Positions 1 through 64,000 of a stretch of DNA of 64,000 bases are shown in pieces. Below the pieces are notes generated by a model. The model was not told where the DNA came from. It did no database searches and worked only from the letters and a program-made list of their open reading frames with translations. The DNA comes from Deltaproteobacteria bacterium. GTDB lineage: Bacteria > Desulfobacterota > Binatia > HRBIN30 > CADEER01. The translations under genes and the position numbers were made by a program. Within the stretch, counting starts at the first letter, position 1. Each line of letters opens with the position of its first letter. The stretch is taken from NCBI GenBank assembly GCA_029262455.1, contig JAJCZJ010000020.1, forward strand, positions 325,078 through 389,077, in the 5' to 3' direction.

Positions 1-3000
1 GTCAGATTCCAGAGTGAGAAACGTGACTGTGTCGCGCCCGACTCGATACGGGACTCGCGGATCACATGCCTCAAAGCGGCAAGGTACGATGGCCTGGCCA
101 CTTGGGACAACCTGGCGGGCCTCAAGGTCATACACGTACAGGACGTCGTCCTCGACGTCTCCGTCATCGTTTAGAGGCTTTCCGCCCTGAGAGGCCTCGC
201 TGACTCGATAAGCGAGCAAGGTGGGTGCACAACGATCTTCGTCTCCGCAGTCAGCCTCGGAAGCGCAGGGGCAGCCCGTCGCCCAACAGAACTTTGGACC
301 GAAGACGAAATCCTCGACTGCGAATCCCCCGCCAATGCTCAAGGGGGCATCGCGTTCCGCGTCATAGAGCTGCAGAACCCGATCCTCGACGTCATCGTCC
401 CCATTCAGGTCTTCAGAGCTGGTCTCGGACCGCTCTTCGGCGATGAACGCAACGAACGGCCCCGACGCTTCAATCACGTCGGCTCTCATTTCGACATTGA
501 CCCACGACTCCGGCGCAAGCATCGCCTCGACACCGTGAACACGAACAAAACCATCGCCATCGATCACAGCGATCCACTCAGAAGACATGGATACGTCGGT
601 CGCGATCAATTCCAAACTGACGTCCTCGCCGCCGACAAATCGATGCACCACACCACCATTGAAACTCCCGGTTGCCTCCAAATTCGCCACCGACCCAGCA
701 GGTCCTTCGGGAACCAGATAGCTCGCTCCGCCATTCGCCACCGACACAATCCCAGCAGGACCCAGGATCCGAGTCTCATGGTTACCCGTATCCACTACGT
801 AGAGAACCGTGTCGTTGAAGTCTCCATCCCCCGAATGGTCTACATCACTGCCCTGGATCTGATCACAGCCATGCACAAACACCTGAACAGACTCGTCGCC
901 GTCCGGGCCTAAAACCGCCTGCACTTTAGATTCGAAGACGACAAAATCGCCATCTGCGGAAATCGTCGGAGTAATATGATCAGTCGATCCCAGCACATCG
1001 GCGAACGAAAAAGAGCTGGTCTTGCTAACGAGGGCTGTCATGCCGGTCAACGAATCGTGAATGAACACACCGCCGACGCCTGGGGAATCAGACGGCAGCA
1101 AGGCCGTTGAATTGGTCTCGAAGACTACGAATCGACCATCAGCAGAAATCGACGGCCGATCACTCAATCCGCTCGCTTGCTCACCGCCGGAACCAACAGA
1201 CACACGGCGCGTTACGCCCTCCCCCCGATCTCGAACGAAAACGTCGAAGTCGTTGTTCGTGTCCCCGGCAACGTGCAAAGACCCGTGATCTGCGAACGCA
1301 ACAAATCGCCCATCGCGAGATAGGACGGGAAAGATCCCGCCCGTCGGAACCCGCCGGCCTGACGGGTCAAGCGTTAATCTCTCGTTGGCAGCCGTCCGAT
1401 CATTGAACTCACCGTCGCCATCCGGGTCCCTTTCACGCACATAGAGGGCAAGCCCATTACCAGAGTTTGGACCGCTAGTATCGTTGGGGGTCATGAGCTC
1501 ATCAACAGCCTGAAACACCGCCACCTTCCCGTCTGCCGAGAGTGCGGGTGGGCGAACCGCGGATCTTGTCACCTCGAAGTTCTGGTCCCGGTTGAGGATC
1601 TCACTCGCATCGACATCGTAGTTCCAAACACGCGCATTTTTGAGCGTGCCAAACGCTACAGACCGACCATCGCTCGAAACAAACGAAAGCCCATCAGACA
1701 CGCGGGTACTACCAAATTGCTCTCCGTTTTCATCGACGCTGACCAGCTCCGTATAGACAGAGTCGGGCTCGTCGAATATTCCATCGCCGTCAAAATCTCG
1801 GTCATGAAGAAAGACGTCCCAGCCACACGCGCCCTCACGCGTGTCCCAGTCGACAGAGCACTCGTTCCGGCAGTCCTCGTCAAGACAGAGAGCTACACAC
1901 TTTTCGAAAACTTGACAAGAATTCTCCGCACAGTTGACATCGCCGACAGCGAGATTCGAAGCGAGGCTTTGAAAGACAACGAACCTCCCGGTTTCGGAGA
2001 GCACCGGATCCACACTGAAACAGTTTGCTGGCTCGCGATTCAACCCTCGATTGATCAAGATATTCGCTACATCGCCTGCTTCATCAAAAGTACCATCGCC
2101 GCCAACGTCACGATCACGGACGAAAACACCGCCCCAAAAAGGCGTCTCAACGTCAGCCGCAATCGCCTCGCTGAGCGAAACGAACGCAACATATCTCCCG
2201 TTCGCCGAAATCGAAGGAAGCCCCGCACCCCCGGTGGGATTGAGATCCGGGTCAGTGCTCACGATATGCACGTCGTCGCTCCGACATGCCGCCCGTTCGC
2301 TCGTGCGTACGAAAACCCGCCCCTCCGATACCACGACGCTTCTGCCGTCTACGATTGGAGCAGCATCGACAGCGATAGACTTCGAGAGGTCCACCGAATT
2401 TCCCCCGATCTCGTAAACACGAAGAATCGAGTCAAACTCATCGCCGTCCTGGTTCTTGTCCCTATTCCCTGGTGCCCCCTGAGCAGGTTCGGATTCGAGA
2501 ATCGCGAGAACACCTCCGTCAGTTGCAAGTGCCGGCAAACGAAATGGCCCCTGGGAGACACGCACCACCGCACGACCGCTTTCAGCCTCCTCGCCCAATG
2601 CCTGCACCTCCCCCGTGCTGCGGTCGAATAGGAGAACAACATCATCGTCGGCGTCCTCATCACCGTTCACATCGCGACCGTCAACTCCCTCATCCAGCAC
2701 AACAACCAAGGCTTCGTCACTCAGTGTCAGCCCATCAATCGCGACCGGAAACCCCGCTGTCATCTGGAAGCCAACACAACGACTCCCCGCGCACTGGGCG
2801 TCACTGGTGCAAGGGGCCCCCGAGGCCACACCGGCCTGACAGATACCCTGCTCGAGTCCTGCCGATCCTGAGGTCGCCAGGTCGCCAGTGTCCTGTTCGA
2901 GCAACCGCCGGACCAGAATCGGCCCAAACCCCAAGTGATAACGCGAGGCGAAGTCAAATATTGGGTCGCACTCGTCGCCAGCACACCCTGGAGCGCGACG

Positions 3001-4053
3001 CAGGATGCGGAGCACGGTGCGCGCCGCGTCGACAGTGCCGAAGACGATCGATGCGTCCGACACGCTGCCGTCGGTCCGAGGGTCGAAAACGGGCGGGAGT
3101 AGAGACCCTTCTGGCGACAAGGACTGCAGGAAGTCATTGCTGGGGATTCGGATCGGCGCTGGGTCATCGGGAAACGCCGGGATCGCCAACGCCCCACTCA
3201 GGAGACGCCCGGCCCGTAACAATGGCGACGGCAATACGCCACTCCAGTCCATCGACAATAGGAGATTCCCTTCAGCGTCGGTTGTCATACGAAGCTGCGA
3301 GGCCCCGGGGGCGCAGGGCGGAACAGGATCAAAGCAAAGAGCCTGGAAGTTATTTTCGGGCGGGAGCGCAGTGAAGGATCCAAAGAGCTCGTGTGGCGAG
3401 TCGTCGCAGCTACCATTCGCGGCAAACAGCGAATCGATACACGCCAATCCCTGCGGCGCGGCGGTACAGTCAGCCGTCGCCGCGGCACAAGGCAAAGGAC
3501 TATTGGCAAGACTGACCACAATGCGTGCTGGACCTGCCAGAGTGAGATCGTCAGTGTCGGTACCCACCAGCTCATCCGTATCTGGGAAGACAAACCGAAG
3601 CTTCTTGTCGCCCTCAAGGCTGATCGACGGCACTGCCGCTCCCGGGTCAATCTCGACGCACGAAGTCCCACCAGTCAGGGCCATACACTGCGCGAGCTGC
3701 GGTCGGAGGGAGCTGCAATCGGTAGCCAACGTAACCGCACTAGGCGGCCCACCTGGCGGGATAAAGAAGACCGTAACAACAAGATCTTCGACCAGATCCC
3801 CAAAGGTCGGCACATCCCCATCACACAATGGGCTCAACGTGACTTCGACAACATCGCCAGGGCCAGCGTGCGGACGATCCAGGCTCCCGACTGAGCCGCG
3901 GAGATTCTTCGACACACCCGGAATCACGTTACACGCCGCACCCGCATCCCGAGGCGCCATCAACAACACAGTCACGATCAGCAACGGAACGAAACAGCGG
4001 TACGAGTCGAGATCGGTACGATTCGTGACGAGACTTGCAGCAAACTGAAACAT
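1..4053 (-). CDS. Large secreted repeat protein, C-terminus cut by the window edge; PD40/TolB-like beta-propeller blades plus Asp-rich DxDGD loops
   Basis: Absent from the ORF track because it has no in-window stop. My reverse translation from ATG 4053 gives MFQFAASLVTNRTDLDSYRCFVPLLIVTVLLMAPRDAGAAC (signal-like) and remains in frame to nt 1 (...KPLNDDGDVEDDVLYVYDLEARQVV...TFLTLESD). Repeats SADGRFVVFES, SRDGRFVAFAD and DPDGDGEFND. All listed minus-strand ORFs here are in another frame. Confidence 0.75.
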   Translation of the reverse strand, partial: MFQFAASLVTNRTDLDSYRCFVPLLIVTVLLMAPRDAGAACNVIPGVSKNLRGSVGSLDRPHAGPGDVVEVTLSPLCDGDVPTFGDLVEDLVVTVFFIPPGGPPSAVTLATDCSSLRPQLAQCMALTGGTSCVEIDPGAAVPSISLEGDKKLRFVFPDTDELVGTDTDDLTLAGPARIVVSLANSPLPCAAATADCTAAPQGLACIDSLFAANGSCDDSPHELFGSFTALPPENNFQALCFDPVPPCAPGASQLRMTTDAEGNLLLSMDWSGVLPSPLLRAGRLLSGALAIPAFPDDPAPIRIPSNDFLQSLSPEGSLLPPVFDPRTDGSVSDASIVFGTVDAARTVLRILRRAPGCAGDECDPIFDFASRYHLGFGPILVRRLLEQDTGDLATSGSAGLEQGICQAGVASGAPCTSDAQCAGSRCVGFQMTAGFPVAIDGLTLSDEALVVVLDEGVDGRDVNGDEDADDDVVLLFDRSTGEVQALGEEAESGRAVVRVSQGPFRLPALATDGGVLAILESEPAQGAPGNRDKNQDGDEFDSILRVYEIGGNSVDLSKSIAVDAAPIVDGRSVVVSEGRVFVRTSERAACRSDDVHIVSTDPDLNPTGGAGLPSISANGRYVAFVSLSEAIAADVETPFWGGVFVRDRDVGGDGTFDEAGDVANILINRGLNREPANCFSVDPVLSETGRFVVFQSLASNLAVGDVNCAENSCQVFEKCVALCLDEDCRNECSVDWDTREGACGWDVFLHDRDFDGDGIFDEPDSVYTELVSVDENGEQFGSTRVSDGLSFVSSDGRSVAFGTLKNARVWNYDVDASEILNRDQNFEVTRSAVRPPALSADGKVAVFQAVDELMTPNDTSGPNSGNGLALYVRERDPDGDGEFNDRTAANERLTLDPSGRRVPTGGIFPVLSRDGRFVAFADHGSLHVAGDTNNDFDVFVRDRGEGVTRRVSVGSGGEQASGLSDRPSISADGRFVVFETNSTALLPSDSPGVGGVFIHDSLTGMTALVSKTSSFSFADVLGSTDHITPTISADGDFVVFESKVQAVLGPDGDESVQVFVHGCDQIQGSDVDHSGDGDFNDTVLYVVDTGNHETRILGPAGIVSVANGGASYLVPEGPAGSVANLEATGSFNGGVVHRFVGGEDVSLELIATDVSMSSEWIAVIDGDGFVRVHGVEAMLAPESWVNVEMRADVIEASGPFVAFIAEERSETSSEDLNGDDDVEDRVLQLYDAERDAPLSIGGGFAVEDFVFGPKFCWATGCPCASEADCGDEDRCAPTLLAYRVSEASQGGKPLNDDGDVEDDVLYVYDLEARQVVPSGQAIVPCRFEACDPRVPYRVGRDTVTFLTLESD

Positions 4054-4393
4054 TCCCACCCCCGTCGTGCGTCTAGTCTAACAGATAGTACTCGTTCTCT
4101 ACTGAGCAATTCCCGCGCCACCCCGAAGACCCGCTTAGCACTAAAGCTCACTTCGACCGGAGTGGGCAAACGTCTTCTCACTCGATCCGCCGACGAGCAG
4201 ATTGCTACCCGGTGCCATCCGCCCGGCATCGCCCAGGCCGAGCTGAGTGAGGGCGGCACGAAACTTGACCTCCCTCCAAGCCATGACTCGACACAGCTTC
4301 GGTTCGATCGAAAAGGCTTACGAAACGATCGGCCCCCGAGAGCTCAATCAGGGAAGGGAACGCTCGGCGAGCGGCCCAAGGAGAGGAGCACCA

Positions 4394-5590
4394 ATGACAA
4401 ATCTTGTTCAAGGACTCGTAAACGATCAGCGATCACGGATAGCCAAAATCGAACATGCCTCGGCGCCGAGGCATCGGACCAACCGGGCCAGCCGGTACGT
4501 CCTAGCCGCGTACGCCGCCCTCGCGATCGGCTTGGCTGGCACTTCCATCGCCTACGCCGAGTGCACAACTCGGATCGAAGGCAACAACTTCATCATTGAG
4601 GGGTGCAACGTTCACGTCCGGGATGGCAGCGGCGGTACCGACTGCGACACTTTGGCCGGCTGCAGCGGTCTCGGCAACATCGTACTCGGCTACAATGAAG
4701 ACACCGGGGACCCAAGCCCCAGAGGCGGCCAGCACAACTTGGTGGTCGGCCCTGACCACAGCTACACGAGCTCGGGAGGCTTGGTTGCCGGCCGGTCGAA
4801 CACTGTGAGTGGTGCAAACTCTTCGGTGTTTGGCGGCGGCGGGAATGTCGCTAGCGGCCTTGCTTCGTCGATCACTGGGGGAGGACTAAACATCGCAAAC
4901 GGCTGGGCCGTCACTGTCGGCGGCGGAATCAGGAATAAAGCCACCGGACCGTTCTCGACAGTTGCCGGCGGGTCCGACAATTGGACCCCCGGTCTCTTCA
5001 GCTCGGCCACGGGAGGCTTCGGAAACACAGCAGCCGGAGACCGGTCAGCAGTCACAGGCGGGTCCGAAAACACCGCGTCAGGATTCGCTTCAAGTGTCGT
5101 CGCTGGAATCGACAACGCAGCCACCGGAGCTGGTGCTTCGGTGGTCGGCGGTCGGACGAACATCGCTAGCGGCAACGGCAGCACGGTCTCGGGCGGCGAG
5201 AACAACACCGCGCAGGGCATCTCTTCCTCTGTGTCCGGTGGTGGCGACTCAGATCCAGCCAACGGGAACATAGCGTCTGGCGACTATGCGTCGGTATCCG
5301 GCGGAGGAAAGAACCAAGCAAGCGGCCCGTACGCTGCCGTCAGCGGCGGCGCAAACAACAATGCTAGCGCGGAACTGTCGAGCATCAACGGCGGCGCCGG
5401 CAACATCGCGAGCGGACAGTCCGCGACGGTCAGCGGTGGCGTTTCGAACGAGGCGTCGGGTTTGGAGTCGGTCATCAGCGGCGGCGTCCAGAATACGGCC
5501 GACGACATCGGTTCGACAGTAAGCGGCGGCGATCAACTGACGACGACGAGCCTCTTCGATCATCAGCCAGCTTGCAGCTGCGGGCCTTGA
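4394..5590 (+). CDS. Secreted or membrane-anchored protein made of 14-15-residue Gly/Ser/Asn repeats (YadA-head / Hep_Hag-like beta-roll), no autotransporter anchor
   Basis: ORF 4247..5590. Start moved to ATG 4394, preceded by GGAGAGGAG. N-terminal hydrophobic segment YVLAAYAALAIGLAGTSIAYA. About 20 repeats of the type S.VSGG..N.A.G.. Confidence 0.7.
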   Translation: MTNLVQGLVNDQRSRIAKIEHASAPRHRTNRASRYVLAAYAALAIGLAGTSIAYAECTTRIEGNNFIIEGCNVHVRDGSGGTDCDTLAGCSGLGNIVLGYNEDTGDPSPRGGQHNLVVGPDHSYTSSGGLVAGRSNTVSGANSSVFGGGGNVASGLASSITGGGLNIANGWAVTVGGGIRNKATGPFSTVAGGSDNWTPGLFSSATGGFGNTAAGDRSAVTGGSENTASGFASSVVAGIDNAATGAGASVVGGRTNIASGNGSTVSGGENNTAQGISSSVSGGGDSDPANGNIASGDYASVSGGGKNQASGPYAAVSGGANNNASAELSSINGGAGNIASGQSATVSGGVSNEASGLESVISGGVQNTADDIGSTVSGGDQLTTTSLFDHQPACSCGP

Positions 5591-5692
5591 TTCGGGCTCC
5601 GTCCACACTCCGAAGCACTGTCTTGCAGCCGTCGAGCCCATTCCGTGGCCAGCAAGTTCAGTACACATCGCGCACCTATCGGGAGGAAGACA

Positions 5693-7879
5693 ATGAAACA
5701 GCGAACAAAACACGTCCGCAAACCCGCGACCTCAAAATCGATGGTGATCATCGTATCGGTCGCACTCTCGTTGTCGCTACACGTCGCGACGGCCGACGCA
5801 GCTGTCTGTAACGCTGCGGATCTCTGCAGCCCAGGTCTGACCCTCTGCACGATCAACGGCACACACGAAATCGGCGACTTCTGCGAGCTCGATTTTCGCG
5901 GTCTGGCCGTTGCCAAGGTCGTACTGAACGGAACGCTGCAATCCGAAATCCCTGGTGGAGGTTTCGACATTCTCTCCAACGAGTTCACCCTGAACGGGAC
6001 GATCGCTGCATCTGGATCGATCGACGACACCGGCGGATCTATTTGGATCAACGCCGCGGGCGATTTCATACTCGCCAGCGGAAGGATCAATGTCTCCGGC
6101 CCGTCAGGCGCCGGAGACATTGACATCACCGCGACCGGGTCTGTCGACCTCCTGTCCGGCAGCGGCGCTGGGTTGCGCGCCGAGGGAACTACGCGAGAGG
6201 CTGACGGCGGAGCCGTCGCGATTGATGCCACGGGCCCCCTGCGCATTCATCGCAAGATCGCTACCTCCGGCGGCAACGACTCGAGCGGCGGCGACATCAA
6301 TCTCCGCGGCGCCACGATTGATATCGACGCTGAGCTCGATGTCCGCGCAAACTCCTCCGGATTGATCGAAGTGCTGGCAACTGGCGACCTGGAGATCGGC
6401 CCTAGCGGTCGCCTGCTGACGAAGGCCGTGCCCTTCGAGGACTCGGCGTCGTCCGCCGGAGATGTCGACCTCTTCTCTTTCGAAGGTAGCATCCTCATCG
6501 ACGGACAGATCGATGTCGACGGCGCCGCCGACACCGACGGCGCCGTCGTTTACCTCGACGCCGAGACCGACCTCACAGTGAACGGCGAGATTTTCGCAAG
6601 AGGAGGCAGCCTCTCAGCGAGTGGCGGTAGTATCGAAGCCTTCGCTAAGGGCGATCTGTCACTCTCCGGAAAGCTGTCGGTCGACGGCAACGGCGGCGAG
6701 AACGACGCCGGAGCCATCTCGATCGATGTCGACGGAGTTGCGCAAGTCACGGGTGAAGTGTCGGCAAACGGCGGTGCTCTATTCGGAAGCGGCGGATACA
6801 TCGACATCTTCGCAGACCAACTAAGCGTTCAGTCGCCAAGTAGTCTCCAAGTCAACGGTGGCGGCGGCGGCGGCTCTATCTTCGCAGAATCCCGCGCCGG
6901 CGACGCGATAGTCGGCGGTACTATGAAAGCAAACGGAACGGGAGGTAGCTTTGCCGGCGACATCGAGGTCCAAGCTCGCTGCCTGGTCGAAATCGGCGGA
7001 ACTGTAGAGGCCAAAGGAGAACCCGACGGTGCGATAACCCTCCAAGGCGAACAGATCTCAATTCTCTCCAACGCCAAGTTGATGGCAGCCTGCGGTCCCG
7101 CCGCTGACTGTATCCTCTTCCGAATCCGCCAAGTTTCTCCGACGAATCCAGACGTTCATCCACAGGCCATGGTCGATCCTCCTCCAACCGTCCAAGAGAT
7201 CCCCACGCTTCCAGCCTGTATCCCGCCAACACCGACACCAACCAGCACGCCGACAGCGACGCCCACCGCGACGCCGACCGCGACCGCAACCCCGACGGCG
7301 ACAGAATTACCCAGCGCAACCGCGACACCGACCCTAAGCACTCTGTGCGATACGGAGCCTAGGGACGATTGCGCCGAAGCGACGAGATCGTCCCTGTTGA
7401 TAAGGACGGACGCCGATCCAGAGCGCCAGAAGCTCATTTGGAAATGGTTGGGCGACGACCCCAACGGTTCTTTTTCGTTCGGCGCTCCCGACTCCATGAC
7501 GCGGTACCAATTCTGTGTGTACGAACAAATCGACCTCTTCGCGGCGCTTGAAATACCTCCCGCAACGACTTGCGGAACGAAACCGTGCTGGAAGCGCCTC
7601 GGGCCTACCTCCGAGCCACGGGGCTTTCGCTACAAAGATACCGATCTATCTTCAGACGGAATTCGCGTCCTACTCCTCAAAGCCAGCCAGGCAGGGACAA
7701 CGAAAGCAAAGGTCCTAGCAAAGGACGAAAACCTTCCATTCCCGTCTGCACTGGCGCTGGCACCTGAGGTCACGGTACAACTCGTCAACGATCTGGCCGC
7801 TAGTCCCTGCTGGTCGACGACGTATCAAGAAGAAGATGTGGTTCGGAACGACGACTCGCAGTTCAAAGCAAAACGTTGA
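5693..7879 (+). CDS. Secreted beta-helix-like repeat protein with a Pro-Thr linker and a Cys-containing C-terminal domain
   Basis: ORF 5645..7879. ATG 5693 follows GGGAGGAAG. Signal-like MKQRTKHVRKPATSKSMVIIVSVALSLSLHVATADA. Repeats GG.I.I.A.GDL.L.G.L.VDG. PT linker PTPTPTSTPTATPTATPTATATPTA at about nt 7223-7337. Confidence 0.75.
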   Translation: MKQRTKHVRKPATSKSMVIIVSVALSLSLHVATADAAVCNAADLCSPGLTLCTINGTHEIGDFCELDFRGLAVAKVVLNGTLQSEIPGGGFDILSNEFTLNGTIAASGSIDDTGGSIWINAAGDFILASGRINVSGPSGAGDIDITATGSVDLLSGSGAGLRAEGTTREADGGAVAIDATGPLRIHRKIATSGGNDSSGGDINLRGATIDIDAELDVRANSSGLIEVLATGDLEIGPSGRLLTKAVPFEDSASSAGDVDLFSFEGSILIDGQIDVDGAADTDGAVVYLDAETDLTVNGEIFARGGSLSASGGSIEAFAKGDLSLSGKLSVDGNGGENDAGAISIDVDGVAQVTGEVSANGGALFGSGGYIDIFADQLSVQSPSSLQVNGGGGGGSIFAESRAGDAIVGGTMKANGTGGSFAGDIEVQARCLVEIGGTVEAKGEPDGAITLQGEQISILSNAKLMAACGPAADCILFRIRQVSPTNPDVHPQAMVDPPPTVQEIPTLPACIPPTPTPTSTPTATPTATPTATATPTATELPSATATPTLSTLCDTEPRDDCAEATRSSLLIRTDADPERQKLIWKWLGDDPNGSFSFGAPDSMTRYQFCVYEQIDLFAALEIPPATTCGTKPCWKRLGPTSEPRGFRYKDTDLSSDGIRVLLLKASQAGTTKAKVLAKDENLPFPSALALAPEVTVQLVNDLAASPCWSTTYQEEDVVRNDDSQFKAKR

Positions 7880-9401
7880 TGCGCGCGGCGGAACCGCCAC
7901 TGGAGCACAGGCCATCTGCCTCCTGGTCGGTTCCGTCGTTGCCTATTCGACGACATTCGCACCCTGGAACGCTTCCGCACTGTCATGGATCGCCCTGACT
8001 CCCCTATTCTGGATCCTACAAAGCCAGACACCGGCCCAAGGCGCTCTCATTGGCCTGGCCTGGGGGACGGGCGCCATTTGGGGTGTCGGCTACTGGGTCC
8101 CTTCAGCCCTCGCGCATTACTACCAGCAGCCTCTGTGGTTCGGTTACCTGTTCGCCATCGGCGCGTCGCTTATCTTCGCGGGATCTTACACCGCTGGGTT
8201 CGCCGCCTGCGCGGCGTACGTCAGCTCGAAGCGATCGGGTTTGGCTAGAATCTTGACGGTCACTTGCCTGTGGGTCGCATGGGAACTAGCGCGAGCGCGT
8301 CTACTGACCGGCGACCCCTGGCTGCTCAGCGGATACGGCATCCTCACCTACAATCATCTGGCACAGACCGCAGACATCGGCGGTGTTTACATGCTTTCGT
8401 TCCTAATCGCACTGGTCAACGCAACCATGGCCGAGGTGATCGCGACCCGACCACTACAAAGAATTGTACCGCTTGCATTGATGACCGCCTGCATTCTGGT
8501 CGTCGCCAATGGTTACGGCTCTTTTCGGCTTCATCAACCTTTCCCATCTGAACCCGAGCTTGCCATCGCGGTCGTCCAGGGAAACAACGACGTCGGTTCC
8601 CAGTGGGAGTCCAAACATTACGGCCAAGGCTTGCGCACCTATCTTCAGCTCAGCACTGACGCTGCCGACAGCAAGCCCCGCTTGCTCGTATGGCCTGAAA
8701 ACGCGGTCACATTCTTTCTTGCGCACGAACCGACTTATCGATCGATAATCGGCAGAACCCTAAGTAGTCTCAACGCGGACCTGATCATCGGGACACCACA
8801 CTTCGAATCGGAAGATCCCGCACGACCGATCTATTTCAATTCAGCTTTCTACCTCTCAAAGAACGGCGAGATTCGCGACCGCTACGACAAAGTGCACCTG
8901 TTGCCCTTCGCAGAATATTTCCCACTCCACGCGATCGGGCTGTTGCGAAGAAACTTCGCGCGCGTCCGGTCGTTCGAAGAGGGGCGGGAGACCCGTCCCC
9001 TCGATACACAGTTCGGCCCAATCGCCACCTTGATCTGTTTCGAGGGCATCTTTCCTGAACTCGCACGCAGTCAGATGAACCAGGGAGCTTCCCTCCTTGT
9101 CAACCTATCAAACGACGCTTGGCTCGGCTCCACCATCGGTGCCGAACAGCACCTCTCGATGGTCGCTCTACGCGCCATCGAGAACCGTACATGGGTCATA
9201 CGCGCAACGACGACCGGCATCTCAGCGATCGTCGCCCCCGACGGACGCGTGGTGGCCCGAACAAACTCCCTCGAGAAAGCCTTGCTCCAGAAAACGGTAA
9301 TCCCGATGCAGATTTCGACTTTCTACAAACGGTGGGGCGATCTGTTCGCTTACGCGTGCTTGACATTCGCCGTCATCGGCACGGCAACTCGCCGCCACTG
9401 A
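7836..9401 (+). CDS. lnt: Apolipoprotein N-acyltransferase
   Basis: Multi-TM N-terminus plus CN-hydrolase motifs VVQGN, LLVWPENAV, FNSAFYL, YDKVHLLPFAEYFP, ICFEGIFPE, NLSNDAW. Start uncertain: 7836 overlaps the upstream stop by 44 nt. Confidence 0.85.
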   Translation: MWFGTTTRSSKQNVDARGGTATGAQAICLLVGSVVAYSTTFAPWNASALSWIALTPLFWILQSQTPAQGALIGLAWGTGAIWGVGYWVPSALAHYYQQPLWFGYLFAIGASLIFAGSYTAGFAACAAYVSSKRSGLARILTVTCLWVAWELARARLLTGDPWLLSGYGILTYNHLAQTADIGGVYMLSFLIALVNATMAEVIATRPLQRIVPLALMTACILVVANGYGSFRLHQPFPSEPELAIAVVQGNNDVGSQWESKHYGQGLRTYLQLSTDAADSKPRLLVWPENAVTFFLAHEPTYRSIIGRTLSSLNADLIIGTPHFESEDPARPIYFNSAFYLSKNGEIRDRYDKVHLLPFAEYFPLHAIGLLRRNFARVRSFEEGRETRPLDTQFGPIATLICFEGIFPELARSQMNQGASLLVNLSNDAWLGSTIGAEQHLSMVALRAIENRTWVIRATTTGISAIVAPDGRVVARTNSLEKALLQKTVIPMQISTFYKRWGDLFAYACLTFAVIGTATRRH

Positions 9402-9587
9402 ACTCGGGCTGTGATCTGGGGAAGCGATAGCGCATTCCGACACCATCTCGGGTACAACTGCCATGTCCAAAGCTACCGACAAGCCTGTATTGAAAACGAA
9501 GCGAGAAATTGTAGGCTCCTGAATGTCTCTGGGCCCGACGCGACTTTTCGCCGAAAACTGCCCAGCACTCTTTAAGGAGCGGTTCTC

Positions 9588-10637
9588 ATGCGCAGCGCCA
9601 AAGACTTCTTCAAACCCCTAGCGATCGGTGCCCCGGAGCCACTTCGCGAAGTTCCGTTCCGGCCTTCGCGCATGATCCATTTTTTCGATCCGAGCAATCC
9701 GAAGATGGCGGCGAAGGTGCCGGACATCGCGAAACGCTGCGATGTCGTCCTCGGCAATCTCGAGGATGCTGTCGCCGCCGACCGCAAGATTGCCGCGCGC
9801 GAGGGGCTGGTCAAGATCGGCCGCGACACCGATTTCGGCAATGCGCAGCTGTGGACACGCATCAACAGCTTGGACTCACCTTGGGCGCTGGACGATCTCA
9901 CCCAACTCATCTCTGAAATTGGCGACAAGTTGGACGTGATCATGATCCCCAAAGTCGAAGGCGATTGGGACATTCACTACGCCGACCGCCTGGTCGCCCA
10001 ACTCGAGGCCCGTGCCGGACTCAAGAAGCCTCTGCTCTTCCATGCAATTCTCGAAACGGCCACCGGCGTCAGCAACGTCGAAGAGATTTGTGGCGCTAGC
10101 CCGCGCATGCAAGGGCTCTCGCTCGGACCGGCTGACCTCGCCGCGTCGCGGCGAATGAAAACGACACGGGTCGGCGGCGGGCACCCAGGATATATCGTCC
10201 GCACCGATCCCGACCCGGCCAACGAAGACGCGCCCCGCCCTACCGCGCAACAAGATCTTTGGCACTACACCTTGGCGCGCATGGTCGACGCCTGTAACGC
10301 ACACGGCATCCTGCCGTACTACGGACCGTTCGGCGACATCAAAGACACCCTCGCTTGCGAGGACCAGTTCCGAAACGCCTTCCTCCTGGGATGTGTCGGG
10401 GCGTGGAGTTTGCACCCGGTTCAGATCGACATCGCCAAGAAAGTCTTCTCTCCCCCCGCCGAGGAAGTGCTGTGGGCCAAGCGGGTCATCGCCGAGATGG
10501 GTGACGGCACCGGCGCCGTCATGATCGACGGCAAGATGCAGGACGACGCCACGTTCAAGCAGTGCGTCGTCATGGTCGACCTGGCCGAAAAGCTCGCCGC
10601 CAACGACGACGATCTCAAGAAGGCTTACGAACTCTAG
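9588..10637 (+). CDS. mcl: L-malyl-CoA/beta-methylmalyl-CoA lyase (HpcH/HpaI aldolase / CitE-like family)
   Basis: Collinear with Chloroflexus/Rhodobacter Mcl as I recall them: [92 protein letters not shown] at 9574-9579. Confidence 0.9.
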
Positions 10638-10644
10638 TCGTCGC

Positions 10645-11640
10645 TCATCTCTGGGCGCCGGCGGCCACGTAGGCGACCGTGTGCCCATCATCGCGGAGAC
10701 TCGCAAAGACATCTTCGAGTCGGTCCCCGCCGCCGCTCAGGTATGTGTCGTAGAACGCAATCATCACCTCTGCGGCGACGTCGAGCAACGGATCCGGTTG
10801 CTCTAAGAAGCGTTCGATCATGTTGACGTGATTGCCGCCAACCATCTCGATGAGGATCTTGGGAGCCTCGAGTGCCGCGTGAAAATCGCGCGAAGCTTGT
10901 GGTGGGATTGGGAAATCGACGTCGCCCTGGAAGGTCAATGTCGGTGGACCAGCCGCGCCGAACGGTTCGCCAAAAAATGGAGCGACGGCGGTCGCGGCGG
11001 GCTCGACGAACACTGTGGCCGCGATCCGGGAATCGGCACAACAAGGCGATCGGGTTGCCGCGATCACAGTCGTTCCGCCGAGAGAGTGCCCCATGGCACC
11101 GACACCGCGGTCGTCGACGCGCTGATACAATGGATCGCCCGGATCGTTGCTCGCCTCGAGTAGCGCGTTGACAACAACCGACAGGTCCTGTGGTTGCTCG
11201 CGAACATCGCCAATGCCGCTATTAAAGCCCCCCGGGGCGTCCTGATTCGTCAGCGGGAAGGCAACGGCGACGGCTATGTAGCCGGCCGCCGCCAGACGTT
11301 GTCCGATCGCATCAAAGCGTTCCGTCCTGCCACCGAAACCGTGAGCGAGCAGGACGAGCCTGCAGCGACTACCGCGGCACGCCGGCCGACTCAGTGGCGT
11401 GGCGGCGTACCAGAGCCGGGTTTCCAGCACCCGATCAATGCGCCCCGCAAAGTCGCCGTTTGGCGGCGTTGCCCGTGTCGAGTCGGTGATCGTGCGTGTT
11501 TCTTCGATCACATCTTCAAGAGCGACGTCGGTCGGAAAACCGCCACCGTCGTCATCCCCACACGAGATTGCGAGCGACGCAGCCGCAACCACGACCACGA
11601 TTTGTTTCGCCATGAGCCGGTCGCTTGCCAGATACCTCAT
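10645..11640 (-). CDS. Lipoprotein alpha/beta-hydrolase (dienelactone hydrolase / PAF-acetylhydrolase / chlorophyllase-like)
   Basis: ORF 10645..11871 trimmed to ATG 11640, which has a GGGAGGA SD upstream. Lipobox-like LAISC. VLLAHGFGG and nucleophile elbow GHSLGG. Confidence 0.75.
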   Translation of the reverse strand: MRYLASDRLMAKQIVVVVAAASLAISCGDDDGGGFPTDVALEDVIEETRTITDSTRATPPNGDFAGRIDRVLETRLWYAATPLSRPACRGSRCRLVLLAHGFGGRTERFDAIGQRLAAAGYIAVAVAFPLTNQDAPGGFNSGIGDVREQPQDLSVVVNALLEASNDPGDPLYQRVDDRGVGAMGHSLGGTTVIAATRSPCCADSRIAATVFVEPAATAVAPFFGEPFGAAGPPTLTFQGDVDFPIPPQASRDFHAALEAPKILIEMVGGNHVNMIERFLEQPDPLLDVAAEVMIAFYDTYLSGGGDRLEDVFASLRDDGHTVAYVAAGAQR

Positions 11641-11741
11641 CGGGCGCAGTCCTCCCTGTAGCCATCGTTGAAGTCGAATGAACAGACCCGTGGATATACT
11701 TCGACGGCTGCGAGCAGTACAGCACCGCGATCCGAACCCGA

Positions 11742-13133
11742 TCACAGTGCAGGCGACGGTCTCGAGACCCACCACAACCGCGCGCTCAACAAGCACGCTG
11801 CCGTGGCGAGACCAGCGAGTAAGCCATACCACACACCCGTAGCACCAATCGGGGTAAAAAGCCCGAGCCAAGCGGAGACGGGAAACCCGACCAACCAGTA
11901 GCTGACGAATGTGATGTACATCGGCAAGCGAACATCTTTCAGCCCACGCAGCGCTTGGTTGGCGGAAACCTGTGTCGCGTCAAAGAGGGCGAAGGTCGCC
12001 GCAATCGGCAGGAACGACGATGCAAGACCGAGCACTGTCGCGTTCAACGGGTCAGCCGCATCGAGGTAGAGTCCCGCGATCCCGGTGGGGACCGTCATCG
12101 CCGGCACCGCTACGAACATGATCGCTCCGATGCAAGACAGGATGGAAACCACCGCTGCGCGGCGCACCCCCGCTGCGTCGCGCGCACCCGCCATGAGTCC
12201 GACGCGCACCCCGCCGGCCATCGACAAGCCCAACGGCATCATGAACGCAAGCGCCGCGACATTGAGCGCAACTTGGTACGCAGCCATTTCGTCGATGCCG
12301 ATGCGTCCCATCAGGAAGACAGCCGCGTTGAACAACATCGCCTCGAAAAACATGGTGAAGCCGATGGGCCAGCTCAGCTGCACCAACTCATCGAGGCTCA
12401 CCCAACAGGGCTTGGAAAAGTTCGAGAAGAGCGCAAAGCGCCGGCTCGCAGATTCCAGATTGATGTAAGCGACGAGAGAGAAGAAGCCAGCGGCGTGCGA
12501 GATCGAGGACGCGATCCCAGCTCCCACGAGTTCGAGCCGGGGAAATCCCCAATTGCCGTAGATGAGCAGCCAATTGAGGAGCGCGTTGAGCAACGTCGAA
12601 ATGACGATAATGACAAGCGGTGCGCGCGTCCGTTCGATCGCAGCAAGAAAATTGCGCAGCGCCACGACTCCGAGAGCAAACGGCAATCCCGCGGCGAGCG
12701 CTAACACGTAGGGCTCGGCCATCGCAGCCGGGAGAGCCGGCTGACCGAGAATCTGGGCGATCTCCTCCGTAAAGAGAAAGGTGATCGACAGGATCGGGAT
12801 ACAGACGCCAATCGTCCACAACCCCATGCGCACCGCTCGTCGCACGCTCGCGGTATCATCTGGATCGGCACCGAGCGCCTGGGAGACCATCGGCGACACG
12901 GCCATCGCCGGACCGAAGCCGAAAAGAAACATCGCGTAAAAAATGACTTGGCCAAGTGACGCGCTCGCCAACGCCTCCGGCCCGAGCCGACCGATCATCA
13001 AGACGTCCACGGTGTTGATGGAGAACTGGACGAGCTGCGTCAGTCCCATCGGGATGCCGATGGCCAGGAGCGCAAGAAATTCGCGCCGCCAGGGGCCCGC
13101 TGGAGTGTTCGATCGGTTCGCTGAAGTCGCCAT
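11742..13133 (-). CDS. MATE family efflux transporter
   Basis: 463 aa, about 12 hydrophobic helices. N-terminus REFLALLAIGIPMGLTQLVQFSINTVDVLMIGRLGPEALAS is typical of NorM/DinF-type MATE. Confidence 0.85.
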   Translation of the reverse strand: MATSANRSNTPAGPWRREFLALLAIGIPMGLTQLVQFSINTVDVLMIGRLGPEALASASLGQVIFYAMFLFGFGPAMAVSPMVSQALGADPDDTASVRRAVRMGLWTIGVCIPILSITFLFTEEIAQILGQPALPAAMAEPYVLALAAGLPFALGVVALRNFLAAIERTRAPLVIIVISTLLNALLNWLLIYGNWGFPRLELVGAGIASSISHAAGFFSLVAYINLESASRRFALFSNFSKPCWVSLDELVQLSWPIGFTMFFEAMLFNAAVFLMGRIGIDEMAAYQVALNVAALAFMMPLGLSMAGGVRVGLMAGARDAAGVRRAAVVSILSCIGAIMFVAVPAMTVPTGIAGLYLDAADPLNATVLGLASSFLPIAATFALFDATQVSANQALRGLKDVRLPMYITFVSYWLVGFPVSAWLGLFTPIGATGVWYGLLAGLATAACLLSARLWWVSRPSPAL

Positions 13134-13445
13134 GATATTCGACCGAAGATGCTACAAGAGGCTAGCTGGCGATAGGGCCTCGATTTCGACGATCGACGAA
13201 CCATCGCGCGCGATCGCGCATGAGACCAGAAGTGGCGGCGAACCACGACGTGTGCAGTCGGCCAGCTTAATCCCAACCTACGTCAACCCAAAATCCTGGC
13301 TCGCTTCCTTGCAAGCCAGGGAACTTCCGAGTCAGATCGTTGGTTCTCCTGTCGGCAATACGCTTTGACGAACCGTCCAAAGAATTGGACGCGGTGCAAT
13401 CTGCCAACGGTCATCAATTCCCACACCAATCAAAGGAGCATACTC

Positions 13446-15086
13446 ATGAAGGCAAGTGACCTATTGGTCCGCGCCCTGGAGAACGAGGGGGTCGAGTACA
13501 TCTTCGGCATTCCCGGCGAAGAGAATCTCGATTTACTCGAATCACTCAGATCCTCAAAAATCCGCTTGATCCTGACACGCCACGAACAGGCAGCTGGATT
13601 CATGGCCGCAACGGTCGGCCGGCTCACCGGCAAGGTCGGCGTGTGTCTATCGACGCTCGGACCAGGCGCGACCAACTTCATGACCGCCGCATCCTACGCT
13701 TTGCTGGCCGGACTGCCGGTCTTGTTCATCACAGGTCAAAAGCCAATCAAGAAGAGCAAACAGGGACGTTTTCAGATCATCGACATCGTGCGGATGATGG
13801 AGCCGGTAACCAAGCTCAGCAAGCAGATCGTCGACGGCAACAACATCCCCTACTTCGTACGCGAAGCCTTCCGCGTCGCCCGACAAGAGAAACCCGGGCC
13901 AATCCATCTGGAACTACCGGAGGATATCGCGGCCGAAGAAGTCGACCGCCATCCGTTTGCAGTGACCGAGCCGACACCGCCGGGAGCGAGTCACTCCGCT
14001 CTCAAACACGCCGCAGAATTGGTCATGCAAGCCAAGCGCCCGCTGCTCTGCGTCGCGGCCGGCGCAAACCGGCAAGACACACGCGCCGCGCTCGAGCAGC
14101 TGATCAACAACACCGGACTATATTTCGTAACCACTCAAATGGGCAAAGGCGCGGTCGACGAACGCCACGACCGTTTTCTCGGCACGACAGCTCTTTCGAG
14201 TGACGACTACGTTCATTGCGCCATTGAGCGTGCGGACCTCATCGTCAACTTCGGTCACGACCTGAGCGAAAAACCGCCGTTCTTCATGAAGGAGGGGGGT
14301 CGAACCGTGATCCACGTGTCCTACTCACCGGCCGAAATGGACGACGTGTACTTCCCGCAACACGAGGTGATCGGCTGCACCGCGGCCAACGCGACATCCC
14401 TGAGCGATCTCATCAAGCCCTCGGAGCATTGGGATCTCGACTACTTCGCAAGGGTCAAAGAGCAGGTCGATACGCACGTACTGCACCACTTCGGCGACGA
14501 ACGCTTTCCGTTCCTGCCACCGCGCGCTGTGCACGAGGTGCGCTCCGCGGTGAAGAGCGACGCCATCCTTTCGCTGGACAACGGTATGTACAAGATCTGG
14601 TTCGCCCGAAACTACCAGGCGCACGCCCCGAACACCGTGCTGCTCGACAATGCCCTGGCGACCATGGGCGCCGGTCTACCGGTCGCGATCGGGGCCAAAC
14701 TTCTCCGGCCCGATCGCCAGGTGATAGCCGTCTGCGGCGATGGCGGCTTTATGATGAACTCACAGGAATTGGAAACCGCGGTCCGACTCGAACTGGATCT
14801 CGTCGTCCTCGTGCTACGCGACGACTCCTACGGAATGATTCGCTGGAAGCAGGAGTCCGTCGGCTTCCCCGACTGGGGGTTGGAGTTCAAGAACCCCGAC
14901 TTCGTTCGCTACGCCGAATGCTACGGCGCCACGGGACACCGCGTGAAAGAAATCGGCGGTCTCGAAGAAACAATGCGCCGGGCGTTGGCCGCGGGCGGAG
15001 TCCATCTGATCGAAGCGCCGATCGACTACTCGGAAGACAATCACGCGCTCGGAGAGGCCCTGCGCGAAAGAACATGTGCAATCTGA
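13446..15086 (+). CDS. Thiamine-diphosphate enzyme, acetolactate synthase large-subunit-like
   Basis: ATG 13446 follows AAAGGAG. GIPGEENLDLL, RHEQAAGFMA, GPGATN, ThDP-binding GDGGFMMNSQELET. Confidence 0.85.
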   Translation: MKASDLLVRALENEGVEYIFGIPGEENLDLLESLRSSKIRLILTRHEQAAGFMAATVGRLTGKVGVCLSTLGPGATNFMTAASYALLAGLPVLFITGQKPIKKSKQGRFQIIDIVRMMEPVTKLSKQIVDGNNIPYFVREAFRVARQEKPGPIHLELPEDIAAEEVDRHPFAVTEPTPPGASHSALKHAAELVMQAKRPLLCVAAGANRQDTRAALEQLINNTGLYFVTTQMGKGAVDERHDRFLGTTALSSDDYVHCAIERADLIVNFGHDLSEKPPFFMKEGGRTVIHVSYSPAEMDDVYFPQHEVIGCTAANATSLSDLIKPSEHWDLDYFARVKEQVDTHVLHHFGDERFPFLPPRAVHEVRSAVKSDAILSLDNGMYKIWFARNYQAHAPNTVLLDNALATMGAGLPVAIGAKLLRPDRQVIAVCGDGGFMMNSQELETAVRLELDLVVLVLRDDSYGMIRWKQESVGFPDWGLEFKNPDFVRYAECYGATGHRVKEIGGLEETMRRALAAGGVHLIEAPIDYSEDNHALGEALRERTCAI

Positions 15087-15096
15087 GGAGATAGGG

Positions 15097-16482
15097 ATGT
15101 CCATCCGAATCGAAGCGGCCTACGACGGAAGCCTGATCGAGGAACTGCCACTGCACACAGAAGCCGAGGCCATCGAGATGATGAGCGCTGCCCACGCCGC
15201 GTACATGGATCGCACTCGGTGGCTGCCGGCCCACCAGCGCATCGCCATTCTCGAGAAAGTAGCCGACGCAATTTCGTCACGCACGGAAGAGTTGGCCCTG
15301 CAGGCAGCCCGAGAAGGAGGCAAGCCGCTGCAAGATTCCCGCGTCGAAGTCGCCCGGGCTGTAGACGGTGTGAAGACCGCGATCGAGACATTGCGGCAAT
15401 TGGGTGGCACAGAAATTCCGATGGGCATCACCCCTTCGTCTGCGGGACGGACTGCGCACACCTACCGCGAGCCACGCGGTGTGGTGCTGGCGATCAGCGC
15501 CTTCAACCACCCCTTCAACCTGATCGTGCACCAAGTCGTCACCGCAGTGGCGGCAGGATGTCCGGTGGTGGTCAAGCCCGCCGCCACCACTCCCTTGTCT
15601 TGCCGATCCCTCGTACGGATCGTGCAAGAAGCGGGACTGCCGACCGATCTGTGCCATTTCGTCTTGTGCGAGCGAGATGTTGCTGAACGCCTTGTGACCG
15701 ATCGGCGAACGGCTTTTCTCACATTCATCGGCTCAGCCCGGGTCGGCTGGAGTCTGCGCTCGAAGTTACCACCCGGGGCGGCATGTGCCCTCGAGCACGG
15801 CGGTGTGGCACCAGCAGTCGTCGATGCTACGGCCGACATCGACGATGCCCTGCCGCTCCTCGTCAAAGGCGGCTTCTACCACGCCGGCCAGGTCTGCGTG
15901 TCGGTCCAGCGCATCTACGTCGACGACACGATCGCAGACGACTTCGTGCAGGGCTTCGAGCAGCAAGTGCGCGACCTGAAGGTCGGCGATCCTACGGATC
16001 CCGGTACCGAGGTCGGCCCGTTGATCCTGCCGCGCGAGGTCGACCGTGTAGACGAGTGGGTCAAGGAAGCTGTCGCCGCGGGCGCCGAACTGCGATGCGG
16101 CGGCGAGAGAGTTTCACCCCACGTCTACGCCCCAACGATTCTCGTCGATCCACCCGACGACGCACGCGTCACAACTTCCGAGATTTTCGGGCCCGTGGTT
16201 TGCGTCTACCGATACAAAGATCTCGACGAGGCGGTGCGGAGGGCCAACGCCCCCGACAGCTACTTCCAGGCGTCGGTCTTTACGCAGCGACTCGATGTCG
16301 CCTTGGATCTGTCCAGGCGCTTGAATGGCATGGCGGTGATGGTCAACGATCACACCGCCTTTCGCGTCGACTGGATGCCGTTCGGCGGGCACCGCCAATC
16401 CGGTCTCGGTCGCGGCGGCATCGGATACACGATCGAAGACATGTCGATCGAGCGCATGGTGGTCTTCCGAACGCCGCATTGA
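15097..16482 (+). CDS. NAD(P)-dependent aldehyde dehydrogenase
   Basis: ATG 15097 follows GAGGAG. VVKPAATTPLS, LEHGGVAP, GQVCVSVQR (catalytic Cys context), EIFGPV. Confidence 0.85.
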   Translation: MSIRIEAAYDGSLIEELPLHTEAEAIEMMSAAHAAYMDRTRWLPAHQRIAILEKVADAISSRTEELALQAAREGGKPLQDSRVEVARAVDGVKTAIETLRQLGGTEIPMGITPSSAGRTAHTYREPRGVVLAISAFNHPFNLIVHQVVTAVAAGCPVVVKPAATTPLSCRSLVRIVQEAGLPTDLCHFVLCERDVAERLVTDRRTAFLTFIGSARVGWSLRSKLPPGAACALEHGGVAPAVVDATADIDDALPLLVKGGFYHAGQVCVSVQRIYVDDTIADDFVQGFEQQVRDLKVGDPTDPGTEVGPLILPREVDRVDEWVKEAVAAGAELRCGGERVSPHVYAPTILVDPPDDARVTTSEIFGPVVCVYRYKDLDEAVRRANAPDSYFQASVFTQRLDVALDLSRRLNGMAVMVNDHTAFRVDWMPFGGHRQSGLGRGGIGYTIEDMSIERMVVFRTPH

Positions 16483-16732
16483 GAAAGCCCGTGTGGCATA
16501 CGCGGTTTGACGAATCGGCAGAATGGGCTAGTTCTTCCACAATGGTTAGACTCCTGCCTCCCACTGCCACAACGATGTTCTCGTCGACCTACCCGGCGGC
16601 TCTTTCGAACGCCGAGGCGACGTCATTGGCGGCGTTCGCCATGCTAGGGGTTTACCGACTCGGAAAGCCAGGCCACTGGGCCTGAGAAACCGCCCGCTCG
16701 GCCTCAACATCTAAGACCACGACAAAGGGCGT

Positions 16733-18856
16733 ATGGTTTCAGAAAACCAAGTCGGTTCGAGTTTGCGCTGGTGGGCCATCGTCGGGCTTGGGATCGCAGG
16801 ATATCTCGCTGCCTTCGCCCTATGGCAGATCTCGGACACCGAGCTGCCGGCAACCGGACCACCGGGACGCGGCGCTGATCTGAAGTCGTACTTCCTTCCC
16901 GGTATGGCTTTCATTCGCCAGTCATTGCTCGACGGCGAGCTGCCGCTTTGGAATCCATACGCACTGGCCGGCTCTCCGTTCATCGCGCTACACCACCCGG
17001 GCGCTCTTTACCCACTGCTCGTCGCCTTCGCTCCCCTGCCCCCACACCTAGCCATCGCTGCGCACGGACTCCTCCACCTCGCACTCGCGGGCATTTTCAC
17101 CGCCGTCTACGCGAGAAAAGTCGGCCTGCAGGCCGGAGCCTGTCTCGCTGCAGGCCTTGCGTACATGGGTTCCGGGCCCTTGATTACGGCCCTGTTCAAC
17201 ACTGCCTACCTGTCGACCTTCGTCTGGCTTCCGGCGATCCTTTGGGCCATCGAGCACCTTTGCGACAGGCCAGGTCGACTTGCAGCGGTGCGAATGGCTG
17301 GCGCGATCGCCCTTTGCTTTCTCGCCGGGCACGTACAGGCCTTTGTCTATTCAGTCCAATTCGCTGCGCTCTATGGAGCCGCCCGGTTGTTCGCCTCACA
17401 ACCGAGACAACGCTGGCTAGCCACCATCGGGTGGAGCTTTGCAGCGGGCCTACTAGCTGTTGGATTAATCGCCATACAGCTACTCCCAACGGCAAGCCAT
17501 GCAGCTTCGGCGGCTCGCAGTTTGGAGGGCCTTGTATACAATCTAGCCCGCTGGTCTCAGCTGCGATGGACGGCACTGCCGGAAATTCTCGCCGGCCAAG
17601 GCCACTACCCGTTCAGTCTGCCGTTCCTTTTCGCCCCTTTGGTCGTCGCAGCGCTGTTGTCGAGCCAGCGCATGGTCGCCGCAACGCTCTTGGCGATCTT
17701 CCTCCTTTGCTTCGACTTCATGACCGGGGGGCATGCCTTTGGTTCCAGATTCTACTACGCCCTCCCCGCTGGAAATCTGTTTCGCTTCCCCACGCGCATG
17801 GACTTTGCCTATCACTTCGCAGCCGCCACACTTATCGGATTCGGGGCGAATTTCTTTATCCTGCAGGCCAAGCGACGGAGTTCCCGATTCGCGCTCATCG
17901 CTAGCATCCTGATTCCTTCGCTCCTGGCGATCGACCTATTCTCGCGCAATCGTCTCCCGTATCACTACGACCTCTGGAGCGACCCGTTCTCAACCAGTGC
18001 CGTAGACAACACGGTCGATCTAGCCGCGACCGCCGGCTACGATCGGATGTTCATTCAGAACCACGCCTGGGTGACCGTACCGCTCAAGTTCGGGACGCTG
18101 CGCGGCGTTTTCGCTCTGCCGGATTACGATCCGATGCCACCTGGCCTCTACACTGAGTTCTTCGAAGTGCCAGGTGCGCTGTGGCACGGCCGACTCGAAG
18201 TCGTCGATCCGTGGCCAGGAAAGCAGAAAAACCGAAACCTGCAGCCGGCCAGCAGGCTCGACCTACTCAGTGTTCGTTACTACGTTGACGCACGGACAAA
18301 CGCTGTCAGAACCGGCCCCAACGGCATGGCTACCGTGGCCAAAGCCCACCGCATTCGCAGAGGCCCCCCCGCGGCTTACAAGCGCGAATCGGCCCTGCCT
18401 CGGACCTACATCGTCAAGGACGTTATCGCAGCGACGTCGGACGATGAAGCCTTGGCGCGAGTCAAAGCGCTCGACTTTGACCCCAGGCAAACCGCTGTTG
18501 TCATCGGCACCGACGCATTTCCATCAACACCGCTGAGCCCTGACGACAGCGCCCGGATCACCGCCTTCAGGCGCAACGATGTCTCGATCGAAGCCTCTTG
18601 CACTTCCGATTGCCTGCTCGTACTCACAGACCTCTACGACCCAGACTGGTCCGTGCACGTCGACGGAGCACCGCGCGAACTCCTGCGCGCCAACTACCTG
18701 GTGCGCGGAGTCCGACTCGAGGCGGGAACCCACAGGGTCGACTTCCACTACCGCGCGCCCGCGTTCTGGACCGGCGCGGCGACCACCTTGATCACCATGA
18801 CCATCGCCATATACCTGGCCGCAAGCGGACGACGGAGGCCCTCTCGTGAGCCCTGA
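16733..18856 (+). CDS. YfhO-like polytopic membrane glycosyltransferase (GT-C-like), paralog 1
   Basis: LKSYFLPGMAFIRQSLLDGELPLWNPYALAGSPF, many TM helices. C-terminal DLYDPDWSVHVDGAPRELLRANYLVRGVRLEAGTHRVDFHYRAP is typical of the YfhO C-terminal domain. Confidence 0.7.
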   Translation: MVSENQVGSSLRWWAIVGLGIAGYLAAFALWQISDTELPATGPPGRGADLKSYFLPGMAFIRQSLLDGELPLWNPYALAGSPFIALHHPGALYPLLVAFAPLPPHLAIAAHGLLHLALAGIFTAVYARKVGLQAGACLAAGLAYMGSGPLITALFNTAYLSTFVWLPAILWAIEHLCDRPGRLAAVRMAGAIALCFLAGHVQAFVYSVQFAALYGAARLFASQPRQRWLATIGWSFAAGLLAVGLIAIQLLPTASHAASAARSLEGLVYNLARWSQLRWTALPEILAGQGHYPFSLPFLFAPLVVAALLSSQRMVAATLLAIFLLCFDFMTGGHAFGSRFYYALPAGNLFRFPTRMDFAYHFAAATLIGFGANFFILQAKRRSSRFALIASILIPSLLAIDLFSRNRLPYHYDLWSDPFSTSAVDNTVDLAATAGYDRMFIQNHAWVTVPLKFGTLRGVFALPDYDPMPPGLYTEFFEVPGALWHGRLEVVDPWPGKQKNRNLQPASRLDLLSVRYYVDARTNAVRTGPNGMATVAKAHRIRRGPPAAYKRESALPRTYIVKDVIAATSDDEALARVKALDFDPRQTAVVIGTDAFPSTPLSPDDSARITAFRRNDVSIEASCTSDCLLVLTDLYDPDWSVHVDGAPRELLRANYLVRGVRLEAGTHRVDFHYRAPAFWTGAATTLITMTIAIYLAASGRRRPSREP

Positions 18857-21008
18857 GAACCCCGACGCGAGTTCAGATGCCGTTCGGAACAACCGCCACG
18901 CAACCTTGCGATGGTGGTTGGTCGTCGGGCTCGGGATCGGGGGATTCCTCGCTGCGTTTATCGTCTTCCGCCTACTCGACCAGAGCCTTCCGCTCACCGG
19001 CCCGCCGGCGAACGGCGCCGACCTAAAGTCCTATTTCATTCCGGCGATGGCGTTCATGCGACAGGCCTTCTTCGACGGCGAGCTGCCCCTGTGGAACCCG
19101 TACCAACTCGCCGGGTCTCCGTTCATTGCGCTCCATGGACCAGGCGCGCTCTACCCGTTGCTCTTCATCTTCACTCCACTACCGCCCCACGTCGCGCTGA
19201 TCGCACACGCCCTGCTCCACTACGTTCTCGCTGGACTGTTCAGCGCGCTGTACGCGCGAAAGATCGGTCTACCAAGTGCCGCATGTCTCGTGGCTGGACT
19301 CGCGTACGTGGGCTCGCCGCCACTCGTCGACGCCGCATTCAACACGGGATACCTGTCGACCTTCGTCTGGCTTCCGGCGATCCTGCTGGCAGTCGAGAGC
19401 ATCTGCGACACGCCCGGGCGTCGGACGGCGGTTCTCCTAGCCGGAGTCCTGGCGCTCTGCTTTTTGGCCGGACACCCCCAGGCGTTCGTTTATTCCGTCT
19501 TCATCGCCGCACCCTACGGCGCCCTGCGCCTGTTGACCTCCCAACCTTCTGCAAAGTGGGTGTCGATTCTCGTCTGGAGTACGACAGCAGGCTTGCTGGC
19601 GGCTGGTCTGATGGCGATACAGATCCTACCGACCGCCAGCCACGCCAACACCGCCGCCAGAAACCTCGACGGTCTCAACTATCATCTCGCACGATGGTCG
19701 GCCCTGCGATGGCATCATCTACCTAGCCTTCTCACCGGCCAAGACGGCCCCCCGCTCGGTCTACCATTTCTCTTCGCGCCCCTAACCATCGCTGCGCTCT
19801 TCTCGCGCCAACGCGTACTCGCGCTGACTCTGCTGTCGATCTTTCTATTGTCCTTCGACTACATGACCGGCGTCAGCGCACTCGGGTCAAAACTCTACTA
19901 TGCCTTGCCTGCGGGGAATCTGTTTCGTCTCCCCCAACGAATGGCATTTGCGTACCACGCGCTTGCCGCTGCATTAATGGCGCTCGGCGTGAGCGCCGTA
20001 ATCTCCGGAGCCAAACGCTGGGGATCTACCCTCGCGATCATCGCGGCAATCACGATCCCGGCGATCCTCGCACTCGATCTCTTCGTCCGTAATCCACTTC
20101 GTTTTCGCTACGACCTCTGGCGCGCCCCCTGGTCGGTCCCCGGAGCCGCAGAAACCTCACCCCTATTGAACGCAGCCGGCTTCGACCGACTTTTCATCCA
20201 GAATCGGGCCAAAGTAACAATACCGCGAAAATTTGGAATGTTGCATCGAGCGTTCATCCTGCCGGACTACGATCCGTTGCTCCCCGGCATCTACCGCCCG
20301 TTCTTTCAGATCCCGCCGAAAGGGCTGTGGCACGGTACCCTCGACATTGTCGATCCGTGGCGCGGCAGACCGCTAAATTCTGTGCGCAAGCCGATTCTGC
20401 AACCCCCAACACGCCTCGATTTACTCAGCGTTCGCTACTACGTGGATGCTCGCCACGGAGCCGCTAGCGACCCGAAAAAACTAGGCCCGGCCTCCCAACT
20501 CGCGGACATCCACGTCGGGCAACACGCTGTCTACAAACGTGAGACGGCAGTGCCCCGCACGTACATCGTGAAGGACATCGTCGGTGTGAATTCGGAGGCA
20601 GATGCCTTGGCGAGAGTGCACGCCCTCGACTTCGACCCTGCTCGGACGGCCATTGTCGTCGGTCCCCCTGCACAATCCTCAGAAACTCCGGCGGCGAACG
20701 AAGGGGCGCGCATCACGTCTTTTCGCCGCAACGACGTTCGCATCGAAGCATCCTGCAATTCGGATTGCCTGCTCGTCCTGACCGACCTGTACGACCCCGA
20801 TTGGTCAGTTCAGGTCGACGGGCAACCTACAACGTTGCTGCGCACCAACTACTTGGTTCGTGGCGTCCGGCTCAACCCTGGAACCCACACCGTAGATTTC
20901 CACTATCGCGCCCCCGCCTTCTGGACCGGTGCTGCGATCACGCTTGCGGCGCTGCTGGTGTCAGGCTACCTCGCCCTGTCCGGAAGAGAACATAAGCGAG
21001 TCGGCTAG
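18846..21008 (+). CDS. YfhO-like polytopic membrane glycosyltransferase, paralog 2
   Basis: GTG start overlaps the upstream stop by 11 nt. Long blocks identical to paralog 1, for example a 34-nt identical DNA stretch at about 17209-17242 and about 19351-19384. Confidence 0.7.
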   Translation: MSPENPDASSDAVRNNRHATLRWWLVVGLGIGGFLAAFIVFRLLDQSLPLTGPPANGADLKSYFIPAMAFMRQAFFDGELPLWNPYQLAGSPFIALHGPGALYPLLFIFTPLPPHVALIAHALLHYVLAGLFSALYARKIGLPSAACLVAGLAYVGSPPLVDAAFNTGYLSTFVWLPAILLAVESICDTPGRRTAVLLAGVLALCFLAGHPQAFVYSVFIAAPYGALRLLTSQPSAKWVSILVWSTTAGLLAAGLMAIQILPTASHANTAARNLDGLNYHLARWSALRWHHLPSLLTGQDGPPLGLPFLFAPLTIAALFSRQRVLALTLLSIFLLSFDYMTGVSALGSKLYYALPAGNLFRLPQRMAFAYHALAAALMALGVSAVISGAKRWGSTLAIIAAITIPAILALDLFVRNPLRFRYDLWRAPWSVPGAAETSPLLNAAGFDRLFIQNRAKVTIPRKFGMLHRAFILPDYDPLLPGIYRPFFQIPPKGLWHGTLDIVDPWRGRPLNSVRKPILQPPTRLDLLSVRYYVDARHGAASDPKKLGPASQLADIHVGQHAVYKRETAVPRTYIVKDIVGVNSEADALARVHALDFDPARTAIVVGPPAQSSETPAANEGARITSFRRNDVRIEASCNSDCLLVLTDLYDPDWSVQVDGQPTTLLRTNYLVRGVRLNPGTHTVDFHYRAPAFWTGAAITLAALLVSGYLALSGREHKRVG

Positions 21009-21114
21009 GCGAAACGACCTTCCGCCGTCCAGCGCAGGATCGGCTCTTGCGAGCCGAACAATCGCCGAGGCCCCCGACGCACGTAACCCCTGGAAGCGTG
21101 AAATCATCCAGACT

Positions 21115-21939
21115 ATGTTATCTCGGATGAGCCAAGGAGCGACATTCCCAACTCCCCCCCTCTCTGTGGTAATACCGGCCTTCGAGGAGTCCAGTCGCAT
21201 CGGCCCTCCACTCGCAAAAATTTGCCAGTATATTGCACAGAACCACCCGGGCACTGAGATCATCATCGTCGACGACGGCAGTCGCGACAGTACCTCGGAA
21301 ACGGTTGAGAAGCTCGCCCCGGATCTGCCATGCCCGGTCACCCTGTTGCGCTATGAGAAAAATCGCGGCAAGGGCTACGCGCTGCGCGTAGGTTTCGCGC
21401 ACAGCAGCGGGCAGCGCGTCCTGTTTACCGATTGCGATCTTTCGACGCCGATCGAGGAACTCGATCGGCTTCTCCCCGCGATCGAGGATGGCGCCGATGT
21501 GGTGATCGGCTCGCGGAAGATGACCGGTGCCGACATCGTCGTTCATCAAAAATGGTACCGCGAGCGGCTCGGCAAAGTCTTTACGTTTCTCGTCAACATC
21601 GCAATCGCCAACGTCAGCGACGCAACGTGCGGTTTCAAGCTCTTCGACGGTGACGTTGGCCGGAAACTCTTCGCACTCGGTCAAATCGACGACTGGAGTT
21701 TCGACGCCGAAATCCTCTTCCTAGCCAGCCGACAGAACCATCGCATCGTCGAGATTCCCGTAACCTGGCGCGATGCCGAGGGCACAAAAGTCCGCCTTGG
21801 CCGCGACGCGCTCGCGGCCCTGACTGGGCTGATGCGCATTCGATGGCTGGCGCTGCGCGGCGTCTATCGGGAGGCTGCTTCTCCGAGCCTGGACTCCTCC
21901 GTCGAAGTCAAGATGCTGCCTGACCGGCTCATATCGTGA
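21115..21939 (+). CDS. GT2 polyprenol-phosphate glycosyltransferase (DPM1/GtrB/CsbB/ALG5-like)
   Basis: ORF 20929..21939 trimmed to ATG 21115. LSVVIPAFEE, IIIVDDGSRDST, NRGKGYAL, FTDCDLSTP, DAEILFLA. Confidence 0.8.
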   Translation: MLSRMSQGATFPTPPLSVVIPAFEESSRIGPPLAKICQYIAQNHPGTEIIIVDDGSRDSTSETVEKLAPDLPCPVTLLRYEKNRGKGYALRVGFAHSSGQRVLFTDCDLSTPIEELDRLLPAIEDGADVVIGSRKMTGADIVVHQKWYRERLGKVFTFLVNIAIANVSDATCGFKLFDGDVGRKLFALGQIDDWSFDAEILFLASRQNHRIVEIPVTWRDAEGTKVRLGRDALAALTGLMRIRWLALRGVYREAASPSLDSSVEVKMLPDRLIS

Positions 21940-24116
21940 GCACAGGTAGTTCCCCGCAACTCGTCAAGCAGACAAACGTCGATTCCTGGCAGTGGTGGAC
22001 ACTCGTAGGGCTGGGGCTCGGCGCCTTCCTCGCGGTATTCATAGCACTTCGGCTCACGGACCCCACATTGCCTCCAAGCGCGCCGCCGGCCCGCGGTTCC
22101 GACCTCAAGTCCTACTTCCTCCCCTCGATGGTGTTCATTCACCAATCACTGATGGATCTCGAGCTGCCACTCTGGAACCCGTTCCAGCTCGCCGGCTCTC
22201 CGTTCATCGCCAGCCATCACCCCGGCGCCCTCTATCCCCTGCTCGTCGTGTTCGCACCGCTACCTCCACATCTGGCGCTCGCCGCCCACGCACTCCTCCA
22301 CTACGCACTCGCCGGTATATTCACTGCCCTATACGCACGAAAAATCGGCGCCCAGGCCGGTGCTTGCCTCGCTGCCGGAGTTGCCTACATGGGTTGCGCA
22401 CCAATGGTGAACGCCGCCTTCAACACCGCCTATCTGTCGACCTTCATCTGGCTGCCGGCGATTCTGCTGGCCATCGAGCACATGTTTCAGAAACCCGGCC
22501 GCCGGGCAGCCGTGATATTGGCCGCCACACTTTCCCTCAGCTTTCTGGCCGCGCATGCGCAGGCATTCGTTTACTCGGTCGAAGTTGGCGCACTCTACGG
22601 AATCGCACGACTGGCCGCGTCGCAGCCAAGAGCGCAATGGCCACGCATCGCGGGTTGGAGTATCGCTGCCGGATTGATCGCCGCGGGGCTGGTCGCGATC
22701 CAGTTGCTTCCCGCAGTCGAACACGCATCCGCCGGCGGGCGCAATCTCGAAGGCGTCAACTACGGTATCGCTCGTTGGCCTGGTCTCTATTGGCAGCAGG
22801 TCCCTCGAATCCTCTCCGGACTCGACCATCGAGGCACAGGTGTCCCCTTCCTTTTCGTCCCCTTAGCCATCGCGGCAATTTTTTCCCGCTGGCGGACACT
22901 TGCCCTCACGTTCCTCGTAATCTTCTTTCTCTGCATCGATTTCATGGCCGGATCCACCGGATTCGGGTCAAAGTTGTACTACGCTCTTCCCGCCGGAAAT
23001 TTGTTTCGCTTTTCAACCCGAATGGGATTCGCATATCAGCTCGTCGCCGCTGTCATCATGGGCCTCGGCACCAGTGCGGTCATCACGCGATCACAACGAT
23101 GGGGCCCAAAAGCAGCAGGCGCCGTCGGCATCGCACTTCCTGCCCTCCTCGCTCTCGATCTCTTCTGGCGCAATCCCCTGCCCTACCGATTCGACCTGTG
23201 GAGCGACCCGTGGGACGTGAGCGCCGTCAACGCCACCGCCGATCTAGCGAAAACCACCGAATACGACAGACTCTTCATTCAGAATCACGCGTGGGTGACC
23301 GTTCCAACGAAAGTCGGGATGCTGCACAGTGCCTTCGTCGTCCCGGACTATGACCCGCTACTGCCGGGGGCTTACAAGCACATGTTCGGGTCTGGTTCGA
23401 AAGTTGTCTGGCAAGGGCGCCTCGATATGGTCGATCCATGGCCTGGCGAGAGAAAGAAAAACCACAAGCCCCCCGTCCTCCAACCACCCACGCGACTCGA
23501 TCTGCTCAGTGTTCGGTACTACGTCGACGCCCGCACAATCGCGAGGCTAGGTCCTACCAAGCTGGGATCCGTTTTAGACGCCAAACAGATCCGCGAGGGA
23601 CCACCGCCGGTCTACGAACGCACGACTGCGTTGCCGCGTACCTACATCGTCAAGAATGTGATTGCCGTCGCGTCCGAGGACGATGCTCTGAAGCACGTGC
23701 ACGAGCTCGCCTTCGACCCGACCGAAACGGCTATCGTCGTCGGGAACACCACCCTAGACACGCAGCCGCTGACTGCAGACGATCAGGCTCACATCACGTC
23801 GTTCCACCGCAACGACGTATCCATCGAAGCATCCTGCACTTCGGAATGTTTGCTCGTCCTAACCGATCTCTTCGATCCCGATTGGACTGTGCATGTAAAC
23901 GACCAGCCGCACGAAATATTGCGCACGAACTATCTGGTACGTGGCGTCCGCTTGGAAGCGGGTACCCATCGCGTCGATTTCCACTACCGCGCGCGAGAGT
24001 TCTGGAAAGGCGCAATCATCACTCTCGCAGCACTCCTGGTTTCGGCGTACCTGCTGGCAACGGGCGACCCGACTCTCCACCGCCCTGCGACCAACACCGC
24101 TCGCAGTACCGGCTGA
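21936..24116 (+). CDS. YfhO-like polytopic membrane glycosyltransferase, paralog 3
   Basis: GTGA start/stop overlap with the GT2 gene. Same conserved N- and C-terminal blocks as paralogs 1 and 2. Confidence 0.7.
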   Translation: MSTGSSPQLVKQTNVDSWQWWTLVGLGLGAFLAVFIALRLTDPTLPPSAPPARGSDLKSYFLPSMVFIHQSLMDLELPLWNPFQLAGSPFIASHHPGALYPLLVVFAPLPPHLALAAHALLHYALAGIFTALYARKIGAQAGACLAAGVAYMGCAPMVNAAFNTAYLSTFIWLPAILLAIEHMFQKPGRRAAVILAATLSLSFLAAHAQAFVYSVEVGALYGIARLAASQPRAQWPRIAGWSIAAGLIAAGLVAIQLLPAVEHASAGGRNLEGVNYGIARWPGLYWQQVPRILSGLDHRGTGVPFLFVPLAIAAIFSRWRTLALTFLVIFFLCIDFMAGSTGFGSKLYYALPAGNLFRFSTRMGFAYQLVAAVIMGLGTSAVITRSQRWGPKAAGAVGIALPALLALDLFWRNPLPYRFDLWSDPWDVSAVNATADLAKTTEYDRLFIQNHAWVTVPTKVGMLHSAFVVPDYDPLLPGAYKHMFGSGSKVVWQGRLDMVDPWPGERKKNHKPPVLQPPTRLDLLSVRYYVDARTIARLGPTKLGSVLDAKQIREGPPPVYERTTALPRTYIVKNVIAVASEDDALKHVHELAFDPTETAIVVGNTTLDTQPLTADDQAHITSFHRNDVSIEASCTSECLLVLTDLFDPDWTVHVNDQPHEILRTNYLVRGVRLEAGTHRVDFHYRAREFWKGAIITLAALLVSAYLLATGDPTLHRPATNTARSTG

Positions 24117-24157
24117 GCATCGGCTCACCCAACAAACCGGCCCCACACGCCAAGCCT

Positions 24158-24916
24158 TCACAGGATCTCCCAGCCTTCACAATAGAGATCCTGCCAATTT
24201 CGAGGGCCTGCCGGTTTGAACCAAGTGCGTGGGGCGACAGTCGGCCCACCGCCAAGCCAAGCCGCCCACCAGCTATAGGTACTGTTCGCAATGACATGGG
24301 CGTGGCACAGCGCCATCGCGCACATGTCGACATGTGCGTCGTTCCCCGAGACGACGACCTGGCTGTCAAAGTGCCGACGACACCAGTCAGGGTCATCAGA
24401 GAAGACAATCGGGCTGTGACCTTCGAACCTTGCCAACGCTTGCCTGTACCACGACAAAGGCAGATTGGAGTGGATCCGGCTCTTATCCGTGTAATCGCCC
24501 CGACGCACGTGAACCGACACACGTGAAGTGCGAACGCCGGCAAGCACCTCCTCTGCCCGTTCCCGCACTTCGTCGGTGAATGTGAAGTTGCTTCGCACAA
24601 TCTCTTCGCAATGCGCGAAATACTTGGGACTCTGGTAGTAACCCAAGAGATCGAAGTCGCGCCGCTCGCTGAGGCCGAACACCTCCCGCGAGAACGAGAA
24701 GCGAGGCTCGCGAAAGCTTTCTACGGGCGGCGGGACAGATTCGTCGAGAACCGAACCGAGGATGAAACCCCGAGCAAGATCGGACGCCGAGATCGGCGCG
24801 CACGGATCGTGGCCGGTAATGATCGATGCACCCAAGACGGCAGCATATTGAAACATCTGGTTTCCCAAACGCCCCTGAATCCCAATAGAGTTATGTCCGA
24901 GTCTCGCCACGTTCAA
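24158..24916 (-). CDS. GT11 alpha-1,2-fucosyltransferase-like
   Basis: GRLGNQMFQYA, VSVHVRRGDY, IANSTYSWWAAWLG. Confidence 0.8.
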   Translation of the reverse strand: MNVARLGHNSIGIQGRLGNQMFQYAAVLGASIITGHDPCAPISASDLARGFILGSVLDESVPPPVESFREPRFSFSREVFGLSERRDFDLLGYYQSPKYFAHCEEIVRSNFTFTDEVRERAEEVLAGVRTSRVSVHVRRGDYTDKSRIHSNLPLSWYRQALARFEGHSPIVFSDDPDWCRRHFDSQVVVSGNDAHVDMCAMALCHAHVIANSTYSWWAAWLGGGPTVAPRTWFKPAGPRNWQDLYCEGWEIL

Positions 24917-24940
24917 CCATGAGTGAATCAGCGCGGGCGG

Positions 24941-27472
24941 TCAAAGTCCGATCACGTGCGTAATGGCGGGAATGGGCTTCGCCAAGGCCGGCAGGCGGAT
25001 CCCAATGTGGACCGTCGCCAACTCGCCTGTCGTTCCGGGAGCGAAACGCGGCTGCACCTCGACACACTTGCCGTTTCGAATCGGACGCGGCGCCGACGCC
25101 GGCTTCTTGCCGTCGAGGAGGAACTTGACGCCGGCCTCCAACATCGCCTGGCCGCACTTCTTCTTCGAACAACACACCGCAACAAATCCCAAGCGCATCT
25201 GCGGCATCGAGAACGTCAGCCAGCCTGCCTGCTGCGAAGCGCGTGTCACCAGCCCCGCGCACGCTGCGGGGTGCCGGCACTCGGGCATGCTGCGTTCGTT
25301 GTCGGGAATGTAGCGCCCGCCCTCCTCCGCCTTCCATCGTGTCCAACCCGCGTCCGAAGTTTGCGCAAGAGCCCGGTGCGGATTCTTCTCAGCCATCGCA
25401 TCGAGGCGCGCGAAGTGCTGTTCTCCAAACGTCGGCACTTCGTAGTTGGTACACCGCGGCGGTTCAGAAACCGCACACCACTCCGCCGGGCAAGCCAGCG
25501 GCTTGGGCAGGACCGAGGCCGACGGCTGACGGGGACGCTTCGGCCAGCGCACAGTCGGATAAGGCTCAGCAGAAACTCGACCCAACGCCAGGAGCAACGC
25601 GTCCGAAAGTTTGTACGCCAGCGCGTCGGCAGTCGTCTGAAACAGAAGCGGACCGGGATGCCAATTGCGGAACACGACGCCCAACGACTGGCGGCGCCGT
25701 TCAGACACGCCCGCTGCCTCCCCCTCCCGCGTCGTCTCGTGAAGCGTGTCACCAACCACACCCCACTCCTTGCCGGGGTAGCCAACGCTCTTGATGCCAC
25801 GCTCCATACAGAGCACATCCGCGCCAAACGGACCGTAGACATCAAGCAACACCTGGTCCTCGGCCGGCAGACGCGAGCAGTCATGCGTATAAAGAATCTG
25901 CGGCACCGGGCTGCGCTCCATCAGCAGCGACCAGCGATAGAATAGCTCGTGGTAGAGCTGGAGATCTTCCGCGGAGCTGCCGGCCTCGAAATAGGTCCAC
26001 GAGTAGTGCGTCATGTCGACGTCGTCGCCCACCAGCGTGCGCAAACACCAAACCTGGTTATCGAACGAGTCGCCGCAATCCCCACCCTGGCCGGTGTTCC
26101 GCACTTCAAACTCGACGCCGGCGGTATTCCAGACCGGAGCCATCAGGCGTTCGAGCTGGAGCTGGTAAGAATCGTAGTGACAGTTGTCGAAACCCGCGGT
26201 CACCGAGCTTCCGATCGTGCCGATGACGAAGCGGTCTCGCCAAACCAGGGCCCGCGCAAGCTTGTCAGCCAAGAAGTCGATTCCTTGCTGGTAGCGGCGG
26301 TCGTTTGGTTGCAAATACCAAGTCTTACGCAACACATCGGGACCACCGTAATAGTCCTCGAGCATCGAGCGCATCTTCTCCACCTCGGCCCGGATTACGG
26401 CATAGCGGGCGCCCTCTGCGTCGGAATCGCCGGCACCGCCTCCTTGTCGCAGCGAGAGTTTCTCGCGAACTGCCGGAACAGCGATCAGCTCCCGCCAAAA
26501 CGCACGCGCAAAGCGCTCGCCACTGTCGCGATTCAGGTGTGAGCCGTCGCTCGTTGCCAAGTCCGCGACGTCGGGCAAAACGACCGGAACCCCGAGAGCA
26601 TCGCCCAAATGAGGAAGATGGCCGGTCTGGGTTTGCGCGTAGGGAGTGAGAGTCACCACCATGAGAGCACCGCGCGATCTCAGTTCACTCTGGAGTTCTC
26701 GCGCTGCCGGCACCACTCGGTCGTAGTTCCGGTCCTCCCGAGTCCAGCCAACCGCATAACTCGCAGCCGGCTCAACTGCGGGTCGCCACCAACCAGTTCG
26801 CGAAGACCGATAGATGACCCATTGCGAAGCGATCTCATCGCCAAACCAATCCAGCTTCGGCACAATGGTGTGAAGCCAACGCTGCAAGCCCCACCGAGCC
26901 CGGGTCTCGATCCATAGCTTGTGGGCCTGCCACCAAGTCAACTGCATCGCCGCGACCGCACGATCCGACACTCGATCGCCGAAGAAGTGCGGCCCGCCGG
27001 CGACGACCACCACCTTCGGTCGCAGATCATGTCGACGGATCAGCTCCAGGGCAAAACCCAGCCCTTCCGAGTGCCCCATGCCGAGAGAAAAGACTCTTGA
27101 CCCCATCACCTCAGCGGCAGGCACTATACCGTCCTCACGCAGACCGAGCGGCATGCGCGAATTACCGATGAAGAGAACATCGGCCCGGCGCGCGTTTGAA
27201 ACCGAGTCTCCGATGTCGTGAAACAGCGCGACATGACTCAGTTCATCACCAACCGAATACGTGAAGAACGCGTCGTCCCCCGGCACCTCGAACGACGGCA
27301 TCCACTGCATCCGGGCCTGGCGCCCATCGGGCAAGGACAACTTCGGTAAGAGCAATGCCGTCAGCACAAAAGAAGAAAGAAAAAGAAGAACCGCGGATGA
27401 ACGCTGATCAACGCTGATGCGCCGCGGGAAGCCACGGCTGACATCGGACGATCTGCGTTCACCTGCGTTCAT
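24941..27472 (-). CDS. Membrane-anchored protein with two SGNH/GDSL-like domains and a Cys-rich C-terminal domain; probable partner of the adjacent MBOAT
   Basis: ORF 24941..27571 trimmed to ATG 27472 to avoid a 74-nt overlap. TM SSAVLLFLSSFVLTALLLP. Domain 1 has FIGNSR ... DGSHLN, domain 2 has IGTIGSSVTAGFDN ... GQGG. Tail is rich in Cys. Confidence 0.65.
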   Translation of the reverse strand: MNAGERRSSDVSRGFPRRISVDQRSSAVLLFLSSFVLTALLLPKLSLPDGRQARMQWMPSFEVPGDDAFFTYSVGDELSHVALFHDIGDSVSNARRADVLFIGNSRMPLGLREDGIVPAAEVMGSRVFSLGMGHSEGLGFALELIRRHDLRPKVVVVAGGPHFFGDRVSDRAVAAMQLTWWQAHKLWIETRARWGLQRWLHTIVPKLDWFGDEIASQWVIYRSSRTGWWRPAVEPAASYAVGWTREDRNYDRVVPAARELQSELRSRGALMVVTLTPYAQTQTGHLPHLGDALGVPVVLPDVADLATSDGSHLNRDSGERFARAFWRELIAVPAVREKLSLRQGGGAGDSDAEGARYAVIRAEVEKMRSMLEDYYGGPDVLRKTWYLQPNDRRYQQGIDFLADKLARALVWRDRFVIGTIGSSVTAGFDNCHYDSYQLQLERLMAPVWNTAGVEFEVRNTGQGGDCGDSFDNQVWCLRTLVGDDVDMTHYSWTYFEAGSSAEDLQLYHELFYRWSLLMERSPVPQILYTHDCSRLPAEDQVLLDVYGPFGADVLCMERGIKSVGYPGKEWGVVGDTLHETTREGEAAGVSERRRQSLGVVFRNWHPGPLLFQTTADALAYKLSDALLLALGRVSAEPYPTVRWPKRPRQPSASVLPKPLACPAEWCAVSEPPRCTNYEVPTFGEQHFARLDAMAEKNPHRALAQTSDAGWTRWKAEEGGRYIPDNERSMPECRHPAACAGLVTRASQQAGWLTFSMPQMRLGFVAVCCSKKKCGQAMLEAGVKFLLDGKKPASAPRPIRNGKCVEVQPRFAPGTTGELATVHIGIRLPALAKPIPAITHVIGL

Positions 27473-27497
27473 CTGCGGTTCAAATCCCTTGCTCGGC

Positions 27498-28907
27498 TCA
27501 AAACTGGAAGTAAATGAACTGCTGTTCCGTCGTGTACAGCGCAAGGACCGCCGCCAACATGGCACCGGCATAGATCGGCATCTCGAAGCGCTTCATTCCG
27601 AGTCCCGAGCTCCGGATCATTGCGGACCGCAAGTGAAGCGCCACGACCGGAGCGACGAAATACCAACCGAGTACTGTCAGATCGTCTAGGGAGCCAAGCC
27701 CACCACCAACCAACGAGACGATCCCCGCCACTGCATTGCCGACAACTCGCGTGCTCTGCGATAGATCCTCGGCGCGGAACAGGCCCATGCTCAGGATCCA
27801 CGTCACTTGCACGACGAGATACCAGCCCATCGAGGCCAGACGTCCCTGAGGTCCGCGCGAGAAACCCAAGGTCCGCTCGATCGCGAGCGCCAGCCCGTGC
27901 AACGCCCCCCACATCACGAAGGTCCAACTCGCACCATGCCAAAGTCCAGCGATCACCATGACCGCTGTGACGTTCACCAACGTGCGAGCTCGTCCGTGCC
28001 GGTTCCCCCCCAACGGGATGTACAGGTAGTCGCGGAACCAACGCGAGAGCGTGATGTGCCAACGACGCCAGAAATCGCTGAAGGTTGCCGCGATGTAGGG
28101 AGCGTCAAAATTGATCGGCAAGCGAAAGCCAAGCTGATAGGCAAGCCCGCGCGCAATGTCGGTATATCCCGCGAAGTCACAGAACAGCTGGCAGGAGAAA
28201 AAGGCGAGCATCGAGAGAGCCAGCAATCCGCCACCGGTTTCCGACGCGGCGCTCTCCCAATGCGTATCGACGACGCGTCCGAGGTTGTCAGCGACGACGA
28301 CCTTGAGAAACAGGCCGCGAACGATCAGGTAGGCGCCTTCGAAGAAGACTCTACCTCTGAAACCACGGTCGCGTTCCAACTGATAGAGAAAATCCCGCGC
28401 TCGAACGATCGGGCCCGCGACGAGCTGCGGAAAGAAGGCGATATAGCAGGCGAGTCGGACAAAGCTTTTCTCAGCCGGGATGTCGCCGCGGTAAACGTCG
28501 ATCGTGTAGCTCATCGACTGAAACGTATAGAACGAGATCCCAATCGGGAGGACAATCTCCGGATCCACAAACTGCCAAAGGCCCGAGGTCGCAATGTTCT
28601 GCGCCACAAAGCCACCGTACTTGAAGTAGCCGAGCAGCCCCAGATTGAGCAGCAGAGAAAGCGAAAGAATGCCCTTGCGCCGTGCCGTAGCCGACCCTGG
28701 CGCAGCGGCAATCACGCGGGCAGCGAAATAGTCGACACACGTGCTGAAGAGAATGAGGGCGAAGTACTTGGGGACGTGCCAGGAATAAAACGCCCAGCTC
28801 AGCAACAAGAGCCCGAAGACGTACGATCGGTTCGATCGGCGCGTCGCACCGCGCAGCGCCAACGCCAAAAAGAACAGGAACAAGAAAGAGACAGAAAGAA
28901 AGCTCAC
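27498..28907 (-). CDS. MBOAT family O-acyltransferase (AlgI/DltB/PatA-like)
   Basis: 469 aa polytopic protein. FWRRWHITLSRWFRDYLYIPLGGNR with the conserved His. Confidence 0.85.
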   Translation of the reverse strand: MSFLSVSFLFLFFLALALRGATRRSNRSYVFGLLLLSWAFYSWHVPKYFALILFSTCVDYFAARVIAAAPGSATARRKGILSLSLLLNLGLLGYFKYGGFVAQNIATSGLWQFVDPEIVLPIGISFYTFQSMSYTIDVYRGDIPAEKSFVRLACYIAFFPQLVAGPIVRARDFLYQLERDRGFRGRVFFEGAYLIVRGLFLKVVVADNLGRVVDTHWESAASETGGGLLALSMLAFFSCQLFCDFAGYTDIARGLAYQLGFRLPINFDAPYIAATFSDFWRRWHITLSRWFRDYLYIPLGGNRHGRARTLVNVTAVMVIAGLWHGASWTFVMWGALHGLALAIERTLGFSRGPQGRLASMGWYLVVQVTWILSMGLFRAEDLSQSTRVVGNAVAGIVSLVGGGLGSLDDLTVLGWYFVAPVVALHLRSAMIRSSGLGMKRFEMPIYAGAMLAAVLALYTTEQQFIYFQF

Positions 28908-29405
28908 GTTTTCGGCGCCGGATTGAAGTGCGAAAACACATAGCGGCCGGAGAGGCAGATGTCAGCGACCGAGGACATCGGGGGTAGTGGGTCACTTTGA
29001 TCCTGAGCTCGGCGCAACCGGAGCGAAGTTGGGAGGGCACGGCACCGCCGAGCCTTTCCGGGGTGGAGTCTTGTCACAGCTACCACCCGCAGGAGCTATG
29101 CGCGGCTCGGCGGCGCCGCGCCCTCCCGGGACCCGGCTGCTCCCGTCCGCTTCGATCAAACCGACCCACCACCGGACATCGAACGCGGTACGCGTATTCT
29201 CCCTCGAAGGCCCGTTCCAAGGCGGCCTCATTCACACCCCGGTCGTAACGCAGCAAGGAGCCGTCTGCATACGCGCGCTGCGCTGTTTCCGGGTCTATGG
29301 AAATGCCACTCCGTTCCGCATTCATTTCCGTCATTTGCAGTTTCCGACACAAACCAATCCGCCCTCTTGCGGAGCCACCCAGGTCGCGCCAGGATCGCAT
29401 CCCTT

Positions 29406-30590
29406 ATGCCGAAAGAAGAGATCGAGGTCGAGGTTCGGGTTCGGCTGCGCGGAGGGCATTCCTACGATCTCACCCTATCATCCAACTCCGCTCTTCTGCG
29501 CGACTTGATCACGACGCTCGGCGGGTCGAGAAACTCGGTCCAGCCCCGACTCTTCCAGCTACCCCTCGACGGCGGCCAAACCTCCGCAACATTCGCCAGC
29601 GATCAGATATCAGCGATCGACACCCGTCCGCCACTCGACTGGAACACCATCACAACTGGTACGGAAGAGCGGTCCGCAAAAAGCCTCGGCGATGGTCCGC
29701 CTCTCGTCCTACGCGGCGCCCGCAACATTACACGCCAGCCATCCTACGAGGCAGCAGAGCGACGAGCGCGGCGGCTGATGGAACCGTTCGTGGCGCATCG
29801 ACAAGCCCGCCGTGCCGCACTGAAGAGCACTTGCGACGAGCTCGGCGGAAACACCTTCGTCGTCTCCCCCTTCAACCAAGGCTTCGTCCCGCTACTGCGC
29901 AACTGGGCCGCATCCTGTGATCGTTCCGGCATCGACTGCCGCGCCAGGACGGTACTGTTTCCGACCGACAACGGCGCCGACACTGCAGCACGCGAGCTCG
30001 GATTCGCAACCCTCTTCGACGGCGTCTCGTTTGACGGTGCCCCGCGCGACGCTATCAAAGTCTACGGGGACGCCCACTTTGCCGATTGTGTCTTCGCCAA
30101 GCTCGGCGCAGCAATCGACATGCTCGCTCTCGGCTACGACATCCTACTCCAGGATATGGATCTCGTCTGGTTCAAAGACCCGCTCCCCGGACTCAAAACT
30201 CGAGCGATGGCCGACGATCTGGACTTACAGTTCATGCGCGACATGAATCCGCGCTTCCAGCCGCTGTACTACAACTCCGGCTTCGTATTTATGCGCAACA
30301 ACGAATTCACCCGCCAAACCTGGAACACCATCTTCGACGCCTTTGCGGCGGTCGTGTTCTACCGCTCCGATCAAACCGTCGTGAACCAGGTCGTCGACTG
30401 CTACAAAGAGCGAGGATTGCGAGCCGCCCGTCTTCCAGATCGCTACGTAGATGGACAACTGCTGATCCGGGCCCAAACAAAACGCCGGCCTCTACCGCCA
30501 GATTCGATCGTGGCTCACGTCAACTGGACCGGAAACCTTGCCGAGAAGATCGCTCGGCTCAAAGCACTCGAACTGTGGTTCATCGACTGA
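29406..30590 (+). CDS. Unassigned N-terminal ~75-aa domain fused to a GT77/PF03407-like nucleotide-diphospho-sugar transferase
   Basis: ORF 29367..30590, ATG 29406. ILLQDMDLVWFKDPLPGL (DxD) and PLYYNSGFVFMRN are typical of Nucleotid_trans/GT77. N-terminus is described in the findings. Confidence 0.65.
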   Translation: MPKEEIEVEVRVRLRGGHSYDLTLSSNSALLRDLITTLGGSRNSVQPRLFQLPLDGGQTSATFASDQISAIDTRPPLDWNTITTGTEERSAKSLGDGPPLVLRGARNITRQPSYEAAERRARRLMEPFVAHRQARRAALKSTCDELGGNTFVVSPFNQGFVPLLRNWAASCDRSGIDCRARTVLFPTDNGADTAARELGFATLFDGVSFDGAPRDAIKVYGDAHFADCVFAKLGAAIDMLALGYDILLQDMDLVWFKDPLPGLKTRAMADDLDLQFMRDMNPRFQPLYYNSGFVFMRNNEFTRQTWNTIFDAFAAVVFYRSDQTVVNQVVDCYKERGLRAARLPDRYVDGQLLIRAQTKRRPLPPDSIVAHVNWTGNLAEKIARLKALELWFID

Positions 30591-30673
30591 TCGATGCAAA
30601 TCACTTGCCGTGTCACAAGTTTTCCCCTTTTAAGCTTGACAGGAAGTCAGCGAACGTCGAGACTGCCTCCCGG

Positions 30674-31942
30674 ATGCCGACATTTGTTGGCGACACCTTA
30701 CCGGAGGCGCTTCGAGCCTTGGACTGCTCAAAATCCATCGAAACTCGTGTCCTGCCGCGCGCAGTGGCCTTCGGTCGCTTGCTTCTCGCTATCGCGGCGG
30801 CACTTGCCGTGGTGACAGCTCCGCATAGGGCGCCGGCAGCCCAGATCAAGTTCACGGGATTTGCCCAAATCAACGGCGCCCCGAGCGGACCGTTCGCAGC
30901 ATTCACAATGAATGAGGTCGTCGATATGACGATCACGATCGACGAGACTACGGCCGATTCGAATGGCGCCGGCGGCGCCGGATCATACAGCGATCCGACC
31001 TCGACCGCATTGTTCGAGGGACAGACCTCCGTGCAGATGGTCACTTTCACCGGCTTCGGCTTCGAACTCCTCGATTCGACGCGACTCGACCCGGCCAACG
31101 GCCTCGTCTCATCGAGCCCGAGCGCGGCGTACGTCGAGGACTGGGACCTGACCAACCTGTCGCCGATTTCGAACGTCGACGACCTTCCGACCATCATTGC
31201 CGAGTTGCCCAATGTGAACATTGGAACCGTCAGCGCCAACTTTTCGATACAACAACTGCCCGCCGGCCCGACCACGCTCTTCCTCGGGCTCAAGCCAACC
31301 GTCACGGTCACCGACTTTTGCGGCAACGGCATCGTCGAGGCCCCGGAAGCGTGTGACGATCCGGTGTGTTGCAACCCGACCTGCACCGCAATCATAGCGA
31401 ACGGAACTGAATGCCGCGCTTCAGCCGGCGTCTGTGATGTGGCCGAGACCTGCAGCAACGGCGCATGCCCCGTCGACGGCTTCGCCTCGATCGGCACCGT
31501 GTGCAACCCGTCATTGGGCGTCTGTGATCCAGAGGAAGTGTGCAGCGGCTCGAGCGCGGAATGCCCGCCGGACACGCTGACTCAGTTCACCTGTGGCACG
31601 ATCTGCGGCGCCCCGGTAGACGAGTGCGACGTTGCCGACATCTGCGTCTCCGGCAACGTCGATTGCCCACCGATGGGGACAATGTGCACACCGACACCGG
31701 TTCCGACTCCGACGCCCACGCCCGTTCCCGAAAATGGGTCCGGGGACGGGGCTTGCAGCGACGGTCTCGACAACGACAACGACAACCTCATCGACTGCGA
31801 CGACCCTGATTGCCTCGACGTCGAGGCATGCGAAACCGTGCACGCACCGACGCTCTCGCCAGGTGGATTGACGATCACCGTGCTCATCCTCGCCCTCATC
31901 GGCTTGTTGGCGATGGGGCGGGCAGTGCTCCGGAAGAACTGA
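30674..31942 (+). CDS. Secreted Cys-rich protein with disintegrin-like motifs, a PT linker, a DxDxD motif and an IPTL-CTERM-like tail
   Basis: Inner part of ORF 30086..31942. Start is ATG 30674 or GTG 30764 (MAFGRLLLAIAAALAVVTA signal). CGNGIVEAPEACDD, three copies of C-x5-CD-x2-E-x-C-x(4,5)-CP-x-D, TPTPVPTPTPTPVP, DGLDNDNDNLIDCDDPDC, APTLSPGGLTITVLILALIGLLAMGRAVLRKN. Confidence 0.7.
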   Translation: MPTFVGDTLPEALRALDCSKSIETRVLPRAVAFGRLLLAIAAALAVVTAPHRAPAAQIKFTGFAQINGAPSGPFAAFTMNEVVDMTITIDETTADSNGAGGAGSYSDPTSTALFEGQTSVQMVTFTGFGFELLDSTRLDPANGLVSSSPSAAYVEDWDLTNLSPISNVDDLPTIIAELPNVNIGTVSANFSIQQLPAGPTTLFLGLKPTVTVTDFCGNGIVEAPEACDDPVCCNPTCTAIIANGTECRASAGVCDVAETCSNGACPVDGFASIGTVCNPSLGVCDPEEVCSGSSAECPPDTLTQFTCGTICGAPVDECDVADICVSGNVDCPPMGTMCTPTPVPTPTPTPVPENGSGDGACSDGLDNDNDNLIDCDDPDCLDVEACETVHAPTLSPGGLTITVLILALIGLLAMGRAVLRKN

Positions 31943-31962
31943 CGGCCGAGGTGCCTGATCAA

Positions 31963-32469
31963 ATGAGCGACTCCAAAAAGACAAGAAAGCAGCTAATCGA
32001 AGAACTCGAACAACTTCGTGGTCAAGTCGCGCAGCGACAGCAGTCGCAGTCGGACAACAGTGCACCGGCGCTTGCCGGCGACGTTTCACGACGCACCGCG
32101 CTAAAGGTCGCCTGGACCGCGCCGGTCATTTTGGCAATCCCTCTCCAGGCCGATCGCTCTGGCGCCCAACCTCCGGTCGGAACGGTGGCCCCGGGCTGTC
32201 CCACCATGACCCCGACCAACGCGGCCCCTCCGACTAGCTCGCCGACCTTGTTCCCAACGACCGCTGAGCCGACGATTTCGCCGACTCAACCAGTCCCGAC
32301 CACCAGGTTGCCAACGTCCAGTCCCACGAACGACCCGACATTGCGTCCGACCACCAGCCCGACGATCCCTGCCCCGACGGCTATGCCGACGGCGAGGCCG
32401 ACCACCAGCCCGACGATCCCTGCTCCGACGCTTTCCCCGACCCCTGGTTTCCCGACGCTTTCCCCGTAA
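31963..32469 (+). CDS. Pro/Thr-rich small protein with a conserved N-terminal helix and an SRRTALK Tat-like motif; candidate substrate/precursor 1
   Basis: Inner part of ORF 31810..32469, ATG 31963 lies 20 nt after the upstream stop. MSDSKKTRKQLIEELEQLRGQV...DVSRRTALKVAWTAPVILAIPL, then about 90 aa with about 26 Pro, mostly as P-T. Paralog of 45413..45892. Confidence 0.7.
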   Translation: MSDSKKTRKQLIEELEQLRGQVAQRQQSQSDNSAPALAGDVSRRTALKVAWTAPVILAIPLQADRSGAQPPVGTVAPGCPTMTPTNAAPPTSSPTLFPTTAEPTISPTQPVPTTRLPTSSPTNDPTLRPTTSPTIPAPTAMPTARPTTSPTIPAPTLSPTPGFPTLSP

Positions 32470-32473
32470 TCAT

Positions 32474-32520
32474 CGGCGGTCAGCCCGCAATTCGGTTGAG
32501 AAACCGCCGTCGCTTTCTTC
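32474..32520 (+). terminator. Weak stem-loop directly after the candidate precursor gene (possible attenuator)
   Basis: CGGCGGT (32474-32480) pairs with ACCGCCG (32503-32509) across a 22-nt loop, followed by TCGCTTTCTTC. Not a canonical intrinsic terminator. Confidence 0.2.
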
Positions 32521-32611
32521 AGAGGACTTTCATCGTCCCCGCCCAATCGTGTCGAACACCATACCGGGCCTCATCCGCGTCAGCGCAAGCACCGTTCCGA
32601 AAAGCTAGCAA

Positions 32612-33976
32612 ATGTCGTCAGGAAACAGCGTAGAAACGCCGCCTACCAACTCTGGAGACTCCCCACGAGCACGGGGTGCGGCGGCTCGGCGGGTACGTCC
32701 GCGGCAGCGGGGCGGGCTCGAGACTTTCGAAGTACACAACGAAATCGTCGTGCTTCCCGGCGAGGGGGACCGCGTTTACGCGCTGAACGAGTCCGGTAAG
32801 GAGATCTTCGGCCTCTGCGACGGTCGCCACACCCTAGAGGCAATGGTCGACCAACTGGCGTCGAGGTACGACGCGCCTGACGTCGCGATCATGGGCGACG
32901 TGTCCGCAGCGATATTCGACCTCCACGGCCTCGGGCTGGTCGATATTCCTCCACCGGCTGACGCAGCTGCATCGATCGAGCCGCAGACCTCGGTCAAGGC
33001 ACGACCCAACGTGCGTTTCGTCTTCGGCATAGAGGACGTGCCCTATTTCCACTGGCAGCTTGCCATCCTCTTCGAGTCGCTCGTCGGCCAATTGCCCGAC
33101 GGTTGGGACGTCACCGTCGTCGTTTGCAACGACGAAGCACCGATTTCCGACGAGCTCATGAAGATCGTTTCCGAGTACGGTGTTCGCATCATGACCGGCA
33201 CCAGTCTCGCCGATCGCCACAGTCTCGACTTCGCCGGCGGCGGTGATCGCTACGTTCCGATGAACCGAGTCGAAGCACTCAGCGTCATTCGGCAAATCGT
33301 CGAACCCGAAGACGTCGTTTGCCTTCTGGACACCGACGTCTTCCTGTACGGCAACCTTCAAGAACAACTCTTCCCGACCGGCAACGCAATGGCCCGCAAC
33401 TGGATCATCTCCGAAGATCGGTACTTCGCGTTCTCGACCAACAACGAACGAGGACTGTCGCTCCCGAAGCTGCTCGAAGCCCTGGGGTGCGAGCAGGAGT
33501 TCAAACCCGGTGGCGTAGCGGTCTTCTTGACGGGAGAGACGATCCAACGCGAGCGCGTCATCCCCGACATTTTCCGTTTCCTTCAGGTTCTGTTCCTGCT
33601 CGGGAAAATCGTCGACGCACCAGCGCACGGCGTTTGGGTCGCCGAAATGGCATGCTTCGCAATGGCCATGTACCCCAACGAAATCGACTACGAGCTTCTC
33701 GACATCCCGCAATTCGCCGTCCAGGAGCAGCATGCTGAAGTCGCCCCCGACGGTTCGTTCTTCCACTACTACACCGACATCAACGACGGCGGGGGATCAA
33801 ATGGTCCGTTTTTCGAATCGCAGTGGCATAAACAGTTATTTCACCAGTCCAACATGCTCCTCGAAGACTTCGACAGCTTCAGAGTGAACGCCAAAGGCCG
33901 CCTCGAGCAGCGCTTCTTCGAAATCGCCGACAAGGCGAGAAAGCGCCTTTACGGCATCGAACGCACGGGCAAGTAG
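32612..33976 (+). CDS. PqqD-like domain fused to a GT95/GT96-like (HPAT / peptidyl-Ser galactosyltransferase-like) glycosyltransferase
   Basis: PqqD-like VYALNESGKEIFGLCDGRHTLEAMVDQLASRYD...AIFDLHGLGLV. GT part: FVFGIEDVPYFHWQLAILFESL, VVCLLDTDVFLYG, VWVAEMACFAMAMY. Confidence 0.6.
   Translation: MSSGNSVETPPTNSGDSPRARGAAARRVRPRQRGGLETFEVHNEIVVLPGEGDRVYALNESGKEIFGLCDGRHTLEAMVDQLASRYDAPDVAIMGDVSAAIFDLHGLGLVDIPPPADAAASIEPQTSVKARPNVRFVFGIEDVPYFHWQLAILFESLVGQLPDGWDVTVVVCNDEAPISDELMKIVSEYGVRIMTGTSLADRHSLDFAGGGDRYVPMNRVEALSVIRQIVEPEDVVCLLDTDVFLYGNLQEQLFPTGNAMARNWIISEDRYFAFSTNNERGLSLPKLLEALGCEQEFKPGGVAVFLTGETIQRERVIPDIFRFLQVLFLLGKIVDAPAHGVWVAEMACFAMAMYPNEIDYELLDIPQFAVQEQHAEVAPDGSFFHYYTDINDGGGSNGPFFESQWHKQLFHQSNMLLEDFDSFRVNAKGRLEQRFFEIADKARKRLYGIERTGK
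32717..32947 (+). other. PqqD-like (RRE-type) domain, copy 1, N-terminal
   Basis: aa 36-112 of ORF 32612; pattern L.LN..g..IW.LCDG..T..EI...L matches PF05402 by eye. Confidence 0.6.
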
Positions 33977-33980
33977 AGCC

Positions 33981-34598
33981 GTGTTGTCAATGTTCGATAC
34001 GCCCGCACACCTCGAGCAGCAGACGCGCGAGCAACAGGCCGCAGCCCGGTACTGCGGGCTCGGCTTCAAAAAGGCCACGCTGCCCTCCGAGGTCTTGCAA
34101 CGGTTGCGCCAACACCTGGAAACGAACAGCCGCCGATTCCGCGCCGAGGAGCCCATCGACTACCTCGTCAACCCGGACCCCGGGAAGATTCCGGCCCTTT
34201 ATTTCGAGGACAAAGAATTCAACGCCACCCTAAGTCGCGAGCTACAAGGATTGCACGAAGAGTGGGCCGGAAGGAGTCTGACCGAGTCCGCCTGCTACGG
34301 CATCCGCGTCTATCAACGCGGCAGCTTTCTCTACAACCACGTCGACCACACCGACACACACATCATCAGCTCTTCGATCTGCGTCGACCACCGCCTCGAC
34401 AAGCCGTGGCCCCTCTACGTCGAGGATATCGACGGCAATCCCCACCAGATCGATCTCGACCCTGGCGACATACTGTTCTACGAGGGAGCCCGCCTGCGAC
34501 ACGGCCGTGCCTATCCACTCGAGGGTGACTACTACGCATCCATTTTCGTCCACTATCGACCCGCAAATCTCTGGTCTTCGCGGCTCGTTGGCACCTAG
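33981..34598 (+). CDS. 2OG-Fe(II) oxygenase, prolyl 4-hydroxylase-like
   Basis: YGIRVYQRGSFLYNHVDHTD (HxD) and distal GDILFYEGARLRHGRAYPLEGDYYASIFVHYRP. Lies 4 nt after the upstream stop. Confidence 0.7.
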   Translation: MLSMFDTPAHLEQQTREQQAAARYCGLGFKKATLPSEVLQRLRQHLETNSRRFRAEEPIDYLVNPDPGKIPALYFEDKEFNATLSRELQGLHEEWAGRSLTESACYGIRVYQRGSFLYNHVDHTDTHIISSSICVDHRLDKPWPLYVEDIDGNPHQIDLDPGDILFYEGARLRHGRAYPLEGDYYASIFVHYRPANLWSSRLVGT

Positions 34599-34640
34599 TC
34601 GCCGATTTCGTTAAGAACACCCGAAAACGCAGTATTACTC

Positions 34641-36644
34641 GTGAGACATCTACTCTATACAAACTACCAGTCCGGTCAGTCGGGTTTGAGCAACGGCATC
34701 ATGTCGATCGAGCTGGGCGTGGTCCTCGCGTTCCTGACGAATCGGTTTCTCCTGCTCGATGGCAACATCTCCCCGCCGGCCAATATCGTGTCGTACGGCG
34801 ATCGAGTCGACAACAGCCAGCCGAGCCGCGTCACCGACCTGATCGACCTACCGGTCGCCTGGAGTGAGCCAGGAAGCGTCGACGTGTCCAAGTTGCCGTT
34901 CCTCGAATTGAGCGACGACCATCTGGGGAGTGCCGCGTTCTATGTCCCCGGCACCGTCGACATCCGATCCGCCGACGCGGAAGCGTTCGCCAACGGCAGG
35001 ACAGTGTGGCTCAACGCTGGCGGCTCGCTCGACGAGATCCCGGTGCTGCGAGTGTCCGAGGATCACAGCAAAGACAATCTTCGATACAATCTCAACTACT
35101 ACTCGTACTTCTTCTACCTCGACGACGAAACGCGTCGCTCCGTCTACCGCATGCTCGAGCGGATGCAACCAAAGCAGGACCTAGGGGAGCTGGCGAAGCG
35201 CGTCGCCGGCGATCTCGGAGCATTCAACGCGGTGCACTTGCGACGCGGTGACTTCAAGGTGACCTATGGAGTCACCACCCTCGACCGTCAACCTTGGGAA
35301 GCAATCGAGGCGCTCGAGCATCACTTCAAACGCGACGACACTCTGGTCTTCGTGACCGACGAGCGCGACGACCCGTTCTTCGACGAGATCAAGAAGGTCT
35401 ATACGCATCACGTATTCATCGATCACCACATCCTCGACGACTACGAGAAGGACTTCGCCGCATTGCAGCACCGCGACAGCATCGCCTTGGCCTATCTTTC
35501 CCAGCTCGTGGCGGCCGAATCCGCCGACTTCATTGGCACCATGACCAGCACGTTCACCGCCATCATCCAGCGCTACCGCGGCAATCGCGGCAAGGCCGAG
35601 AGTTTCAAGTACCTTTGGAACGAGCTCCCGGACGACGGCGATCGTCTCGAACGCGGCCGTCATCCGGTTAGTGAGTGCGTCCCGATGGACCGCGGCATGA
35701 TGGTCGAAGAGTCGTCGGGTCCGTACTCATGGAATCGCTACAACAAGAGGATCGCCGCCAACTGGATGCGCGAATGGCCCGAAAGTTTTCTGACCCAAGA
35801 GAGCCTCGAAACCGGCAAATTGACGACCGGGGCCAGCCCCGTTGCCCGCCCCATCGTTCTGGTTCGTCCCGAAAGGACGAAAGTCGAGGTCGCGTTCGAC
35901 GGCTTGAGCATCATTCTAAACTCGCAAGTGCCTCGCGTTGCGACCAAGCTGAGCGAAGCCTTCGAATCACGCCAAGCTGCGAGTCCAGCGAACGTCATCG
36001 GGGAGTTCGAGGTTGCTGAAGAAGACGGCGACTTCCGTCTTCTGCAACGCGGCCAGGAAATCGCCACCGCAGCAAGCTACGAGGAGTTGGCGCGCACGTT
36101 AAAACTCCGCATGGTGCCGATCTTTGTCGGTGCGCGCCGCCGGCACGTGTGGCTGGAAGCTTTTTCCTTCCGTAGAGCAGGCCATGCGCTGGTTCTCGCC
36201 GGCGACATGGGTCCTCCATCGGACTGGCTGCCGGACGCCATGTGCTCGAACGGCTGGGAGCTGCTGTGGGACGAGATCGTCCCGATCCGCCTGGAAGACT
36301 GTACCGTCACACCGTTCGGCCGCACGACCTGGCCGAAGGGCGCAGCCCTGCGCATCGACCGTACGCCCTGTCGCGTCAGCGGCCTGATCGTCACCAGCCG
36401 ACAAGTCCAGCGCCGCGACACCTTGACCGTCTTGTCCCCAGCCACCGGGGTGGCGGAGTTGATCGGCCGCTGCGTCGACTTCCGCACCGACCGCAAGCGG
36501 GCGGTAGAACGCCTGTGCAAGCTGGTCGAGAAACGAACCGTAGGCAGACTGTCCTTCAGCCGCGCCGAGACCGCTGTCGATCTCCTCACGCGCCCCTTCC
36601 TCGACGCGGAGCGTGAGTCCGCCCACGGTACAAAGTCTGCATGA
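34641..36644 (+). CDS. O-fucosyltransferase-like (PF10250-type) GT domain fused to an HprK-related-kinase-like domain with a degenerate P-loop
   Basis: GLSNGIMSIELGVVLAFLTNRFLLL, FNAVHLRRGDF, ADFIGTMTSTFTAIIQRYRG. C-terminal half: VEVAFDGLSIILNS...HVWLEAFSFRRAGHALVLAGDMGPPSDWLPDAMCSNGWELLWDEIVPI. Confidence 0.55.
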   Translation: MRHLLYTNYQSGQSGLSNGIMSIELGVVLAFLTNRFLLLDGNISPPANIVSYGDRVDNSQPSRVTDLIDLPVAWSEPGSVDVSKLPFLELSDDHLGSAAFYVPGTVDIRSADAEAFANGRTVWLNAGGSLDEIPVLRVSEDHSKDNLRYNLNYYSYFFYLDDETRRSVYRMLERMQPKQDLGELAKRVAGDLGAFNAVHLRRGDFKVTYGVTTLDRQPWEAIEALEHHFKRDDTLVFVTDERDDPFFDEIKKVYTHHVFIDHHILDDYEKDFAALQHRDSIALAYLSQLVAAESADFIGTMTSTFTAIIQRYRGNRGKAESFKYLWNELPDDGDRLERGRHPVSECVPMDRGMMVEESSGPYSWNRYNKRIAANWMREWPESFLTQESLETGKLTTGASPVARPIVLVRPERTKVEVAFDGLSIILNSQVPRVATKLSEAFESRQAASPANVIGEFEVAEEDGDFRLLQRGQEIATAASYEELARTLKLRMVPIFVGARRRHVWLEAFSFRRAGHALVLAGDMGPPSDWLPDAMCSNGWELLWDEIVPIRLEDCTVTPFGRTTWPKGAALRIDRTPCRVSGLIVTSRQVQRRDTLTVLSPATGVAELIGRCVDFRTDRKRAVERLCKLVEKRTVGRLSFSRAETAVDLLTRPFLDAERESAHGTKSA

Positions 36645-37630
36645 CAGACCAAGCAACCGCACCGCGCCAGATCGACATCCGCATCTCCACCATCGGCGGG
36701 CACGAGTATCGGTTGAATCTCCGCGAAGACGCCGTCCATTTGCGCGACCTCTTTACTCGATTCGTCAACCGACCGGCGACTGGGGCTGTCCGAGCTCCTG
36801 AATTCATCCAACTGCCCCTCGACGGAGGCAACGCTTCCTGCACGATCGCCGTCGATCAGATTGTGTCGATCGTCACCACGCCACCAGTCGTCATCGAAGT
36901 GCAACAACCCGCCGTCGAGCCAAACGTAATTCCAGATGTGCCGGCAGTGGTCGCGCCACCCCAGATCCGGCGCGCACACTACACGGTGATCGACGACTTT
37001 CTCACCGTCGATGAGCACCGAGACATGCTGGCGTTGGCATTGAGCGAGAAGGACAGCTTCGAACCCGGTACGGTGCAGGGTGAACCGAGTCCACACCGAC
37101 GAAACAGCGTCATCATGAACTTCGCAGACTCGGCGCACGGAACACTGCTGACAAGTCGTCTGCTCGTTTGGTTTCCATTGATCGCAAAGGCGCTGAAGGA
37201 ACCACTGTTTCCGCTCAAGACGGTCGAGTCGCAACTGACCGCCGCCAACGACGGAGACTACTATAAGCCTCACCTCGATACCGACGGGAAGACCCCCGAT
37301 TTCCGGGTCATCGCGTGCGTCTACTATTTCTTCCGCGAGCCAAAAGGGTTCACGGGCGGCGACCTACGCCTCTATGATTCCATCGAAACAGGTGGCGAAA
37401 TCTGTCAGGCGGATTCCTTCCAAGACATTCGGCCGGCAAGCAATCGCTTGGTCGCATTCACCTGCGAGACCTTCCACGAGCTGCTCGCGACTCGCTGCCC
37501 GTCCAAGGATATCGAAGACAGTCGTTTTGCGGTGACCGCGTGGTTTCACCGCAGCGGCGCACCGGACCCCGACGCCAAGTTCGGTTGGGGACATTATCGT
37601 TGCGGCGAAGTTCCGGAGGCACTGCGGTGA
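36641..37630 (+). CDS. Unassigned N-terminal ~80-aa domain fused to a 2OG-Fe(II) oxygenase (PF13640-like)
   Basis: ATGA overlap with the upstream stop. YYKPHLDTDG (HxD), GGDLRLYD, NRLVAFTCETFHEL, RFAVTAWFH. Confidence 0.7.
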   Translation: MTDQATAPRQIDIRISTIGGHEYRLNLREDAVHLRDLFTRFVNRPATGAVRAPEFIQLPLDGGNASCTIAVDQIVSIVTTPPVVIEVQQPAVEPNVIPDVPAVVAPPQIRRAHYTVIDDFLTVDEHRDMLALALSEKDSFEPGTVQGEPSPHRRNSVIMNFADSAHGTLLTSRLLVWFPLIAKALKEPLFPLKTVESQLTAANDGDYYKPHLDTDGKTPDFRVIACVYYFFREPKGFTGGDLRLYDSIETGGEICQADSFQDIRPASNRLVAFTCETFHELLATRCPSKDIEDSRFAVTAWFHRSGAPDPDAKFGWGHYRCGEVPEALR

Positions 37631-37802
37631 GCAACGCGAGGGCTCGCTGCTCGAGACCACCGATCCTCGCGCTTTCGACCAAAGGTAGCGAAGGCGCGCC
37701 CCCCGCCGCACCGGGTACTGTCATCAGCAGCCGGCGAGTCAGCCACCTCGCTTTCGCAGGCTTGACCGAAGCCCCCGGGATCAGAGGCAGAGTGCGTTTG
37801 TC

Positions 37803-38930
37803 ATGATCTTCACGGTTTTCGTCGCACCGGTCGAACCAACGCAACAGTGGCGTGCCGATCTCCTCGAATACTCATGGCGACGCATCAAGCAGAGCGGCGA
37901 ACTGATCCGGCTGGCGCCAACCGCCCCCGGACGCGCACCAGGTAGCAGAGGGAGAGTCGGGAGAACCGTCAAAACGTTCGACTGGAACCCCCACCCGTAC
38001 ACCCAGGACGTGTACGCCGGCTATCAGACAACCGCCGGCGTACTCGAGTGGTTGTTCAACGAGCCGGCCGAAGGAACAGTCCTTTTGCTGGATTCGAGCT
38101 GCATCCTACGCCACCCGGTTACAGCAGAGGTCGAACCAGGCCACGTGCGCGGGTCGTCGTGGCCGGAGATCCCACTTGGCACGGACGGCCCATTCGGCCT
38201 GCATGATGATCTGAAGTTTCTCGAATCCTATTGCGTCAACCGCAAGCTCCCCCTCGCTCCCGTGCGGATGCCGATTTTGATCCACACGGCGGACCTGCGA
38301 AAAATCGCGGCGCGCTGGCTCGAGCTTACGGCGTTGATTCGATCCCATGCCGTAGGCGTTCACGGAAAATACCTTCATGCAGATCGCGTCGCCTACACCG
38401 TCGCCGCCGCCGAATACCGCATCCTCCACACCCTTGACGACCTCGGCACTACGACGTCGGATACCGGCAAAGACGTTCCGATCGTCGACTACAGCACACC
38501 GATCAAGTCCAAACAGGGAGAGATCGTCTGGGACCGAAAGGTCTATCGACCATGGGAGGCAGTCTACACCGAAAATGCGCGCGCAGGCGCAGGCAGAGAC
38601 GTACTCGGGATCCTGAACGAGATGGTGACGCGCCGCGAATCGGGAGCCGAGCTTGCGGCAACACGTCCACAGCGGTGCTACGGGGTGCGGGAAGCACGAA
38701 TTCTCGACGACATTCATCTCGAAGTACCTGGGTGTGCCGACTTGATGTCGCTGAATCAATCCGCGGCTGCCATCTGGGAGCTGTGCAACGGCGAGAACAC
38801 ACTCGCCGAGATCGTCAGCGAGCTCGAGAGACAATTCGACGCGTCACGCGAAACCCTCATGACATCCGTCGAATCGACGGCGAGGGATTTGGAAAGCTCA
38901 GGTGCCATCGAGCTGGAGGAGCTGTTCTGA
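37803..38930 (+). CDS. GT95/GT96-like glycosyltransferase fused to a C-terminal PqqD-like domain
   Basis: IFTVFVAPVEPTQQWRADLLEYSWRRIKQSGELIRL, AGVLEWLFNEPAEGTVLLLDSSCILRHPV, ILIHTADLRKIAARWLELT, ADRVAYTVAAAEYRILH. C-terminus: LMSLNQSAAAIWELCNGENTLAEIVSELERQFD. Confidence 0.6.
   Translation: MIFTVFVAPVEPTQQWRADLLEYSWRRIKQSGELIRLAPTAPGRAPGSRGRVGRTVKTFDWNPHPYTQDVYAGYQTTAGVLEWLFNEPAEGTVLLLDSSCILRHPVTAEVEPGHVRGSSWPEIPLGTDGPFGLHDDLKFLESYCVNRKLPLAPVRMPILIHTADLRKIAARWLELTALIRSHAVGVHGKYLHADRVAYTVAAAEYRILHTLDDLGTTTSDTGKDVPIVDYSTPIKSKQGEIVWDRKVYRPWEAVYTENARAGAGRDVLGILNEMVTRRESGAELAATRPQRCYGVREARILDDIHLEVPGCADLMSLNQSAAAIWELCNGENTLAEIVSELERQFDASRETLMTSVESTARDLESSGAIELEELF
38679..38927 (+). other. PqqD-like domain, copy 2, C-terminal
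   Basis: Last ~82 aa of ORF 37803..38930. Confidence 0.6.
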
Positions 38931-40156
38931 TGGCATCCAAAGCAAAACCAAGCGCCAAAAAGTCCGTGCCGACCACAAAAACAAAGCACGCAGCAAAACG
39001 TGCCAAAGCCTCGGCCAAGAAAACAGCCAAAGCGCCGCCCGGAAAAGCCACGACAGCACGGGCGAAGAAGACCACCAAGACTCCGGCCTCCAAGAGCCCC
39101 AAAACCCGGACCCAAAGGACCCGGGCCCAAAAGCCCCGGGCCCGCAAAGCCGCGCTCAAAGTATCGCAAACGGTGTCGCCCAAAGGATCGCAAACGACTT
39201 CGAAGACGGAGCGAACGACCCCATCGCCTCGCGCAAAGTCGCGGCAGGCCACAAAACAACCCCAGATCTTCGTGTCGATCGCCTCCTACCGCGACCAGTT
39301 TCTTCACTTCACCATCGAGTCGGTGCTCAAACAGGCGACGTACCCAGAACGGTTGACCTTCGGCCTCTGCTGGCAAGCCGACGACACCGAGCAACTCGAT
39401 CAATACCTGCACGATCCGCGTTTCCGCATTCGCAAGTACCCGTACTACGCGAGCCTCGGCTACGGTTGGGCAAGAGCCGAGATCCAAAAACTATACGCCG
39501 GCGAAGAGTACCATCTACTGATCGATTCTCACACGTATCTCGCCAAGGGGTGGGACGAGAATCTGATCGCGCAACTCGAGAGCAAGCCGGGCGAGAAGCC
39601 GCTACTGACGACCAGCTCACCCCCTTTCACCTTCGACAATGACGGCAACGTCGTAATCCCGTGGCAAGGGACCGAACACGACGGCGTGCCGCTGATGAAG
39701 TGCGCACGAATCCAACCGGCAGGGTGGGTCGACATCCAGATGTCCAATGAGCGCAAGTCCACCAAACATCAAACCACCGGATTGGTGTGCTGTAACTTTG
39801 TCTTCACGCACGGGGCTTGGATCCGCGAAGTGCCCGAGGATCCGGCGATGATCAACGCCGGCCACGAGTCAGCCCTTTCGGTTCGTACCTTCACCCACGG
39901 ATACGACATCTACCTGCCCGACGAAATTCAAATCTGGCACCTCGACTACAACAACTACCCGAACGGTGAGCGCAACAAGGTATGGGAAGCAAAGTCCGAC
40001 AGTTGGCAGTCTGAGGGCACCGAGATCATGCTGCGGCGGCTGCAAGCGCTGTTCTACAACCGCGGCGACCGCGCCTCGCTCGGCCGCTACGGACTCGGTC
40101 GATCCCGCACCGTAGCCGACTGGGCGGAGATCACCGGACTCGACCTCAGTGACTGA
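38930..40156 (+). CDS. Lys/Ala/Thr/Pro-rich basic N-terminal extension (~111 aa) fused to a GT60 Gnt1-like (PF11397) glycosyltransferase
   Basis: Inner part of ORF 38552..40156. ATGA overlap with the upstream stop, GGAGGAG SD at 38915-38921. MASKAKPSAKKSVPTTKTKHAAKRAKASAKK..., then QIFVSIASYRDQFL, LLIDSHTY. Confidence 0.65.
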   Translation: MASKAKPSAKKSVPTTKTKHAAKRAKASAKKTAKAPPGKATTARAKKTTKTPASKSPKTRTQRTRAQKPRARKAALKVSQTVSPKGSQTTSKTERTTPSPRAKSRQATKQPQIFVSIASYRDQFLHFTIESVLKQATYPERLTFGLCWQADDTEQLDQYLHDPRFRIRKYPYYASLGYGWARAEIQKLYAGEEYHLLIDSHTYLAKGWDENLIAQLESKPGEKPLLTTSSPPFTFDNDGNVVIPWQGTEHDGVPLMKCARIQPAGWVDIQMSNERKSTKHQTTGLVCCNFVFTHGAWIREVPEDPAMINAGHESALSVRTFTHGYDIYLPDEIQIWHLDYNNYPNGERNKVWEAKSDSWQSEGTEIMLRRLQALFYNRGDRASLGRYGLGRSRTVADWAEITGLDLSD

Positions 40157-41942
40157 CGTCGACTCCGCACTACTGCCAATTCCCCAACCCGAGTGGCGTG
40201 CTTCTTTATCCGGCGACGGCGCGGCAGTTGATGTCCTGATTTTAAGCAAGGACCGCGCCTGCCAACTCGACGGACTGCTGCGCACGATGCGCGCGTTCCT
40301 GACCATCCCACACCGGAAATACGTACTGTACAAGACGTCTAATTTGGCGTTCGAGCGCGGCTACGACATGCTCCGCCGGTGGAATCCCGAGGTCGAGTTC
40401 ATCGACGAGGCGCAAACGTTTCGACAATGCTACCTCGACCTCGTGGCAAGGATCGCCGCCGGGCCTGGTCGCTACTGGATGCCGGTGATGGACGACATGA
40501 TCTTCACTCGCACGTTCACCGCACAGCCACTCATCGACCTCCTCGACACAGACGAGGACGTGCTGGCGATCTCTCTGCGCCTCGGCGAGAACATTACCTA
40601 TTGCTACACCCGAAACGCTCCAACCACACCTCCGGACTTCAGCAACGGACACCGTTGGGAATGGAGAACAGCCAGCCCAGGCTACTGGAACTATCCAATG
40701 TCCGTCGACGCCAACATCTACCGCACGGCGGAAATGGCCGAATACATCCCGACCCTCCAATTCGGCAAGGCTGAAGTCATCGAGGCACGCATGGCCGGGG
40801 TGCCCTTGAACCGCCCCCATATGCTGTGTGAACCGACCCCCAGCGTACTCAATCTCGCGATCAACCGCGTTCAACACACCTTCAAGAATCGGCACGGCAC
40901 AATCACGCCAGAAGCCCTGAACGGCGCTTTCCTCGCGGGTTTCGCGATGGATGTGCGCCCGTTGCTGGGTCGAACCTTCAACGCCTGTCACGTCGAGGTC
41001 GAGCTGTCCTTGGTCCCCGATGCGCGCGAGCGCCCCGGCGCAACGCCCCTCTCTTCGACCGGCTGGAAACCACAGCGAAACGGCGCCGTCGTCGTGACCG
41101 AGAGCCATGCTGTCGTGACGCTCAAGAGGAACGGAACGAAGCTCAAACTCAATCAGAGCGCCGAAGAGATCTGGAAACTGTGCGACGGAACACGAACGCC
41201 CGAGGACATCCAAAACGAGCTCGCGCAACATTTTGACGCAACCCCGCGCCAGCTTCACAGCGGCGTACGAAGCGCCCTGGCGAATTTCATCAATCACGGC
41301 CTTCTCCGTCAGGAACGCCCGGAAGGCGCATACCGCCGCATCGACCTGCGCCAGATTCCCTGCTTCGTGATCAATTGCGAAGCCGATGCTGAGAAGGACA
41401 CGTTGATGAAGCGTCAGCTCGCTGAGCTCGGGATACCGTACGAACGTGTACCCGGGATCGCCGCAAGCCCGGATTGGGTCGGCGTCGCGCTGTCGCACCT
41501 CAAAGTGCTTCGCCTGACCCGCTCGACGACACCCTTCCTGGTGCTCGAGGACGATTGCTTGTTCAACGACCGCTTCCAACCAGTGTGGCAAGTACCGGTC
41601 GAGGCCGACGCCCTGTATCTCGGCGTTTCCGAGTTCGGCCTCGAGACCCCCGGTCACTTCAGCTGGGGCCGCCGGCGCAAGAACCAATGGAGACCCTACG
41701 ACCGGTCCTTCCTCCGCATTTTCAACATGCTCGCACGCCATGCGGTCGTGTACCTTTCCAACGACTACTGCGAGCAAGTCATCCAATCGCAAATCGAAGC
41801 ACTGACGAATCGAAGTTTGCCGTACCCTGGGGACATCGGCTGCGCGATGCTGCAAGCATCGCACGTCGTCCTGACCCCGAACGAACCGATCTGCCGGCAA
41901 ACCGGTCGTGACTCGACCGTGCGTCCGTTGCCGGAGCTCTGA
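40149..41942 (+). CDS. Three-domain protein: GT-A-like domain, central PqqD-like domain, GT25-like domain
   Basis: VDVLILSKDRACQLDGLLRTM; central KLKLNQSAEEIWKLCDGTRTPEDIQNELAQHFD; C-terminal IPCFVINCEADAEKDTLMKRQLAELGIPYERVPGI...FLVLEDDC. Confidence 0.6.
   Translation: MTDVDSALLPIPQPEWRASLSGDGAAVDVLILSKDRACQLDGLLRTMRAFLTIPHRKYVLYKTSNLAFERGYDMLRRWNPEVEFIDEAQTFRQCYLDLVARIAAGPGRYWMPVMDDMIFTRTFTAQPLIDLLDTDEDVLAISLRLGENITYCYTRNAPTTPPDFSNGHRWEWRTASPGYWNYPMSVDANIYRTAEMAEYIPTLQFGKAEVIEARMAGVPLNRPHMLCEPTPSVLNLAINRVQHTFKNRHGTITPEALNGAFLAGFAMDVRPLLGRTFNACHVEVELSLVPDARERPGATPLSSTGWKPQRNGAVVVTESHAVVTLKRNGTKLKLNQSAEEIWKLCDGTRTPEDIQNELAQHFDATPRQLHSGVRSALANFINHGLLRQERPEGAYRRIDLRQIPCFVINCEADAEKDTLMKRQLAELGIPYERVPGIAASPDWVGVALSHLKVLRLTRSTTPFLVLEDDCLFNDRFQPVWQVPVEADALYLGVSEFGLETPGHFSWGRRRKNQWRPYDRSFLRIFNMLARHAVVYLSNDYCEQVIQSQIEALTNRSLPYPGDIGCAMLQASHVVLTPNEPICRQTGRDSTVRPLPEL
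41079..41315 (+). other. PqqD-like domain, copy 3, internal
   Basis: aa 311-389 of ORF 40149..41942. Confidence 0.6.
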
Positions 41943-41977
41943 TCGAACGAGCCGTTCCTCCAAGCCGGATCCATACA

Positions 41978-44900
41978 GTGAAAAAGGGCACAATCCACGA
42001 TCTCTTCTCCCGCACCGCTTGCGTCGTGTCCGACAGGCACCGATTCATCTATTTGACGGCGCAAAACGCCACGTCTTCCCTGAAGGCCGAGCTGTCGAAC
42101 GAGCACTGCGGCGGCGTTGTCCTCGCCCGCGCACAGGTGGCTGATAAACTCTGGAACCAATACTTTACGTTCGCCTTCCTGCGCGACCCGCTGACGCGCT
42201 TTCTCTCCGCCTATCAGGAAGTGTCTCTGCACATGGAGCGTGACAAACTCGAACCGCGCCCTTTCGGCCGGATGCCCGACGGCCTCGATCGCTTTCAGGC
42301 ATTTCTCGCGGACGTCGAGCAGAACGGTCCGTGGAACGAGCACATTGCACTCCAGCTAGCCTTCGTCGAGCGCCGAAGAATCGACTTTTGGGGGCTCGTC
42401 GAAACGCTGCAAGACGACTTCCAACAAATCTACACCCGGCTGGGATTGGGGACCTGTCCCGTTCTGCCAAAACGCCGCTCTCGCAGCGGCCGTGAGGAAA
42501 AGGACGGCATCTCGCGCTTCGCCTTCCATCCGGAGGACCTCGATGCGACGACAATTGAGCGCATCTACGACCTCTACCGTGAGGACGTCTTGCTGATTCG
42601 AGCGGTTCGCCCCGACGCACCTGAAATGCAGCCGCACTCAACCCGTGCCGCACCGCCCCCCGGAATGGTGCAGGTGGCGATCGCCCTGGCCAACGGCGGC
42701 GAATACTCCCTCGAACTTCCGCCCGGCCAACCAGAGCTGGGCGCTCTGCAAGCTGTGGTATCACCACAACAATCCGATGGACGTTTTCTCGGCCCGCAAG
42801 TTCTGCAGGTTCCACTGCGTGGTGGCAATTCCGCGCTGACGTTTTCCACGCAGCACCTCGTTCGTCTCGAGCTACGCCCCCCCGACGCCCGAGAACTGCG
42901 CCGAATCGAGGCGCCGGCCACCGGCACGGGCAACTCCGGAGTGAATCTAATAAACGTCGGGAACAAGCGGCCGCCAACCGAGGACCCATCGAGCAATATC
43001 GACGAGGCGCATCTCGGTGGCTACATTCGTGCGGCCAATACACCGATTCTCCACAGCGCCGCAGGCCCACACGGGGACCGGGGAACCTGGAATCCGCTGC
43101 TGTGGCGTTGGGCAATCGAAGATCTCGACGTGCGATCAGTGATCGATATCGGATGCGGCGAGGGACACGCCGCCGGATTTTTCTCCGACGGCGGGTGTGA
43201 AGTGCTCGCGCTCGATGGCAGCCTTCAAGCGCGCTATTCCAGCGTTGTTCCAGATCGCCACGTCGTACACGACTTCGTCGAGGGACCTTTCGTCCCAGAG
43301 AAAAGCTTCGACATGGCCTGGACCTGCGAGTTCGTCGAACACGTCGAGGCGCGTTTTCTCCACAATTTCCTGGCTACGATCGCATCGAGCCGCAAGTACG
43401 TGATGATGACGTTCGCCAGCCCGACACAAACAGGCTGGCATCACGTCAATTGCCAAGAACAGGGTTACTGGGTCGATCAGTTGGGACGCCTCGGGTTTCG
43501 CCTGGACGACGATCTAACCGAGAGAGGCCGAGCCTTGGCTCACTCTCATTTTCGCGAACGTGGCCTGGTCTTCGTCCGGCACCATCGAAAAGGCGAGTCA
43601 TCGAAGTCCACAGAACCGTCGCTGCGCGCGACTGCCGAGAGTCACTGTCTCGACCCGCTGCCGGTCCAATCCATGCAGGTCGCACAGCGCGAGAGCGATG
43701 CCTTCTACCTGTTTGTCGACATCTTCGTGCATCCGACCGCACCGAGAATCGTGGCGATCTCACCACCCTATGGCGAAGACTGGAATCCTAACGTTGTCGG
43801 CATCGACTACGATGCCGTCGACCTTGTATTCGGTGACATACGCGTCCGCGGCCGCTGCCTGCGGCACCGTCTCGACTCCTGGGAGCCTTGCATGCTTCTC
43901 GAGTTCGAGGACGAAGACCTAACAGAGCGCATTCGGGCCAACGACGAGATCAACGTCACGATCGAGGCCGGCTCGCATTCGTCGTCCTTCGTCCTGACGA
44001 CCCGCCCAGCGCCAGCCTACGATGTCGCAATGAGCCTCGTCGTACGCAACGAAAACCGCTGGATCCGCACGTTTCTCGACTACTACCTCGACTGCGTCAA
44101 AGCCGACCACGTCTTCATCTACGACAACGGAACGTCGGAACAAGACCAGCTGCTTTCCATTCTTCACCCGTACCGAGAGCGCGGGCAAGTGACGTACATC
44201 CCGTGGGATTTTCGCTGGCGCAACCGCATCGACCGCAAGATGATCGGCCAACCGACACAGGAGGCTCACTCCCTTGCAAGATTCGCAAACACCGGGTGGA
44301 TCGGCTTTCTCGACATCGACGAGTTCCTGCGCTTGCCGCACAGCACCCTGCCACAATTTCTCGCTCGCTTCGCGTCCGCGGAGGTCGACGGACTCTCGTT
44401 CGGTATCCGGTGGTTTTCTTACGAGGGCCCGCTTGCACTCGATGAGATTACGAGTGTGCCACTGCAATTCCTCCACTCGCGCCGCAATGAGCTCGGCCGA
44501 AAACGGCAGAAGTTCTTCGTCAAAGGCGGCGGCTCGAAGTTTCTTCGCTTGCATTGGCTCGAAGACGGAGGTCGCGAACTGCCCATCGACGACACCGAGA
44601 TCTACTTTCACCACTACGATCAACGTCCCGGCCGTTTCGAAGAAGGAAAGCAAATCGGAGGAGCGCGCGACGAATACATGCTGCGCTTCGCCGACCAGCT
44701 CTCGCGCCCCGAGCGGCACAGAGCCCCTCTAACCGAGAGAGGATGGATCACCCACATCAACTCTTCGATCGAACGCGCCGAACGCGACACCTCCAAACTC
44801 ACCCCGGAAGTCCTCGCCGTCGACGGCATGTGCGGGCGCTACACCCGTCACTTCTACAACAACCTCTGCAGCTTCGGAGGATGCCGCTACCTCGAGATCG

Positions 44901-45385
44901 GCAGCTATCACGGGGCCAGCACCTGCGCGGCAATCTTCGGCAACGACGTATCCGCCGTGTGCATCGACAATTGGACACAGTTTCACGGCAAGCGAAGCCG
45001 CTTCGAGGATGCCCTACGACGCTTCCGAGGAGATCGCTCGGTCCGAGTCATCGAGCAAAACTGCTTCGAAGTAGACGCCTCAAGCCTCGGCCCATTCGAC
45101 ATCTATCTCTACGATGGCGACCACAGCCAGCAGAACCAGTACCGAGCCTTGCAGCACTTCGTTCAGACGCTGGCCAAGCTCGCCGTAGTCGTCATCGACG
45201 ACTGGAATCGTCGGCATATCCGTCGGGGGACACAGGACGCGATTCGGGACCTCGAACTCGATGTAATCTTCGACCGAGAGATCCTACTGCCAACCGACCA
45301 GACGGCGGATGAAAACCGTGACGCTGGAGCGCGAACTTGGTGGAACGGACTCTACATCATGCTCGTTCGCAGTAGAACGCAGTAG
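41978..45385 (+). CDS. 1135-aa five-module enzyme: sulfotransferase, shared ~75-aa domain, class I SAM-MTase, GT92/Glyco_tranf_2_4-like, second SAM-MTase (Methyltransf_24-like)
   Basis: FTFAFLRDPLTRFLSAY; MVQVAIALANGGEYSLELPP...LQVPLRGGNSALTF; VIDIGCGEGHAAGF; SLVVRNENRWIRTFLDYYL...FIYDNGTS...FLDIDEFL; YLEIGSYHGAST...IYLYDGDHS...VVIDDWN. GTG start has a weak SD. Confidence 0.65.
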   Translation: MKKGTIHDLFSRTACVVSDRHRFIYLTAQNATSSLKAELSNEHCGGVVLARAQVADKLWNQYFTFAFLRDPLTRFLSAYQEVSLHMERDKLEPRPFGRMPDGLDRFQAFLADVEQNGPWNEHIALQLAFVERRRIDFWGLVETLQDDFQQIYTRLGLGTCPVLPKRRSRSGREEKDGISRFAFHPEDLDATTIERIYDLYREDVLLIRAVRPDAPEMQPHSTRAAPPPGMVQVAIALANGGEYSLELPPGQPELGALQAVVSPQQSDGRFLGPQVLQVPLRGGNSALTFSTQHLVRLELRPPDARELRRIEAPATGTGNSGVNLINVGNKRPPTEDPSSNIDEAHLGGYIRAANTPILHSAAGPHGDRGTWNPLLWRWAIEDLDVRSVIDIGCGEGHAAGFFSDGGCEVLALDGSLQARYSSVVPDRHVVHDFVEGPFVPEKSFDMAWTCEFVEHVEARFLHNFLATIASSRKYVMMTFASPTQTGWHHVNCQEQGYWVDQLGRLGFRLDDDLTERGRALAHSHFRERGLVFVRHHRKGESSKSTEPSLRATAESHCLDPLPVQSMQVAQRESDAFYLFVDIFVHPTAPRIVAISPPYGEDWNPNVVGIDYDAVDLVFGDIRVRGRCLRHRLDSWEPCMLLEFEDEDLTERIRANDEINVTIEAGSHSSSFVLTTRPAPAYDVAMSLVVRNENRWIRTFLDYYLDCVKADHVFIYDNGTSEQDQLLSILHPYRERGQVTYIPWDFRWRNRIDRKMIGQPTQEAHSLARFANTGWIGFLDIDEFLRLPHSTLPQFLARFASAEVDGLSFGIRWFSYEGPLALDEITSVPLQFLHSRRNELGRKRQKFFVKGGGSKFLRLHWLEDGGRELPIDDTEIYFHHYDQRPGRFEEGKQIGGARDEYMLRFADQLSRPERHRAPLTERGWITHINSSIERAERDTSKLTPEVLAVDGMCGRYTRHFYNNLCSFGGCRYLEIGSYHGASTCAAIFGNDVSAVCIDNWTQFHGKRSRFEDALRRFRGDRSVRVIEQNCFEVDASSLGPFDIYLYDGDHSQQNQYRALQHFVQTLAKLAVVVIDDWNRRHIRRGTQDAIRDLELDVIFDREILLPTDQTADENRDAGARTWWNGLYIMLVRSRTQ

Positions 45386-45412
45386 AAACGCCGCAAATAT
45401 CGAAACCGGGAA

Positions 45413-45892
45413 TTACTCCTCGCCCTTGGTTTCTTTTCCCACGGGAGCCGGTCGGCCCTCGTCGTCATCCGAAGCAATGAGCTTTTTAGCACCGAAGCCA
45501 AAGAGCGCCGCTGCGGCCACAGCCGCGGCGCCGCCTGAAACCACAGGCGCATCGACTGCTGCCTGAAAGGCGGTCGGAACCGCCGTACTGGGAAGGCCCG
45601 GATCGAGGACCGTCGGGACCTGCGTCGGTGCGGCAGTAGGATTGAGGCAAAGTGACGGCGAATTGGTACATTGCGTCGTCCCAGCTTCGACAGGCGCGAC
45701 GAATCCAAGATCAGACGAGACCGGTACCGATAAGATCACCGGCGTTACCCAGGCAATCTTGAGCGCCGAGCGCCTTGAAATATCGTCGGAAAAAGTCGGC
45801 CGCGCCGCCTTCCCGTCCGTCACCAGCTCGCCCCGCAGCCGCTCGATCTCCTCGAGAAGCTCCTTTTTCGTCTTCGTTCCGTCACCCGCCAT
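45413..45892 (-). CDS. Pro/Thr-rich small protein, paralog of 31963..32469, with a C-terminal hydrophobic anchor and acidic tail; candidate substrate/precursor 2
   Basis: ORF 45413..45997 trimmed to ATG 45892, which has a GGAGAGGG SD upstream. MAGDGTKTKKELLEEIERLRGEL...DISRRSALKIAWVTPVILSVPV, P/T/S/A-rich middle, GGAAAVAAAALFGFGAKKLIASDDDEG. Confidence 0.65.
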   Translation of the reverse strand: MAGDGTKTKKELLEEIERLRGELVTDGKAARPTFSDDISRRSALKIAWVTPVILSVPVSSDLGFVAPVEAGTTQCTNSPSLCLNPTAAPTQVPTVLDPGLPSTAVPTAFQAAVDAPVVSGGAAAVAAAALFGFGAKKLIASDDDEGRPAPVGKETKGEE

Positions 45893-46048
45893 TATAGACC
45901 CTCTCCAATGCTGCCGCTGCCATAGCAAGAATCCGACCCAAATCCCAGGCCTGCGACATCGATTTCCTGGATTCGCGGTGAGACACCCCCTGCGCACTCG
46001 TAGCAGCGGCTCGGCAGCCTATCCCGATCAAGTGGGAGAATGGGCGTG

Positions 46049-46744
46049 TCATCCCACCCCGCAGACCTCCCGACCCGTGGCTTCACGATAGTAGGACACA
46101 TCCTCGGCGCAAATGCGCAAAGCCAGTTCTCGCGTCTCCCCATCATAGAAAAGCTCCGGAACCGGCATCCCGTGCCGGCGAAGCCAGCCCGGGGAACGAT
46201 CTGTCGCGCGCTCTCGAATCGTCACGTCCTGCGGCGAAGGATTCTCGTGCAGGACCGGCGCGGAAACCGAAACTCTCTCGTTTAAGCTCGCCAGCCCCCG
46301 CGAGAGATCTTCCACCGCAACGACTTCGTCGAAGTCTATCTGATGCGTGTTTCGGACCTGCGGCACCAAATGGTGCTGGGGTTCGATCCCGCGGGTCTGA
46401 ACATGCTGCAAGGTGTAGAGGAACTTGCGAAAGCTCTTGTCCCGCAGCGAGAGCTTCCGGTCATCGTCGGCAAAGCACCACAACGTTTCATCGCGCACGA
46501 CCCACAAGGTGTAGAACCCGACGAGTCGGCGAAGCGGATCGCGCACAAAGAAGACCTTCCAATAGTCACGACAGCGGTCGATGTCGCCGTGCCAAATCAG
46601 GAAAGCGTCAAGGTCTTCGACCGGTTGCTTCGTCTTCTCCTCAATCGCTGCCTTGCACCACGATCGGATGCTGTTCGAACCACACTTGGGACTATAGACG
46701 GCAAGTACTTCGAGTGGATCCGCGGCTAGGAAGAAGTGGGCCAT
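46049..46744 (-). CDS. Sulfotransferase (Sulfotransfer_2-like)
   Basis: MAHFFLAADPLEVLAVYSPKCGSNSIRSW (5'-PSB-like), KVFFVRDPLRRLVGFY (3'-PB-like). The frame stays open upstream through the heptamer repeat to GTG 46900, so an N-terminal HESPVTS-repeat extension cannot be excluded. Confidence 0.65.
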   Translation of the reverse strand: MAHFFLAADPLEVLAVYSPKCGSNSIRSWCKAAIEEKTKQPVEDLDAFLIWHGDIDRCRDYWKVFFVRDPLRRLVGFYTLWVVRDETLWCFADDDRKLSLRDKSFRKFLYTLQHVQTRGIEPQHHLVPQVRNTHQIDFDEVVAVEDLSRGLASLNERVSVSAPVLHENPSPQDVTIRERATDRSPGWLRRHGMPVPELFYDGETRELALRICAEDVSYYREATGREVCGVG

Positions 46745-46759
46745 GGGGATTCTATGTGT

Positions 46760-46878
46760 GTGATTGGTGACTGGTGATTCGTGACTGGTGACTGGTGATT
46801 CGTGACTGGTGACTGGTGATTCGTGACTGGTGACTGGTGATTCGTGACTGGTGACTGGTGACTGGTGACTGGTGATTG
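46760..46878. repeat. 17 tandem heptamers GTGAYTS, with a 21-bp super-repeat GTGACTGGTGACTGGTGATTC
   Basis: Counted by hand from the sequence: 119 bp = 17 x 7, lying between the GT60-like stop (46893) and the sulfotransferase ATG (46744). Confidence 0.9.
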
Positions 46879-46892
46879 GTTGGGCAAAAGTT

Positions 46893-47900
46893 CTACACAC
46901 CGGCGCCGGCCTGGTACTCTTCGAAAGTGACGCAGCTCTCCCAGTCGGACGGCGACCGGATTGTCACTGGGTCGGGGTTCGCGCCACTAAACGCATCCGG
47001 ATGCGCGCGTTTGGCTCGGAAGTCAAAGCCCGAAAAAATCTCGTAGTCCCGCAAGGTCCGCACCCGACCGAAACCGTACGGTCCGGGCAGCGGTGATTCA
47101 TAGCTCGAGAGCAGCTGTTCCAAACGGGCAAACGCCTCGCGGTTGCGGCGCTCGACGACGTCTTCCCCCTGCTCCCAATGGCGCCGCGGCGGCCCGTCGT
47201 TGTGCTGCATGTGCCATGCCACGACTTCCGTTGGAAGAAAGAAGTCGTACCCCCAGGTGTACGAACGAATGGTCACATTCAGCTCTTCGCCCCAATAGTA
47301 TTGTCCGGGATCCTGCGGCACCTCGACATTCCAGATGCCGCGCGAGAACGCGAAGTTGCCGTTGACAAACCGTGTACGCCCCGGCTTCTTGACGTTGGGG
47401 GCTCCAAAGTCGAACCACGGCGCCCAATGGTCCGACGCGCTCCAGCCGCTCACCTTGGTCGTCGGCACACCCATTTCAGTACGACGCTGCGGCACACCAT
47501 CCTCGTCGTACCAGAATAGGGGAGCATTCATGCTGAGAACGGGTTTCTCACTGGGGAGAGCCTCCAGCATCTCGATCAGCCGCGCGTCCCAGTCGGGCTC
47601 GAGCTTCATATGGGAATCGATCTGCAGAGTGTAGGGTTCACCTCGCCACAGAGACTGCGCAATATTACGCGCCCAGGGGCCGCCCTGGCTTGCCGCAATC
47701 GTCGTATCCACAAACCGAAACCGCGGATCTCGGCGAAAATCCTCCAACGGCACCGGCGCTTTTGGGTCACGCTGCCAGCAAATTCCGAAACGCAGCGAAT
47801 CTGGAGCACTTGCCGTTTCGATCGCGTCACGCAAGGTGCGCGGCAACTCGGGGTCCGTGTACGACGCGATCGCGACGAAGATCTGAGGGTGGGAAGCCAC
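46893..47900 (-). CDS. GT60 Gnt1-like (PF11397) glycosyltransferase, paralog of 38930..40156 without the basic extension
   Basis: MASHPQIFVAIASYTDPEL, LQIDSHMKL, and the C-terminal GFGRVRTLRDYEIFSGFD parallels GLGRSRTVADWAEITGLD. Confidence 0.65.
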   Translation of the reverse strand: MASHPQIFVAIASYTDPELPRTLRDAIETASAPDSLRFGICWQRDPKAPVPLEDFRRDPRFRFVDTTIAASQGGPWARNIAQSLWRGEPYTLQIDSHMKLEPDWDARLIEMLEALPSEKPVLSMNAPLFWYDEDGVPQRRTEMGVPTTKVSGWSASDHWAPWFDFGAPNVKKPGRTRFVNGNFAFSRGIWNVEVPQDPGQYYWGEELNVTIRSYTWGYDFFLPTEVVAWHMQHNDGPPRRHWEQGEDVVERRNREAFARLEQLLSSYESPLPGPYGFGRVRTLRDYEIFSGFDFRAKRAHPDAFSGANPDPVTIRSPSDWESCVTFEEYQAGAGV

Positions 47901-48115
47901 GATTCATACTCTTGCCGAAGCCAAGGTCGCACCGCAAGTGACAGAGACACCCGTCTATAGCCGCTCCACCGCTTGAATCTTGGTCGAGGACTCGGGATTC
48001 CAAACAACCTCCTCATGGCTCCAAGATCGGGATCTTCGCAGACAATCGACCCGCAAGGTTGCCCGAGCCACTGCGAGCGCGGCCGCAAACCCACCCGATC
48101 CACTCGACCCCCGGA

Positions 48116-49114
48116 TCAGACCTTGTGGGCGAGCCCCTTTTCCCGCGCCGTGTACTGATCGAAGATCCAGGCGTAGGTTTTCTCGATACCGTCGCGCAAT
48201 GAAGTAGACGGAGCCCAACCGAGCTTCTCAATGATCATCGTGTTGTCGCTGCTCCGCCCGTCGACACCCTTCGGAGCATCCAGTTTATAGGTTCGCTCGA
48301 GCCGAATTCCGGCAATCTCTTCGACGACATCGACCAGATCATTGATGGACACTGTCTCACTTGAGCCGAGATTGATCGGGTCCGAGACACTGCTCTCCAT
48401 CAGCCGACGAATTCCCTCGATGCAGTCATCGATGTACGTAAACGAGCGACCCTGGTTTCCATCGCCCCAGATTTCAATGCGATGATCGCCGCGGACTTTT
48501 GCTTCGATCACCTTTCGACAGATCGCCGCGGGTGCCTTCTCGCGACCACCGTCCCAGGTCCCATGAGGCCCATACACATTGTGGAAGCGAGCCACTCGCG
48601 TCCGCATCCCAAAGTCCTCCATGAAATGGCGGCACATACGCTCGGAGAACAGCTTCTCCCACCCGTACCCATCTTCCGGCATCGCCGGGTACACGTCGTC
48701 CTCTTTCAAGGGAGTGACATCATAGCCACGTTGCTTGTCCGCCCTGTATACGCATGCCGACGACGCGTAGAAAAAGCTCTCGGTGCCGCACACATTCGCA
48801 GCTTCCAACAGATGGGTATTGATCAAGACGTTGAGCATGCACAGAGCCTTGTTGCTCTCGATGAAGCCCATGCCGCCCATATCACAGGCCATCTGGTACA
48901 CGACTCCGACCCCCTCGCAGACATCCATGCACGGACTCCGCAACCGCAGATCCAGCTGCCGATTGTCGACGTCGTCGAAGCACTGGTACCACTCTTCGAT
49001 CGGTTTGAGATCGACCGCGCGTAGGTTGGGCTCACCACGCTGGCGCAAGTCGGCAACAATCTGCCCCCCGATAAACCCGCCCGCGCCTGTGACTAGAACA
49101 GTAGAAGCAACCAT
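48116..49114 (-). CDS. GDP-mannose 3,5-epimerase-like extended SDR
   Basis: VTGAGGFIGG, ACDMGGMGFI, FFYASSACVY, RFHNVYGPHGTWDGGREKAPAAICRK, EIWGDGNQGRSFTYIDDC, GVDGRSSDNTMIIEKLGWAP. Collinear with plant GME as I recall it. Confidence 0.8.
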   Translation of the reverse strand: MVASTVLVTGAGGFIGGQIVADLRQRGEPNLRAVDLKPIEEWYQCFDDVDNRQLDLRLRSPCMDVCEGVGVVYQMACDMGGMGFIESNKALCMLNVLINTHLLEAANVCGTESFFYASSACVYRADKQRGYDVTPLKEDDVYPAMPEDGYGWEKLFSERMCRHFMEDFGMRTRVARFHNVYGPHGTWDGGREKAPAAICRKVIEAKVRGDHRIEIWGDGNQGRSFTYIDDCIEGIRRLMESSVSDPINLGSSETVSINDLVDVVEEIAGIRLERTYKLDAPKGVDGRSSDNTMIIEKLGWAPSTSLRDGIEKTYAWIFDQYTAREKGLAHKV

Positions 49115-49228
49115 GGTCAGTCTGTATTTGCCTCTAACAGCTCACGTTGCAAGGATCAGCCGGGAACAATCGATGCATTCACTTCCTCATGCTTCGCCCG
49201 AAAGAGTAGACTCGAAGGTCAGGCAACA

Positions 49229-51316
49229 ATGACTGAGAAATCGCCCTGGCATGACGCTCTGAAGCTGGCGGCGTCAGGAAGTCGCAACGGAGTAGCGGCC
49301 ATCGTAGACGAGGCGCTCGCGGCTTCTGCTGTCAGCTCGAAGTACGAAACTATAGCTGCGAGAATCTTCCTTCTCGCCGCAGACTTCCCAAAGGCCGTCG
49401 CAGCTTGGGAACGTGCTCGACAAAAGGCGCAGACGGACGAAGACACTCGTGAGGTGAACATCGTGCGCGCGCTCGTTTCAGGGATGCTCGGAGACTTCGC
49501 GACCTCTCTGGACACCTACCACCAAGTCGTCAACGAGGGTTCCGACATCGCAACAATCCTCGCCGCAATCGAGGTCGCAGTGCGCGCCGAAGCCTGGGAA
49601 AAAATCCAACGTTGGCAACCGATCCTGGAAAAGCACGCGTCAGCAAAGCTCGAGCACAACCTGCGCCTCGCCGATCAGCTTCGACTCGCTGGCCGAGTCG
49701 ACGATGCTCGAGCGCTCATCCTCAGAGCCGTCGCGGCATCGACAGATCCGAAGGTCGCCAGGCCAGCGGCCGCACAACTTCTGATCGTCTGCGGCGCCTA
49801 CGACGAAGCGAGGCAGCTGTTCGAAGCACAGATCTCAGCAGGCGTAGCCTGTGCTTCGTCTCATGCGGGCATGTCTACCCTTCAGCTGTGGCACGGAGAC
49901 GTGGGCACCGCGTTGCAGGCCGCAGCAAACGCCTGCCGAATCAATCCGGAACTGAAGACAACGCGAAAAGTTGAGGCCATTGGGAAACTTCTCGACGGGG
50001 AGCACGCAGCGGCCATCGAGGCTTTGGACTCTTTGGTGAACTCCGGCGAAGCAAACGATGCTGAAACTCATGCATGGCGCGCTGAAGCGCTTGTGAGACA
50101 GGGCAAACACGATCTCGCAATGGCTGCCGCGCGCAACGCTGGAGATCTCAGTCCAGATCACGCCACTTTCATCGCGGTGCGCGTCATCGAAGCGCTCACG
50201 GCAGTACGCAGCGGGCGACGACCAACGGGAGACGGCACACTCGTCCGTGCCGTTGAGGTGCTCTGCGGTGCGCGCGACGCGTCTCTGCTACGAAAAACAA
50301 TGCGGCGCGTCGCGGCCGGTCCCTGGATGGGTCCGGACAGAGTATTGGCAGCTGGGACACGGTGGCTCCGCCGCATCGGGATCCCTGTCGCCGAAATCGC
50401 CACACCGGCGGAGGTCGAATCCATTTTGGAACGAAGTCTGGAGGCCATGGGTGGAAATCGTAGCCCCTTTCATCCGACACGAGTGGAGGGTGGAAAGCTC
50501 AAGCCGCTGCGCGTCGAAGCGCCGCCGCGCACACTCGTGAGAGATGCCCAACACGCGGTTCGGTTCGGCGGCTACGAGACCGCGCGCCGACGGCTCGACC
50601 TATTGATCGAGCGTTACCCTGGCTGGCCGCAGCCTTGGTACTACCGCGCCGAGATCTTGATGTGGCTCGGTCGCTACGACGAAGCTCGGGAAGACCTGGA
50701 GATCGCCCTGTCCCGGAAGCACAGTGATCCGGAAATCGAACACGGATACTGGCACCACATCGGCCTCGCCGGCGTGCATCTCATGCAAGGGAGACCCGAG
50801 ATCGCGCTGCGAACCATTGATCGCGTGCGGCGCCGTATGATCGGATCTCCGGCCCAACCGTACTACGCCTGGCGCGGCGAGATCCTTCGAGCCTTGGGAC
50901 GAAGCGAAGAAGCAAGGGATGCGCTGCAGGAGGTTTGCCCACCTGGCGGTCGCCGTCTCGGTTCGTGGCTTACGTTGGCAATGGTCTGCCACGATCTCGG
51001 AGAAACTCAGCGAACCAGGCAGATCCTCGTGCAAGCGGCGGAGAGCGCACCATCCTTGATGCTCGACCTTGCGCGGTCACCACAAGTCGCCCGATCTCTC
51101 AATCGGCTACAAGGTCAATCCGGCTGCGACACACTGTCGGACCGGGAGGTTCTCGAACTCCTAGCTCGAATGACAAAAGCTCTGCGCGGCAATCGCAGTG
51201 CCTCTTGTGTCACCTTTGTCGACTCCGATGGGAGTCTCCGTGCGATCCCACCGAACGGCTTCTACGAAAACGTCGCCCGACACATCGAGATTGATGGCAT
51301 TCGCGCCAAGTTGTAG
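49229..51316 (+). CDS. TPR-like all-helical repeat protein, function unknown
   Basis: 695 aa, Ala/Leu/Arg-rich helical repeats (for example YYRAEILMWLGRYDEAREDLEIAL). Divergent from the epimerase gene. Confidence 0.6.
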   Translation: MTEKSPWHDALKLAASGSRNGVAAIVDEALAASAVSSKYETIAARIFLLAADFPKAVAAWERARQKAQTDEDTREVNIVRALVSGMLGDFATSLDTYHQVVNEGSDIATILAAIEVAVRAEAWEKIQRWQPILEKHASAKLEHNLRLADQLRLAGRVDDARALILRAVAASTDPKVARPAAAQLLIVCGAYDEARQLFEAQISAGVACASSHAGMSTLQLWHGDVGTALQAAANACRINPELKTTRKVEAIGKLLDGEHAAAIEALDSLVNSGEANDAETHAWRAEALVRQGKHDLAMAAARNAGDLSPDHATFIAVRVIEALTAVRSGRRPTGDGTLVRAVEVLCGARDASLLRKTMRRVAAGPWMGPDRVLAAGTRWLRRIGIPVAEIATPAEVESILERSLEAMGGNRSPFHPTRVEGGKLKPLRVEAPPRTLVRDAQHAVRFGGYETARRRLDLLIERYPGWPQPWYYRAEILMWLGRYDEAREDLEIALSRKHSDPEIEHGYWHHIGLAGVHLMQGRPEIALRTIDRVRRRMIGSPAQPYYAWRGEILRALGRSEEARDALQEVCPPGGRRLGSWLTLAMVCHDLGETQRTRQILVQAAESAPSLMLDLARSPQVARSLNRLQGQSGCDTLSDREVLELLARMTKALRGNRSASCVTFVDSDGSLRAIPPNGFYENVARHIEIDGIRAKL

Positions 51317-51498
51317 TGCCCGCTCAAATCCTCCGATACCAGCCGACTGCTACGGAGCAAAGCAAGTAGTGCGCTTGGCCCGTTTTGCGAGACAGGAGCC
51401 TGCTATTCGGGGGCCGGGGGTGGATACGGCTGGGTGCGCCGAACTCGTGGGCATCACCGGGTGGGCGCTCGCACCGTCGGCCTGCTATCGTGTCGGTC

Positions 51499-52260
51499 AT
51501 GAACGAGAACCTCTCGAAAAATCCACACCTGGCAGCGCTCCTCGTAGCCATGCTCGCGACGACCTCCGCCCTAGCCGAACCGCCGCCAGCCTATTTGAGC
51601 GCGGCAGTTGCCAATCCCGATCGCAACGCCGCCGACCGTGCCAGGGATGAGAATCGCAATCCCGCTGAAGTGCTTGCGTTCTTCGGGATCGAACCAGGCA
51701 TGACGGTGGTCGACCTCATGGCGGGTCGGGGCTACTACTCGGACCTGCTGTGTCGCGCTGTCGGCGACACAGGCAAAGTCTTCGTACATAACAATCGCTT
51801 CGTGCTAGAGCGCTTCGCCGAGAAAGCCGTCGCCGAGCTGGTTGCAAAGCCCGAGTTCGCTCATTGCAAGAGGTTGGATCGCGAGCTGGACAATCTCGGC
51901 CTTGGCGACGGGACCCTCGACGCTGCCGTCATGGTGTTGTTCTACCACGACACCTATTGGCAGAAGACTGATCGGACAAAGATGAACGCGGGCATCCTTC
52001 GAGCGCTGAAACCAGGCGGCGTTTTTGGAGTCGTCGACCACCACGCTGAGCCGGGCTCCAAAGACCGCGATGTGAGCACACTACATCGAGTCGAGGCCAC
52101 CATCGTGAAGCGTGAAATCATCGACGCCGGATTCGTTCTCGAAGCGGAGAGCGAGCTACTCCGCCATCCCGACGATGATCGCACGCTCAACGTCTTCAAG
52201 CCGGAGATACGCGGCAAAACAGACCGCTTTATCTACCGCTTCCGCAAGCCGACCGAGTAG
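51499..52260 (+). CDS. Secreted class I SAM-dependent methyltransferase-like protein
   Basis: ORF 51385..52260 trimmed to ATG 51499. Signal LAALLVAMLATTSALA. VVDLMAGRGYYS, LKPGGVFGVVDH. Confidence 0.65.
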   Translation: MNENLSKNPHLAALLVAMLATTSALAEPPPAYLSAAVANPDRNAADRARDENRNPAEVLAFFGIEPGMTVVDLMAGRGYYSDLLCRAVGDTGKVFVHNNRFVLERFAEKAVAELVAKPEFAHCKRLDRELDNLGLGDGTLDAAVMVLFYHDTYWQKTDRTKMNAGILRALKPGGVFGVVDHHAEPGSKDRDVSTLHRVEATIVKREIIDAGFVLEAESELLRHPDDDRTLNVFKPEIRGKTDRFIYRFRKPTE

Positions 52261-52266
52261 CACGAC

Positions 52267-53163
52267 ATGACTTCCAGTGACACGAACGGCAAGCGGGTCC
52301 TCGTCGCCGGGGCAACAGGTTACCTCGGCAAGTTTGCAGTCCAGCAGTTCAAGCGGCGCGGATACTGGGTTCGAGCTCTAACCCGCAGCGAGGAGCGACT
52401 GCGACGCGGCGGCCCGTTCACGGCTCCCGCCATCGCACCAGAAGACTGCGACGAAATCTTTGTGGGTGAGGCTACAAAACCGGAGACGCTCGCAGGCCTG
52501 CTGGACGGAATCGACATTGTCTTCTCGTCGATTGGGATCTCGCGCCAACGCGACGGCCTGACCTTCGAGCAGGTCGACTATCAGGCCAACCGCAATCTGA
52601 TCGACCTTTGCTCAGGGACGTCGGTCGAAAACTTCGTCTATGTCTCCATGCTCGGGGCAGAGCAGATTTCCAACCTTGCCATCACCATCGCGCACGAACG
52701 GGTCGTCGAAACATTGCGCACCTCTGGTCTCGAATACACCATTGTCCGGCCCTCCGGGTACTTCTCCGATATGGGAGTACTGCTGGATATGGCAAAGCGT
52801 GGTCGGGCGTTGTTGGTCGGCAGCGGGAACAACCGCTTTACCCCTATCCACGGTCGCGACCTCGCCGATGTTTGCGTCGACGCGGCCGCCGGAAGTGATC
52901 GAGAGGTCGAAGCCGGCGGCCCTGAGACGATGACCCAACGCGAAGCCGCCGCGCTGGCATTCGACGTTGCGGGCAAGCCGGTGAAGATGACCGTCATACC
53001 CCTGTGGCTGGCCAAAGGATTGGCCCGAACCATCGGGCTGCTCAACACACAGTTCGGCGATCTCGCAGAGTTCATCGTCACCGCCGGTGAAGTCGACGCC
53101 GTCGCTCCAACACGCGGCAGAACCACCCTGCGCAGCTACTTCGAGAGCTTGAACGATAGTTGA
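52267..53163 (+). CDS. NAD(P)-binding NmrA/atypical SDR family protein
   Basis: VLVAGATGYLGKFAVQQFKRRGYWVRALTRS Rossmann motif. Confidence 0.75.
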   Translation: MTSSDTNGKRVLVAGATGYLGKFAVQQFKRRGYWVRALTRSEERLRRGGPFTAPAIAPEDCDEIFVGEATKPETLAGLLDGIDIVFSSIGISRQRDGLTFEQVDYQANRNLIDLCSGTSVENFVYVSMLGAEQISNLAITIAHERVVETLRTSGLEYTIVRPSGYFSDMGVLLDMAKRGRALLVGSGNNRFTPIHGRDLADVCVDAAAGSDREVEAGGPETMTQREAAALAFDVAGKPVKMTVIPLWLAKGLARTIGLLNTQFGDLAEFIVTAGEVDAVAPTRGRTTLRSYFESLNDS

Positions 53164-53226
53164 GGACGCCGGCACAACGAGGTGCCAACGCGCCGACATT
53201 GCTCAGCACCCCGCAACGGCCTGCGG

Positions 53227-54837
53227 CTAGTGGTCCCGAGCTTTCCCAGCCGAACCCGGTCGCCCTTGGGCAAACCAGGCGTGCTCGGGACGAGCGAGGA
53301 TCTCTGCAATCAGCGTATCGATCGCCGACGCCGCCACACCCTCACCGCGCGCTGCCGCATGCTCGGCGATCTCACGCGCTTGCGGCAGTAGCTCCTGATA
53401 AAATCGTTCCGCAACCTCGTACATCCCGTGCCACTGAGTGTAGTCCGGCGCCATCATCGCCGCACCCATGCGCGCGCGACGGCCTTCGTGGTGCCAGAGG
53501 TAGAACCAGGTCCATTCGATCTCCTCATCAAAGGGAGTCGCCGTGATCAGATCGTTCGTCTTGAGCGCCTTCATGATCGACTGACCTGGCGCTGCAAACT
53601 TCTCGTTGTAGAGAGTCACGAGATCGTCATACTGCCGGTAAAACCCGCTCGTGTGGTCGTCCGTGTGGCAGTGCGAGCAAACTTCGCGCATCCGTCCGCG
53701 CTTATCGGCGGCGCTATCGGTCACCAGCTCACGCCGCTTCTGTGGGTCGAGCTCACGTACAATCGCCCCATCTTTATCGGTGTCCATCTGCAGACTCAGA
53801 GGCGGTCGGTTGTTCCAAGAGATCCGCTCGCGCGGATCATGCGTGATCTTGCCACCGTTTCGTGAGTGTCCAGACATGTGGCAGGTAGCGCAGGTCGGTG
53901 CCTGCGCGTAGTCGCGGCCGAGCACCCAGCTGTCGCCGTCCAGGTCCATGTCTTCGCGCAGGTCGCGGTAGGCGACACCGTGCTTCGACTCCTCATAGAT
54001 CTCCTTTTGCGGATGGTCGGGTCCGAGGTGGCATTTGCCGCAATTCTCCGGCTGTCGCGCACGTCGCGGCGAAAAATCGTGACGGCTGTGGCAGGCGGAA
54101 CACGAGCCGCGTGATCCGTCGAGGTTCAACCGGCCAATTCCCGTATTCGGCCAAGTCCCGGTGTCGAGGAGCGGACGGCCATTGTCGTCGCGCAGCACGC
54201 GAGCAACCGCGTCGAGGTCCGTTGGCTTGCCGTCAACGCCAGGCTTCAAGTCCACAAACGTGATCGACTCCCCGGTGGTCGCTCGCAGTGCGACCTTGCT
54301 CCCGTGGCATTGCTGGCAGCCAGAGAGGGCTGCGGCCATACCGTCGACTTCATCTCCTCGCGCAATTGCTTCGGGCGAATGTGGTGAAAAAGCCACGCGA
54401 GAGCCCTCGACCGTCTCGGCGAGAAAGTTGTCCAACGAGGCAAGGATGTTGCCGGCCGCAGCGTGATGACTCCGCTCGAACTCGTCGGCCACCTGCGGGT
54501 GACATCCCGCACAATCGCGCGGCGTTACGATCGTCGCTATGTCTGCGCCGTAATGGGAGAACGCATCCGCCTCATCGCGTTCGGCTCGGTGACAGTCTAG
54601 GCAGGCGACACCGACCTCCGCGTGCTTGCTGCTGCGCCAGTGCGTCACGATGCCGGGATGTGCTTGACTGTGGCAGGCTACACAGCCCTCGCTACTCGAA
54701 GCCACCGAAATGATCGGCTCGCGCATCCCACCCTCTACTTCGCGTCGTACGATCTCCATGCGTTGCACGAAGAACAGAGAACCGACGAAGATCAGGGCCG
54801 CTGCGATCAGCACCAGTCGTTTGGCGTTCAAATCCAT
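53227..54837 (-). CDS. Membrane-anchored octaheme cytochrome c, hydroxylamine-oxidoreductase (HAO) family-like
   Basis: Eight CxxCH motifs: CVACH, CLDCH, CAGCH, CQQCH, CSACH, CGKCH, CATCH, CSHCH. N-terminal TM LVLIAAALIFVGSLFFV. HAO-like WRSSKHAEVGVACLDCH, PTCATCHM, LWHHEGRRARMGAAMMAPDYTQWHG. Confidence 0.65.
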   Translation of the reverse strand: MDLNAKRLVLIAAALIFVGSLFFVQRMEIVRREVEGGMREPIISVASSSEGCVACHSQAHPGIVTHWRSSKHAEVGVACLDCHRAERDEADAFSHYGADIATIVTPRDCAGCHPQVADEFERSHHAAAGNILASLDNFLAETVEGSRVAFSPHSPEAIARGDEVDGMAAALSGCQQCHGSKVALRATTGESITFVDLKPGVDGKPTDLDAVARVLRDDNGRPLLDTGTWPNTGIGRLNLDGSRGSCSACHSRHDFSPRRARQPENCGKCHLGPDHPQKEIYEESKHGVAYRDLREDMDLDGDSWVLGRDYAQAPTCATCHMSGHSRNGGKITHDPRERISWNNRPPLSLQMDTDKDGAIVRELDPQKRRELVTDSAADKRGRMREVCSHCHTDDHTSGFYRQYDDLVTLYNEKFAAPGQSIMKALKTNDLITATPFDEEIEWTWFYLWHHEGRRARMGAAMMAPDYTQWHGMYEVAERFYQELLPQAREIAEHAAARGEGVAASAIDTLIAEILARPEHAWFAQGRPGSAGKARDH

Positions 54838-54859
54838 GGAATCCCCCGTGGTCTTCGCC

Positions 54860-55906
54860 TCAGTGGGCGACGGCCGCCTCCCAAATCATGAGAACCGAGA
54901 TCAGGACAACGGCCAACAGACCAATCCAAACACTCGCTTCGGAAAATCTCGTTTTTCGACGAATCAAGTCGTCGATAAAAGGCCAACAGAACATCGTGAA
55001 GACCACGAAGCCCATGCTGAGAATGGCCACGGTTCCGGAAAAAAGTTTCAGCCAACGAAACGCCACATAGAAGAACCACTCGGGTTTGATCACTTCGGGA
55101 GTCGTCAACGGATCGGCCAAAGGACCCATCGTGGCCGGGAACACAGTCGCCAACGCGCTCAGGAGAACCATCAACGACAGTCCGATGGTCAGCTCCATAT
55201 AGACGTGATCGGGGAACAGATTGAACGTTCCACCTCCGTCCGGCTCCTCCTCGAACGAGAGCTCGCTGACACCCTGCAACCGGACGATCGCGATGTGCAC
55301 AACGATCAACAGAGTCAGAATGATCGGCAACACCGCTCCGTGAAGGACAAAGAAGCGCGCCAGGGTATGGCTATTGTACGAATCGCCTCCGAGCAGCATG
55401 CGCTTGACGGTCGACCCGATCAGGGGAACGCCATCGGCGATGTTGGCGCCGACCGTCGCCCCCCAGTAGCTCAGCTGCTCATAGACGAGGCTGTAGCCGG
55501 TGAAGGCAATCGTCAGAGTGCAGACGAGCATCGACATACCGATCATCCAGTTGATCTCGCGCGGCTTGCGATAAGCCCCGGAAAAAAACACCCGCATCTG
55601 ATGGAGCACGATCGCGGCGATCATGAAGGTTGCGCCCCACTTGTGCACGCTCCGGACGTACCAACCAAATGGGACTTCGTCGGTGACATAGGCCACCGAC
55701 TGGTACGCGCGCGACGGCGACGGTTCGTAGTAAAAGGCGAGCAACAACCCCGTCACGATCTGAATCGCGTAGAGGTACGCCGGCGTACCTCCGAGGGCGA
55801 ACCACCATCGCTTCATGTGATTCGGCACCGGCTCGTTGGTGAGCCAACGTAAATCCTCACCGCTCACATCGAGTCGTTCCCCGAACCAATGGCGCACCGA
55901 CATCAT
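54860..55906 (-). CDS. Cytochrome b of a Rieske/cyt b complex (b6 plus subunit IV-like fusion)
   Basis: WFALGGTPAYLYAIQIVTGLLLAFYY, VRSVHKWGATFMIAAIVLHQMRVFFSGAY, YWGATVGANI, RFFVLHGAVLP. Confidence 0.85.
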   Translation of the reverse strand: MMSVRHWFGERLDVSGEDLRWLTNEPVPNHMKRWWFALGGTPAYLYAIQIVTGLLLAFYYEPSPSRAYQSVAYVTDEVPFGWYVRSVHKWGATFMIAAIVLHQMRVFFSGAYRKPREINWMIGMSMLVCTLTIAFTGYSLVYEQLSYWGATVGANIADGVPLIGSTVKRMLLGGDSYNSHTLARFFVLHGAVLPIILTLLIVVHIAIVRLQGVSELSFEEEPDGGGTFNLFPDHVYMELTIGLSLMVLLSALATVFPATMGPLADPLTTPEVIKPEWFFYVAFRWLKLFSGTVAILSMGFVVFTMFCWPFIDDLIRRKTRFSEASVWIGLLAVVLISVLMIWEAAVAH

Positions 55907-55915
55907 GCTCTGCCC

Positions 55916-56455
55916 CTAGGTCCGAAGCGCGCCCGTAGTGGACGGGATCAAGTCGGCTTCCGCCAACTCGATGAAAAGAAGGTTTCCTTCGACCTTTAGA
56001 TTGTACGGGATCAGATCGAGCCCCTGCTCCCCTGGCGGGCCACCCGTACCCTTGCCGGTCGAATCAAACACACCATTGTGACAGGGACAGAAATAGCGTT
56101 GGTCCCTACTCTGCCAATGAACCTTGCACCCGAGATGCGGGCAGACGTCCGAAAGCGCAGTGAATGTCACCGCGTCGACGTCATCGGCCTGGCGCGCAAT
56201 CACGACAGTCGCGCCGCTCGGTGTCGTATACTGAATCGTGCCCTCGACTCCCAGCCGGTCCAAGTCGCCGACATAGAGCCATTGCCCGAGGTTGCGCTGC
56301 GGCGGATAGAGGAACCTCGCGGCCAGTGAGGCAAACCCACCATAGGCCGTGACTAGGCTGACGAACAAACCACCCGACAAGAGCCTGGCAAAAAAGGCGC
56401 GACGCGGCGGTTGCTCCGGAATCTTCTTCCCCGATGACTCCTGCAGTATTGCCAT
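55916..56455 (-). CDS. Rieske [2Fe-2S] protein
   Basis: CPHLGCKVHW ... CPCHNGVF. N-terminal PRRAFFARLL followed by a TM segment. Confidence 0.85.
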   Translation of the reverse strand: MAILQESSGKKIPEQPPRRAFFARLLSGGLFVSLVTAYGGFASLAARFLYPPQRNLGQWLYVGDLDRLGVEGTIQYTTPSGATVVIARQADDVDAVTFTALSDVCPHLGCKVHWQSRDQRYFCPCHNGVFDSTGKGTGGPPGEQGLDLIPYNLKVEGNLLFIELAEADLIPSTTGALRT

Positions 56456-56458
56456 GAC

Positions 56459-56908
56459 CTATGCGACAGCCGACGACGCGTTTGCCAGACGCTGTCCAAG
56501 AAAACGCAGGCAATCGGTTTCGCTAACCAGGCCCACGATCTCGTCCCCCGCCGCACCGCCGACGACAGGCAAACAACCGATGCGCTTCTCCAACATCGTC
56601 GCGACAGCATGCCGAAGCGGCGTCGTCTCGCGCGCGGTTTCGACATGCCTGGTCATCACGTGGCGAACTTCAATCTTTGAAAGCCATTCACGTTGTGGCC
56701 CCGGCTCGAACTCAAGCACTGACGAGATCGCAGCGCGGAATAAATCTCGCTGCGAAAGGATTCCGGCAAGGCGGTTGTTGACCACTACAGGCATATGGCG
56801 GATTCGGCCAAGCCGCATGATGTCATCGGCCAGATCGAGGGCGTCATCCACCTTTAGAGTGACGACCTCGCCCTGCATGATGTCTCTCAGAATCGGTTCA
56901 TCAGACAT
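56459..56908 (-). CDS. CBS-domain pair protein
   Basis: ILRDIMQGEVVTLKVDD...IRHMPVV...LAGILSQRDL and a second CBS repeat. Lies 4 nt upstream of the Rieske gene. Confidence 0.75.
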   Translation of the reverse strand: MSDEPILRDIMQGEVVTLKVDDALDLADDIMRLGRIRHMPVVVNNRLAGILSQRDLFRAAISSVLEFEPGPQREWLSKIEVRHVMTRHVETARETTPLRHAVATMLEKRIGCLPVVGGAAGDEIVGLVSETDCLRFLGQRLANASSAVA

Positions 56909-57393
56909 GACAGTGACATCAGCAATTGTCGTACCGTCATTCCGCTGGTCCGTACGAACAGCGAACGAGAACAGGGATTCTCAAAATCACTGCTGGCAGC
57001 CGCTGGGTTTCTCACGTATGGGAAACCTGAATTCCAAATTCTCTGACCTGCGCGGTGGGTGGTACGACAAATCTAGTAGGGTCAGTGCGAGTCGTGCGCC
57101 GGCATCGAGGCAAAGGTATTTCGCCAAGTCGATCAAGCTTCTCTACGCCGCTTACTTCGGCGCGCTGAACACCTATTCAGCAGCAGCGCTCCAGTCGATC
57201 CAGAAGAAGGTGCCGATCTACGTACCCGACTTGGCGTTCGGCGTGCTAGGCGTCAGCCCTACCGAAGTAGCCCGACGCACTCGTCCGCGCAGGTGAACAA
57301 CCCGTCCGACGAATAACGTCGGCCGATGCCGCCCTCAGATCGTTGGTAACATTTTCTTGCTGCAATCCAGCAATCCTGGTCTACTTCGAACTG

Positions 57394-58962
57394 ATGAAAC
57401 AGACTCACCTCGTATTCCTCGCGCTGGGCCTCAGCACCCTATGCACGCACCCGATCGCGGCGCAGATCGAACCCATTGGCAACAGTATTCAAGTCGGTAC
57501 CAACGACGGCACCAACCAATTTCTGCCAACGGTCGCCGCGGCGCCGAACGGCAACTTTGTGGTTGCTTGGAGTCGTGCATTTGACTTCCCATTCATGGGG
57601 CAGATGATCCCGGTGCGCCAGCTACAAGCGCGCGCCTTCGACAGCGCCGGAGCGCCAGTGGGCTTCGAATTCAACATTCGTTCGGGGTACCAAACCGCGT
57701 TCATTCCAGACGCCACCGCGATCGATGGCGGATTCGTTGTGGCTTGGGAAAAACAGTTTGACTACGGCGTCCACGCGATAAAGCTCGACGCGTCGGGAAG
57801 CGCGCCCACCGGAGCGGAGTTTCTCGTCGACTCCACGGTTGTTTACAACAACCCGCCCGGCGAACCCGGCGACACCCTCAACCCGGAACAACCTGTCGTC
57901 GCTGCGACTGCCAACGGCGGTTTCGTCGTCGTGTGGTCCCGCGTCTACCTCGAGTGGCCCCCCACTGGAATCAGAGAGGGGCGTGGTGTGCACGGACGTC
58001 TCTATGACAGCAACGGCACGCCGGGTTCGAAGTTTCAGGTAAACACCACCCAACCAATGGAACACGCAGCCGCGGGACGCGACGTCGCCTCGGATCCCTC
58101 TGGAAACTTCGTTGCCGTCTGGGACTTTGAGAACGACGACGCAATCTTCGGGCAACGGTTTAACTCGAACGGGACACCGGTCGGCACCGAATTCTCAGTG
58201 AGCGGTCCGCCGGACACTCGCACCGACCCATCGACCTGCATGCACTCTGACTCCAGCTTCGTCGTCGAGTGGACGGCAACGGACGGCTCGGGGAACCCAC
58301 GCATTCAAGCCCAACGCTTCGACAGCGGTGGCACTTCCCAAGGCACAGATTTTCGAGTCAGCTTACCTTCGGCGACCTCAGCGCAGTACGGAGAGATTGT
58401 TTGCACCGGCGATGGCGGCTTCACCATTGCCTGGGACGAGCCCAGCGGCTTCTTCGGCCGTCGTTACGACGCCGCGGGCGATCCAGTCGGGACACGGGTA
58501 TCGTTACATGCGTCCGGACAGTCGCTTGACTCGCGTCCGCGCCTCGCGGCGCAGACGTTTCCCAATCTACTGATGGTGCATGACAGCAGCGCTATTACCG
58601 CTCAGCGAATGCGGGCGTCAGGAGAGGGATTCCCGGTCGACAGCTTCAAATGCTACAAGGCTATCGACCGAGAGGCGCCGCCGTTTCAGTCGCTGAGTGT
58701 AACGCTGGCGGACCAGTTCGCCATCAACGACGGCACTTTCAAGGTCGTCAAACCGCGCCTCCTCTGCAACCCCGTGGCAGTGGACAGCGAGGGGATTAAC
58801 CGACCTGACGAACACCAGGTTTGCTATAAGATCCGCGGACCAAGAATAGACCGCGACGAGAGACCCCTCATCTCCGTGAGCAGCGACTTCGGGGTTTCGC
58901 AGCTGGAGATCGTCAGACCATTGTACTTGTGCATACCTTCTCTCAAGACGGTACTTCCCTAG
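57394..58962 (+). CDS. Secreted beta-propeller-like repeat protein with a 4-Cys C-terminal domain
   Basis: ORF 57343..58962 trimmed to ATG 57394. Signal MKQTHLVFLALGLSTLCTHPIAAQ. Repeats G.EF.V......P.VA....G.FVV.W....QRF...G. Tail: FKCYKA...LLCNP...QVCYKI...LYLCIP. Confidence 0.7.
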   Translation: MKQTHLVFLALGLSTLCTHPIAAQIEPIGNSIQVGTNDGTNQFLPTVAAAPNGNFVVAWSRAFDFPFMGQMIPVRQLQARAFDSAGAPVGFEFNIRSGYQTAFIPDATAIDGGFVVAWEKQFDYGVHAIKLDASGSAPTGAEFLVDSTVVYNNPPGEPGDTLNPEQPVVAATANGGFVVVWSRVYLEWPPTGIREGRGVHGRLYDSNGTPGSKFQVNTTQPMEHAAAGRDVASDPSGNFVAVWDFENDDAIFGQRFNSNGTPVGTEFSVSGPPDTRTDPSTCMHSDSSFVVEWTATDGSGNPRIQAQRFDSGGTSQGTDFRVSLPSATSAQYGEIVCTGDGGFTIAWDEPSGFFGRRYDAAGDPVGTRVSLHASGQSLDSRPRLAAQTFPNLLMVHDSSAITAQRMRASGEGFPVDSFKCYKAIDREAPPFQSLSVTLADQFAINDGTFKVVKPRLLCNPVAVDSEGINRPDEHQVCYKIRGPRIDRDERPLISVSSDFGVSQLEIVRPLYLCIPSLKTVLP

Positions 58963-59031
58963 CGCGAACTCAAGGACGCCAATGCGGCGGCACAGACGGC
59001 ACCACCCGTCGCGGAGGCAATCAACTAAGCT

Positions 59032-60456
59032 ATGGGCGACGAGATCAATCAGCGCTACTACGACGCCGATGACTTCAGCGACTTTCGACACAATCTCGAT
59101 GAGGAAACAGCGCTACTCGGCAATCTCTTTCAACAAGACGACTTCAGCAAGCGCGGAGACATGGCAGGCTTCGAGCTCGAAGCCTGGCTGATCGACGACC
59201 AGGGGGATCCATTCCCGGACAACGAAAGTTACCTGAAGGCCCTCGACAACCCACTCGTCGTTCCCGAGCTCGCTAGGTTCAACGTCGAATTGAACGGAAG
59301 CCCGACTGCCCTCACTGGCCGGGTGTTTTCACGCTTGCAAGATGAACTCGATGCAACCTGGCGATCCTGCCGCAAAGCAGCGGACCGATTGAAGTGTCAC
59401 CTCCTGACAATCGGTATCCTGCCGACCGTCAAGGAAGCCATGTTGTCGGACGAGTACATGTCGCACATGGTCCGCTATCAGACGTTGAATGATCGGGTCA
59501 TGGCGCTGCGCGACGGAAAGCCGCTCGAGCTCAACATCGAAGGCACGCCCAACCTCCTCGCGACACATTCCGACGTCATGCTCGAGGCCGCCGCCACGTC
59601 GTTTCAGGTCCACCTGCAATGCCTGCCCGACCGGGCGGTGCGCGACTTCAACGCGTCGCTGATCGCGTCTGCACCGATGGTCGCCGTCTCGGCGAATTCA
59701 CCCTTTCTGTTCGGACACGCGCTCTGGGACGAAACCCGCATCCCGCTATTTGAACAGGCAGTTGACCTCGGCGAGCGATTCCCGTCCAGAGTCAGTTTCG
59801 GCAAGAGCTATGTAAACGAGTCGCTCTTCGAAATCTTCGAAGAGAACCAGCGCGAGCATCCGATCCTGATTCCGGCGGTCCAGGAGCAACCGGCGAACCA
59901 ATTCGCTCACGTGCGCTTCCACAATGGGACACTGTGGCGTTGGAATCGCCCCTTGATCGGCTTCGATTTCGACGGCCAGGTGCATCTGCGGATCGAACAC
60001 CGGGTCATTCCAGCCGGCCCCACGATCAAGGATTGTATCGCCAATTGCGCCTTCTACTTTGGTTTGGTGCGCGGCTGGGGCCTGGACAAGGAGCCACTGG
60101 AGAACCACATCCCCTTCGAAGTCGCGCGCGACAACTTCTACAACGCCGCCCGATACGGTTTGGGCGCTCGGGTCCGATGGTCGCGCGATGGCACCGAGAG
60201 TGAAGTCTCGATTCGATCCCTGATCATCGACGAACTATTGCCAATCGCTCGCGCCGGCCTTCAGTCGAGATCAATTCCGGACTCGGAGATCGACGACTAC
60301 CTGGGAGTGATCGCAGCGCGCGCCGAATCGTCACAGAACGGCGCGGCCTGGCAACGGCGTTGGATCGAAGAGAACGGTCCAGACTTCAACGGTCTGGTCC
60401 TCGCATACCGCGAACAACAGAACCGGGGTTGCCCGGTTCACGAATGGACGCTTTAA
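59032..60456 (+). CDS. Glutamate-cysteine ligase family 2 (carboxylate-amine ligase)-like protein
   Basis: GFELEAWLID, RFNVELNGSP, ATSFQVHLQ, VSANSPFLFG. Confidence 0.65.
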   Translation: MGDEINQRYYDADDFSDFRHNLDEETALLGNLFQQDDFSKRGDMAGFELEAWLIDDQGDPFPDNESYLKALDNPLVVPELARFNVELNGSPTALTGRVFSRLQDELDATWRSCRKAADRLKCHLLTIGILPTVKEAMLSDEYMSHMVRYQTLNDRVMALRDGKPLELNIEGTPNLLATHSDVMLEAAATSFQVHLQCLPDRAVRDFNASLIASAPMVAVSANSPFLFGHALWDETRIPLFEQAVDLGERFPSRVSFGKSYVNESLFEIFEENQREHPILIPAVQEQPANQFAHVRFHNGTLWRWNRPLIGFDFDGQVHLRIEHRVIPAGPTIKDCIANCAFYFGLVRGWGLDKEPLENHIPFEVARDNFYNAARYGLGARVRWSRDGTESEVSIRSLIIDELLPIARAGLQSRSIPDSEIDDYLGVIAARAESSQNGAAWQRRWIEENGPDFNGLVLAYREQQNRGCPVHEWTL

Positions 60457-60465
60457 GTCCGTCTC

Positions 60466-61461
60466 GTGCAAGAGCTTACAACCCTCCCGAAGCACCTACT
60501 GGAATGCCCTGCGACCGAGCTCAAGGCGCTGCTGGGTGGACCAACTCTGCTGCACTTGCAGGGAGAGAAAGAGCCGGCGCTCTTCGTCTCACTGCTCCTC
60601 CACGGTAACGAGGTGAGCGGATGGGACGGCCTTCGCCGCCTGCTGGCGGCGAATCCGGACTTGCCGCGGTCGATGTCGATTTTCATTGGAAACATAGACG
60701 CCGCGGAGCAACGCGTCCGCACACTGCCGAATCAGCAAGACTTCAACCGAATCTGGCGCGGTGCGACCGGCCCAGAAGGACAGATGGCGGCATCCGCCCT
60801 CCGGTCGATGACCGCGCGCAAGCTCTTTGCCGCCGTAGACTTGCACAACAATACTGGACGCAACCCCCACTACAGCGTGCTCACTGACCTGAGCGCCAGC
60901 AACTTCGGGCTGGCGTACCTGTTCTCAAACAATGCCGTCTACATCCGAGAGCCCGACACGGTGTTGACCAGCGTGCTCTCCGAACACTGTCCAGCAATCG
61001 CGCTGGAACTCGGCCCGGTCGGCGATCCGAGATGCGCCGAACGCTCGTACGACTACCTCACAAGACTTCTCCAACTCGAAGAGGTGCCCACGGCAACCCC
61101 CGACAACTTCAACCTCTTCCGTACCGTCGTACGCGTACACATCCCCGAGGGCATCGAGTTCTCGTTCGCTGACACCCCCACAGACAGCGGCGAGCTCGTA
61201 CTCACCGCGGGCATCGAGAGCATCAACTTCCACGAGATGCCCGCCGGCACGAGCTTCGGCCTCACCAACCGGCCCCTGAACGAGTCCCTCCGGGCCCTCG
61301 ACGTGGTTCACGACGATGTTACCGACCGGTACTTTCAGGTGACGGACAACGAGATCCGCACAAGAAAAAGTATCGTACCCGCCATGTACACCACCGACCC
61401 TCAGGTCATTCGGCAGGACTGCTTGTGCTACTTCATGGAACGAATCACCGGGCTTGTTTGA
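60466..61461 (+). CDS. Succinylglutamate desuccinylase/aspartoacylase (AstE/AspA, M14-like) family protein
   Basis: PALFVSLLLHGNEVSGW (HxxE zinc motif), DLHNNTG. Confidence 0.65.
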   Translation: MQELTTLPKHLLECPATELKALLGGPTLLHLQGEKEPALFVSLLLHGNEVSGWDGLRRLLAANPDLPRSMSIFIGNIDAAEQRVRTLPNQQDFNRIWRGATGPEGQMAASALRSMTARKLFAAVDLHNNTGRNPHYSVLTDLSASNFGLAYLFSNNAVYIREPDTVLTSVLSEHCPAIALELGPVGDPRCAERSYDYLTRLLQLEEVPTATPDNFNLFRTVVRVHIPEGIEFSFADTPTDSGELVLTAGIESINFHEMPAGTSFGLTNRPLNESLRALDVVHDDVTDRYFQVTDNEIRTRKSIVPAMYTTDPQVIRQDCLCYFMERITGLV

Positions 61462-61541
61462 CGGATCAGAGCCAACCGTCTTCATGACGACACGGGATGG
61501 AATGGCGTTCAACTGGTTGAACGCCAGCCGTTGGCCGTGGC

Positions 61542-62876
61542 CTAACGAATCGGTTGGAAATCGAGATTCGGGAGCTCACGTATTGCCGGCCGCAGCAGCA
61601 GCTCCTGCATCAGGGTTCGCCGATGCAGGCAACGGATCAACTCTGCATCGCGACTGCGGTCATCTTCCCAGACGAAACGCTCGAGTTCCGAGTCGGCCTC
61701 AGCCCAATCGCCGACGGATTTTCCAACGAGAACCGACACCAGCGCGAGATCTTCCTTGTCGGCAGCATCGCCCCAGAGGTCGACGGAGCGCGCCGCCTGC
61801 GCCATACGCAGCGCGGTTCCGAACTCATAGTCGGTCCTTTCGCGCTCGAGGGTTTTCACGAGCAGCTCGAACATTCCCGCGTGCCGCGATTCGGCCGCCT
61901 CGGGCAGCGCCACGGAATCGAGCTCAACTCCCTCGACACCGGCAATCGTCTCGATCGCCATGCGCCCAAACACCAGATACCAACTGAGGTACTGCGGAAG
62001 ATTCAGTCCGGCGAAAGGCTTGGCACACACTGCGGCCACCGCCATCGGCGTGTTCAACGAGAATCGCGCCGAGTGGTAGGCAATGACGCCGAGATCGATC
62101 TCTTCTCCGGTAATCTCTGCGTACTTGCGATACGCCCGTGCGATATCCCCGAGTGGTTCCGAAACATCGCGACCACGAAAAGCAGCCAGGTCGCCGAGCG
62201 GATCGCCGAGATGCGATAATTCAAAATCGAGAACAGCCGTCACCTTTCCGTCGTCGAAGAGAAACTGCGCCGCGTCCCCGGTTACGAACGTCGTCCGACT
62301 GCGATGCATCGGCACATTGCGCTTGAGCCAAAGCAAAGCAAACTCGATCAGCGGCTCCGGTCTCTGCTTGCCCTGTCGATAGCCCTTTTCCCAGACCGGC
62401 AAGTCGTCGAGCCCGATCTGCCGTGCCCCCTCGGGGCGTTGCAGACCGATCGCGTCGAACGCCGCCAGATCGATCGAGTGCATGCGTGCCAAGATAGCGA
62501 CGTACTCGTCCATCACCGCGCAACGCTCCGCTTCGTCCTGAGCGGTTGCCAGGTTCGCCCGACCGGGGGCACAGGCCATGACGATACCGCGAGGATCTTC
62601 GCAGAAACCGTAGAGCCGAGGCACAGGAATCCCGTGGTCTTCGAGAACCCGCATCACCTCGTACTCATGCCGGATGTCGTATGTCCCCTGCCCCATCTCA
62701 CGGTCGCCACGGTAGTAGACTCGCACGACCTCACCGTCGCATTCGACCTCGAGAAACCACGCCGGACGCCAGCGCGGTTGGCGTTCGACGCGAAGCGCCC
62801 GACCGCCAACCATGCGGCCAACTTCCGCGAACACGCGCTGCCAGCGATCCTCCTTTACTTGCTCGACTGGGATCAT
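61542..62876 (-). CDS. Phosphotransferase (APH/choline-kinase-like) family protein
   Basis: ORF 61542..62990 trimmed to ATG 62876, which has a CAGGAGGGG SD. FVTGDAAQFLFDDGKVTAVLDFELSHLGDPLGDLA. Confidence 0.7.
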   Translation of the reverse strand: MIPVEQVKEDRWQRVFAEVGRMVGGRALRVERQPRWRPAWFLEVECDGEVVRVYYRGDREMGQGTYDIRHEYEVMRVLEDHGIPVPRLYGFCEDPRGIVMACAPGRANLATAQDEAERCAVMDEYVAILARMHSIDLAAFDAIGLQRPEGARQIGLDDLPVWEKGYRQGKQRPEPLIEFALLWLKRNVPMHRSRTTFVTGDAAQFLFDDGKVTAVLDFELSHLGDPLGDLAAFRGRDVSEPLGDIARAYRKYAEITGEEIDLGVIAYHSARFSLNTPMAVAAVCAKPFAGLNLPQYLSWYLVFGRMAIETIAGVEGVELDSVALPEAAESRHAGMFELLVKTLERERTDYEFGTALRMAQAARSVDLWGDAADKEDLALVSVLVGKSVGDWAEADSELERFVWEDDRSRDAELIRCLHRRTLMQELLLRPAIRELPNLDFQPIR

Positions 62877-63096
62877 ACCCCTCCTGGGTTGCAAGGTCCG
62901 ACTCTGAGTTGGCTCGACGCACCGCACAATGCAAGCGAGCAAGCGATGACAAGCGAAGAAACCCAGATATCGGTTCACTGGGCGCTCCAAATCTGGGTCG
63001 ACGCCGAAAGGTTGCGTCCTTACCTGGGGAGGCGTTATTGTCCGAAAGCGTGTCGCATTTTTGACCGCGAGCTAGGCAACCAAGGGGGGACATCGC

Positions 63097-64000
63097 ATGA
63101 AGACTCGGACCAGGAGTTTTGTGTTTGCGTTAGCTGCGTCGATCGTGATCGCCAGCGGAAGCGCCAGCGCCAATACCGTTACACAAAACACATCGTGGAC
63201 GATTGACCGCAGCGGCACCGGCACAACCTACCGCGTCGTCGCCTACGGCGATTCAATCTACGCTGGGTACTACGGCTCGATCTCGAGGGTAGCCCGGCGA
63301 GCCGCACCCTGGATCGAGGGCGAATACCTCTCGGCACATTGGAACGCCGACATCGAAGTCATCCGCCGCACGAAGTCAGGAGCTGTCGCCTCCGACATTT
63401 ATCAAAACAAAATCGTCGCGGAAGATTCCCACATGCAAAGCGCGAACACCCGCGTCGTCACGTTCGAGATGTGCGGTAACGACGGCCTGCAAGCGCGGTC
63501 GGACTTCGCCGGCCAGTCGGGAACCTGCAACTACGCCCCGTTGGACAATGCGTTGGCGAACTGCACGACCTACCAAGAGCTAGCGATGCAGTACATCAAT
63601 GCCAACGCCCATGCCAACACCGAACTCAAGATCGTCGCCAACCTTTACTATCCGGGTTACGACGCCGACAACGGCTTGGCGAACTGCAACGATCCAACGA
63701 CCGGCCAGCCACCGAGCAGGCAAGACATCATGATGCCGTATCTCGTGCGCATGAACTGGCGGGCCTGCAACTTCGCCAACACTTACGGCTTCGAGTGCGC
63801 CGACAGTTTCGCGGAGTACATGGGCGCCGACTACGACACCAACGGCGACAGCCTGATCGACTCGGACGCGCTGCGCTACGTGCAAGGCGAGAGTGAAGCG
63901 GACTACGTGACCCGGCTGACACAAACTCTGCGCTCAACGGTGCGTGACGCCAGCTTCCACTTCGTAAACAACACGACTAGCTTCGACTACATCCAGTCGG
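63097..64000 (+). CDS. Secreted SGNH/GDSL hydrolase, 3' end cut by the window edge
   Basis: Not in the track (no stop). My translation from ATG 63097 (AAGGGGGGA SD) gives MKTRTRSFVFALAASIVIASGSASA...RVVAYGDSIYAGYYG...VTFEMCGNDG... Confidence 0.75.
   Translation, partial: MKTRTRSFVFALAASIVIASGSASANTVTQNTSWTIDRSGTGTTYRVVAYGDSIYAGYYGSISRVARRAAPWIEGEYLSAHWNADIEVIRRTKSGAVASDIYQNKIVAEDSHMQSANTRVVTFEMCGNDGLQARSDFAGQSGTCNYAPLDNALANCTTYQELAMQYINANAHANTELKIVANLYYPGYDADNGLANCNDPTTGQPPSRQDIMMPYLVRMNWRACNFANTYGFECADSFAEYMGADYDTNGDSLIDSDALRYVQGESEADYVTRLTQTLRSTVRDASFHFVNNTTSFDYIQS

What the first reader, a model, noticed from the sequence alone, without database searches (positions are those of the whole stretch)
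31963..32469. Candidate substrate 1: helix + SRRTALK motif + ~90-aa P-T module
SEEN: the 168-aa product reads MSDSKKTRKQLIEELEQLRGQV...(~20 aa)...DVSRRTALKVAWTAPVILAIPLQADRSG. It then has about 90 residues with about 26 Pro (hand count), nearly all as x-P-T (SPT, APT, RPT, IPAPT). A near-identical DNA duplication encodes RPTTSPTIPAPT twice (about 32383-32415 and 32434-32466). ESTABLISHED: S/T-R-R-x-F-L-K followed by a mildly hydrophobic stretch is the Tat signal consensus, and Tat exports pre-folded or pre-modified proteins. Non-contiguous [AST]-P motifs are the glycomodules of plant arabinogalactan proteins. INFERENCE: the N-terminal amphipathic helix could be the leader bound by the PqqD domains, with the RR segment acting as the export signal after cytoplasmic modification. 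The RR motif sits about 40 aa from the N-terminus, which is unusually far.
Basis: partly seen in the sequence, partly recalled or inferred. Interest (0 to 1): 0.85.

Follow-up and report, generated by a model that had tools for sequence, protein, structure and literature searches.

The report
Leader-guided Pro-Thr repeat glycoprotein precursor
This small gene is real and belongs to an unnamed, widespread bacterial family of precursor proteins (conserved leader, twin-arginine signal-like segment, Pro-Thr repeats every four residues) that always sit next to leader-binding glycosyltransferases and a prolyl-hydroxylase-like enzyme, which suggests bacteria make mucin- or plant-like glycoproteins by the logic used for modified peptides.

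Summary
ORF 31963-32469 encodes the 168-aa protein as read, with 32 Pro and 20 x-P-T triplets. Only the DNA duplication is misplaced by about 38 nt.

It is a genuine gene. Leader dN/dS against orthologues is 0.03-0.11. A paralogue lies at 45413-45892(-). An orthologue of the same architecture sits directly upstream of the same enzyme gene in 26 of 29 genome loci from at least five phyla.

The family has about 130 non-identical members, all 'hypothetical', with no Pfam or NCBIfam model. Its parts are an N-terminal helix, an acidic linker, (S/T)RRxxL plus an invariant W-x-A-P-V-I-L segment, an AxA-like site, and a hypervariable P-T-x-x repeat core.

The conserved neighbours are an RRE(PqqD)-GT8-like glycosyltransferase, an O-FucT-like protein, a prolyl-4-hydroxylase-like oxygenase, a second RRE protein and a GT60 GlcNAc-transferase. 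None has a clear signal peptide or membrane segment.

Best reading: the precursor is recruited through its leader, hydroxylated and O-glycosylated in the cytoplasm, then exported, probably by Tat, with the leader removed by signal peptidase.

Substrate status is well supported. Tat use, the RRE-binding site and the chemistry are inferred. Curated Tat profiles do not match. I found no description in eight literature searches.

The parts
31963..32469 (+). Precursor gene 1 (168 aa plus stop): leader, then signal-like segment, then P-T-x-x repeat core
   Evidence: ORF and translation. A GAGGTG sits 9 nt upstream of the ATG. Orthologues occupy the same syntenic position. Leader dN/dS is 0.03-0.11. 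The identical protein P0176 is in the public collection.
31984..32046 (+). Conserved N-terminal helix, residues 8-28 (family consensus K-T-K-x-E-L-L-x-E-I-E-x-L-R-x-x-L)
   Evidence: AlphaFold2 predicts a helix at 8-28 with pLDDT 78-91. Family alignments show E14 invariant and L11 and L18 nearly invariant.
32086..32106 (+). Twin-arginine motif S-R-R-T-A-L-K, residues 42-48
   Evidence: RR is invariant in the 29-locus alignment of typical leaders; the one locus copy with KR (L029) was left out of it. Across 132 non-identical members: RR 123, KR 8, RK 1.
32107..32145 (+). Signal-like hydrophobic segment VAWTAPVILAIPL, residues 49-61, with invariant W51, P54 and V55
   Evidence: Alignments. The maximum 19-residue Kyte-Doolittle mean is 1.31, below a membrane-helix threshold.
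32146..32166 (+). c-region Q-A-D-R-S-G-A, residues 62-68, with a basic residue and a small-x-small site (S-G-A before Q)
   Evidence: Family-wide, AxA occurs within 24 residues in 98 of 132 members. The first charged residue after the h-region is K or R in 104 of 132.
32188..32466 (+). P-T-x-x repeat core, residues 76-168 (27 Pro, 25 Thr, 20 x-P-T); predicted disordered
   Evidence: Across the family, P-T to P-T spacing is exactly 4 in 228 of 362 cases, and 62% of Pro are followed by Thr. AlphaFold2 pLDDT is about 50-65.
32335..32436 (+). Tandem 51-nt duplication inside the core (two copies encoding RPTTSPTIPAPT)
   Evidence: the repeat finder family D1, 78% identity.
32612..33976 (+). RRE (PqqD) fused to a GT-A, GT8-like glycosyltransferase; the invariable downstream neighbour of the precursor
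   Evidence: Pfam PqqD E 7.6e-14. AlphaFold2 mean pLDDT 77. Foldseek hits LgtC, glycogenin, WbbM and GlyE for the catalytic part, and TbiB1 with its leader peptide (TM 0.84) for the RRE. It has 182 homologues at E <= 0.001 in the protein collection; the best 120 listed are 50-100% identical.
33981..34598 (+). Conserved 205-aa protein with no family match
   Evidence: Present in all loci that extend that far. No Pfam or NCBIfam hit.
34641..36644 (+). O-fucosyltransferase-like protein with a weak HprK-related-kinase-like segment
   Evidence: PF10250 E 1.3e-5, below the curated cut-off. TIGR04352 E 1.3e-6, far below the cut-off. Conserved in the loci.
36641..37630 (+). 2OG-Fe(II) oxygenase of the prolyl-4-hydroxylase type
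   Evidence: PF13640 E 3.9e-15. The only PDB sequence hit is a prolyl 4-hydroxylase alpha subunit, 6t8m.
37803..38930 (+). Unknown domain with a C-terminal RRE (PqqD)
   Evidence: PF05402 E 1.9e-13 at residues 314-369. Conserved in the loci.
38930..40156 (+). GT60 (Pfam 'GlcNAc', the Skp1 hydroxyproline / mucin-type alpha-GlcNAc transferase family)
   Evidence: PF11397 E 5e-44. It is 68-81% identical across phyla where the syntenic copy is present. Start revised to ATG 38930, which has a GGAGGA upstream.
40149..41942 (+). Unknown domain, RRE (PqqD) and a GT25-like segment
   Evidence: PF05402 E 3.6e-11; weak PF01755. Present in only some loci.
41978..45385 (+). Sulfotransferase, methyltransferase, GT92/GT2 and methyltransferase fusion
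   Evidence: Pfam. Present in a subset of loci.
45413..45892 (-). Precursor gene 2 (159 aa): same leader, shorter P/T region, C-terminal hydrophobic segment and acidic tail
   Evidence: 39% identity over 112 aa to precursor 1, E 1e-21. Sequence. Hydrophobic segment at residues 113-135.

Best explanation
ORF 31963-32469 encodes the precursor (substrate) of a conserved, leader-guided protein hydroxylation and O-glycosylation pathway.

Shown by the data:
- It is a real gene under purifying selection.
- It belongs to a family whose members always lie beside an RRE-fused GT8-like glycosyltransferase. The locus also holds a prolyl-4-hydroxylase-like oxygenase, a second RRE protein and a GT60 transferase.
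- Its N-terminal 65-70 residues are conserved, while the P-T-x-x core is hypervariable.
- The core enzymes have no clear signal peptide or membrane segment.

Inferred:
1. The RRE (PqqD) domains bind the leader. The contact could be the helix at residues 8-28, the invariant W-x-A-P-V-I-L stretch, or both. Binding holds the disordered core at the fused or associated enzymes.
2. In the cytoplasm, Pro of the P-T units is hydroxylated. Hyp and/or Thr then receive GlcNAc from GT60 and further sugars from the GT8-like, O-FucT-like and GT92 enzymes. In this window's larger cluster, sulfate and methyl groups may also be added.
3. The same leader is an N-terminally extended signal peptide, with RR, a 13-15 residue h-region, a basic c-region and a small-x-small site. 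Once released by the RREs, it sends the finished glycoprotein across the inner membrane, most likely through Tat.
4. Signal peptidase then removes the leader.
5. The product is a mucin-like periplasmic, surface or secreted glycopolymer.

Paralogue 2 would stay anchored in the membrane by its C-terminal hydrophobic segment.
For: Real gene.

Paralogue with the same leader.

Synteny:
- A precursor with the same architecture was found in 26 of 29 genome loci and in the 3 metagenome loci.
- It lies directly upstream of the RRE-GT gene in all but two of these. Two of the three genome loci without one start at a contig edge.
- The gene order precursor, RRE-GT8, unknown 205-aa protein, O-FucT-like, P4H, X-RRE, GT60 is kept across Binatia, Gammaproteobacteria, Nitrotoga, Acidobacteriota, Myxococcota and Thermodesulfobacteriota.

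Leader versus core: the leader is conserved and the core is variable.

RRE identity: three PqqD domains, and the model superposes on TbiB1 bound to its leader peptide.

Glycosyltransferase fold: GT8-like.

P4H-type oxygenase and GT60.

Enzymes lack clear membrane or signal segments: the best 19-residue hydrophobicity window is at most 1.70, borderline in two of them.

Signal-peptide features:
- RR in 123 of 132 members, KR or RK in the remaining 9.
- AxA in 98 of 132.
- The first charge after the h-region is basic in 104 of 132.
- The h-region is too short and too weakly hydrophobic for a membrane helix.
- No ABC transporter or peptidase appears in the conserved core.

The core is predicted to be disordered.

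A Rieske protein with a typical RR N-terminus in the same window suggests the organism uses Tat.
Against: - No direct evidence exists for any modification, for leader binding or for export.
- Curated Tat-signal profiles fail. PF10518 matches 1 of 29 leaders at E 0.36 and TIGR01409 matches none.
- RR lies at residues 43-44, beyond the roughly 35-residue limit I recall from rule-based Tat predictors.
- The h-region hydrophobicity (1.97) resembles my four Sec examples (1.78-2.27) more than my three Tat examples (1.15-1.55) (illustrative only).
- Sequence invariance of W-x-A-P-V-I-L is not expected of an ordinary h-region. The RR region may therefore be conserved for RRE binding and not for Tat.
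- The window copy lacks the C-terminal motif found in its three closest orthologues, so it may be a truncated variant.
- The O-FucT and HprK-like assignments are below curated thresholds.
- Whether Pro, Thr or both are modified is unknown.
Confidence: 0.6

Rival explanations
1. Same substrate and cytoplasmic modification, but export is by Sec. The leader would be an extended Sec signal peptide, like the ESPR-type signals of type 5 secreted proteins or the long signals of Gram-positive serine-rich-repeat glycoproteins. The RR/W-APVIL segment would be conserved because it is the RRE recognition sequence.
For: Tat profiles do not match. The h-region hydrophobicity is in the range of my Sec examples. 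The strict invariance of W51, P54 and V55 suggests a sequence-specific binding partner. The core is predicted disordered and needs no folded-state export. As precedent, Sec-exported type 5 proteins with signals longer than 50 residues are glycosylated at many sites in the cytoplasm (PMC8151025).
Against: A basic pair is never lost, and RR is strongly preferred over KR or RK (123:8:1). A basic residue in the c-region, present in 104 of 132 members, disfavours Sec according to established signal-peptide rules. A 40-50 residue acidic or neutral n-region is unusual for Sec. Large branched or sulfated glycans would be hard to thread through SecYEG (inference).
Confidence: 0.22
2. The RR-hydrophobic segment is an uncleaved signal anchor. 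The protein would be a bitopic inner-membrane protein with a cytoplasmic N-terminal helix and a periplasmic P-T stalk. The helix would act as a cytoplasmic docking or regulatory element.
For: In Myxococcota members the uncharged stretch after RR reaches 23-35 residues. Paralogue 2 and the L012-L016 type have a second, C-terminal hydrophobic segment.
Against: In the window protein and most others the hydrophobic stretch is only 13-22 residues, contains two prolines and scores below a membrane-helix threshold. AxA-type sites follow it in 98 of 132 members.
Confidence: 0.1
3. It is a classical multi-core RiPP precursor. The repeat core would be cut into many small modified P-T peptides, released or exported by unlinked proteases and transporters.
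For: RRE domains and a leader/core conservation pattern are hallmarks of RiPPs. Tandem cassettes occur in the core.
Against: No protease or transporter lies in the conserved core. There are no conserved cleavage sites flanking the four-residue units. Cores range from about 40 to 270 residues. Many members carry clade-specific C-terminal motifs or anchors, which indicates the chain stays intact.
Confidence: 0.06
4. It is a chance open frame in GC-rich repetitive DNA.
For: The composition is low-complexity, and the first word-indexed protein search found nothing.
Against: Leader dN/dS is 0.03-0.11. Orthologues are syntenic in more than 25 loci. There are 149 representative clusters in a full HMMER scan. 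P-T is encoded by seven different hexamers.
Confidence: 0.01

Closest known systems
RiPP precursor peptides recognised by PqqD-type RREs (for example lasso peptide TbiA with TbiB1, or PqqA with PqqD)
   Same: A small gene lies next to its modifying enzymes. The leader is conserved and the core is hypervariable. The RRE domains are structurally like TbiB1. RREs fused to glycosyltransferases have been noted bioinformatically (PMC12710340).
   Different: The precursor is 108-331 aa with a repetitive, protein-sized core. No dedicated leader protease or transporter is linked. The leader carries a signal-peptide-like RR, h-region and AxA module. The enzymes are P4H-like, GT60 and GT8-like, whereas the RRE-fused glycosyltransferases reported so far are PF00535.
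Cytoplasmic Skp1 hydroxyproline glycosylation in Dictyostelium and Toxoplasma (P4H1/PhyA plus Gnt1, GT60); described here from my own knowledge of the pathway
   Same: A soluble PF13640-type prolyl hydroxylase is paired with a soluble PF11397/GT60 GlcNAc-transferase, followed by further cytoplasmic glycosyltransferases.
   Different: That pathway modifies one proline in a folded protein, uses no leader or RRE, and does not export the product. Here the target is a repeat array in a disordered, probably exported chain. There is no Skp1.
Twin-arginine (Tat) signal peptides and their binding chaperones (TorD and NapD type)
   Same: It has an S/T-R-R-x-hydrophobic-L motif, a moderately hydrophobic h-region, a basic c-region and an AxA site. 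The idea that a cytoplasmic protein holds the signal peptide until maturation is complete parallels Tat proofreading chaperones (established knowledge; analogy only).
   Different: RR lies 35-70 residues from the N-terminus. Curated Tat profiles do not match. The h-region is sequence-invariant. The cargo is disordered, not folded.
Cytoplasmically glycosylated, Sec-exported adhesins (HMW1A/HMW1C, AIDA-I, Ag43) and Gram-positive serine-rich-repeat glycoproteins (GspB, PsrP with GtfA/B and GlyE)
   Same: Multi-site glycosylation occurs in the cytoplasm before export, and the N-terminal signals are unusually long (PMC8151025). GlyE-type GT8 enzymes are among the fold matches.
   Different: Those systems have no RRE or leader recognition and no prolyl hydroxylase. 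They use different repeats (Ser-rich, or NxS/T) and different export routes (Sec or accessory Sec).
Plant hydroxyproline-rich glycoproteins (arabinogalactan proteins, extensins)
   Same: Disordered Pro-rich repeats lie behind a cleavable signal. A P4H is present. Some members have a C-terminal hydrophobic anchor.
   Different: The conserved unit here is P-T at a period of 4, not [AST]-P. The enzymes are cytoplasmic, not in the ER or Golgi. No GT31 Hyp-galactosyltransferase was seen.

Membership tests
Tat (twin-arginine) signal peptide | S/T-R-R-x-F-L-K-like motif with an invariant arginine pair | tested here: met
   SRRTALK at residues 42-48. RR in 123 of 132 members, KR in 8, RK in 1.
Tat (twin-arginine) signal peptide | An uncharged, moderately hydrophobic h-region of about 13 or more residues directly after the motif | tested here: met
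   VAWTAPVILAIPLQA, 15 residues. The 13-residue Kyte-Doolittle mean is 1.97, which is at the Sec-like end of my few examples.
Tat (twin-arginine) signal peptide | A basic residue in the c-region and a small-x-small cleavage site | tested here: met
   The window copy reads QADRSGA then Q. Across the family the first charge after the h-region is basic in 104 of 132 members, and AxA occurs in 98 of 132.
Tat (twin-arginine) signal peptide | Match to the curated profiles (Pfam PF10518, TIGR01409) | tested here: not met
   PF10518 matched 1 of 29 leaders at E 0.36. There was no NCBIfam hit at E <= 0.1.
Tat (twin-arginine) signal peptide | RR near the N-terminus (within about 35 residues in rule-based predictors; this limit is recalled, not run) | tested here: not met
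   RR lies at 43-44 in this protein and at 35-70 across the family.
Tat (twin-arginine) signal peptide | Export depends on TatABC | not testable with these tools
   This needs tat mutants or RR-to-KK reporters.
RiPP precursor peptide | Encoded beside the modifying enzymes, with a conserved leader and a variable core | tested here: met
RiPP precursor peptide | A RiPP recognition element is present in the cluster | tested here: met
   Three PqqD domains. Profile hits to TbiB1, PqqD and TfuB1. Structural match to TbiB1 with its leader, TM 0.84.
RiPP precursor peptide | The leader physically binds the RRE | not testable with these tools
RiPP precursor peptide | Small product released by a dedicated leader protease and/or transporter | tested here: not met
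   No protease or ABC transporter lies in the conserved core. Precursors are 108-331 aa.
Skp1-type P4H/GT60 hydroxyproline glycosylation | A soluble PF13640 prolyl hydroxylase together with a soluble PF11397 (GT60) transferase | tested here: met
Skp1-type P4H/GT60 hydroxyproline glycosylation | The acceptor is a single proline of Skp1 | tested here: not met
   The acceptor candidate is a P-T-x-x repeat protein. No Skp1-like gene was seen among the ORFs I scanned.
Plant AGP/extensin-type glycomodule | Non-contiguous [A/S/T]-Pro or contiguous Ser-Pro(n) repeats | tested here: inconclusive
   A, S or T precede Pro in 51% of cases. The dominant signal is Thr after Pro (62%) at a period of 4.

The most novel reading that the evidence does not exclude
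Bacteria from several phyla make hydroxyproline- and/or threonine-O-glycosylated, mucin- or AGP-like glycoproteins in the cytoplasm using RiPP logic. An RRE-bound leader doubles as a Tat signal peptide, so the RRE acts as both substrate recruiter and export gatekeeper. The P4H plus GT60 pair would be a prokaryotic relative, and possibly the ancestor, of the eukaryotic Skp1 hydroxyproline-glycosylation enzymes.
Probability: 0.35. Interest if true: 0.92.

Novelty: new variant of a known kind. Interest (0 to 1): 0.8.

Why it matters
If the inferred pathway is right, it would be a bacterial hydroxyproline/threonine O-glycosylation system with a genetically defined substrate. I found no description of one in the searched literature.

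It would extend leader-guided (RRE) modification from small peptides to protein-sized repeat polymers. It would also give a natural example of a leader that is at the same time an export signal.

The system offers a compact, portable toolkit for making mucin-like glycopolymers in bacteria: a leader, a four-residue acceptor unit and soluble enzymes.

It also makes the prokaryotic ancestry of the eukaryotic cytoplasmic P4H/GT60 pathway testable.

The locus occurs in cultured strains, Luminiphilus syltensis NOR5-1B and Elongatibacter sediminis CH-27, so experiments are feasible.

Tried and rejected
- A word-indexed protein search with only the two window leaders found nothing. A 29-sequence profile then found 42 proteins, and a full HMMER scan found 149 clusters.
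- The exact-sequence contig look-up for the 168-aa protein found nothing. The sequence is nevertheless in the representative library as P0176.
- Pfam and NCBIfam have no model for the precursor.
Leader-RRE docking therefore could not be tested.
- I looked for a truncation remnant. The same frame after the stop reads SSAVSPQFG*ETAVAFFRGL, which is reminiscent of the orthologues' ...ETALFSFDD C-terminus. The DNA alignment is uninformative at 55% column identity, so I do not claim it.
- Hydrophobic-moment analysis gave only weak support for 'amphipathic'.
- The intergenic RNA fold is not more stable than shuffles (z -0.40). No promoter or terminator consensus was found near the gene on the + strand.
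- Two repeat-rich proteins in the HMMER list, P0178 and P0242, are spurious matches.
- Eight literature searches found no description of this system.
Full report
**1. Observation**

- It has 32 Pro and 29 Thr. The last 93 residues hold 27 Pro, 25 Thr and 20 x-P-T triplets spaced 4-6 residues apart.
- SRRTALK is at residues 42-48, followed by 15 uncharged residues, VAWTAPVILAIPLQA.
It is a 51-nt tandem unit at 32335-32385 and 32386-32436, 78% identical. The two RPTTSPTIPAPT-coding stretches lie at about 32345-32380 and 32396-32431.
- AlphaFold2, run with a 44-sequence family alignment, predicts a helix at 8-28 (pLDDT 78-91), a short helix at 43-49 and disorder elsewhere.
- The hydrophobic moment of the helix is modest and not clearly above shuffles.

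**2. It is a gene, not a chance frame**

- The 20 P-T dipeptides use seven different hexamers, and GC3 (0.71) matches neighbouring genes (0.74).
- For the two conserved leader segments (43 codons), dN/dS against the orthologues in L026, L001 and L030 is 0.03-0.11. Synonymous sites are near saturation.
- A paralogue lies at 45413-45892 on the minus strand (159 aa). It shares the leader (39% identity over 112 aa, E 1e-21). It has a shorter P/T region, a C-terminal hydrophobic segment and an acidic tail.

**3. Context in the window**

Downstream on the + strand lies an operon:
- 32612-33976: PqqD domain plus an unknown domain.
- 33981-34598: a 205-aa protein with no family match.
- 34641-36644: O-FucT-like, weak, with a weak HprK-related-kinase-like segment.
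- 36641-37630: a 2OG-Fe(II) oxygenase of the prolyl-4-hydroxylase type. Its only PDB sequence hit is a prolyl 4-hydroxylase alpha subunit.
- 37803-38930: an unknown domain plus a PqqD domain.
- 38930-40156: a PF11397/GT60 'GlcNAc' transferase, E 5e-44.
- 40149-41942: an unknown domain, a PqqD domain and a GT25-like segment.
- 41978-45385: a sulfotransferase, methyltransferase, GT92 and methyltransferase fusion.

I modelled the first enzyme with a 20-sequence alignment (mean pLDDT 77).
- Its catalytic part is a GT-A fold closest to GT8-type enzymes: LgtC, glycogenin, WbbM, UGGT, LARGE1 and GlyE.
- Its N-terminal domain superposes on TbiB1 in complex with its lasso leader peptide (TM 0.84).
- A profile search of PDB sequences also gave TbiB1, PqqD and TfuB1.
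- The three PqqD domains are about 30% identical to each other.

None of the cluster enzymes has a convincing hydrophobic segment. The best 19-residue window is at most 1.70, borderline in two of them. They are therefore predicted to be cytoplasmic.

**4. Comparative genomics**

- The RRE-GT8-like protein has 182 homologues at E <= 0.001; the best 120 listed are 50-100% identical.
- A scan of one genome per species returned 29 loci. They come from Candidatus Binatia (the closest, 71-72%), Gammaproteobacteria (Elongatibacter sediminis, Luminiphilus syltensis NOR5-1B, Halieaceae, Congregibacter), Nitrotoga, Acidobacteriota, Polyangia/Myxococcota, Thermodesulfobacteriota and one alphaproteobacterium.
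- Six-frame scans found an ORF of the same architecture in 26 of these 29 loci and in the three metagenome loci.
- That ORF lies directly upstream of the RRE-GT gene in all but two of them. Two of the three genome loci without one start at a contig edge.
- The order precursor, RRE-GT8, 205-aa protein, O-FucT-like, P4H-like, X-RRE, GT60 is conserved wherever the contig reaches that far. The syntenic GT60 is 68-81% identical.
- The two large 3' genes are present in only some loci.

**5. Anatomy of the family**

1. An N-terminal helix, M-S-D-x-x-K-T-K-x-E-L-L-x-E-I-E-x-L-R-x-x-L.
2. A variable, mostly acidic linker.
3. (S/T)-R-R-x-x-L-x(1-3)-W-[VI]-A-P-V-I-L-[ST]-x-P. R43, R44, W51, P54 and V55 are invariant in the 29-locus alignment.
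4. Eight to twenty small residues that usually contain K or R and end in A-x-A or A-Q-A.
5. A core of 40 to 270 residues made of P-T-x-x units.
   - P-T to P-T spacing is exactly 4 in 228 of 362 cases.
   - 62% of Pro are followed by Thr.
   - Core composition is P 19.6%, T 18.5%, A 16.1%.
6. Clade-specific C-termini:
   - I-P-V-E-[IL]-S-x-F-[DE]-[IV]-x in Gammaproteobacteria.
   - A-F-P-A-A-A-P...E-T-A-L-F-S-F-D-D in the Binatia-type loci.
   - A Cys-containing L-G-x-A-A-P-D-S...A-L-G-S-A-R tail in Myxococcota.
   - A hydrophobic segment plus acidic tail in another group, which includes window paralogue 2.

Across 132 non-identical members, the basic pair is RR in 123, KR in 8 and RK in 1. 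The first charged residue after the hydrophobic segment is basic in 104. AxA occurs within 24 residues in 98.

Family size:
- A full HMMER scan of 1.84 billion representatives with the leader profile gave 149 clusters at E <= 1e-3 and 79 at E <= 1e-10. Almost all are 60-330-aa proteins matched at their N-terminus.
- A few hits are spurious repeat proteins.
- Sources call these proteins 'hypothetical' and they have no Pfam domain.

**6. Mechanism**

Shown:
- The precursor-enzyme linkage.
- The contrast between a conserved leader and a variable core.
- The presence of RREs.
- A GT-A fold in the adjacent enzyme.
- P4H-type and GT60 family membership.
- No clear membrane or signal segment in the enzymes.
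- Signal-peptide-like features in the leader.

Inferred:
- The RREs bind the leader and present the disordered P-T-x-x array to the hydroxylase and glycosyltransferases in the cytoplasm.
- The leader is also an N-terminally extended signal peptide that exports the finished glycoprotein and is cut by signal peptidase near residue 68.

Arguments for Tat:
- The near-absolute RR pair.
- The basic c-region.
- The long n-region.
- The bulk expected of the modified cargo.
- A Rieske protein with a classical RR N-terminus in the same window, which suggests Tat is in use.

Arguments against Tat:
- PF10518 matches only 1 of 29 leaders (E 0.36) and TIGR01409 matches none.
- RR lies beyond the usual N-terminal range.
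- The h-region is as hydrophobic as my Sec examples.

The strict invariance of W-x-A-P-V-I-L is more than any translocase needs. My preferred reading is that this stretch, the helix, or both are the RRE contact. RRE binding would then mask the signal until modification is complete, much as Tat proofreading chaperones do. That step is pure inference.

**7. Rivals**

- Sec export with an extended signal. Precedent: type 5 secreted proteins with signals longer than 50 residues that are glycosylated at many sites in the cytoplasm (PMC8151025).
- An uncleaved signal anchor.
- A multi-core RiPP that is cut into small peptides.
- A chance ORF, which is rejected.

**8. Comparison with known systems, and novelty**

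- The system works like a RiPP pathway in its recognition logic, but it fails the 'small product plus dedicated protease or transporter' feature.
- It resembles a Tat substrate but fails the curated profiles and the position rule.
- It shares the P4H plus GT60 pair with the eukaryotic Skp1 pathway but has a different acceptor.
- It resembles plant HRGPs only loosely, because the unit is P-T at a period of 4.
- A 2025 survey notes RREs fused to PF00535 glycosyltransferases without describing this system (PMC12710340).
- Eight literature searches found nothing on PqqD/RRE with a prolyl hydroxylase and GT60 in bacteria.

I therefore rate it a new variant of known kinds: leader-guided modification and bacterial cytoplasmic protein glycosylation. 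There is a realistic chance that it defines a new class.

**9. Caveats specific to this window copy**

- It lacks the C-terminal motif present in its three closest orthologues, L001, L026 and L030. It may be a shortened variant.
- A same-frame, remnant-like sequence after the stop is suggestive, but the DNA alignment does not support it.
- The source organism is not identified. The closest loci are Binatia-type metagenome-assembled genomes.

Noticed in passing
window 45413-45892 (-), with 46049-46900, 46893-47900 and 48116-49114 (-): A second precursor paralogue has the same leader, a C-terminal hydrophobic segment and an acidic tail. It follows a second GT60, a sulfotransferase (N-terminus HESPVTS x4) and an NAD-dependent epimerase on the minus strand. 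The GT60, sulfotransferase, precursor order is the same as in locus L032.
   Followed up: partly
window 30086-31942 (+) (true start uncertain; the hydrophobic N-terminal segment lies near 30750-30830): A Cys-rich, disintegrin-like protein has a TPTPVPTPTPTPVP linker and a C-terminal membrane segment. It sits directly upstream of precursor 1 and is conserved in that position in L001, L026 and L030, where the T-P-T/A-T-P-T runs are far longer. It may be another glycosylation substrate.
   Followed up: partly
window 32467-32530: Precursor 1 lacks the C-terminal AFPAAAP...ETALFSFDD motif of its closest orthologues. After the TAA the same frame reads SSAVSPQFG*ETAVAFFRGL, possibly a decayed remnant. 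The DNA alignment is inconclusive.
   Followed up: partly
window 32474-32520: A GC-rich stem-loop (CGGCGGUCAGCC...GGUUGAGAAACCGCCG) followed by UCGCUUUCUU lies just after the precursor stop. It could be a partial terminator that raises the precursor-to-enzyme ratio. The folding energy is not better than shuffles, and the terminator scan did not flag it.
   Followed up: partly
window 38930-39260 (+): The GT60 gene starts at ATG 38930, overlapping the upstream stop, with GGAGGA before it. It carries a Lys/Ala/Thr-rich basic N-terminal extension of about 110 aa that is absent from the L030 orthologue.
   Followed up: no
window 16733-28907: A further glycosylation block holds three YfhO-family membrane proteins and a GT2 (16733-24116, +), a GT11 fucosyltransferase-like gene (24158-24916, -), an 876-aa protein with no family match (24941-27571, -) and an MBOAT (27498-28907, -). 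This suggests additional glycosylation or acylation outside the cytoplasm.
   Followed up: no
loci L003, L004, L006, L007, L009-L011, L023, L028; proteins P0122, P0126, P0131 and others: Gammaproteobacterial and some Acidobacteriota precursors end in a conserved I-P-V-E-[IL]-S-x-F-[DE]-[IV]-x motif. Myxococcota ones end in G-x-C...L-G-x-A-A-P-D-S...A-L-G-S-A-R. These clade-specific C-termini are unexplained; they could be a sorting signal or a second recognition site.
   Followed up: no
P0162, P0275, P0278, P0250, P0258: Divergent members keep the basic pair (RR or KR) and the W-x-A-P-V-I-L module but lack the typical N-terminal helix motif. P0162 replaces the P-T core with G-S-K-D-Y repeats. 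The alphaproteobacterial-type members among them have V-F-A-Q-S or A-F-A-A-S sites after the segment.
   Followed up: no
window 53227-56455 (-): A Rieske protein (55916-56455) has a PRRAFFARLL N-terminus. Next to it are a cytochrome b (54860-55906) and a multi-haem cytochrome (53227-54837). This gives an in-window example of a classical twin-arginine N-terminus.
   Followed up: partly
window 5591-7876 (+): A 744-762-aa protein with an N-terminal signal-like segment has no Pfam match. My P-[TS] density scan flagged it. The neighbouring 4247-5590 product has a weak ice-binding beta-roll hit.
   Followed up: no

Follow-up and report, generated by a model that had tools for sequence, protein, structure and literature searches.

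The stretch of DNA analysed here (64 kb, referred to throughout as the window) carries a run of genes for putative protein-modifying enzymes, interspersed with genes for two small, Pro/Thr-rich proteins (Table 1). Three of the enzymes, g11, g15 and g17, consist of glycosyltransferase-type domains fused to a PqqD-like (RRE) domain. Three YfhO proteins, a GT2, a GT11, an MBOAT protein and an epimerase are also encoded in the window.

Table 1. Genes and domains of the locus, with positions counted from the first nucleotide of the window.
Feature	Position	Strand	Basis
g08: domain X (29421-29654) + GT77-type nucleotide-diphospho-sugar transferase	29367..30590	+	PF03407 E 4.2e-15
Candidate substrate 1, 168 aa	31963..32469	+	leader HMM E 1e-32; identical public protein P0146
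Substrate 1 leader region: amphipathic helix motif + twin-arginine/hydrophobic motif	31963..32172	+	30-leader alignment
g11, 454 aa: RRE fused N-terminally to GT-A glycosyltransferase	32612..33976	+	
RRE/PqqD domain 1, N-terminal in g11	32720..32944	+	
g11 GT8-like GT-A catalytic domain	32999..33973	+	invariant D240-T-D242
g12, 205 aa, conserved	33981..34598	+	invariant H120-x-D122 and H174; synteny
g13: O-fucosyltransferase-like + C-terminal HprK-related domain	34641..36644	+	PF10250, TIGR04352
g14: domain X (36662-36910) + prolyl-4-hydroxylase-type 2OG-Fe(II) oxygenase	36641..37630	+	PF13640 E 3.9e-15
g15, 375 aa: HPAT (GT95)-derived domain + C-terminal RRE	37803..38930	+	PF05402, PF23452 in relatives
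RRE/PqqD domain 2, C-terminal in g15	38688..38915	+	PF05402; profile vs PqqD 3g2b; hhalign
g16: Lys-rich N-terminus + GT60-type polypeptide/hydroxyproline GlcNAc-transferase	38930..40156	+	PF11397 E 1.9e-44
g17, 597 aa: GT-A domain, RRE insertion, GT25-like domain	40149..41942	+	
RRE/PqqD domain 3, internal insertion in g17	41100..41309	+	
g18, 1135 aa: sulfotransferase, domain X (42665-42907), methyltransferase, GT92, methyltransferase	41978..45385	+	Pfam
Candidate substrate 2, 159 aa	45413..45892	-	leader HMM E 1.6e-25; identical public protein P0152
g20: sulfotransferase	46049..46900	-	PF03567 E 4.6e-8
g21: second GT60-type GlcNAc-transferase	46893..47900	-	PF11397 E 1.1e-43

The PqqD profile PF05402 matches all three fusion proteins, each time above its gathering score of 23.4 bits: residues 44-110 of g11 (E = 7.6e-14, 52.2 bits), 314-369 of g15 (E = 1.9e-13, 51.0 bits) and 330-386 of g17 (E = 3.6e-11, 43.7 bits). 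NCBIfam PqqD-family models match the same proteins. Solved RREs are matched by the family sequence profiles (TbiB1, 2e-5; PqqD 3g2b, 1e-7; PqqD 5sxy, 2e-5); the profile of the g15 family aligns with PqqD 3g2b at E = 1.1e-7, and its RRE with that of g11 by hhalign at a probability of 98.8%. The domains conform to the winged helix-turn-helix fold, a three-stranded sheet followed by three helices, and the predicted fold backs the assignment in two of the three; structurally, the nearest neighbours are RREs whose solved structures include a bound leader peptide. An HMM built on the RRE segments of the three enzyme families finds exactly three copies in the six frames of the window and no fourth, the next best match having E > 2. 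The copies agree to within a few codons with the segments given in a preliminary description of this DNA (32717-32947, 38679-38927 and 41079-41315), whose identification of the segments as PqqD/RRE domains, and placement of them at the N-terminus, at the C-terminus and internally, are thus confirmed. The motif quoted there occurs in all three (g11, YALNESGKEIFGLCDGRHTLEAMVDQLASRYDA; g15, MSLNQSAAAIWELCNGENTLAEIVSELERQFDA; g17, LKLNQSAEEIWKLCDGTRTPEDIQNELAQHFDA), although the g11 copy reads IF instead of IW and lacks the 'EI', and the motif is largely the general signature of the PqqD family. Identity between the three RRE groups is only 27-29%, as against 43-47% within each enzyme family across phyla; the latter figure indicates that each RRE is under selection. 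The RRE of g17 (about 85 aa) is a clean insertion that is absent from orthologues; together with the low identity between groups, this bears out the earlier suggestion of independent fusion events.

The partner domains of g11 and g17 meet the expectation of a GT-A (Rossmann-like, nucleotide-sugar-binding) fold for Leloir glycosyltransferases. Both aspartates of the DxD motif of g11, D240 and D242, are invariant. In g17, the N-terminal partner is a GnT-I/POMGnT1-like GT-A domain, and the acidic motifs D115 D116 (DD) and E467 D468 D469 (EDD) are likewise invariant; in the profile search the C-terminal domain did not reach the GT25 (PF01755) gathering threshold of 24 bits. The description of the RRE partners as Leloir enzymes holds for these two proteins, but is less secure for g15. 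The HPAT profile PF23452 matches 13 of 21 members of the g15 family (best E = 8.9e-15); the homologues in loci L030 and L032 score 50-55 bits and that in L021 25.4 bits, while the window copy, at 12 bits (E = 0.13), misses the gathering threshold of 23.9 bits. The scores of 50-55 bits place g15 in the HPAT (GT95) lineage, and on sequence grounds the family is descended from HPAT, with the window copy diverged. In plant HPATs the DxD motif is DAD and lies where the fourth strand ends. The corresponding position reads DSS in the window and EPD, DSD, DLD, EST, EIG or GGG in orthologues; DPD is confined to the copies from Nitrospirales and Acidobacteriota. Because the motif is degenerate and the position is not conserved among orthologues, g15 may be non-catalytic.

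Among the remaining enzymes, g12 has no Pfam or PDB profile match but is syntenic in all loci. It is possibly a cupin or a 2OG oxygenase, the latter call resting only on the HxD...H pattern and on a weak hhalign match to the g14 family (E = 0.096, with the HxD aligned); the homologue in L032 carries an extra N-terminal extension that, read by eye, appears P4H-like. The match of g13 to PF10250 (E = 1.3e-5) falls under the gathering score; its HprK-related domain (TIGR04352 HprK_rel_A, E = 1.3e-6) has a degenerate P-loop, GDMGPPSD, and comparison with the PDB gives 1ko7 at E = 0.33 and POFUT1 at E = 1.1. The gene call of g16 (408 aa) is confirmed in L037. A second recurring module of about 80 aa and unassigned fold, denoted domain X, is detected by its own HMM on g08, g14 and g18, so that six enzymes bear either an RRE or domain X.

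The gene directly 5' of g11, which the preliminary description had missed, encodes the likely substrate. Its leader, MSDSKKTRKQLIEELEQLRGQV, is followed by an acidic linker and then by SRRTALKVAWTAPVILAIPLQA, and the core contains 20 PT dipeptides (29% Pro, 26% Thr). In the second candidate a leader of the same type (KTKKELLEEIERLRGEL ... SRRSALKIAWVTPVILSVP) precedes a shorter core rich in Pro, Thr and Ala; at its C-terminus is a hydrophobic helix, after which come KK and an acidic tail. This anatomy recurs among related precursors: a conserved leader of about 65 aa, consisting of an amphipathic helix, an acidic linker and the motif (S/T)RR-x-(A/V)-L..W-x-AP-V-I-L-S-x-P, precedes 40-270 aa of xPT repeats and, in many precursors, an anchor-like C-terminus (a TM helix with a basic cluster, or IPVE-x-x-F-x-x). 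The leader is conserved across phyla in an alignment of 30 sequences, and phmmer against 1.84 billion representatives returns 40 clusters at E <= 1e-3, nearly all aligned at the N-terminus, in PT-rich proteins of 100-280 aa. The precursor of L009 lacks the helix motif.

The twin-arginine/hydrophobic part of the leader has the features of a Tat signal, namely S/T-R-R-x-hydrophobic-L(-K), an h-region of moderate hydrophobicity and, next to a basic c-region, an AxA site. The motif RR-x-(A/V/I)-L..W..P is present in 65 of 68 leader sequences, with a mean of 44 residues ahead of the RR; the h-region is only moderately hydrophobic (mean Kyte-Doolittle 1.84), and an AxA site is found in 45 of 65 leaders, preceded by basic residues in 31 of these 45. 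The two window precursors have no Pfam or NCBIfam match at E <= 0.1, curated Tat-signal models included, so the export assignment lacks the support of any curated model; the Tat-signal models are short and hence insensitive.

The order GlcNAcT / precursor / g11 / g12 / g13 / g14 / g15 / GlcNAcT recurs in about 30 loci, from Binatia, Gammaproteobacteria, Nitrotoga, Acidobacteriota, Polyangia, Nitrospirales, Thermodesulfobacteriota and Spirochaetaceae among others, and in some of them g17 and g18 follow. To the conserved content belong one or more P4H-type 2OG oxygenases, two GT60 enzymes, methyltransferases, sulfotransferases and the O-FucT with its degenerate HprK domain; some loci also have GT77 and GT92, and an MBOAT O-acyltransferase co-occurs in several. 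In most loci the orthologue of g21 adjoins the precursor. The precursor lies directly 5' of g11 in the window and in 24 of about 30 related loci with upstream sequence, in at least seven phyla; counting the window, it is on the same strand and no more than about 230 nt upstream in 25 of about 31, and in three loci it lies elsewhere. In this respect the arrangement is that of a RiPP cluster, in which a leader-plus-core precursor is encoded beside RRE-containing modifying enzymes.

The domain identities and folds, the conservation of the cassette, and the anatomy and adjacency of the precursor are established here. On balance we consider it probable that the cassette makes a heavily O-glycosylated, exported Pro/Thr-repeat protein, to which the enzymes are recruited by the logic of RiPP pathways. 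The RREs of g11, g15 and g17 would bind a segment of the leader of substrate 1, or of its second copy on the minus strand, in the cytoplasm, probably as an extra β-strand against β3 as in TbiB1 and TfuB1, and so keep the GT-A domains beside the repetitive core, allowing many sites to be modified. Support for this binding is only circumstantial, in that a conserved leader-bearing gene adjoins; the missing helix motif in the L009 precursor, and the lack of both leader motifs in the PT-rich protein of L032, count against it. The 2OG oxygenase g14, and perhaps g12, would hydroxylate proline, although there is no evidence here of actual hydroxylation. Glycans would be started on Thr and/or Hyp by the GT60 GlcNAc-transferases, the GT8-like g11 and the HPAT-like g15, extended by the GT-A and GT25 domains of g17, GT77, GT92, GT11 and the O-FucT domain, and decorated by the sulfotransferases and methyltransferases; each of these chemical steps, and their order, is inferred. 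The twin-arginine/hydrophobic part of the leader could then serve as the export signal, presumably for Tat, which is able to carry bulky modified cargo, with cleavage at the AxA-like site and retention of the product at the cell surface through the C-terminal motifs; this route, too, is an inference. The interpretation offered in the preliminary description is supported overall, and its inference of leader-dependent glycosylation is strengthened by the leader-bearing PT-repeat gene immediately 5' of the first RRE enzyme in most loci, while leader binding and enzyme chemistry remain inferred.

It is also conceivable, though in our view unlikely, that the PqqD-like domains are assembly modules, which hold the enzymes in one glycosylation complex by binding to one another, to domain X or to the HprK-like domain, the substrate being recognised elsewhere, for example by way of the xPT repeats themselves. 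PqqD binds PqqE in addition to PqqA, which counts in favour of such a role, and the presence of an RRE or domain X on six enzymes resembles a docking code. In L032 the PT-rich protein bears its own PqqD-like domain and neither leader motif, while the enzymes retain their RREs, an arrangement that RRE-RRE or enzyme-enzyme contacts explain as well as leader binding does. Against this reading stand a conservation of the leader across phyla that far exceeds the needs of an export signal and the almost invariable adjacency of the precursor to the first RRE enzyme; moreover, the nearest structural matches are leader-bound RREs.

The position of a leader-plus-core precursor next to RRE-containing enzymes would also suit a classical RiPP pathway, in which proteolysis of the modified precursor removes the leader along with most of the protein and releases a small diffusible glycopeptide, and the HprK-related domain of g13 is of a kind known from lasso-peptide and GeoRSP-type clusters. 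This outcome appears improbable given the length of the repetitive cores, the export-signal-like leader and the anchor-like C-termini, and neither a leader peptidase nor a peptidase-ABC or dedicated exporter is part of the conserved cassette. The co-occurrence of MBOAT points to a surface polymer if, as we infer, it acts outside the cytoplasm. The product is likely to be a large exported glycoprotein and not a small RiPP. That the glycosyltransferases instead build a polysaccharide or glycolipid, the PqqD-like domains being vestigial winged helices and the PT-repeat protein an unrelated neighbour or merely a scaffold or anchor, can largely be set aside: the YfhO, GT2, GT11, MBOAT and epimerase genes are typical of cell-envelope glycan loci and g15 has lost a clean DxD, but the YfhO and GT2 genes lie outside the conserved cassette of other loci, the core families (GT60, HPAT/GT95, O-FucT and P4H-type oxygenases) act on proteins in known systems, and the RREs are under selection.

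RRE-guided cytoplasmic O-glycosylation of an exported mucin- or extensin-like protein is the best reading, with binding, chemistry and export all inferred, and such a surface glycoprotein would probably be made by a route as yet undescribed in bacteria; no published description of such a pathway was found. A more speculative extension, which we put forward tentatively, is that glycoproteins resembling extensins or mucins are made for the cell surface by bacteria of many phyla, using enzymes of eukaryote-like types (carbohydrate sulfotransferases, prolyl hydroxylase and transferases of the HPAT, GT60 and GT77 types) targeted by RREs, and that the unusually long, conserved twin-arginine leader, bound by the RREs and perhaps also by the dead HprK domain and domain X, would stay masked until glycosylation is complete and only then enter Tat. 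If so, masking would be a proofreading step analogous to that of the TorD/DmsD chaperones, the system would represent a new class of leader-guided protein glycosylation, and the enzymes of Skp1 and HRGP glycosylation might have their prokaryotic source in it.

As in the systems of PqqD and the lasso-peptide B1 proteins TbiB1 and TfuB1, a gene with leader-plus-core anatomy adjoins and the domain is fused to modifying enzymes; there, however, the partners are protease, cyclase or radical-SAM enzymes, whereas here they are GT-A glycosyltransferases. The present 'core' is, moreover, a long repeat protein that carries signals for export and anchoring, and in the cassette RREs occur at three different placements alongside a second docking-like module, with no leader peptidase. 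RRE-glycosyltransferase fusions have been sighted bioinformatically in putative RiPP clusters, by RRE-Finder in 2020 (PMC7470986) and in a structure-based survey in 2025 (PMC12710340); neither set has been characterised. The survey names PF00535 (GT2) fusions and the 2020 paper gives no Pfam family, while the domains described here are GT8-like, HPAT-like, GnT-I-like and GT25-like and mostly without Pfam annotation besides PqqD. Long proteins without a second Pfam domain, 21% of those with PF05402, are noted only in aggregate (PMC12710340). A term search of the main texts of both papers found no mention of a sulfotransferase, hydroxylase or 2OG enzyme, and a description of the cassette or of its precursor was found in neither.

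Skp1 hydroxyproline glycosylation in Dictyostelium and Toxoplasma (PhyA P4H, Gnt1 GT60, PgtA, AgtA GT77, Gat1 GT8) resembles the locus in its soluble, presumably cytoplasmic, Leloir-type enzymes, and a P4H-type oxygenase (PF13640), a GT60 (PF11397) and a GT77 (PF03407) are encoded together here. Skp1 is modified at a single Hyp/Pro, whereas the candidate here is a repetitive exported xPT protein; RRE or domain X modules, enzymes for sulfation and methylation, and a bacterial host are further differences. Plant and algal HRGPs (extensins and AGPs), modified by P4H, HPAT (GT95) and RRA/XEG113 (GT77), share the repetitive, Pro-rich substrate, oxygenases of the P4H type, GT77 and a domain of the HPAT family (PF23452). 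In plants the enzymes are membrane proteins of the Golgi and read the repeats directly, while those here are soluble and RRE-fused, the repeat is xPT and not Ser-Pro(n), and the HPAT-like copy of the window has a degenerate DxD.

Among bacterial systems, the serine-rich repeat adhesins of Gram-positives (GspB, Fap1, PsrP), with GtfA/GtfB, GT8 enzymes such as GlyE and an accessory Sec pathway, offer a parallel: several enzymes O-glycosylate a long, low-complexity repeat protein in the cytoplasm before it is exported (inferred in the present case), the N-terminal signal region is unusually long, and the substrate is handled by a GT-like subunit that is possibly non-catalytic, GtfB there and perhaps g15 here. 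No SecA2/SecY2 was seen here; the signal is twin-arginine-like, recruitment would be via RRE domains, the GT families are different, hydroxylation and sulfation would be added, and the hosts are mostly of Gram-negative lineages. Glycocins, made by SunS/ThuS-type S/O-glycosyltransferases, share with the proposed pathway the leader-dependent GT-A glycosylation of a ribosomal peptide, but their enzymes are GT2 without an RRE and place one or two sugars on a small bacteriocin.

The RRE-bearing genes of the window belong to a conserved cassette of genes around g11–g18, which we interpret as RRE-guided modification applied to an exported mucin- or extensin-like glycoprotein; the cassette is widespread, and its biochemistry is inferred. 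The window contains exactly three RRE domains (PF05402), on g11, g15 and g17, within a co-directional run of genes recognized by ORF listing and third-position GC analysis. All three exceed the Pfam gathering score, and the NCBIfam models for PQQ PqqD, lasso-peptide PqqD chaperones, GeoRSP PqqD and ScmD match the enzymes more weakly. An RRE-segment HMM, run over the six-frame translation, finds no fourth copy in the window with E < 2. The N-terminal, C-terminal and internal placements given in the preliminary description agree with the HMM coordinates to within a few codons, and the PqqD motif quoted there is present in the copies, with small deviations. The predicted structure of g11 (pLDDT 83, from a 30-sequence alignment) has three strands followed by three helices at residues 37–106; the model of g17 is less confident (pLDDT 68) and has the same topology at residues 315–382. 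The identity of the segments as RREs is thus upheld by a predicted winged fold for g11 and g17, and for g15 by profile matches only, to PqqD (3g2b, E 1.1e-7) and to the RRE of g11 (hhalign probability 98.8%, E 1.3e-16). In public gene calls g11 starts 46 codons later than in the window ORF.

Features of the window and of the related locus L032 (Acidobacteriota MAG). Positions in L032 are those of that locus; E values are from Pfam except where TIGR04352 is named.
Feature	Position (strand)	Domain or family	Domain position	E
Co-directional gene run	~29.3–45.4 kb			
g11	32612–33976	PF05402 (PqqD)	aa 44–110; RRE HMM 32720–32944	7.6e-14
g15	37803–38930	PF05402 (PqqD)	aa 314–369; RRE HMM 38688–38915	1.9e-13
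g17	40149–41942	PF05402 (PqqD)	aa 330–386; RRE HMM 41100–41309	3.6e-11
Precursor, copy 1	31963–32469 (+)			
Precursor 1 stop and downstream frame	32467–32530			
Precursor, copy 2	45413–45892 (-)			
g08		GT77 (PF03407); domain X	domain X 29421–29654	
g13		O-fucosyltransferase (weak)		
g13, C-terminal half	~35840–36644	HprK-related kinase A (TIGR04352)		1.3e-6
g14		2OG-Fe(II) oxygenase (PF13640); domain X	domain X 36662–36910	
g16 and g21		GlcNAc-transferase (PF11397)		~1e-44
g16, N-terminal extension	38930–39260			
g18		sulfotransferase, methyltransferase, GT92, methyltransferase; domain X	domain X 42665–42907	
g20		sulfotransferase		
Secreted repeat protein	5645–7879 (+)			
YfhO-family proteins and GT2	16733–24116			
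MBOAT and 876-aa protein	24941–28907 (-)			
Cys-rich secreted protein	30686–31942 (+)			
L032 PT/SPT-repeat protein	16365–17177 (-)	PqqD-like	N-terminal	
L032 g12 homologue	8524–9909 (-)			

The three RRE folds are shown here to sit on glycosyltransferase-type domains. The C-terminal 320 residues of g11 have a GT-A fold, in which D240 and D242 are invariant among 30 homologues, and in g17 the motifs DD (115–116) and EDD (467–469) are invariant. Close homologues of g17 carry PF01755 (GT25); the window copy, at 17.5 bits, falls short of the Pfam threshold of 24. For g15, the hydroxyproline O-arabinosyltransferase family (HPAT, GT95, PF23452) matches 13 of the 21 family members, and DPD-bearing relatives from one Nitrospirales and one Acidobacteriota genome score 50–55 bits over its positions 3–227. 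The window copy reaches 12 bits; its DxD position reads DSS, where orthologues have EPD, EST, EIG and even GGG. Judged by the matches of its relatives, g15 is a descendant of a GT95-type enzyme; its own low score and the DSS indicate that it may now be non-catalytic. The earlier assignment of three glycosyltransferases therefore stands for g11 and g17, with their invariant acidic motifs, and is uncertain for g15, with its degenerate DxD. Comparison of the g11 and g15 families with hhalign gives a match in the RRE only, and homology of the catalytic domains is not shown.

The RREs are 43–47% identical within each enzyme family and 27–29% identical between families; pairs within the window are 25–28% identical. 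The RRE of g17 is a clean insertion of ~85 residues, replaced by about five residues in the related public proteins P0131, P0133, P0134, P0138 and P0139; in the gammaproteobacterial loci L001, L004, L006 and L034 the matches flanking it abut, and the RRE appears to be absent. Two Nitrospirales paralogues of g15 also lack the domain. The low identity between families, the clean g17 insertion and the RRE-less g15 paralogues support separate and old fusions, with gain or loss later, as far as this can be read from sequence. Independent fusion events, one of two explanations offered earlier for the three placements, are supported by the identities between and within families and by the absence of the g17 insertion from orthologues.

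At least 182 homologues of g11 were found, nearly all of them, among the matches listed, annotated as PqqD. With each species represented by one genome, 34 related loci were recovered, the closest of which, in Candidatus Binatia, are 71–72% identical. The other hosts are Halieaceae, Luminiphilus syltensis NOR5-1B, Congregibacter, Elongatibacter sediminis and Lysobacterales; Candidatus Nitrotoga and Thiohalocapsa; and Acidobacteriota, Polyangia/Myxococcales, Thermodesulfobacteriota, Nitrospirales and Spirochaetaceae. The order that recurs in tblastn searches with the window proteins is GT60 GlcNAc-transferase, precursor gene, g11, g12, g13, g14, g15, GT60 GlcNAc-transferase; g17 and the large g18 stand at the end in some loci only, and are sometimes fused together. 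The window also encodes an epimerase, a GT11 enzyme and an MBOAT protein. The GT60 enzyme g16 begins with a histone-H1-like extension of ~110 residues, rich in Lys, Ala, Pro and Thr, which orthologues in other phyla lack, their alignments beginning at about residue 85–113.

The putative substrate is a small protein that begins with MSDS-x-KTK-x-x-L(I/L)-x-E(I/L)E-x-LR-x-x-(V/L) and an acidic linker; a second motif, (S/T)RR-x-(A/V/I)-L..W-x-AP-V-I-L-S-x-P, is preceded in many lineages by P-x-F-x-x-P and followed by an AxA-like site and xPT repeats. Copy 1 in the window has 168 residues and a core with 20 PT dipeptides (29% Pro, 26% Thr). Upstream sequence is available for ~31 loci, this window included. 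In 25 of them (the window and 24 related loci) a gene with the leader is found no more than ~230 nt from the g11 match, on the same strand; three have it elsewhere in the locus, and in the remaining three none was found. A word-index search with the 70-residue leader gave no match, and an exhaustive phmmer search was required; against 1.84 billion representatives it returned 40 clusters at E <= 1e-3; in almost every case the match is at the N-terminus of a PT-rich protein of 100–280 residues. The upstream PT-repeat protein is the likely substrate of the cassette.

The C-termini of the precursors differ between lineages: IPVE(I/L)-x-(D/E)F(D/E)(I/V)-x in Gammaproteobacteria; a hydrophobic helix, basic cluster and acidic tail in Nitrotoga, some Binatia and window copy 2; PTLGMGAAPDSRP...ALGSARA in Myxococcota; and (E/R)TALF-x-FDD in the closest Binatia relatives. 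Beyond two in-frame stops, the frame of window copy 1 reads ETAVAFFRG, resembling the last of these motifs in the homologues L003, L029 and P0151; the motif seems to have been lost by nonsense mutations. In the public metagenome protein P0156 (450 aa), a sulfotransferase domain is in frame with a complete leader and PT-repeat precursor, which could be a fusion of enzyme and substrate or the result of a stop codon that was missed.

Export signals were analysed in 68 precursor sequences. In 65, RR-x-(A/V/I)-L is followed by W..P, with a mean of 44 residues ahead of the RR and a mean Kyte-Doolittle value of 1.84 over the 12 residues that follow. A-x-A occurs within 18 residues in 45 of the 65, preceded by Lys or Arg in 31 of the 45; in Binatia the motif is S-R-R-x-A-L-K. 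On sequence grounds, these features are those of twin-arginine signal peptides; since the window precursors have no Pfam or NCBIfam match, Tat export of the precursor remains an inference. Conservation of W-x-AP-V-I-L-S-x-P across phyla is greater than an h-region requires, which suggests that the segment may serve as a recognition sequence as well.

A mechanism can be inferred from these observations. The RREs would bind a segment of the leader and hold the GT-A domains at the repeats; one or more 2OG oxygenases would hydroxylate proline; GT60, GT8-like and HPAT-like enzymes would start glycans on Thr and/or hydroxyproline (Hyp), to be extended by GT25, GT77, GT92, GT11 and O-fucosyltransferase (O-FucT) enzymes and presumably decorated by sulfo- and methyltransferases. 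The modified protein would leave by a Tat-type route and be retained at the surface. It is possible that RRE binding hides the RR motif for as long as modification is under way.

Alternatively, the RREs may assemble the enzymes instead of reading a leader. In favour of assembly, the PT-rich protein of L032 has a PqqD-like domain of its own and none of the usual leader motifs: the domain replaces the helix leader, and is followed by ISRRQICNRLGLSGALALLLPIVSSIVAPTPAMAQ and ~40 xPT repeats. Simple leader reading does not readily account for a presumed substrate that has an RRE in cis. Leader-guided action of the RRE enzymes, as proposed in the preliminary description, is supported and extended by the present analysis, with all biochemical steps inferred. 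RRE-dependent RiPP maturation (leader-guided peptide modification) is closest to the cassette in working principle, and a classical small RiPP product has to be considered; the cassette differs in having neither a leader peptidase nor a small product. The remaining alternative is a polysaccharide pathway with an unrelated PT-repeat gene as neighbour. The analysis does show that a conserved leader-bearing PT-repeat gene adjoins the RRE enzymes and that protein-directed modifying-enzyme families are conserved as a set.

The chemistry proposed for leader-guided glycosylation is akin to that of Skp1 Hyp-glycosylation (P4H, GT60, GT77, GT8), although the substrate is not Skp1, and to that of plant HRGP glycosylation (P4H, HPAT, GT77), whose enzymes are Golgi membrane proteins whereas those of the cassette are soluble and RRE-fused. 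The overall logic resembles that of serine-rich repeat adhesins, which are glycosylated in the cytoplasm before dedicated export; however, no accessory Sec genes are seen with the cassette. The cassette belongs to none of these systems, RiPP maturation included. RREs are the best class-independent marker of RiPP pathways; to our knowledge, the enzymes with which they have been characterised so far all tailor small peptides. RRE-glycosyltransferase fusions are listed in RRE-Finder surveys (PMC7470986; PMC12710340), with PF00535 named as a fusion partner (PMC12710340). No description of the cassette, the precursor or the enzyme set was found in the published literature searched.

If the model holds, leader-guided modification reaches from peptides to cell-surface glycoproteins, in a cassette spread from Binatia to Gammaproteobacteria, Acidobacteriota, Myxococcota and Nitrospirales and with three RREs on glycosyltransferases. 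Its enzyme set matches that of the Skp1 and extensin pathways, which represent hydroxyproline and mucin-type O-glycosylation in eukaryotes, and the cassette is a possible prokaryotic counterpart of them. The model also suggests a Tat-type signal as the cytoplasmic exit for a heavily glycosylated polypeptide in a diderm. For glyco-engineering, docking domains and a defined leader would direct GT-A enzymes to designed substrates; cultured hosts (Luminiphilus syltensis NOR5-1B, Elongatibacter sediminis CH-27) make the system experimentally tractable.

Two cassette members are less clearly assigned. g12 is always present in cassette loci, with invariant H-x-D and H residues. Neither the single sequence nor a 22-sequence profile finds anything credible in PDB or Pfam, and the hhalign match to the g14 oxygenase family is weak (E 0.096, probability < 1%), yet aligns the HxD; g12 is therefore rated only a possible oxygenase. 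Its homologue in L032 has an extra N-terminal extension of ~260 residues, in which inspection by eye suggests a P4H-like 2OG-oxygenase domain. In g13, an O-fucosyltransferase-like domain is fused to the HprK-related half. The best PDB matches of the g13 profile are only HPr kinase 1ko7 (E 0.33) and POFUT1 (E 1.1), which are in line with the weak matches to Pfam and NCBIfam without being proof. The HPr kinase P-loop is GDSGxGKSE; g13 has GDMGPPSD at this position, which is judged to be degenerate, and the domain is thus probably a pseudokinase. The HprK-related family is otherwise linked to PqqD-containing RiPP-like systems.

A second recurring module of ~80 residues, domain X (for example IDIRISTIGGHEYRLNL...FIQLPLDGGNASCTIAVDQIVSIVTTPP), occurs exactly three times in the window and is without a sequence match in Pfam or PDB; a profile hit to designed armadillo repeats in PDB was rejected as an artefact, having no significant stretch. 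By eye its pattern is strand-strand-helix-strand-strand, and the module may serve for docking in addition to the RREs.

Upstream, three YfhO-family membrane proteins are encoded in tandem, along with a GT2 enzyme and a GT11 fucosyltransferase. YfhO with GT2 is typical of extracytoplasmic glycosylation from lipid-linked sugar. These YfhO and GT2 genes are absent from the related loci; they were thus excluded from the cassette, and either represent an addition specific to this window or belong to a system of their own. The MBOAT O-acyltransferase and the adjoining 876-aa protein, which has no Pfam match, accompany the cassette in the distant loci L002, L008, L029, L033 and L036, where O-acylation of the exported glycan is a possible role. 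Directly before the precursor, and kept there in Binatia loci L003 and L029, is a secreted protein rich in Cys; its repeats are weakly disintegrin-like, and it has a C-terminal PTPTPTP stretch and a TM helix. A large secreted repeat protein with a PT-rich linker (PTPTPTSTPTATPTATPTATATPTA) could be another glycosylation substrate, despite lacking the leader motif.

Follow-up and report, generated by a model that had tools for sequence, protein, structure and literature searches.

Pseudokinases are familiar among eukaryotic protein kinases. For the HprK/PEPCK-type P-loop kinase fold, however, our literature search brought up no account of a catalytically dead member, and searches on ScmC and HprK-related kinases, on PqqD combined with O-fucosyltransferases, and on RRE combined with hydroxyproline glycosylation returned nothing relevant. 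The closest described systems include the lasso-peptide precursor kinases, which phosphorylate linear precursor peptides on Ser hydroxyls (PMC8498205). They also include HprK-related kinase A (TIGR04352), HprK-related kinase B (TIGR04355) and ScmC (TIGR04249; PF27840). These are relatives of the C-terminal domain of a protein encoded in the window, the 64,000-nucleotide stretch of bacterial DNA analysed here; over its full length of about 250 aa, that domain is homologous to and colinear with a P-loop family of ~270-aa proteins scoring 52-90 bits on TIGR04352. We consider this domain to descend from an HprK-related P-loop peptide kinase and to have lost its catalytic activity, most likely serving as a non-catalytic docking module (probability about 0.62). 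The gene and its parts are as follows.

34641..36644, + strand: whole open reading frame, 667 aa in two domains, GTG start
34641..35813, + strand: O-fucosyltransferase-like N-domain (aa 1-391), from PF10250, Foldseek and invariant columns
35829..35876, + strand: flexible interdomain linker (aa 397-412), of low pLDDT and variable in alignments
35877..36626, + strand: PEPCK/HprK-fold pseudokinase domain (aa 413-662)
36156..36158, + strand: E506, where the family has an invariant His (that of HprK/P)
36201..36227, + strand: degenerate Walker A loop GDMGPPSDW (aa 521-529), strand-loop-helix preserved, from translation and alignment
36270..36275, + strand: D544-E545, in the column of the family S-D-D motif (in HprK/P, the Asp pair used in catalysis)
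36288..36290, + strand: R550, a charge-swapped position
36336..36338, + strand: K566, in the column of a conserved Arg of the P-loop family

In public annotation the identical protein (P0173) is given 647 aa; as residues 2-20 are conserved among orthologues, the GTG start is right and that gene call is 20 aa short. The nearest named loci, at 68% identity, belong to a 'Candidatus Binatia' MAG and an unclassified MAG. The N-domain matches PF10250 with an E value of 1.3e-5, its 25.5 bits falling short of the gathering threshold of 31.5; NCBI calls the orthologues 'O-fucosyltransferase family protein'. With the full-length model, the top Foldseek matches were POFUT2, POFUT1, AtFUT1 and FUT8 (E 1e-7 to 1e-5), and H199-x-R201-R202-G203-D204 together with about 65 other positions is invariant in 116 sequences. 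The N-domain is probably active. With a disordered linker (pLDDT below 50) and a pTM of 0.67, the full-length model does not define how the two domains are oriented, whereas the C-domain alone is predicted confidently (pTM 0.84).

The C-terminal 250 residues are an HPr-kinase-type domain. A preliminary description, made from the letters alone, had likened this half of the protein to HprK-related kinase A; the residues that it quoted match the ORF exactly, and the similarity proved genuine and far above chance. TIGR04352 matches locally at aa ~499-570, against profile positions 93-164 of 280 (32.3 bits, E 5e-8), and a profile-profile comparison (hhalign) of the motif-less clade described below with the P-loop family gave a probability of 100% and an E value of 2.7e-45 over 251 columns. 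The match stays well under the curated TIGR04352 cutoff of 200 bits, as do those of the P-loop relatives (52-90 bits), so the domain is not a member of TIGR04352 but of a sister family. An exhaustive HMMER search yielded 324 representative relatives of the C-domain, most of them proteins of ~270 aa with GxxGxGKS in the aligned position, and the aligned members match TIGR04352 (48/50), TIGR04355 (35), ScmC (12) and true HprK (8). A word-indexed search that returned two matches had suggested that the C-domain is rare, an impression dispelled by the hundreds of relatives in the exhaustive and N-domain searches.

A Pfam scan left the C-domain unrecognised, and scans of the window protein with TIGR00679 and PF07475 gave no match, so that membership of the HPr kinase/phosphorylase family is not indicated; precomputed annotations assign PF27840 to several P-loop relatives, but for P0173 and its orthologues they list PF10250 alone. 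Neither the window domain nor the dead-clade profile had a significant match in sequence searches of the PDB. The tie to HprK structures thus comes from fold comparison and from the P-loop-family profile, whose best PDB sequence match is HprK 3tqf, with His, Walker A and Asp-Asp pair aligned. At the level of fold, the domain belongs to the HprK/PEPCK-like P-loop kinase superfamily: the model has a PEP-carboxykinase-like fold and a strand-P-loop-helix core, in which DSSP places a strand (515-521) and a helix (530-536) on either side of the degenerate loop.

Set into the alignment with the P-loop family, the residues essential for catalysis are largely gone. The reading of GDMGPPSDW as an eroded P-loop holds, as the Walker A columns of the P-loop family align there, although the coordinates first given for it (36195-36224) are two codons off. 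The Walker A Gly, Lys and Ser, conserved at 1.00, 1.00 and 0.99 in the P-loop family, are replaced by P, S and D, with S527-D528 in the place of Lys-Ser. The catalytic His, conserved at 1.00 in 147 P-loop relatives and aligned with the His of HprK 3tqf, is E506 here and E, R, T, D or N in the motif-less clade. The conserved Arg (0.94) has become K566, followed by a deletion of ~21 columns relative to the P-loop family. F419, W504, G521, G538, W539, P558 and P600 are retained as structural columns. D544-E545, aligned with the 'CDD' of HprK 3tqf, are kept in the window protein but not clade-wide, and since they remain this particular protein may keep residual or altered activity, judging from its sequence. 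The loop has also changed in charge, its net charge being -2.15 in the motif-less clade versus +1.64 in kinase-intact fusions, and position 550 is D or E in 23/25 kinase-intact fusions versus R or K in 128/145 motif-less ones. We infer that the C-domain no longer binds nucleotide, and that the acidic loop and the Asp-to-Arg swap at 550 may fill the old nucleotide pocket by a salt bridge (D528-R550). Neither another HprK-like ORF nor, among ORFs of at least 150 aa, a G....GK[ST] motif is present in the 64-kb window, so an active kinase supplied in trans from within the window was dismissed. In L023, L027 and L051, a separate intact HprK-like gene lies beside the dead fused one.

This loss is a property of a clade. 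Walker A is absent in 123/128 C-domain alignments and in 145/170 fused sequences, and all 145 motif-less fused orthologues fall into one clade in a neighbour-joining tree of the N-domain, computed without support values. A sister set of fusions, mainly alphaproteobacterial, has kept every catalytic residue. Elsewhere, the HprK-like domain has degenerated independently in L051, L058 and the PqqD-fused P0114. Where N-domains share 60-70% identity, the identity of the C-domains is 0.30 in the motif-less clade versus 0.47 in the kinase-intact fusions, and the rate of evolution of the dead domain is 2-3 times that of the fucosyltransferase-like partner to which it is fused. Among motif-less pairs with unsaturated dS, dN/dS is about 0.23-0.4 for the C-domain versus 0.07-0.2 for the N-domain, whereas in kinase-intact pairs the two domains have about equal values (0.15-0.25). 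Evolution that is faster but leaves dN/dS well under 1, that is, under purifying selection, makes the domain a pseudokinase, defined here as a kinase fold that has lost residues essential for catalysis and is retained under purifying selection. The pseudokinase proposed in the preliminary description is therefore supported by the kinase fold, by the dN/dS values and by the fact that 145 orthologues have lost His, GKS and Arg.

The same relaxation could mean that the domain is a relic without a function of its own, tolerated because its removal would destabilise the fused transferase. The weaker constraint relative to the N-domain and the small number of conserved columns are in keeping with such a relic. 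We nevertheless regard it as very unlikely, as the domain persists at full length, with no truncation or frameshift, in 145 orthologues of several phyla (the one exception lies on a low-coverage long-read contig), its dN/dS is far from 1, its fold is confidently predicted, and unfused O-FucT homologues (L046, L053, L057, L060, L063) indicate that the transferase can do without it.

Retention under selection might instead reflect an enzyme or ligand sensor with a non-canonical site built from D522, D528, D544/E545 and R499/R550/D613. The ligand of such a site would be a metal, a sugar-phosphate or a peptide segment that is basic or hydroxylated, and the domain would carry out or control another reaction. 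Besides the low dN/dS and the Asp-Glu pair of the window protein, this possibility draws on four positions conserved specifically in the motif-less clade and different in the kinase-intact clade, namely E420 (0.89), R499 (0.95), R550 (0.86) and D613 (0.92). However, the Asp of the pair, conserved at 0.99-1.00 in P-loop relatives, falls to 0.47 at position 544 in the motif-less clade, position 545 to 0.34, and loop residues are variable except G521. Conservation reaches 90% in no more than 13 C-domain columns versus 33 in active fusions, and relative to its partner the domain evolves about twice as fast as the active version. As this pattern is unlike that of a remodelled active site, we consider a non-canonical site unlikely.

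What the surroundings of the gene suggest about the role of the dead domain depends on four neighbouring genes.

31963..32469, + strand: candidate substrate or precursor with a conserved N-terminal helix, a twin-arginine-like segment and xPT repeats
32612..33976, + strand: PqqD (RRE) domain joined to an enzyme domain of unknown type (PF05402, E 7.6e-14)
36641..37630, + strand: downstream 2OG-Fe(II) oxygenase gene (PF13640), its ATG overlapping the stop codon (ATGA)
37803..38930, + strand: very weak Hyp-arabinosyltransferase-like domain with a C-terminal PqqD (PF05402, E 1.9e-13)

The synteny of the core cassette spans phyla. The 32612..33976 partner is syntenic in most of 67 genome loci and the 37803..38930 partner is likewise syntenic across genome loci, and ORFs homologous to the candidate precursor are found at the corresponding place of at least 12 loci. 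The arabinosyltransferase-like assignment is not reliable, the PF23452 match having an E value of 0.13 and 12 bits against a gathering score of 23.9. PqqD domains occur in three neighbouring genes (32612-33976, 37803-38930 and 40149-41942), each fused to other enzymes, and are best matched by generic, Geo or Scm PqqD models; a dedicated HPr-rel-A PqqD model did not turn up among the profile matches. Among relatives, a standalone HprK-like protein adjoins PqqD, the 2OG oxygenase is fused to the HprK-like domain in P0045, P0061, P0066 and P0131, and PqqD-HprK-like, HprK-like-2OG and O-FucT-HprK-2OG triple fusions are found. A GlcNAc-transferase paralogue of the 38552 type occurs with an identity of at least 65% in 25/27 dead-kinase loci, versus cross-matches of only 34-39% in loci with a fused intact kinase. 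That this transferase replaces phosphorylation as a rule was rejected, as L053 and L063 pair it with an intact separate kinase. Comparison of the precursor repeats between dead and intact clades gave no clean Ser/Thr difference.

These fusions bear on a further explanation, in which the domain would merely multimerise the transferase and take no part in recognising substrate or RRE. HprK/P is a hexamer assembled through its catalytic domain, the C-domain has the HprK/P fold, and its C-terminal helices and the segment 'LSP..AVAELI..DF..DR.RAV.RLC.LVE' are best conserved in dead and active clades alike. The recurrent fusion to, or adjacency with, PqqD and 2OG oxygenase favours hetero-association over self-association, and we find an oligomerisation module quite unlikely.

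Retention of the dead domain in more than 100 bacterial relatives makes non-catalytic docking the most likely function, and the relatives fused or adjacent to PqqD (RRE), together with the downstream 2OG oxygenase, suggest that this docking takes place within an RRE-guided glycosylation cassette. We propose that Gly-Lys-Ser, His and the conserved Arg were lost once, in the ancestor of the large fucosyltransferase-kinase fusion clade; the two-lobed PEPCK-like fold has stayed intact, and purifying selection has since maintained the domain. The dead domain may then tether the fucosyltransferase-like enzyme to the RRE (PqqD)-guided modification machine, to the Pro/Thr-rich precursor or to both, through a partner- or substrate-binding surface that could be inherited from the active kinase. 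Points against such docking are the scarcity of strongly conserved C-domain columns, among which no evident binding patch emerges, the undefined domain orientation in the full-length model and the D544-E545 pair kept by the window protein. A more specific and quite tentative version is that the domain is an unrecognised RiPP-recognition or recruitment module, which, by attaching to the PqqD/RRE-leader complex or directly to the xPT-repeat core, would deliver the cytoplasmic O-glycosyltransferase to a Tat-signal-bearing, mucin- or extensin-like precursor predicted to be prolyl-hydroxylated and Hyp-glycosylated. If so, the kinase-intact sister clade would be a natural control in which the same machine adds phosphate, recruitment domains (PqqD, a shared domain of ~75 aa and the pseudokinase) would be interchangeable, and a widespread bacterial hydroxyproline/threonine-glycosylation pathway would have gone undescribed.

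With the present analysis, a domain can be assigned to the last 250 residues, so far unannotated, of several hundred 'O-fucosyltransferase family' or 'hypothetical' proteins. Orthologous fusions with intact and with dead kinases in the same conserved cassette provide a clean natural comparison, and as both types share the cassette, a contribution of the HprK-like domain beyond phosphoryl transfer in RRE-dependent modification is directly testable. A widespread, uncharacterised bacterial glycoprotein pathway is indicated, with Luminiphilus syltensis NOR5-1B, Elongatibacter sediminis and Tepidamorphus sp. among its cultured hosts. The dead domain of L. syltensis is in NOR51B_1280; orthologues with an intact kinase include those of Oricola sp. 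(locus L035) and Tepidamorphus sp. 3E244 (locus L044).

With HprK-related kinase A the window domain has in common a two-lobed architecture and, as seen among its relatives, a genomic partnership with PqqD-family domains. In contrast to that standalone kinase, it is fused to a GT-B fucosyltransferase-like domain, has lost Walker A, His and Arg, and carries the deletion after K566. Compared with HprK/P, it lacks Walker A, the His and the MurE-like N-terminal domain, its N-lobe is PEPCK-like, and D544-E545 are the only catalytic residues kept; HPr is an implausible substrate. ATP-dependent PEP carboxykinase is more distant, as the window domain is half its size, shares ~10-12% identity and has neither a sequence match nor the PEPCK active-site motifs. 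Lasso-peptide precursor kinases such as PadeK and ThcoK resemble it as HprK-type modules in RiPP-like clusters with PqqD/RRE domains. However, they are active standalone kinases, whereas the window domain is by sequence catalytically dead and fused to a glycosyltransferase, and the window genes examined include neither a lasso cyclase nor a lasso protease. Finally, the N-domain resembles POFUT1 and POFUT2 (GT65/GT68) in its GT-B fold, PF10250 match and invariant HxRRGD. It differs from them in scoring below the Pfam gathering threshold and in belonging to a bacterial, cytoplasmic protein, and it probably acts on an unstructured xPT repeat as acceptor instead of on EGF or TSR domains.

The gene at 34641-36644 (+) encodes a 667-aa protein that joins an O-fucosyltransferase-like (O-FucT) half (N-domain, aa 1-391) to an HprK-like half (C-domain, aa 413-662). 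Translation confirms the residues that the preliminary description quoted for the C-terminal half, including GDMGPPSDW in place of the P-loop, although that loop had been placed two codons off and lies at 36201-36227. In public annotation the identical protein, P0173, is called at 647 aa, from a start 20 codons downstream (window 34641-34700). Residues 2-20 are conserved in more than 100 orthologues, which supports GTG at 34641 as the probable start. In L001, a syntenic long-read ENA contig (1.64x coverage), two calls stand in place of the fusion gene, a 421-aa O-FucT and the 197-aa P0002, the latter out of frame over its first ~40 residues. A sequencing frameshift, and not a true division of the gene, very likely accounts for this.

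A Pfam scan of the 667-aa protein gave no match in the C-terminal half, and the single significant NCBIfam match was local, to TIGR04352 'HprK-related kinase A' (E 5e-8; aa ~499-570 against profile positions 93-164). The proposed resemblance to HprK-related kinase A is thus real, but not at equivalog level, as the score of 32 bits is far under the 200-bit cutoff. A word-indexed search with the C-domain returned two close fragments only, and HMMER, run exhaustively against 1.84 billion representative proteins, returned 324 relatives at E<=1e-3. The 20 closest have no Walker A motif, and most of them start with the tail of an O-FucT domain and so are incomplete copies of the same fusion. Most of the remainder stand alone, are 260-290 aa long and have GxxGxGKS(T) at about residue 110-125. 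Both groups align colinearly along the entire domain, with Walker A exactly over GDMGPPSDW, and profile-profile comparison of the motif-less clade with the P-loop family gave a probability of 100% (E 2.7e-45, 251 columns). Among 50 aligned members, 48 matched TIGR04352, 35 TIGR04355, 12 ScmC, 13 Pfam Hpr_kinase_C and 8 true HPr(Ser) kinase. The best match of the P-loop family profile to PDB sequences was HprK 3tqf, with the invariant His, Walker A and Asp-Asp pair all matched. Even the P-loop relatives reach just 52-90 bits on TIGR04352, so the whole group forms a family that is sister to HprK-related kinase A and lies outside that equivalog.

Comparison of 147 P-loop relatives with 21 motif-less relatives agrees with the earlier suggestion of a likely pseudokinase. 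The His (1.00 in the P-loop family) is E506 in the window, the Walker A Gly/Lys/Ser (1.00/1.00/0.99) are P526/S527/D528, and all four positions are variable in the motif-less clade; the Arg (0.94) is K566, and Lys or Glu in that clade. The Asp (0.99) is kept as D544 and in 14 of the 21. Structural core columns are also kept (F419, W504, G521, G538, W539, P558, P600), and ~21 columns are deleted after K566. When 145 motif-less fusions were set against 25 kinase-intact fusions, columns at least 90% conserved numbered 13 versus 33 in the C-domain and 176 versus 130 in the N-domain. The net charge of loop 522-529 is -2.15 in the motif-less fusions versus +1.64, and position 550 is Arg/Lys in 128/145 versus Asp/Glu in 23/25. 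This reciprocal charge swap could lock the old nucleotide pocket. The finding of a dead HprK-like domain in the fusion is solid, and it provides a testable natural contrast.

The expected HprK-like fold is present. HprK/P and PEPCK share a PEP-carboxykinase-like fold, and the AlphaFold2 model of the C-domain, built on a 50-sequence alignment, is confident (pLDDT 90.4, pTM 0.84); PEPCK scores above HprK/P because the N-lobe (aa 413-498) superposes too. The full-length model (pLDDT 86.9, pTM 0.67) has two well-folded domains of undefined mutual orientation, joined by a disordered linker, and keeps the strand-loop-helix at the degenerate P-loop (strand 515-521, helix 530-536). Its best Foldseek matches were POFUT2, POFUT1, AtFUT1 and FUT8 (E 1e-7 to 1e-5). 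Pfam PF10250 (O-FucT) matches aa 178-313 weakly (E 1.3e-5, under the gathering score). HxRRGD and about 65 more positions are invariant among 116 sequences, which together with the Foldseek matches makes the label 'O-FucT-like' appear justified at the level of the predicted fold.

The fusion is common. An N-domain search gave 330 matches, the best 120 of which are almost all 640-700 aa, and Walker A is absent from 123 of 128 C-domain alignments. Fusions occur at 67 genome loci, from Candidatus Binatia, Gammaproteobacteria (Halieaceae, including Luminiphilus syltensis NOR5-1B and Congregibacter, Elongatibacter, Lysobacterales and Nitrotoga), Polyangia/Myxococcota, Acidobacteriota, Thermodesulfobacteriota and Alphaproteobacteria. 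The domain is dead in loci L003-L029; within L031-L064, 22 loci, mostly of Alphaproteobacteria with Vicinamibacterales and Acidobacteriota, have a fused domain that keeps the His, GxWGRGKS, SDD and Arg. Loci with an unfused transferase often have a separate intact HprK-like gene close by (L053, L054, L060, L063, L068). In an N-domain neighbour-joining tree, which carries no support values, the dead-domain loci all group in a single clade (29 of them, along with two contigs ending before the C-domain), consistent with a single loss. Independent degeneration is found in L051, L058 and the PqqD-fused P0114. Three loci with a dead or degenerate fused domain also encode, at most 7 kb away, another HprK-like protein whose Walker A is intact (GDSGAGKST, GASGQGKTT): L023 (17003-18001, -), L027 (17102-18100, -) and L051 (6897-7931, +); no second HprK-like ORF was found in the 64-kb window.

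When fusions of like N-domain identity are compared, dead C-domains have diverged much further than active ones, with identities of 0.30 versus 0.47 at 60-70% N-domain identity and 0.20 versus 0.39 at 50-60%. Nei-Gojobori dN/dS, taken from pairs with unsaturated dS, is about 0.23-0.4 (C-domain) and 0.07-0.2 (N-domain) in dead-clade pairs, and alike in both domains (0.15-0.25) in kinase-intact pairs; the window and L003 give 0.32 (C-domain) and 0.15 (N-domain), with dS near saturation. On these ratios, the dead C-domain is not decaying.

The fusion gene belongs to a core cassette (window ~29367-49114 against loci L003-L064) whose order, PqqD-X / 205-aa protein / O-FucT~HprK-like / 2OG-Fe(II) oxygenase (2OG) / weakly HPAT-like~PqqD / PF11397 GlcNAc-transferase, is syntenic over at least 5 phyla.

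Genes of the cassette in the window
31963-32469 (+): Pro/Thr-rich ORF, candidate precursor, in many loci directly 5' of PqqD-X
32612-33976: PqqD-X fusion
33981-34598: 205-aa protein, provisionally oxygenase-like
34641-36644 (+): O-FucT~HprK-like fusion
36641-37630: 2OG oxygenase, its ATG overlapping the fusion gene's stop codon (ATGA)
37803-38930: weak Hyp-arabinosyltransferase-like protein with C-terminal PqqD (PF23452, E 0.13, very weak)
38552-40156: PF11397 GlcNAc-transferase; paralogue at 46893-47900 (-)
Further genes containing PqqD, sulfotransferase, methyltransferase and GT

Three window enzymes have in common a ~75-aa domain, '..V.V.L..G..Y.L.L.......L..L......[FL].Q[LV]PL.GG.....F....I..I...PP', without Pfam assignment (pairwise BLASTP E 6e-17 and 3e-9), which may be another substrate-recruitment module.

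Copies of the ~75-aa domain
29420-29640: Nucleotid_trans protein, N-terminal
36641-36880: 2OG oxygenase, N-terminal
~42660-42900: protein 41978-45385, internal, flanked by its sulfotransferase and methyltransferase domains

The last of these proteins (+, 1135 aa) also has GT92/GT2-like and Methyltransf_24 domains, and parts of it recur in related loci.

In the window the fusion and oxygenase genes are separate. Elsewhere the HprK-like domain lies immediately 3' of a PqqD gene (L002) or is fused to PqqD (P0164, P0114), to PqqD and 2OG (P0131), to 2OG (P0066), or, with the kinase intact, between O-FucT and 2OG (P0045, 994 aa; P0061, 1035 aa; L038:9986-12994, a 1003-aa ORF). These recurrent fusions argue that the module would act physically with RRE (PqqD) domains and the downstream oxygenase. 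An ancestral role as precursor kinase is plausible, because lasso-peptide precursors, in linear form, are phosphorylated on Ser by HprK homologues (PMC8498205). In the window cassette every large enzyme bears one accessory non-catalytic domain (PqqD, the ~75-aa domain or the pseudokinase), and by analogy the pseudokinase may serve the fucosyltransferase-like enzyme for recruitment or docking.

Of 27 dead-kinase loci, 25 have the 38552-type PF11397 paralogue at 65% identity or more; loci with an intact fused kinase lack it. This correlation is probably phylogenetic, as L053 and L063 pair the paralogue with a separate intact kinase. ORF 38552-40156 opens with a Lys/Ala/Thr-rich low-complexity stretch, and its true start may lie downstream.

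The Skp1 hydroxyproline GlcNAc-transferase belongs to PF11397, and the plant hydroxyproline arabinosyltransferases to PF23452; the two families, PF23452 at E 0.13 only, together hint at a bacterial system for hydroxyproline glycosylation. The candidate precursor has homologues, for example at L007:7372-7962, L021:7436-8002, L025:7585-7989 and L011:5544-6056. It begins with a helix, 'MSDSDKTKxELLxELEALRAKL', followed by an acidic linker, a segment '(I/L)TRRxxL..AWVAPVILSVP...AQAQ' resembling a twin-arginine (Tat) signal with an AxA site, and many xPT repeats, which suggests modification in the cytoplasm and then export by Tat. Several proteobacterial and acidobacterial precursors have an extra conserved C-terminal tail, 'IPVE(I/L)SEF(D/E)(I/V)'. 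Just 5' of the candidate precursor, a Cys-rich ORF (~30700-31942, +) has a disintegrin-like PF00200 match (E 1e-7, under the gathering score), a linker 'PTPVPTPTPTP', an acidic DxDxD segment and a hydrophobic C-terminal anchor; BLAST found no homologue in related loci.

In the literature searched we found no description of a dead HprK-type domain, of the O-FucT~HprK-like fusion or of the cassette. Public annotation names the orthologues 'O-fucosyltransferase family protein' or 'hypothetical protein' and leaves their C-terminal domain unassigned. The larger novelty lies not in the HprK-like domain but in the cassette, with its putative RRE-guided hydroxyproline/threonine glycosylation of a Tat-signal-like xPT-repeat protein. 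The window domain is a member of neither TIGR04352 nor TIGR00679/PF07475, and precomputed annotation does not place it in PF27840. By homology and fold it belongs to the superfamily of HprK-related peptide kinases, although it probably no longer works as one.
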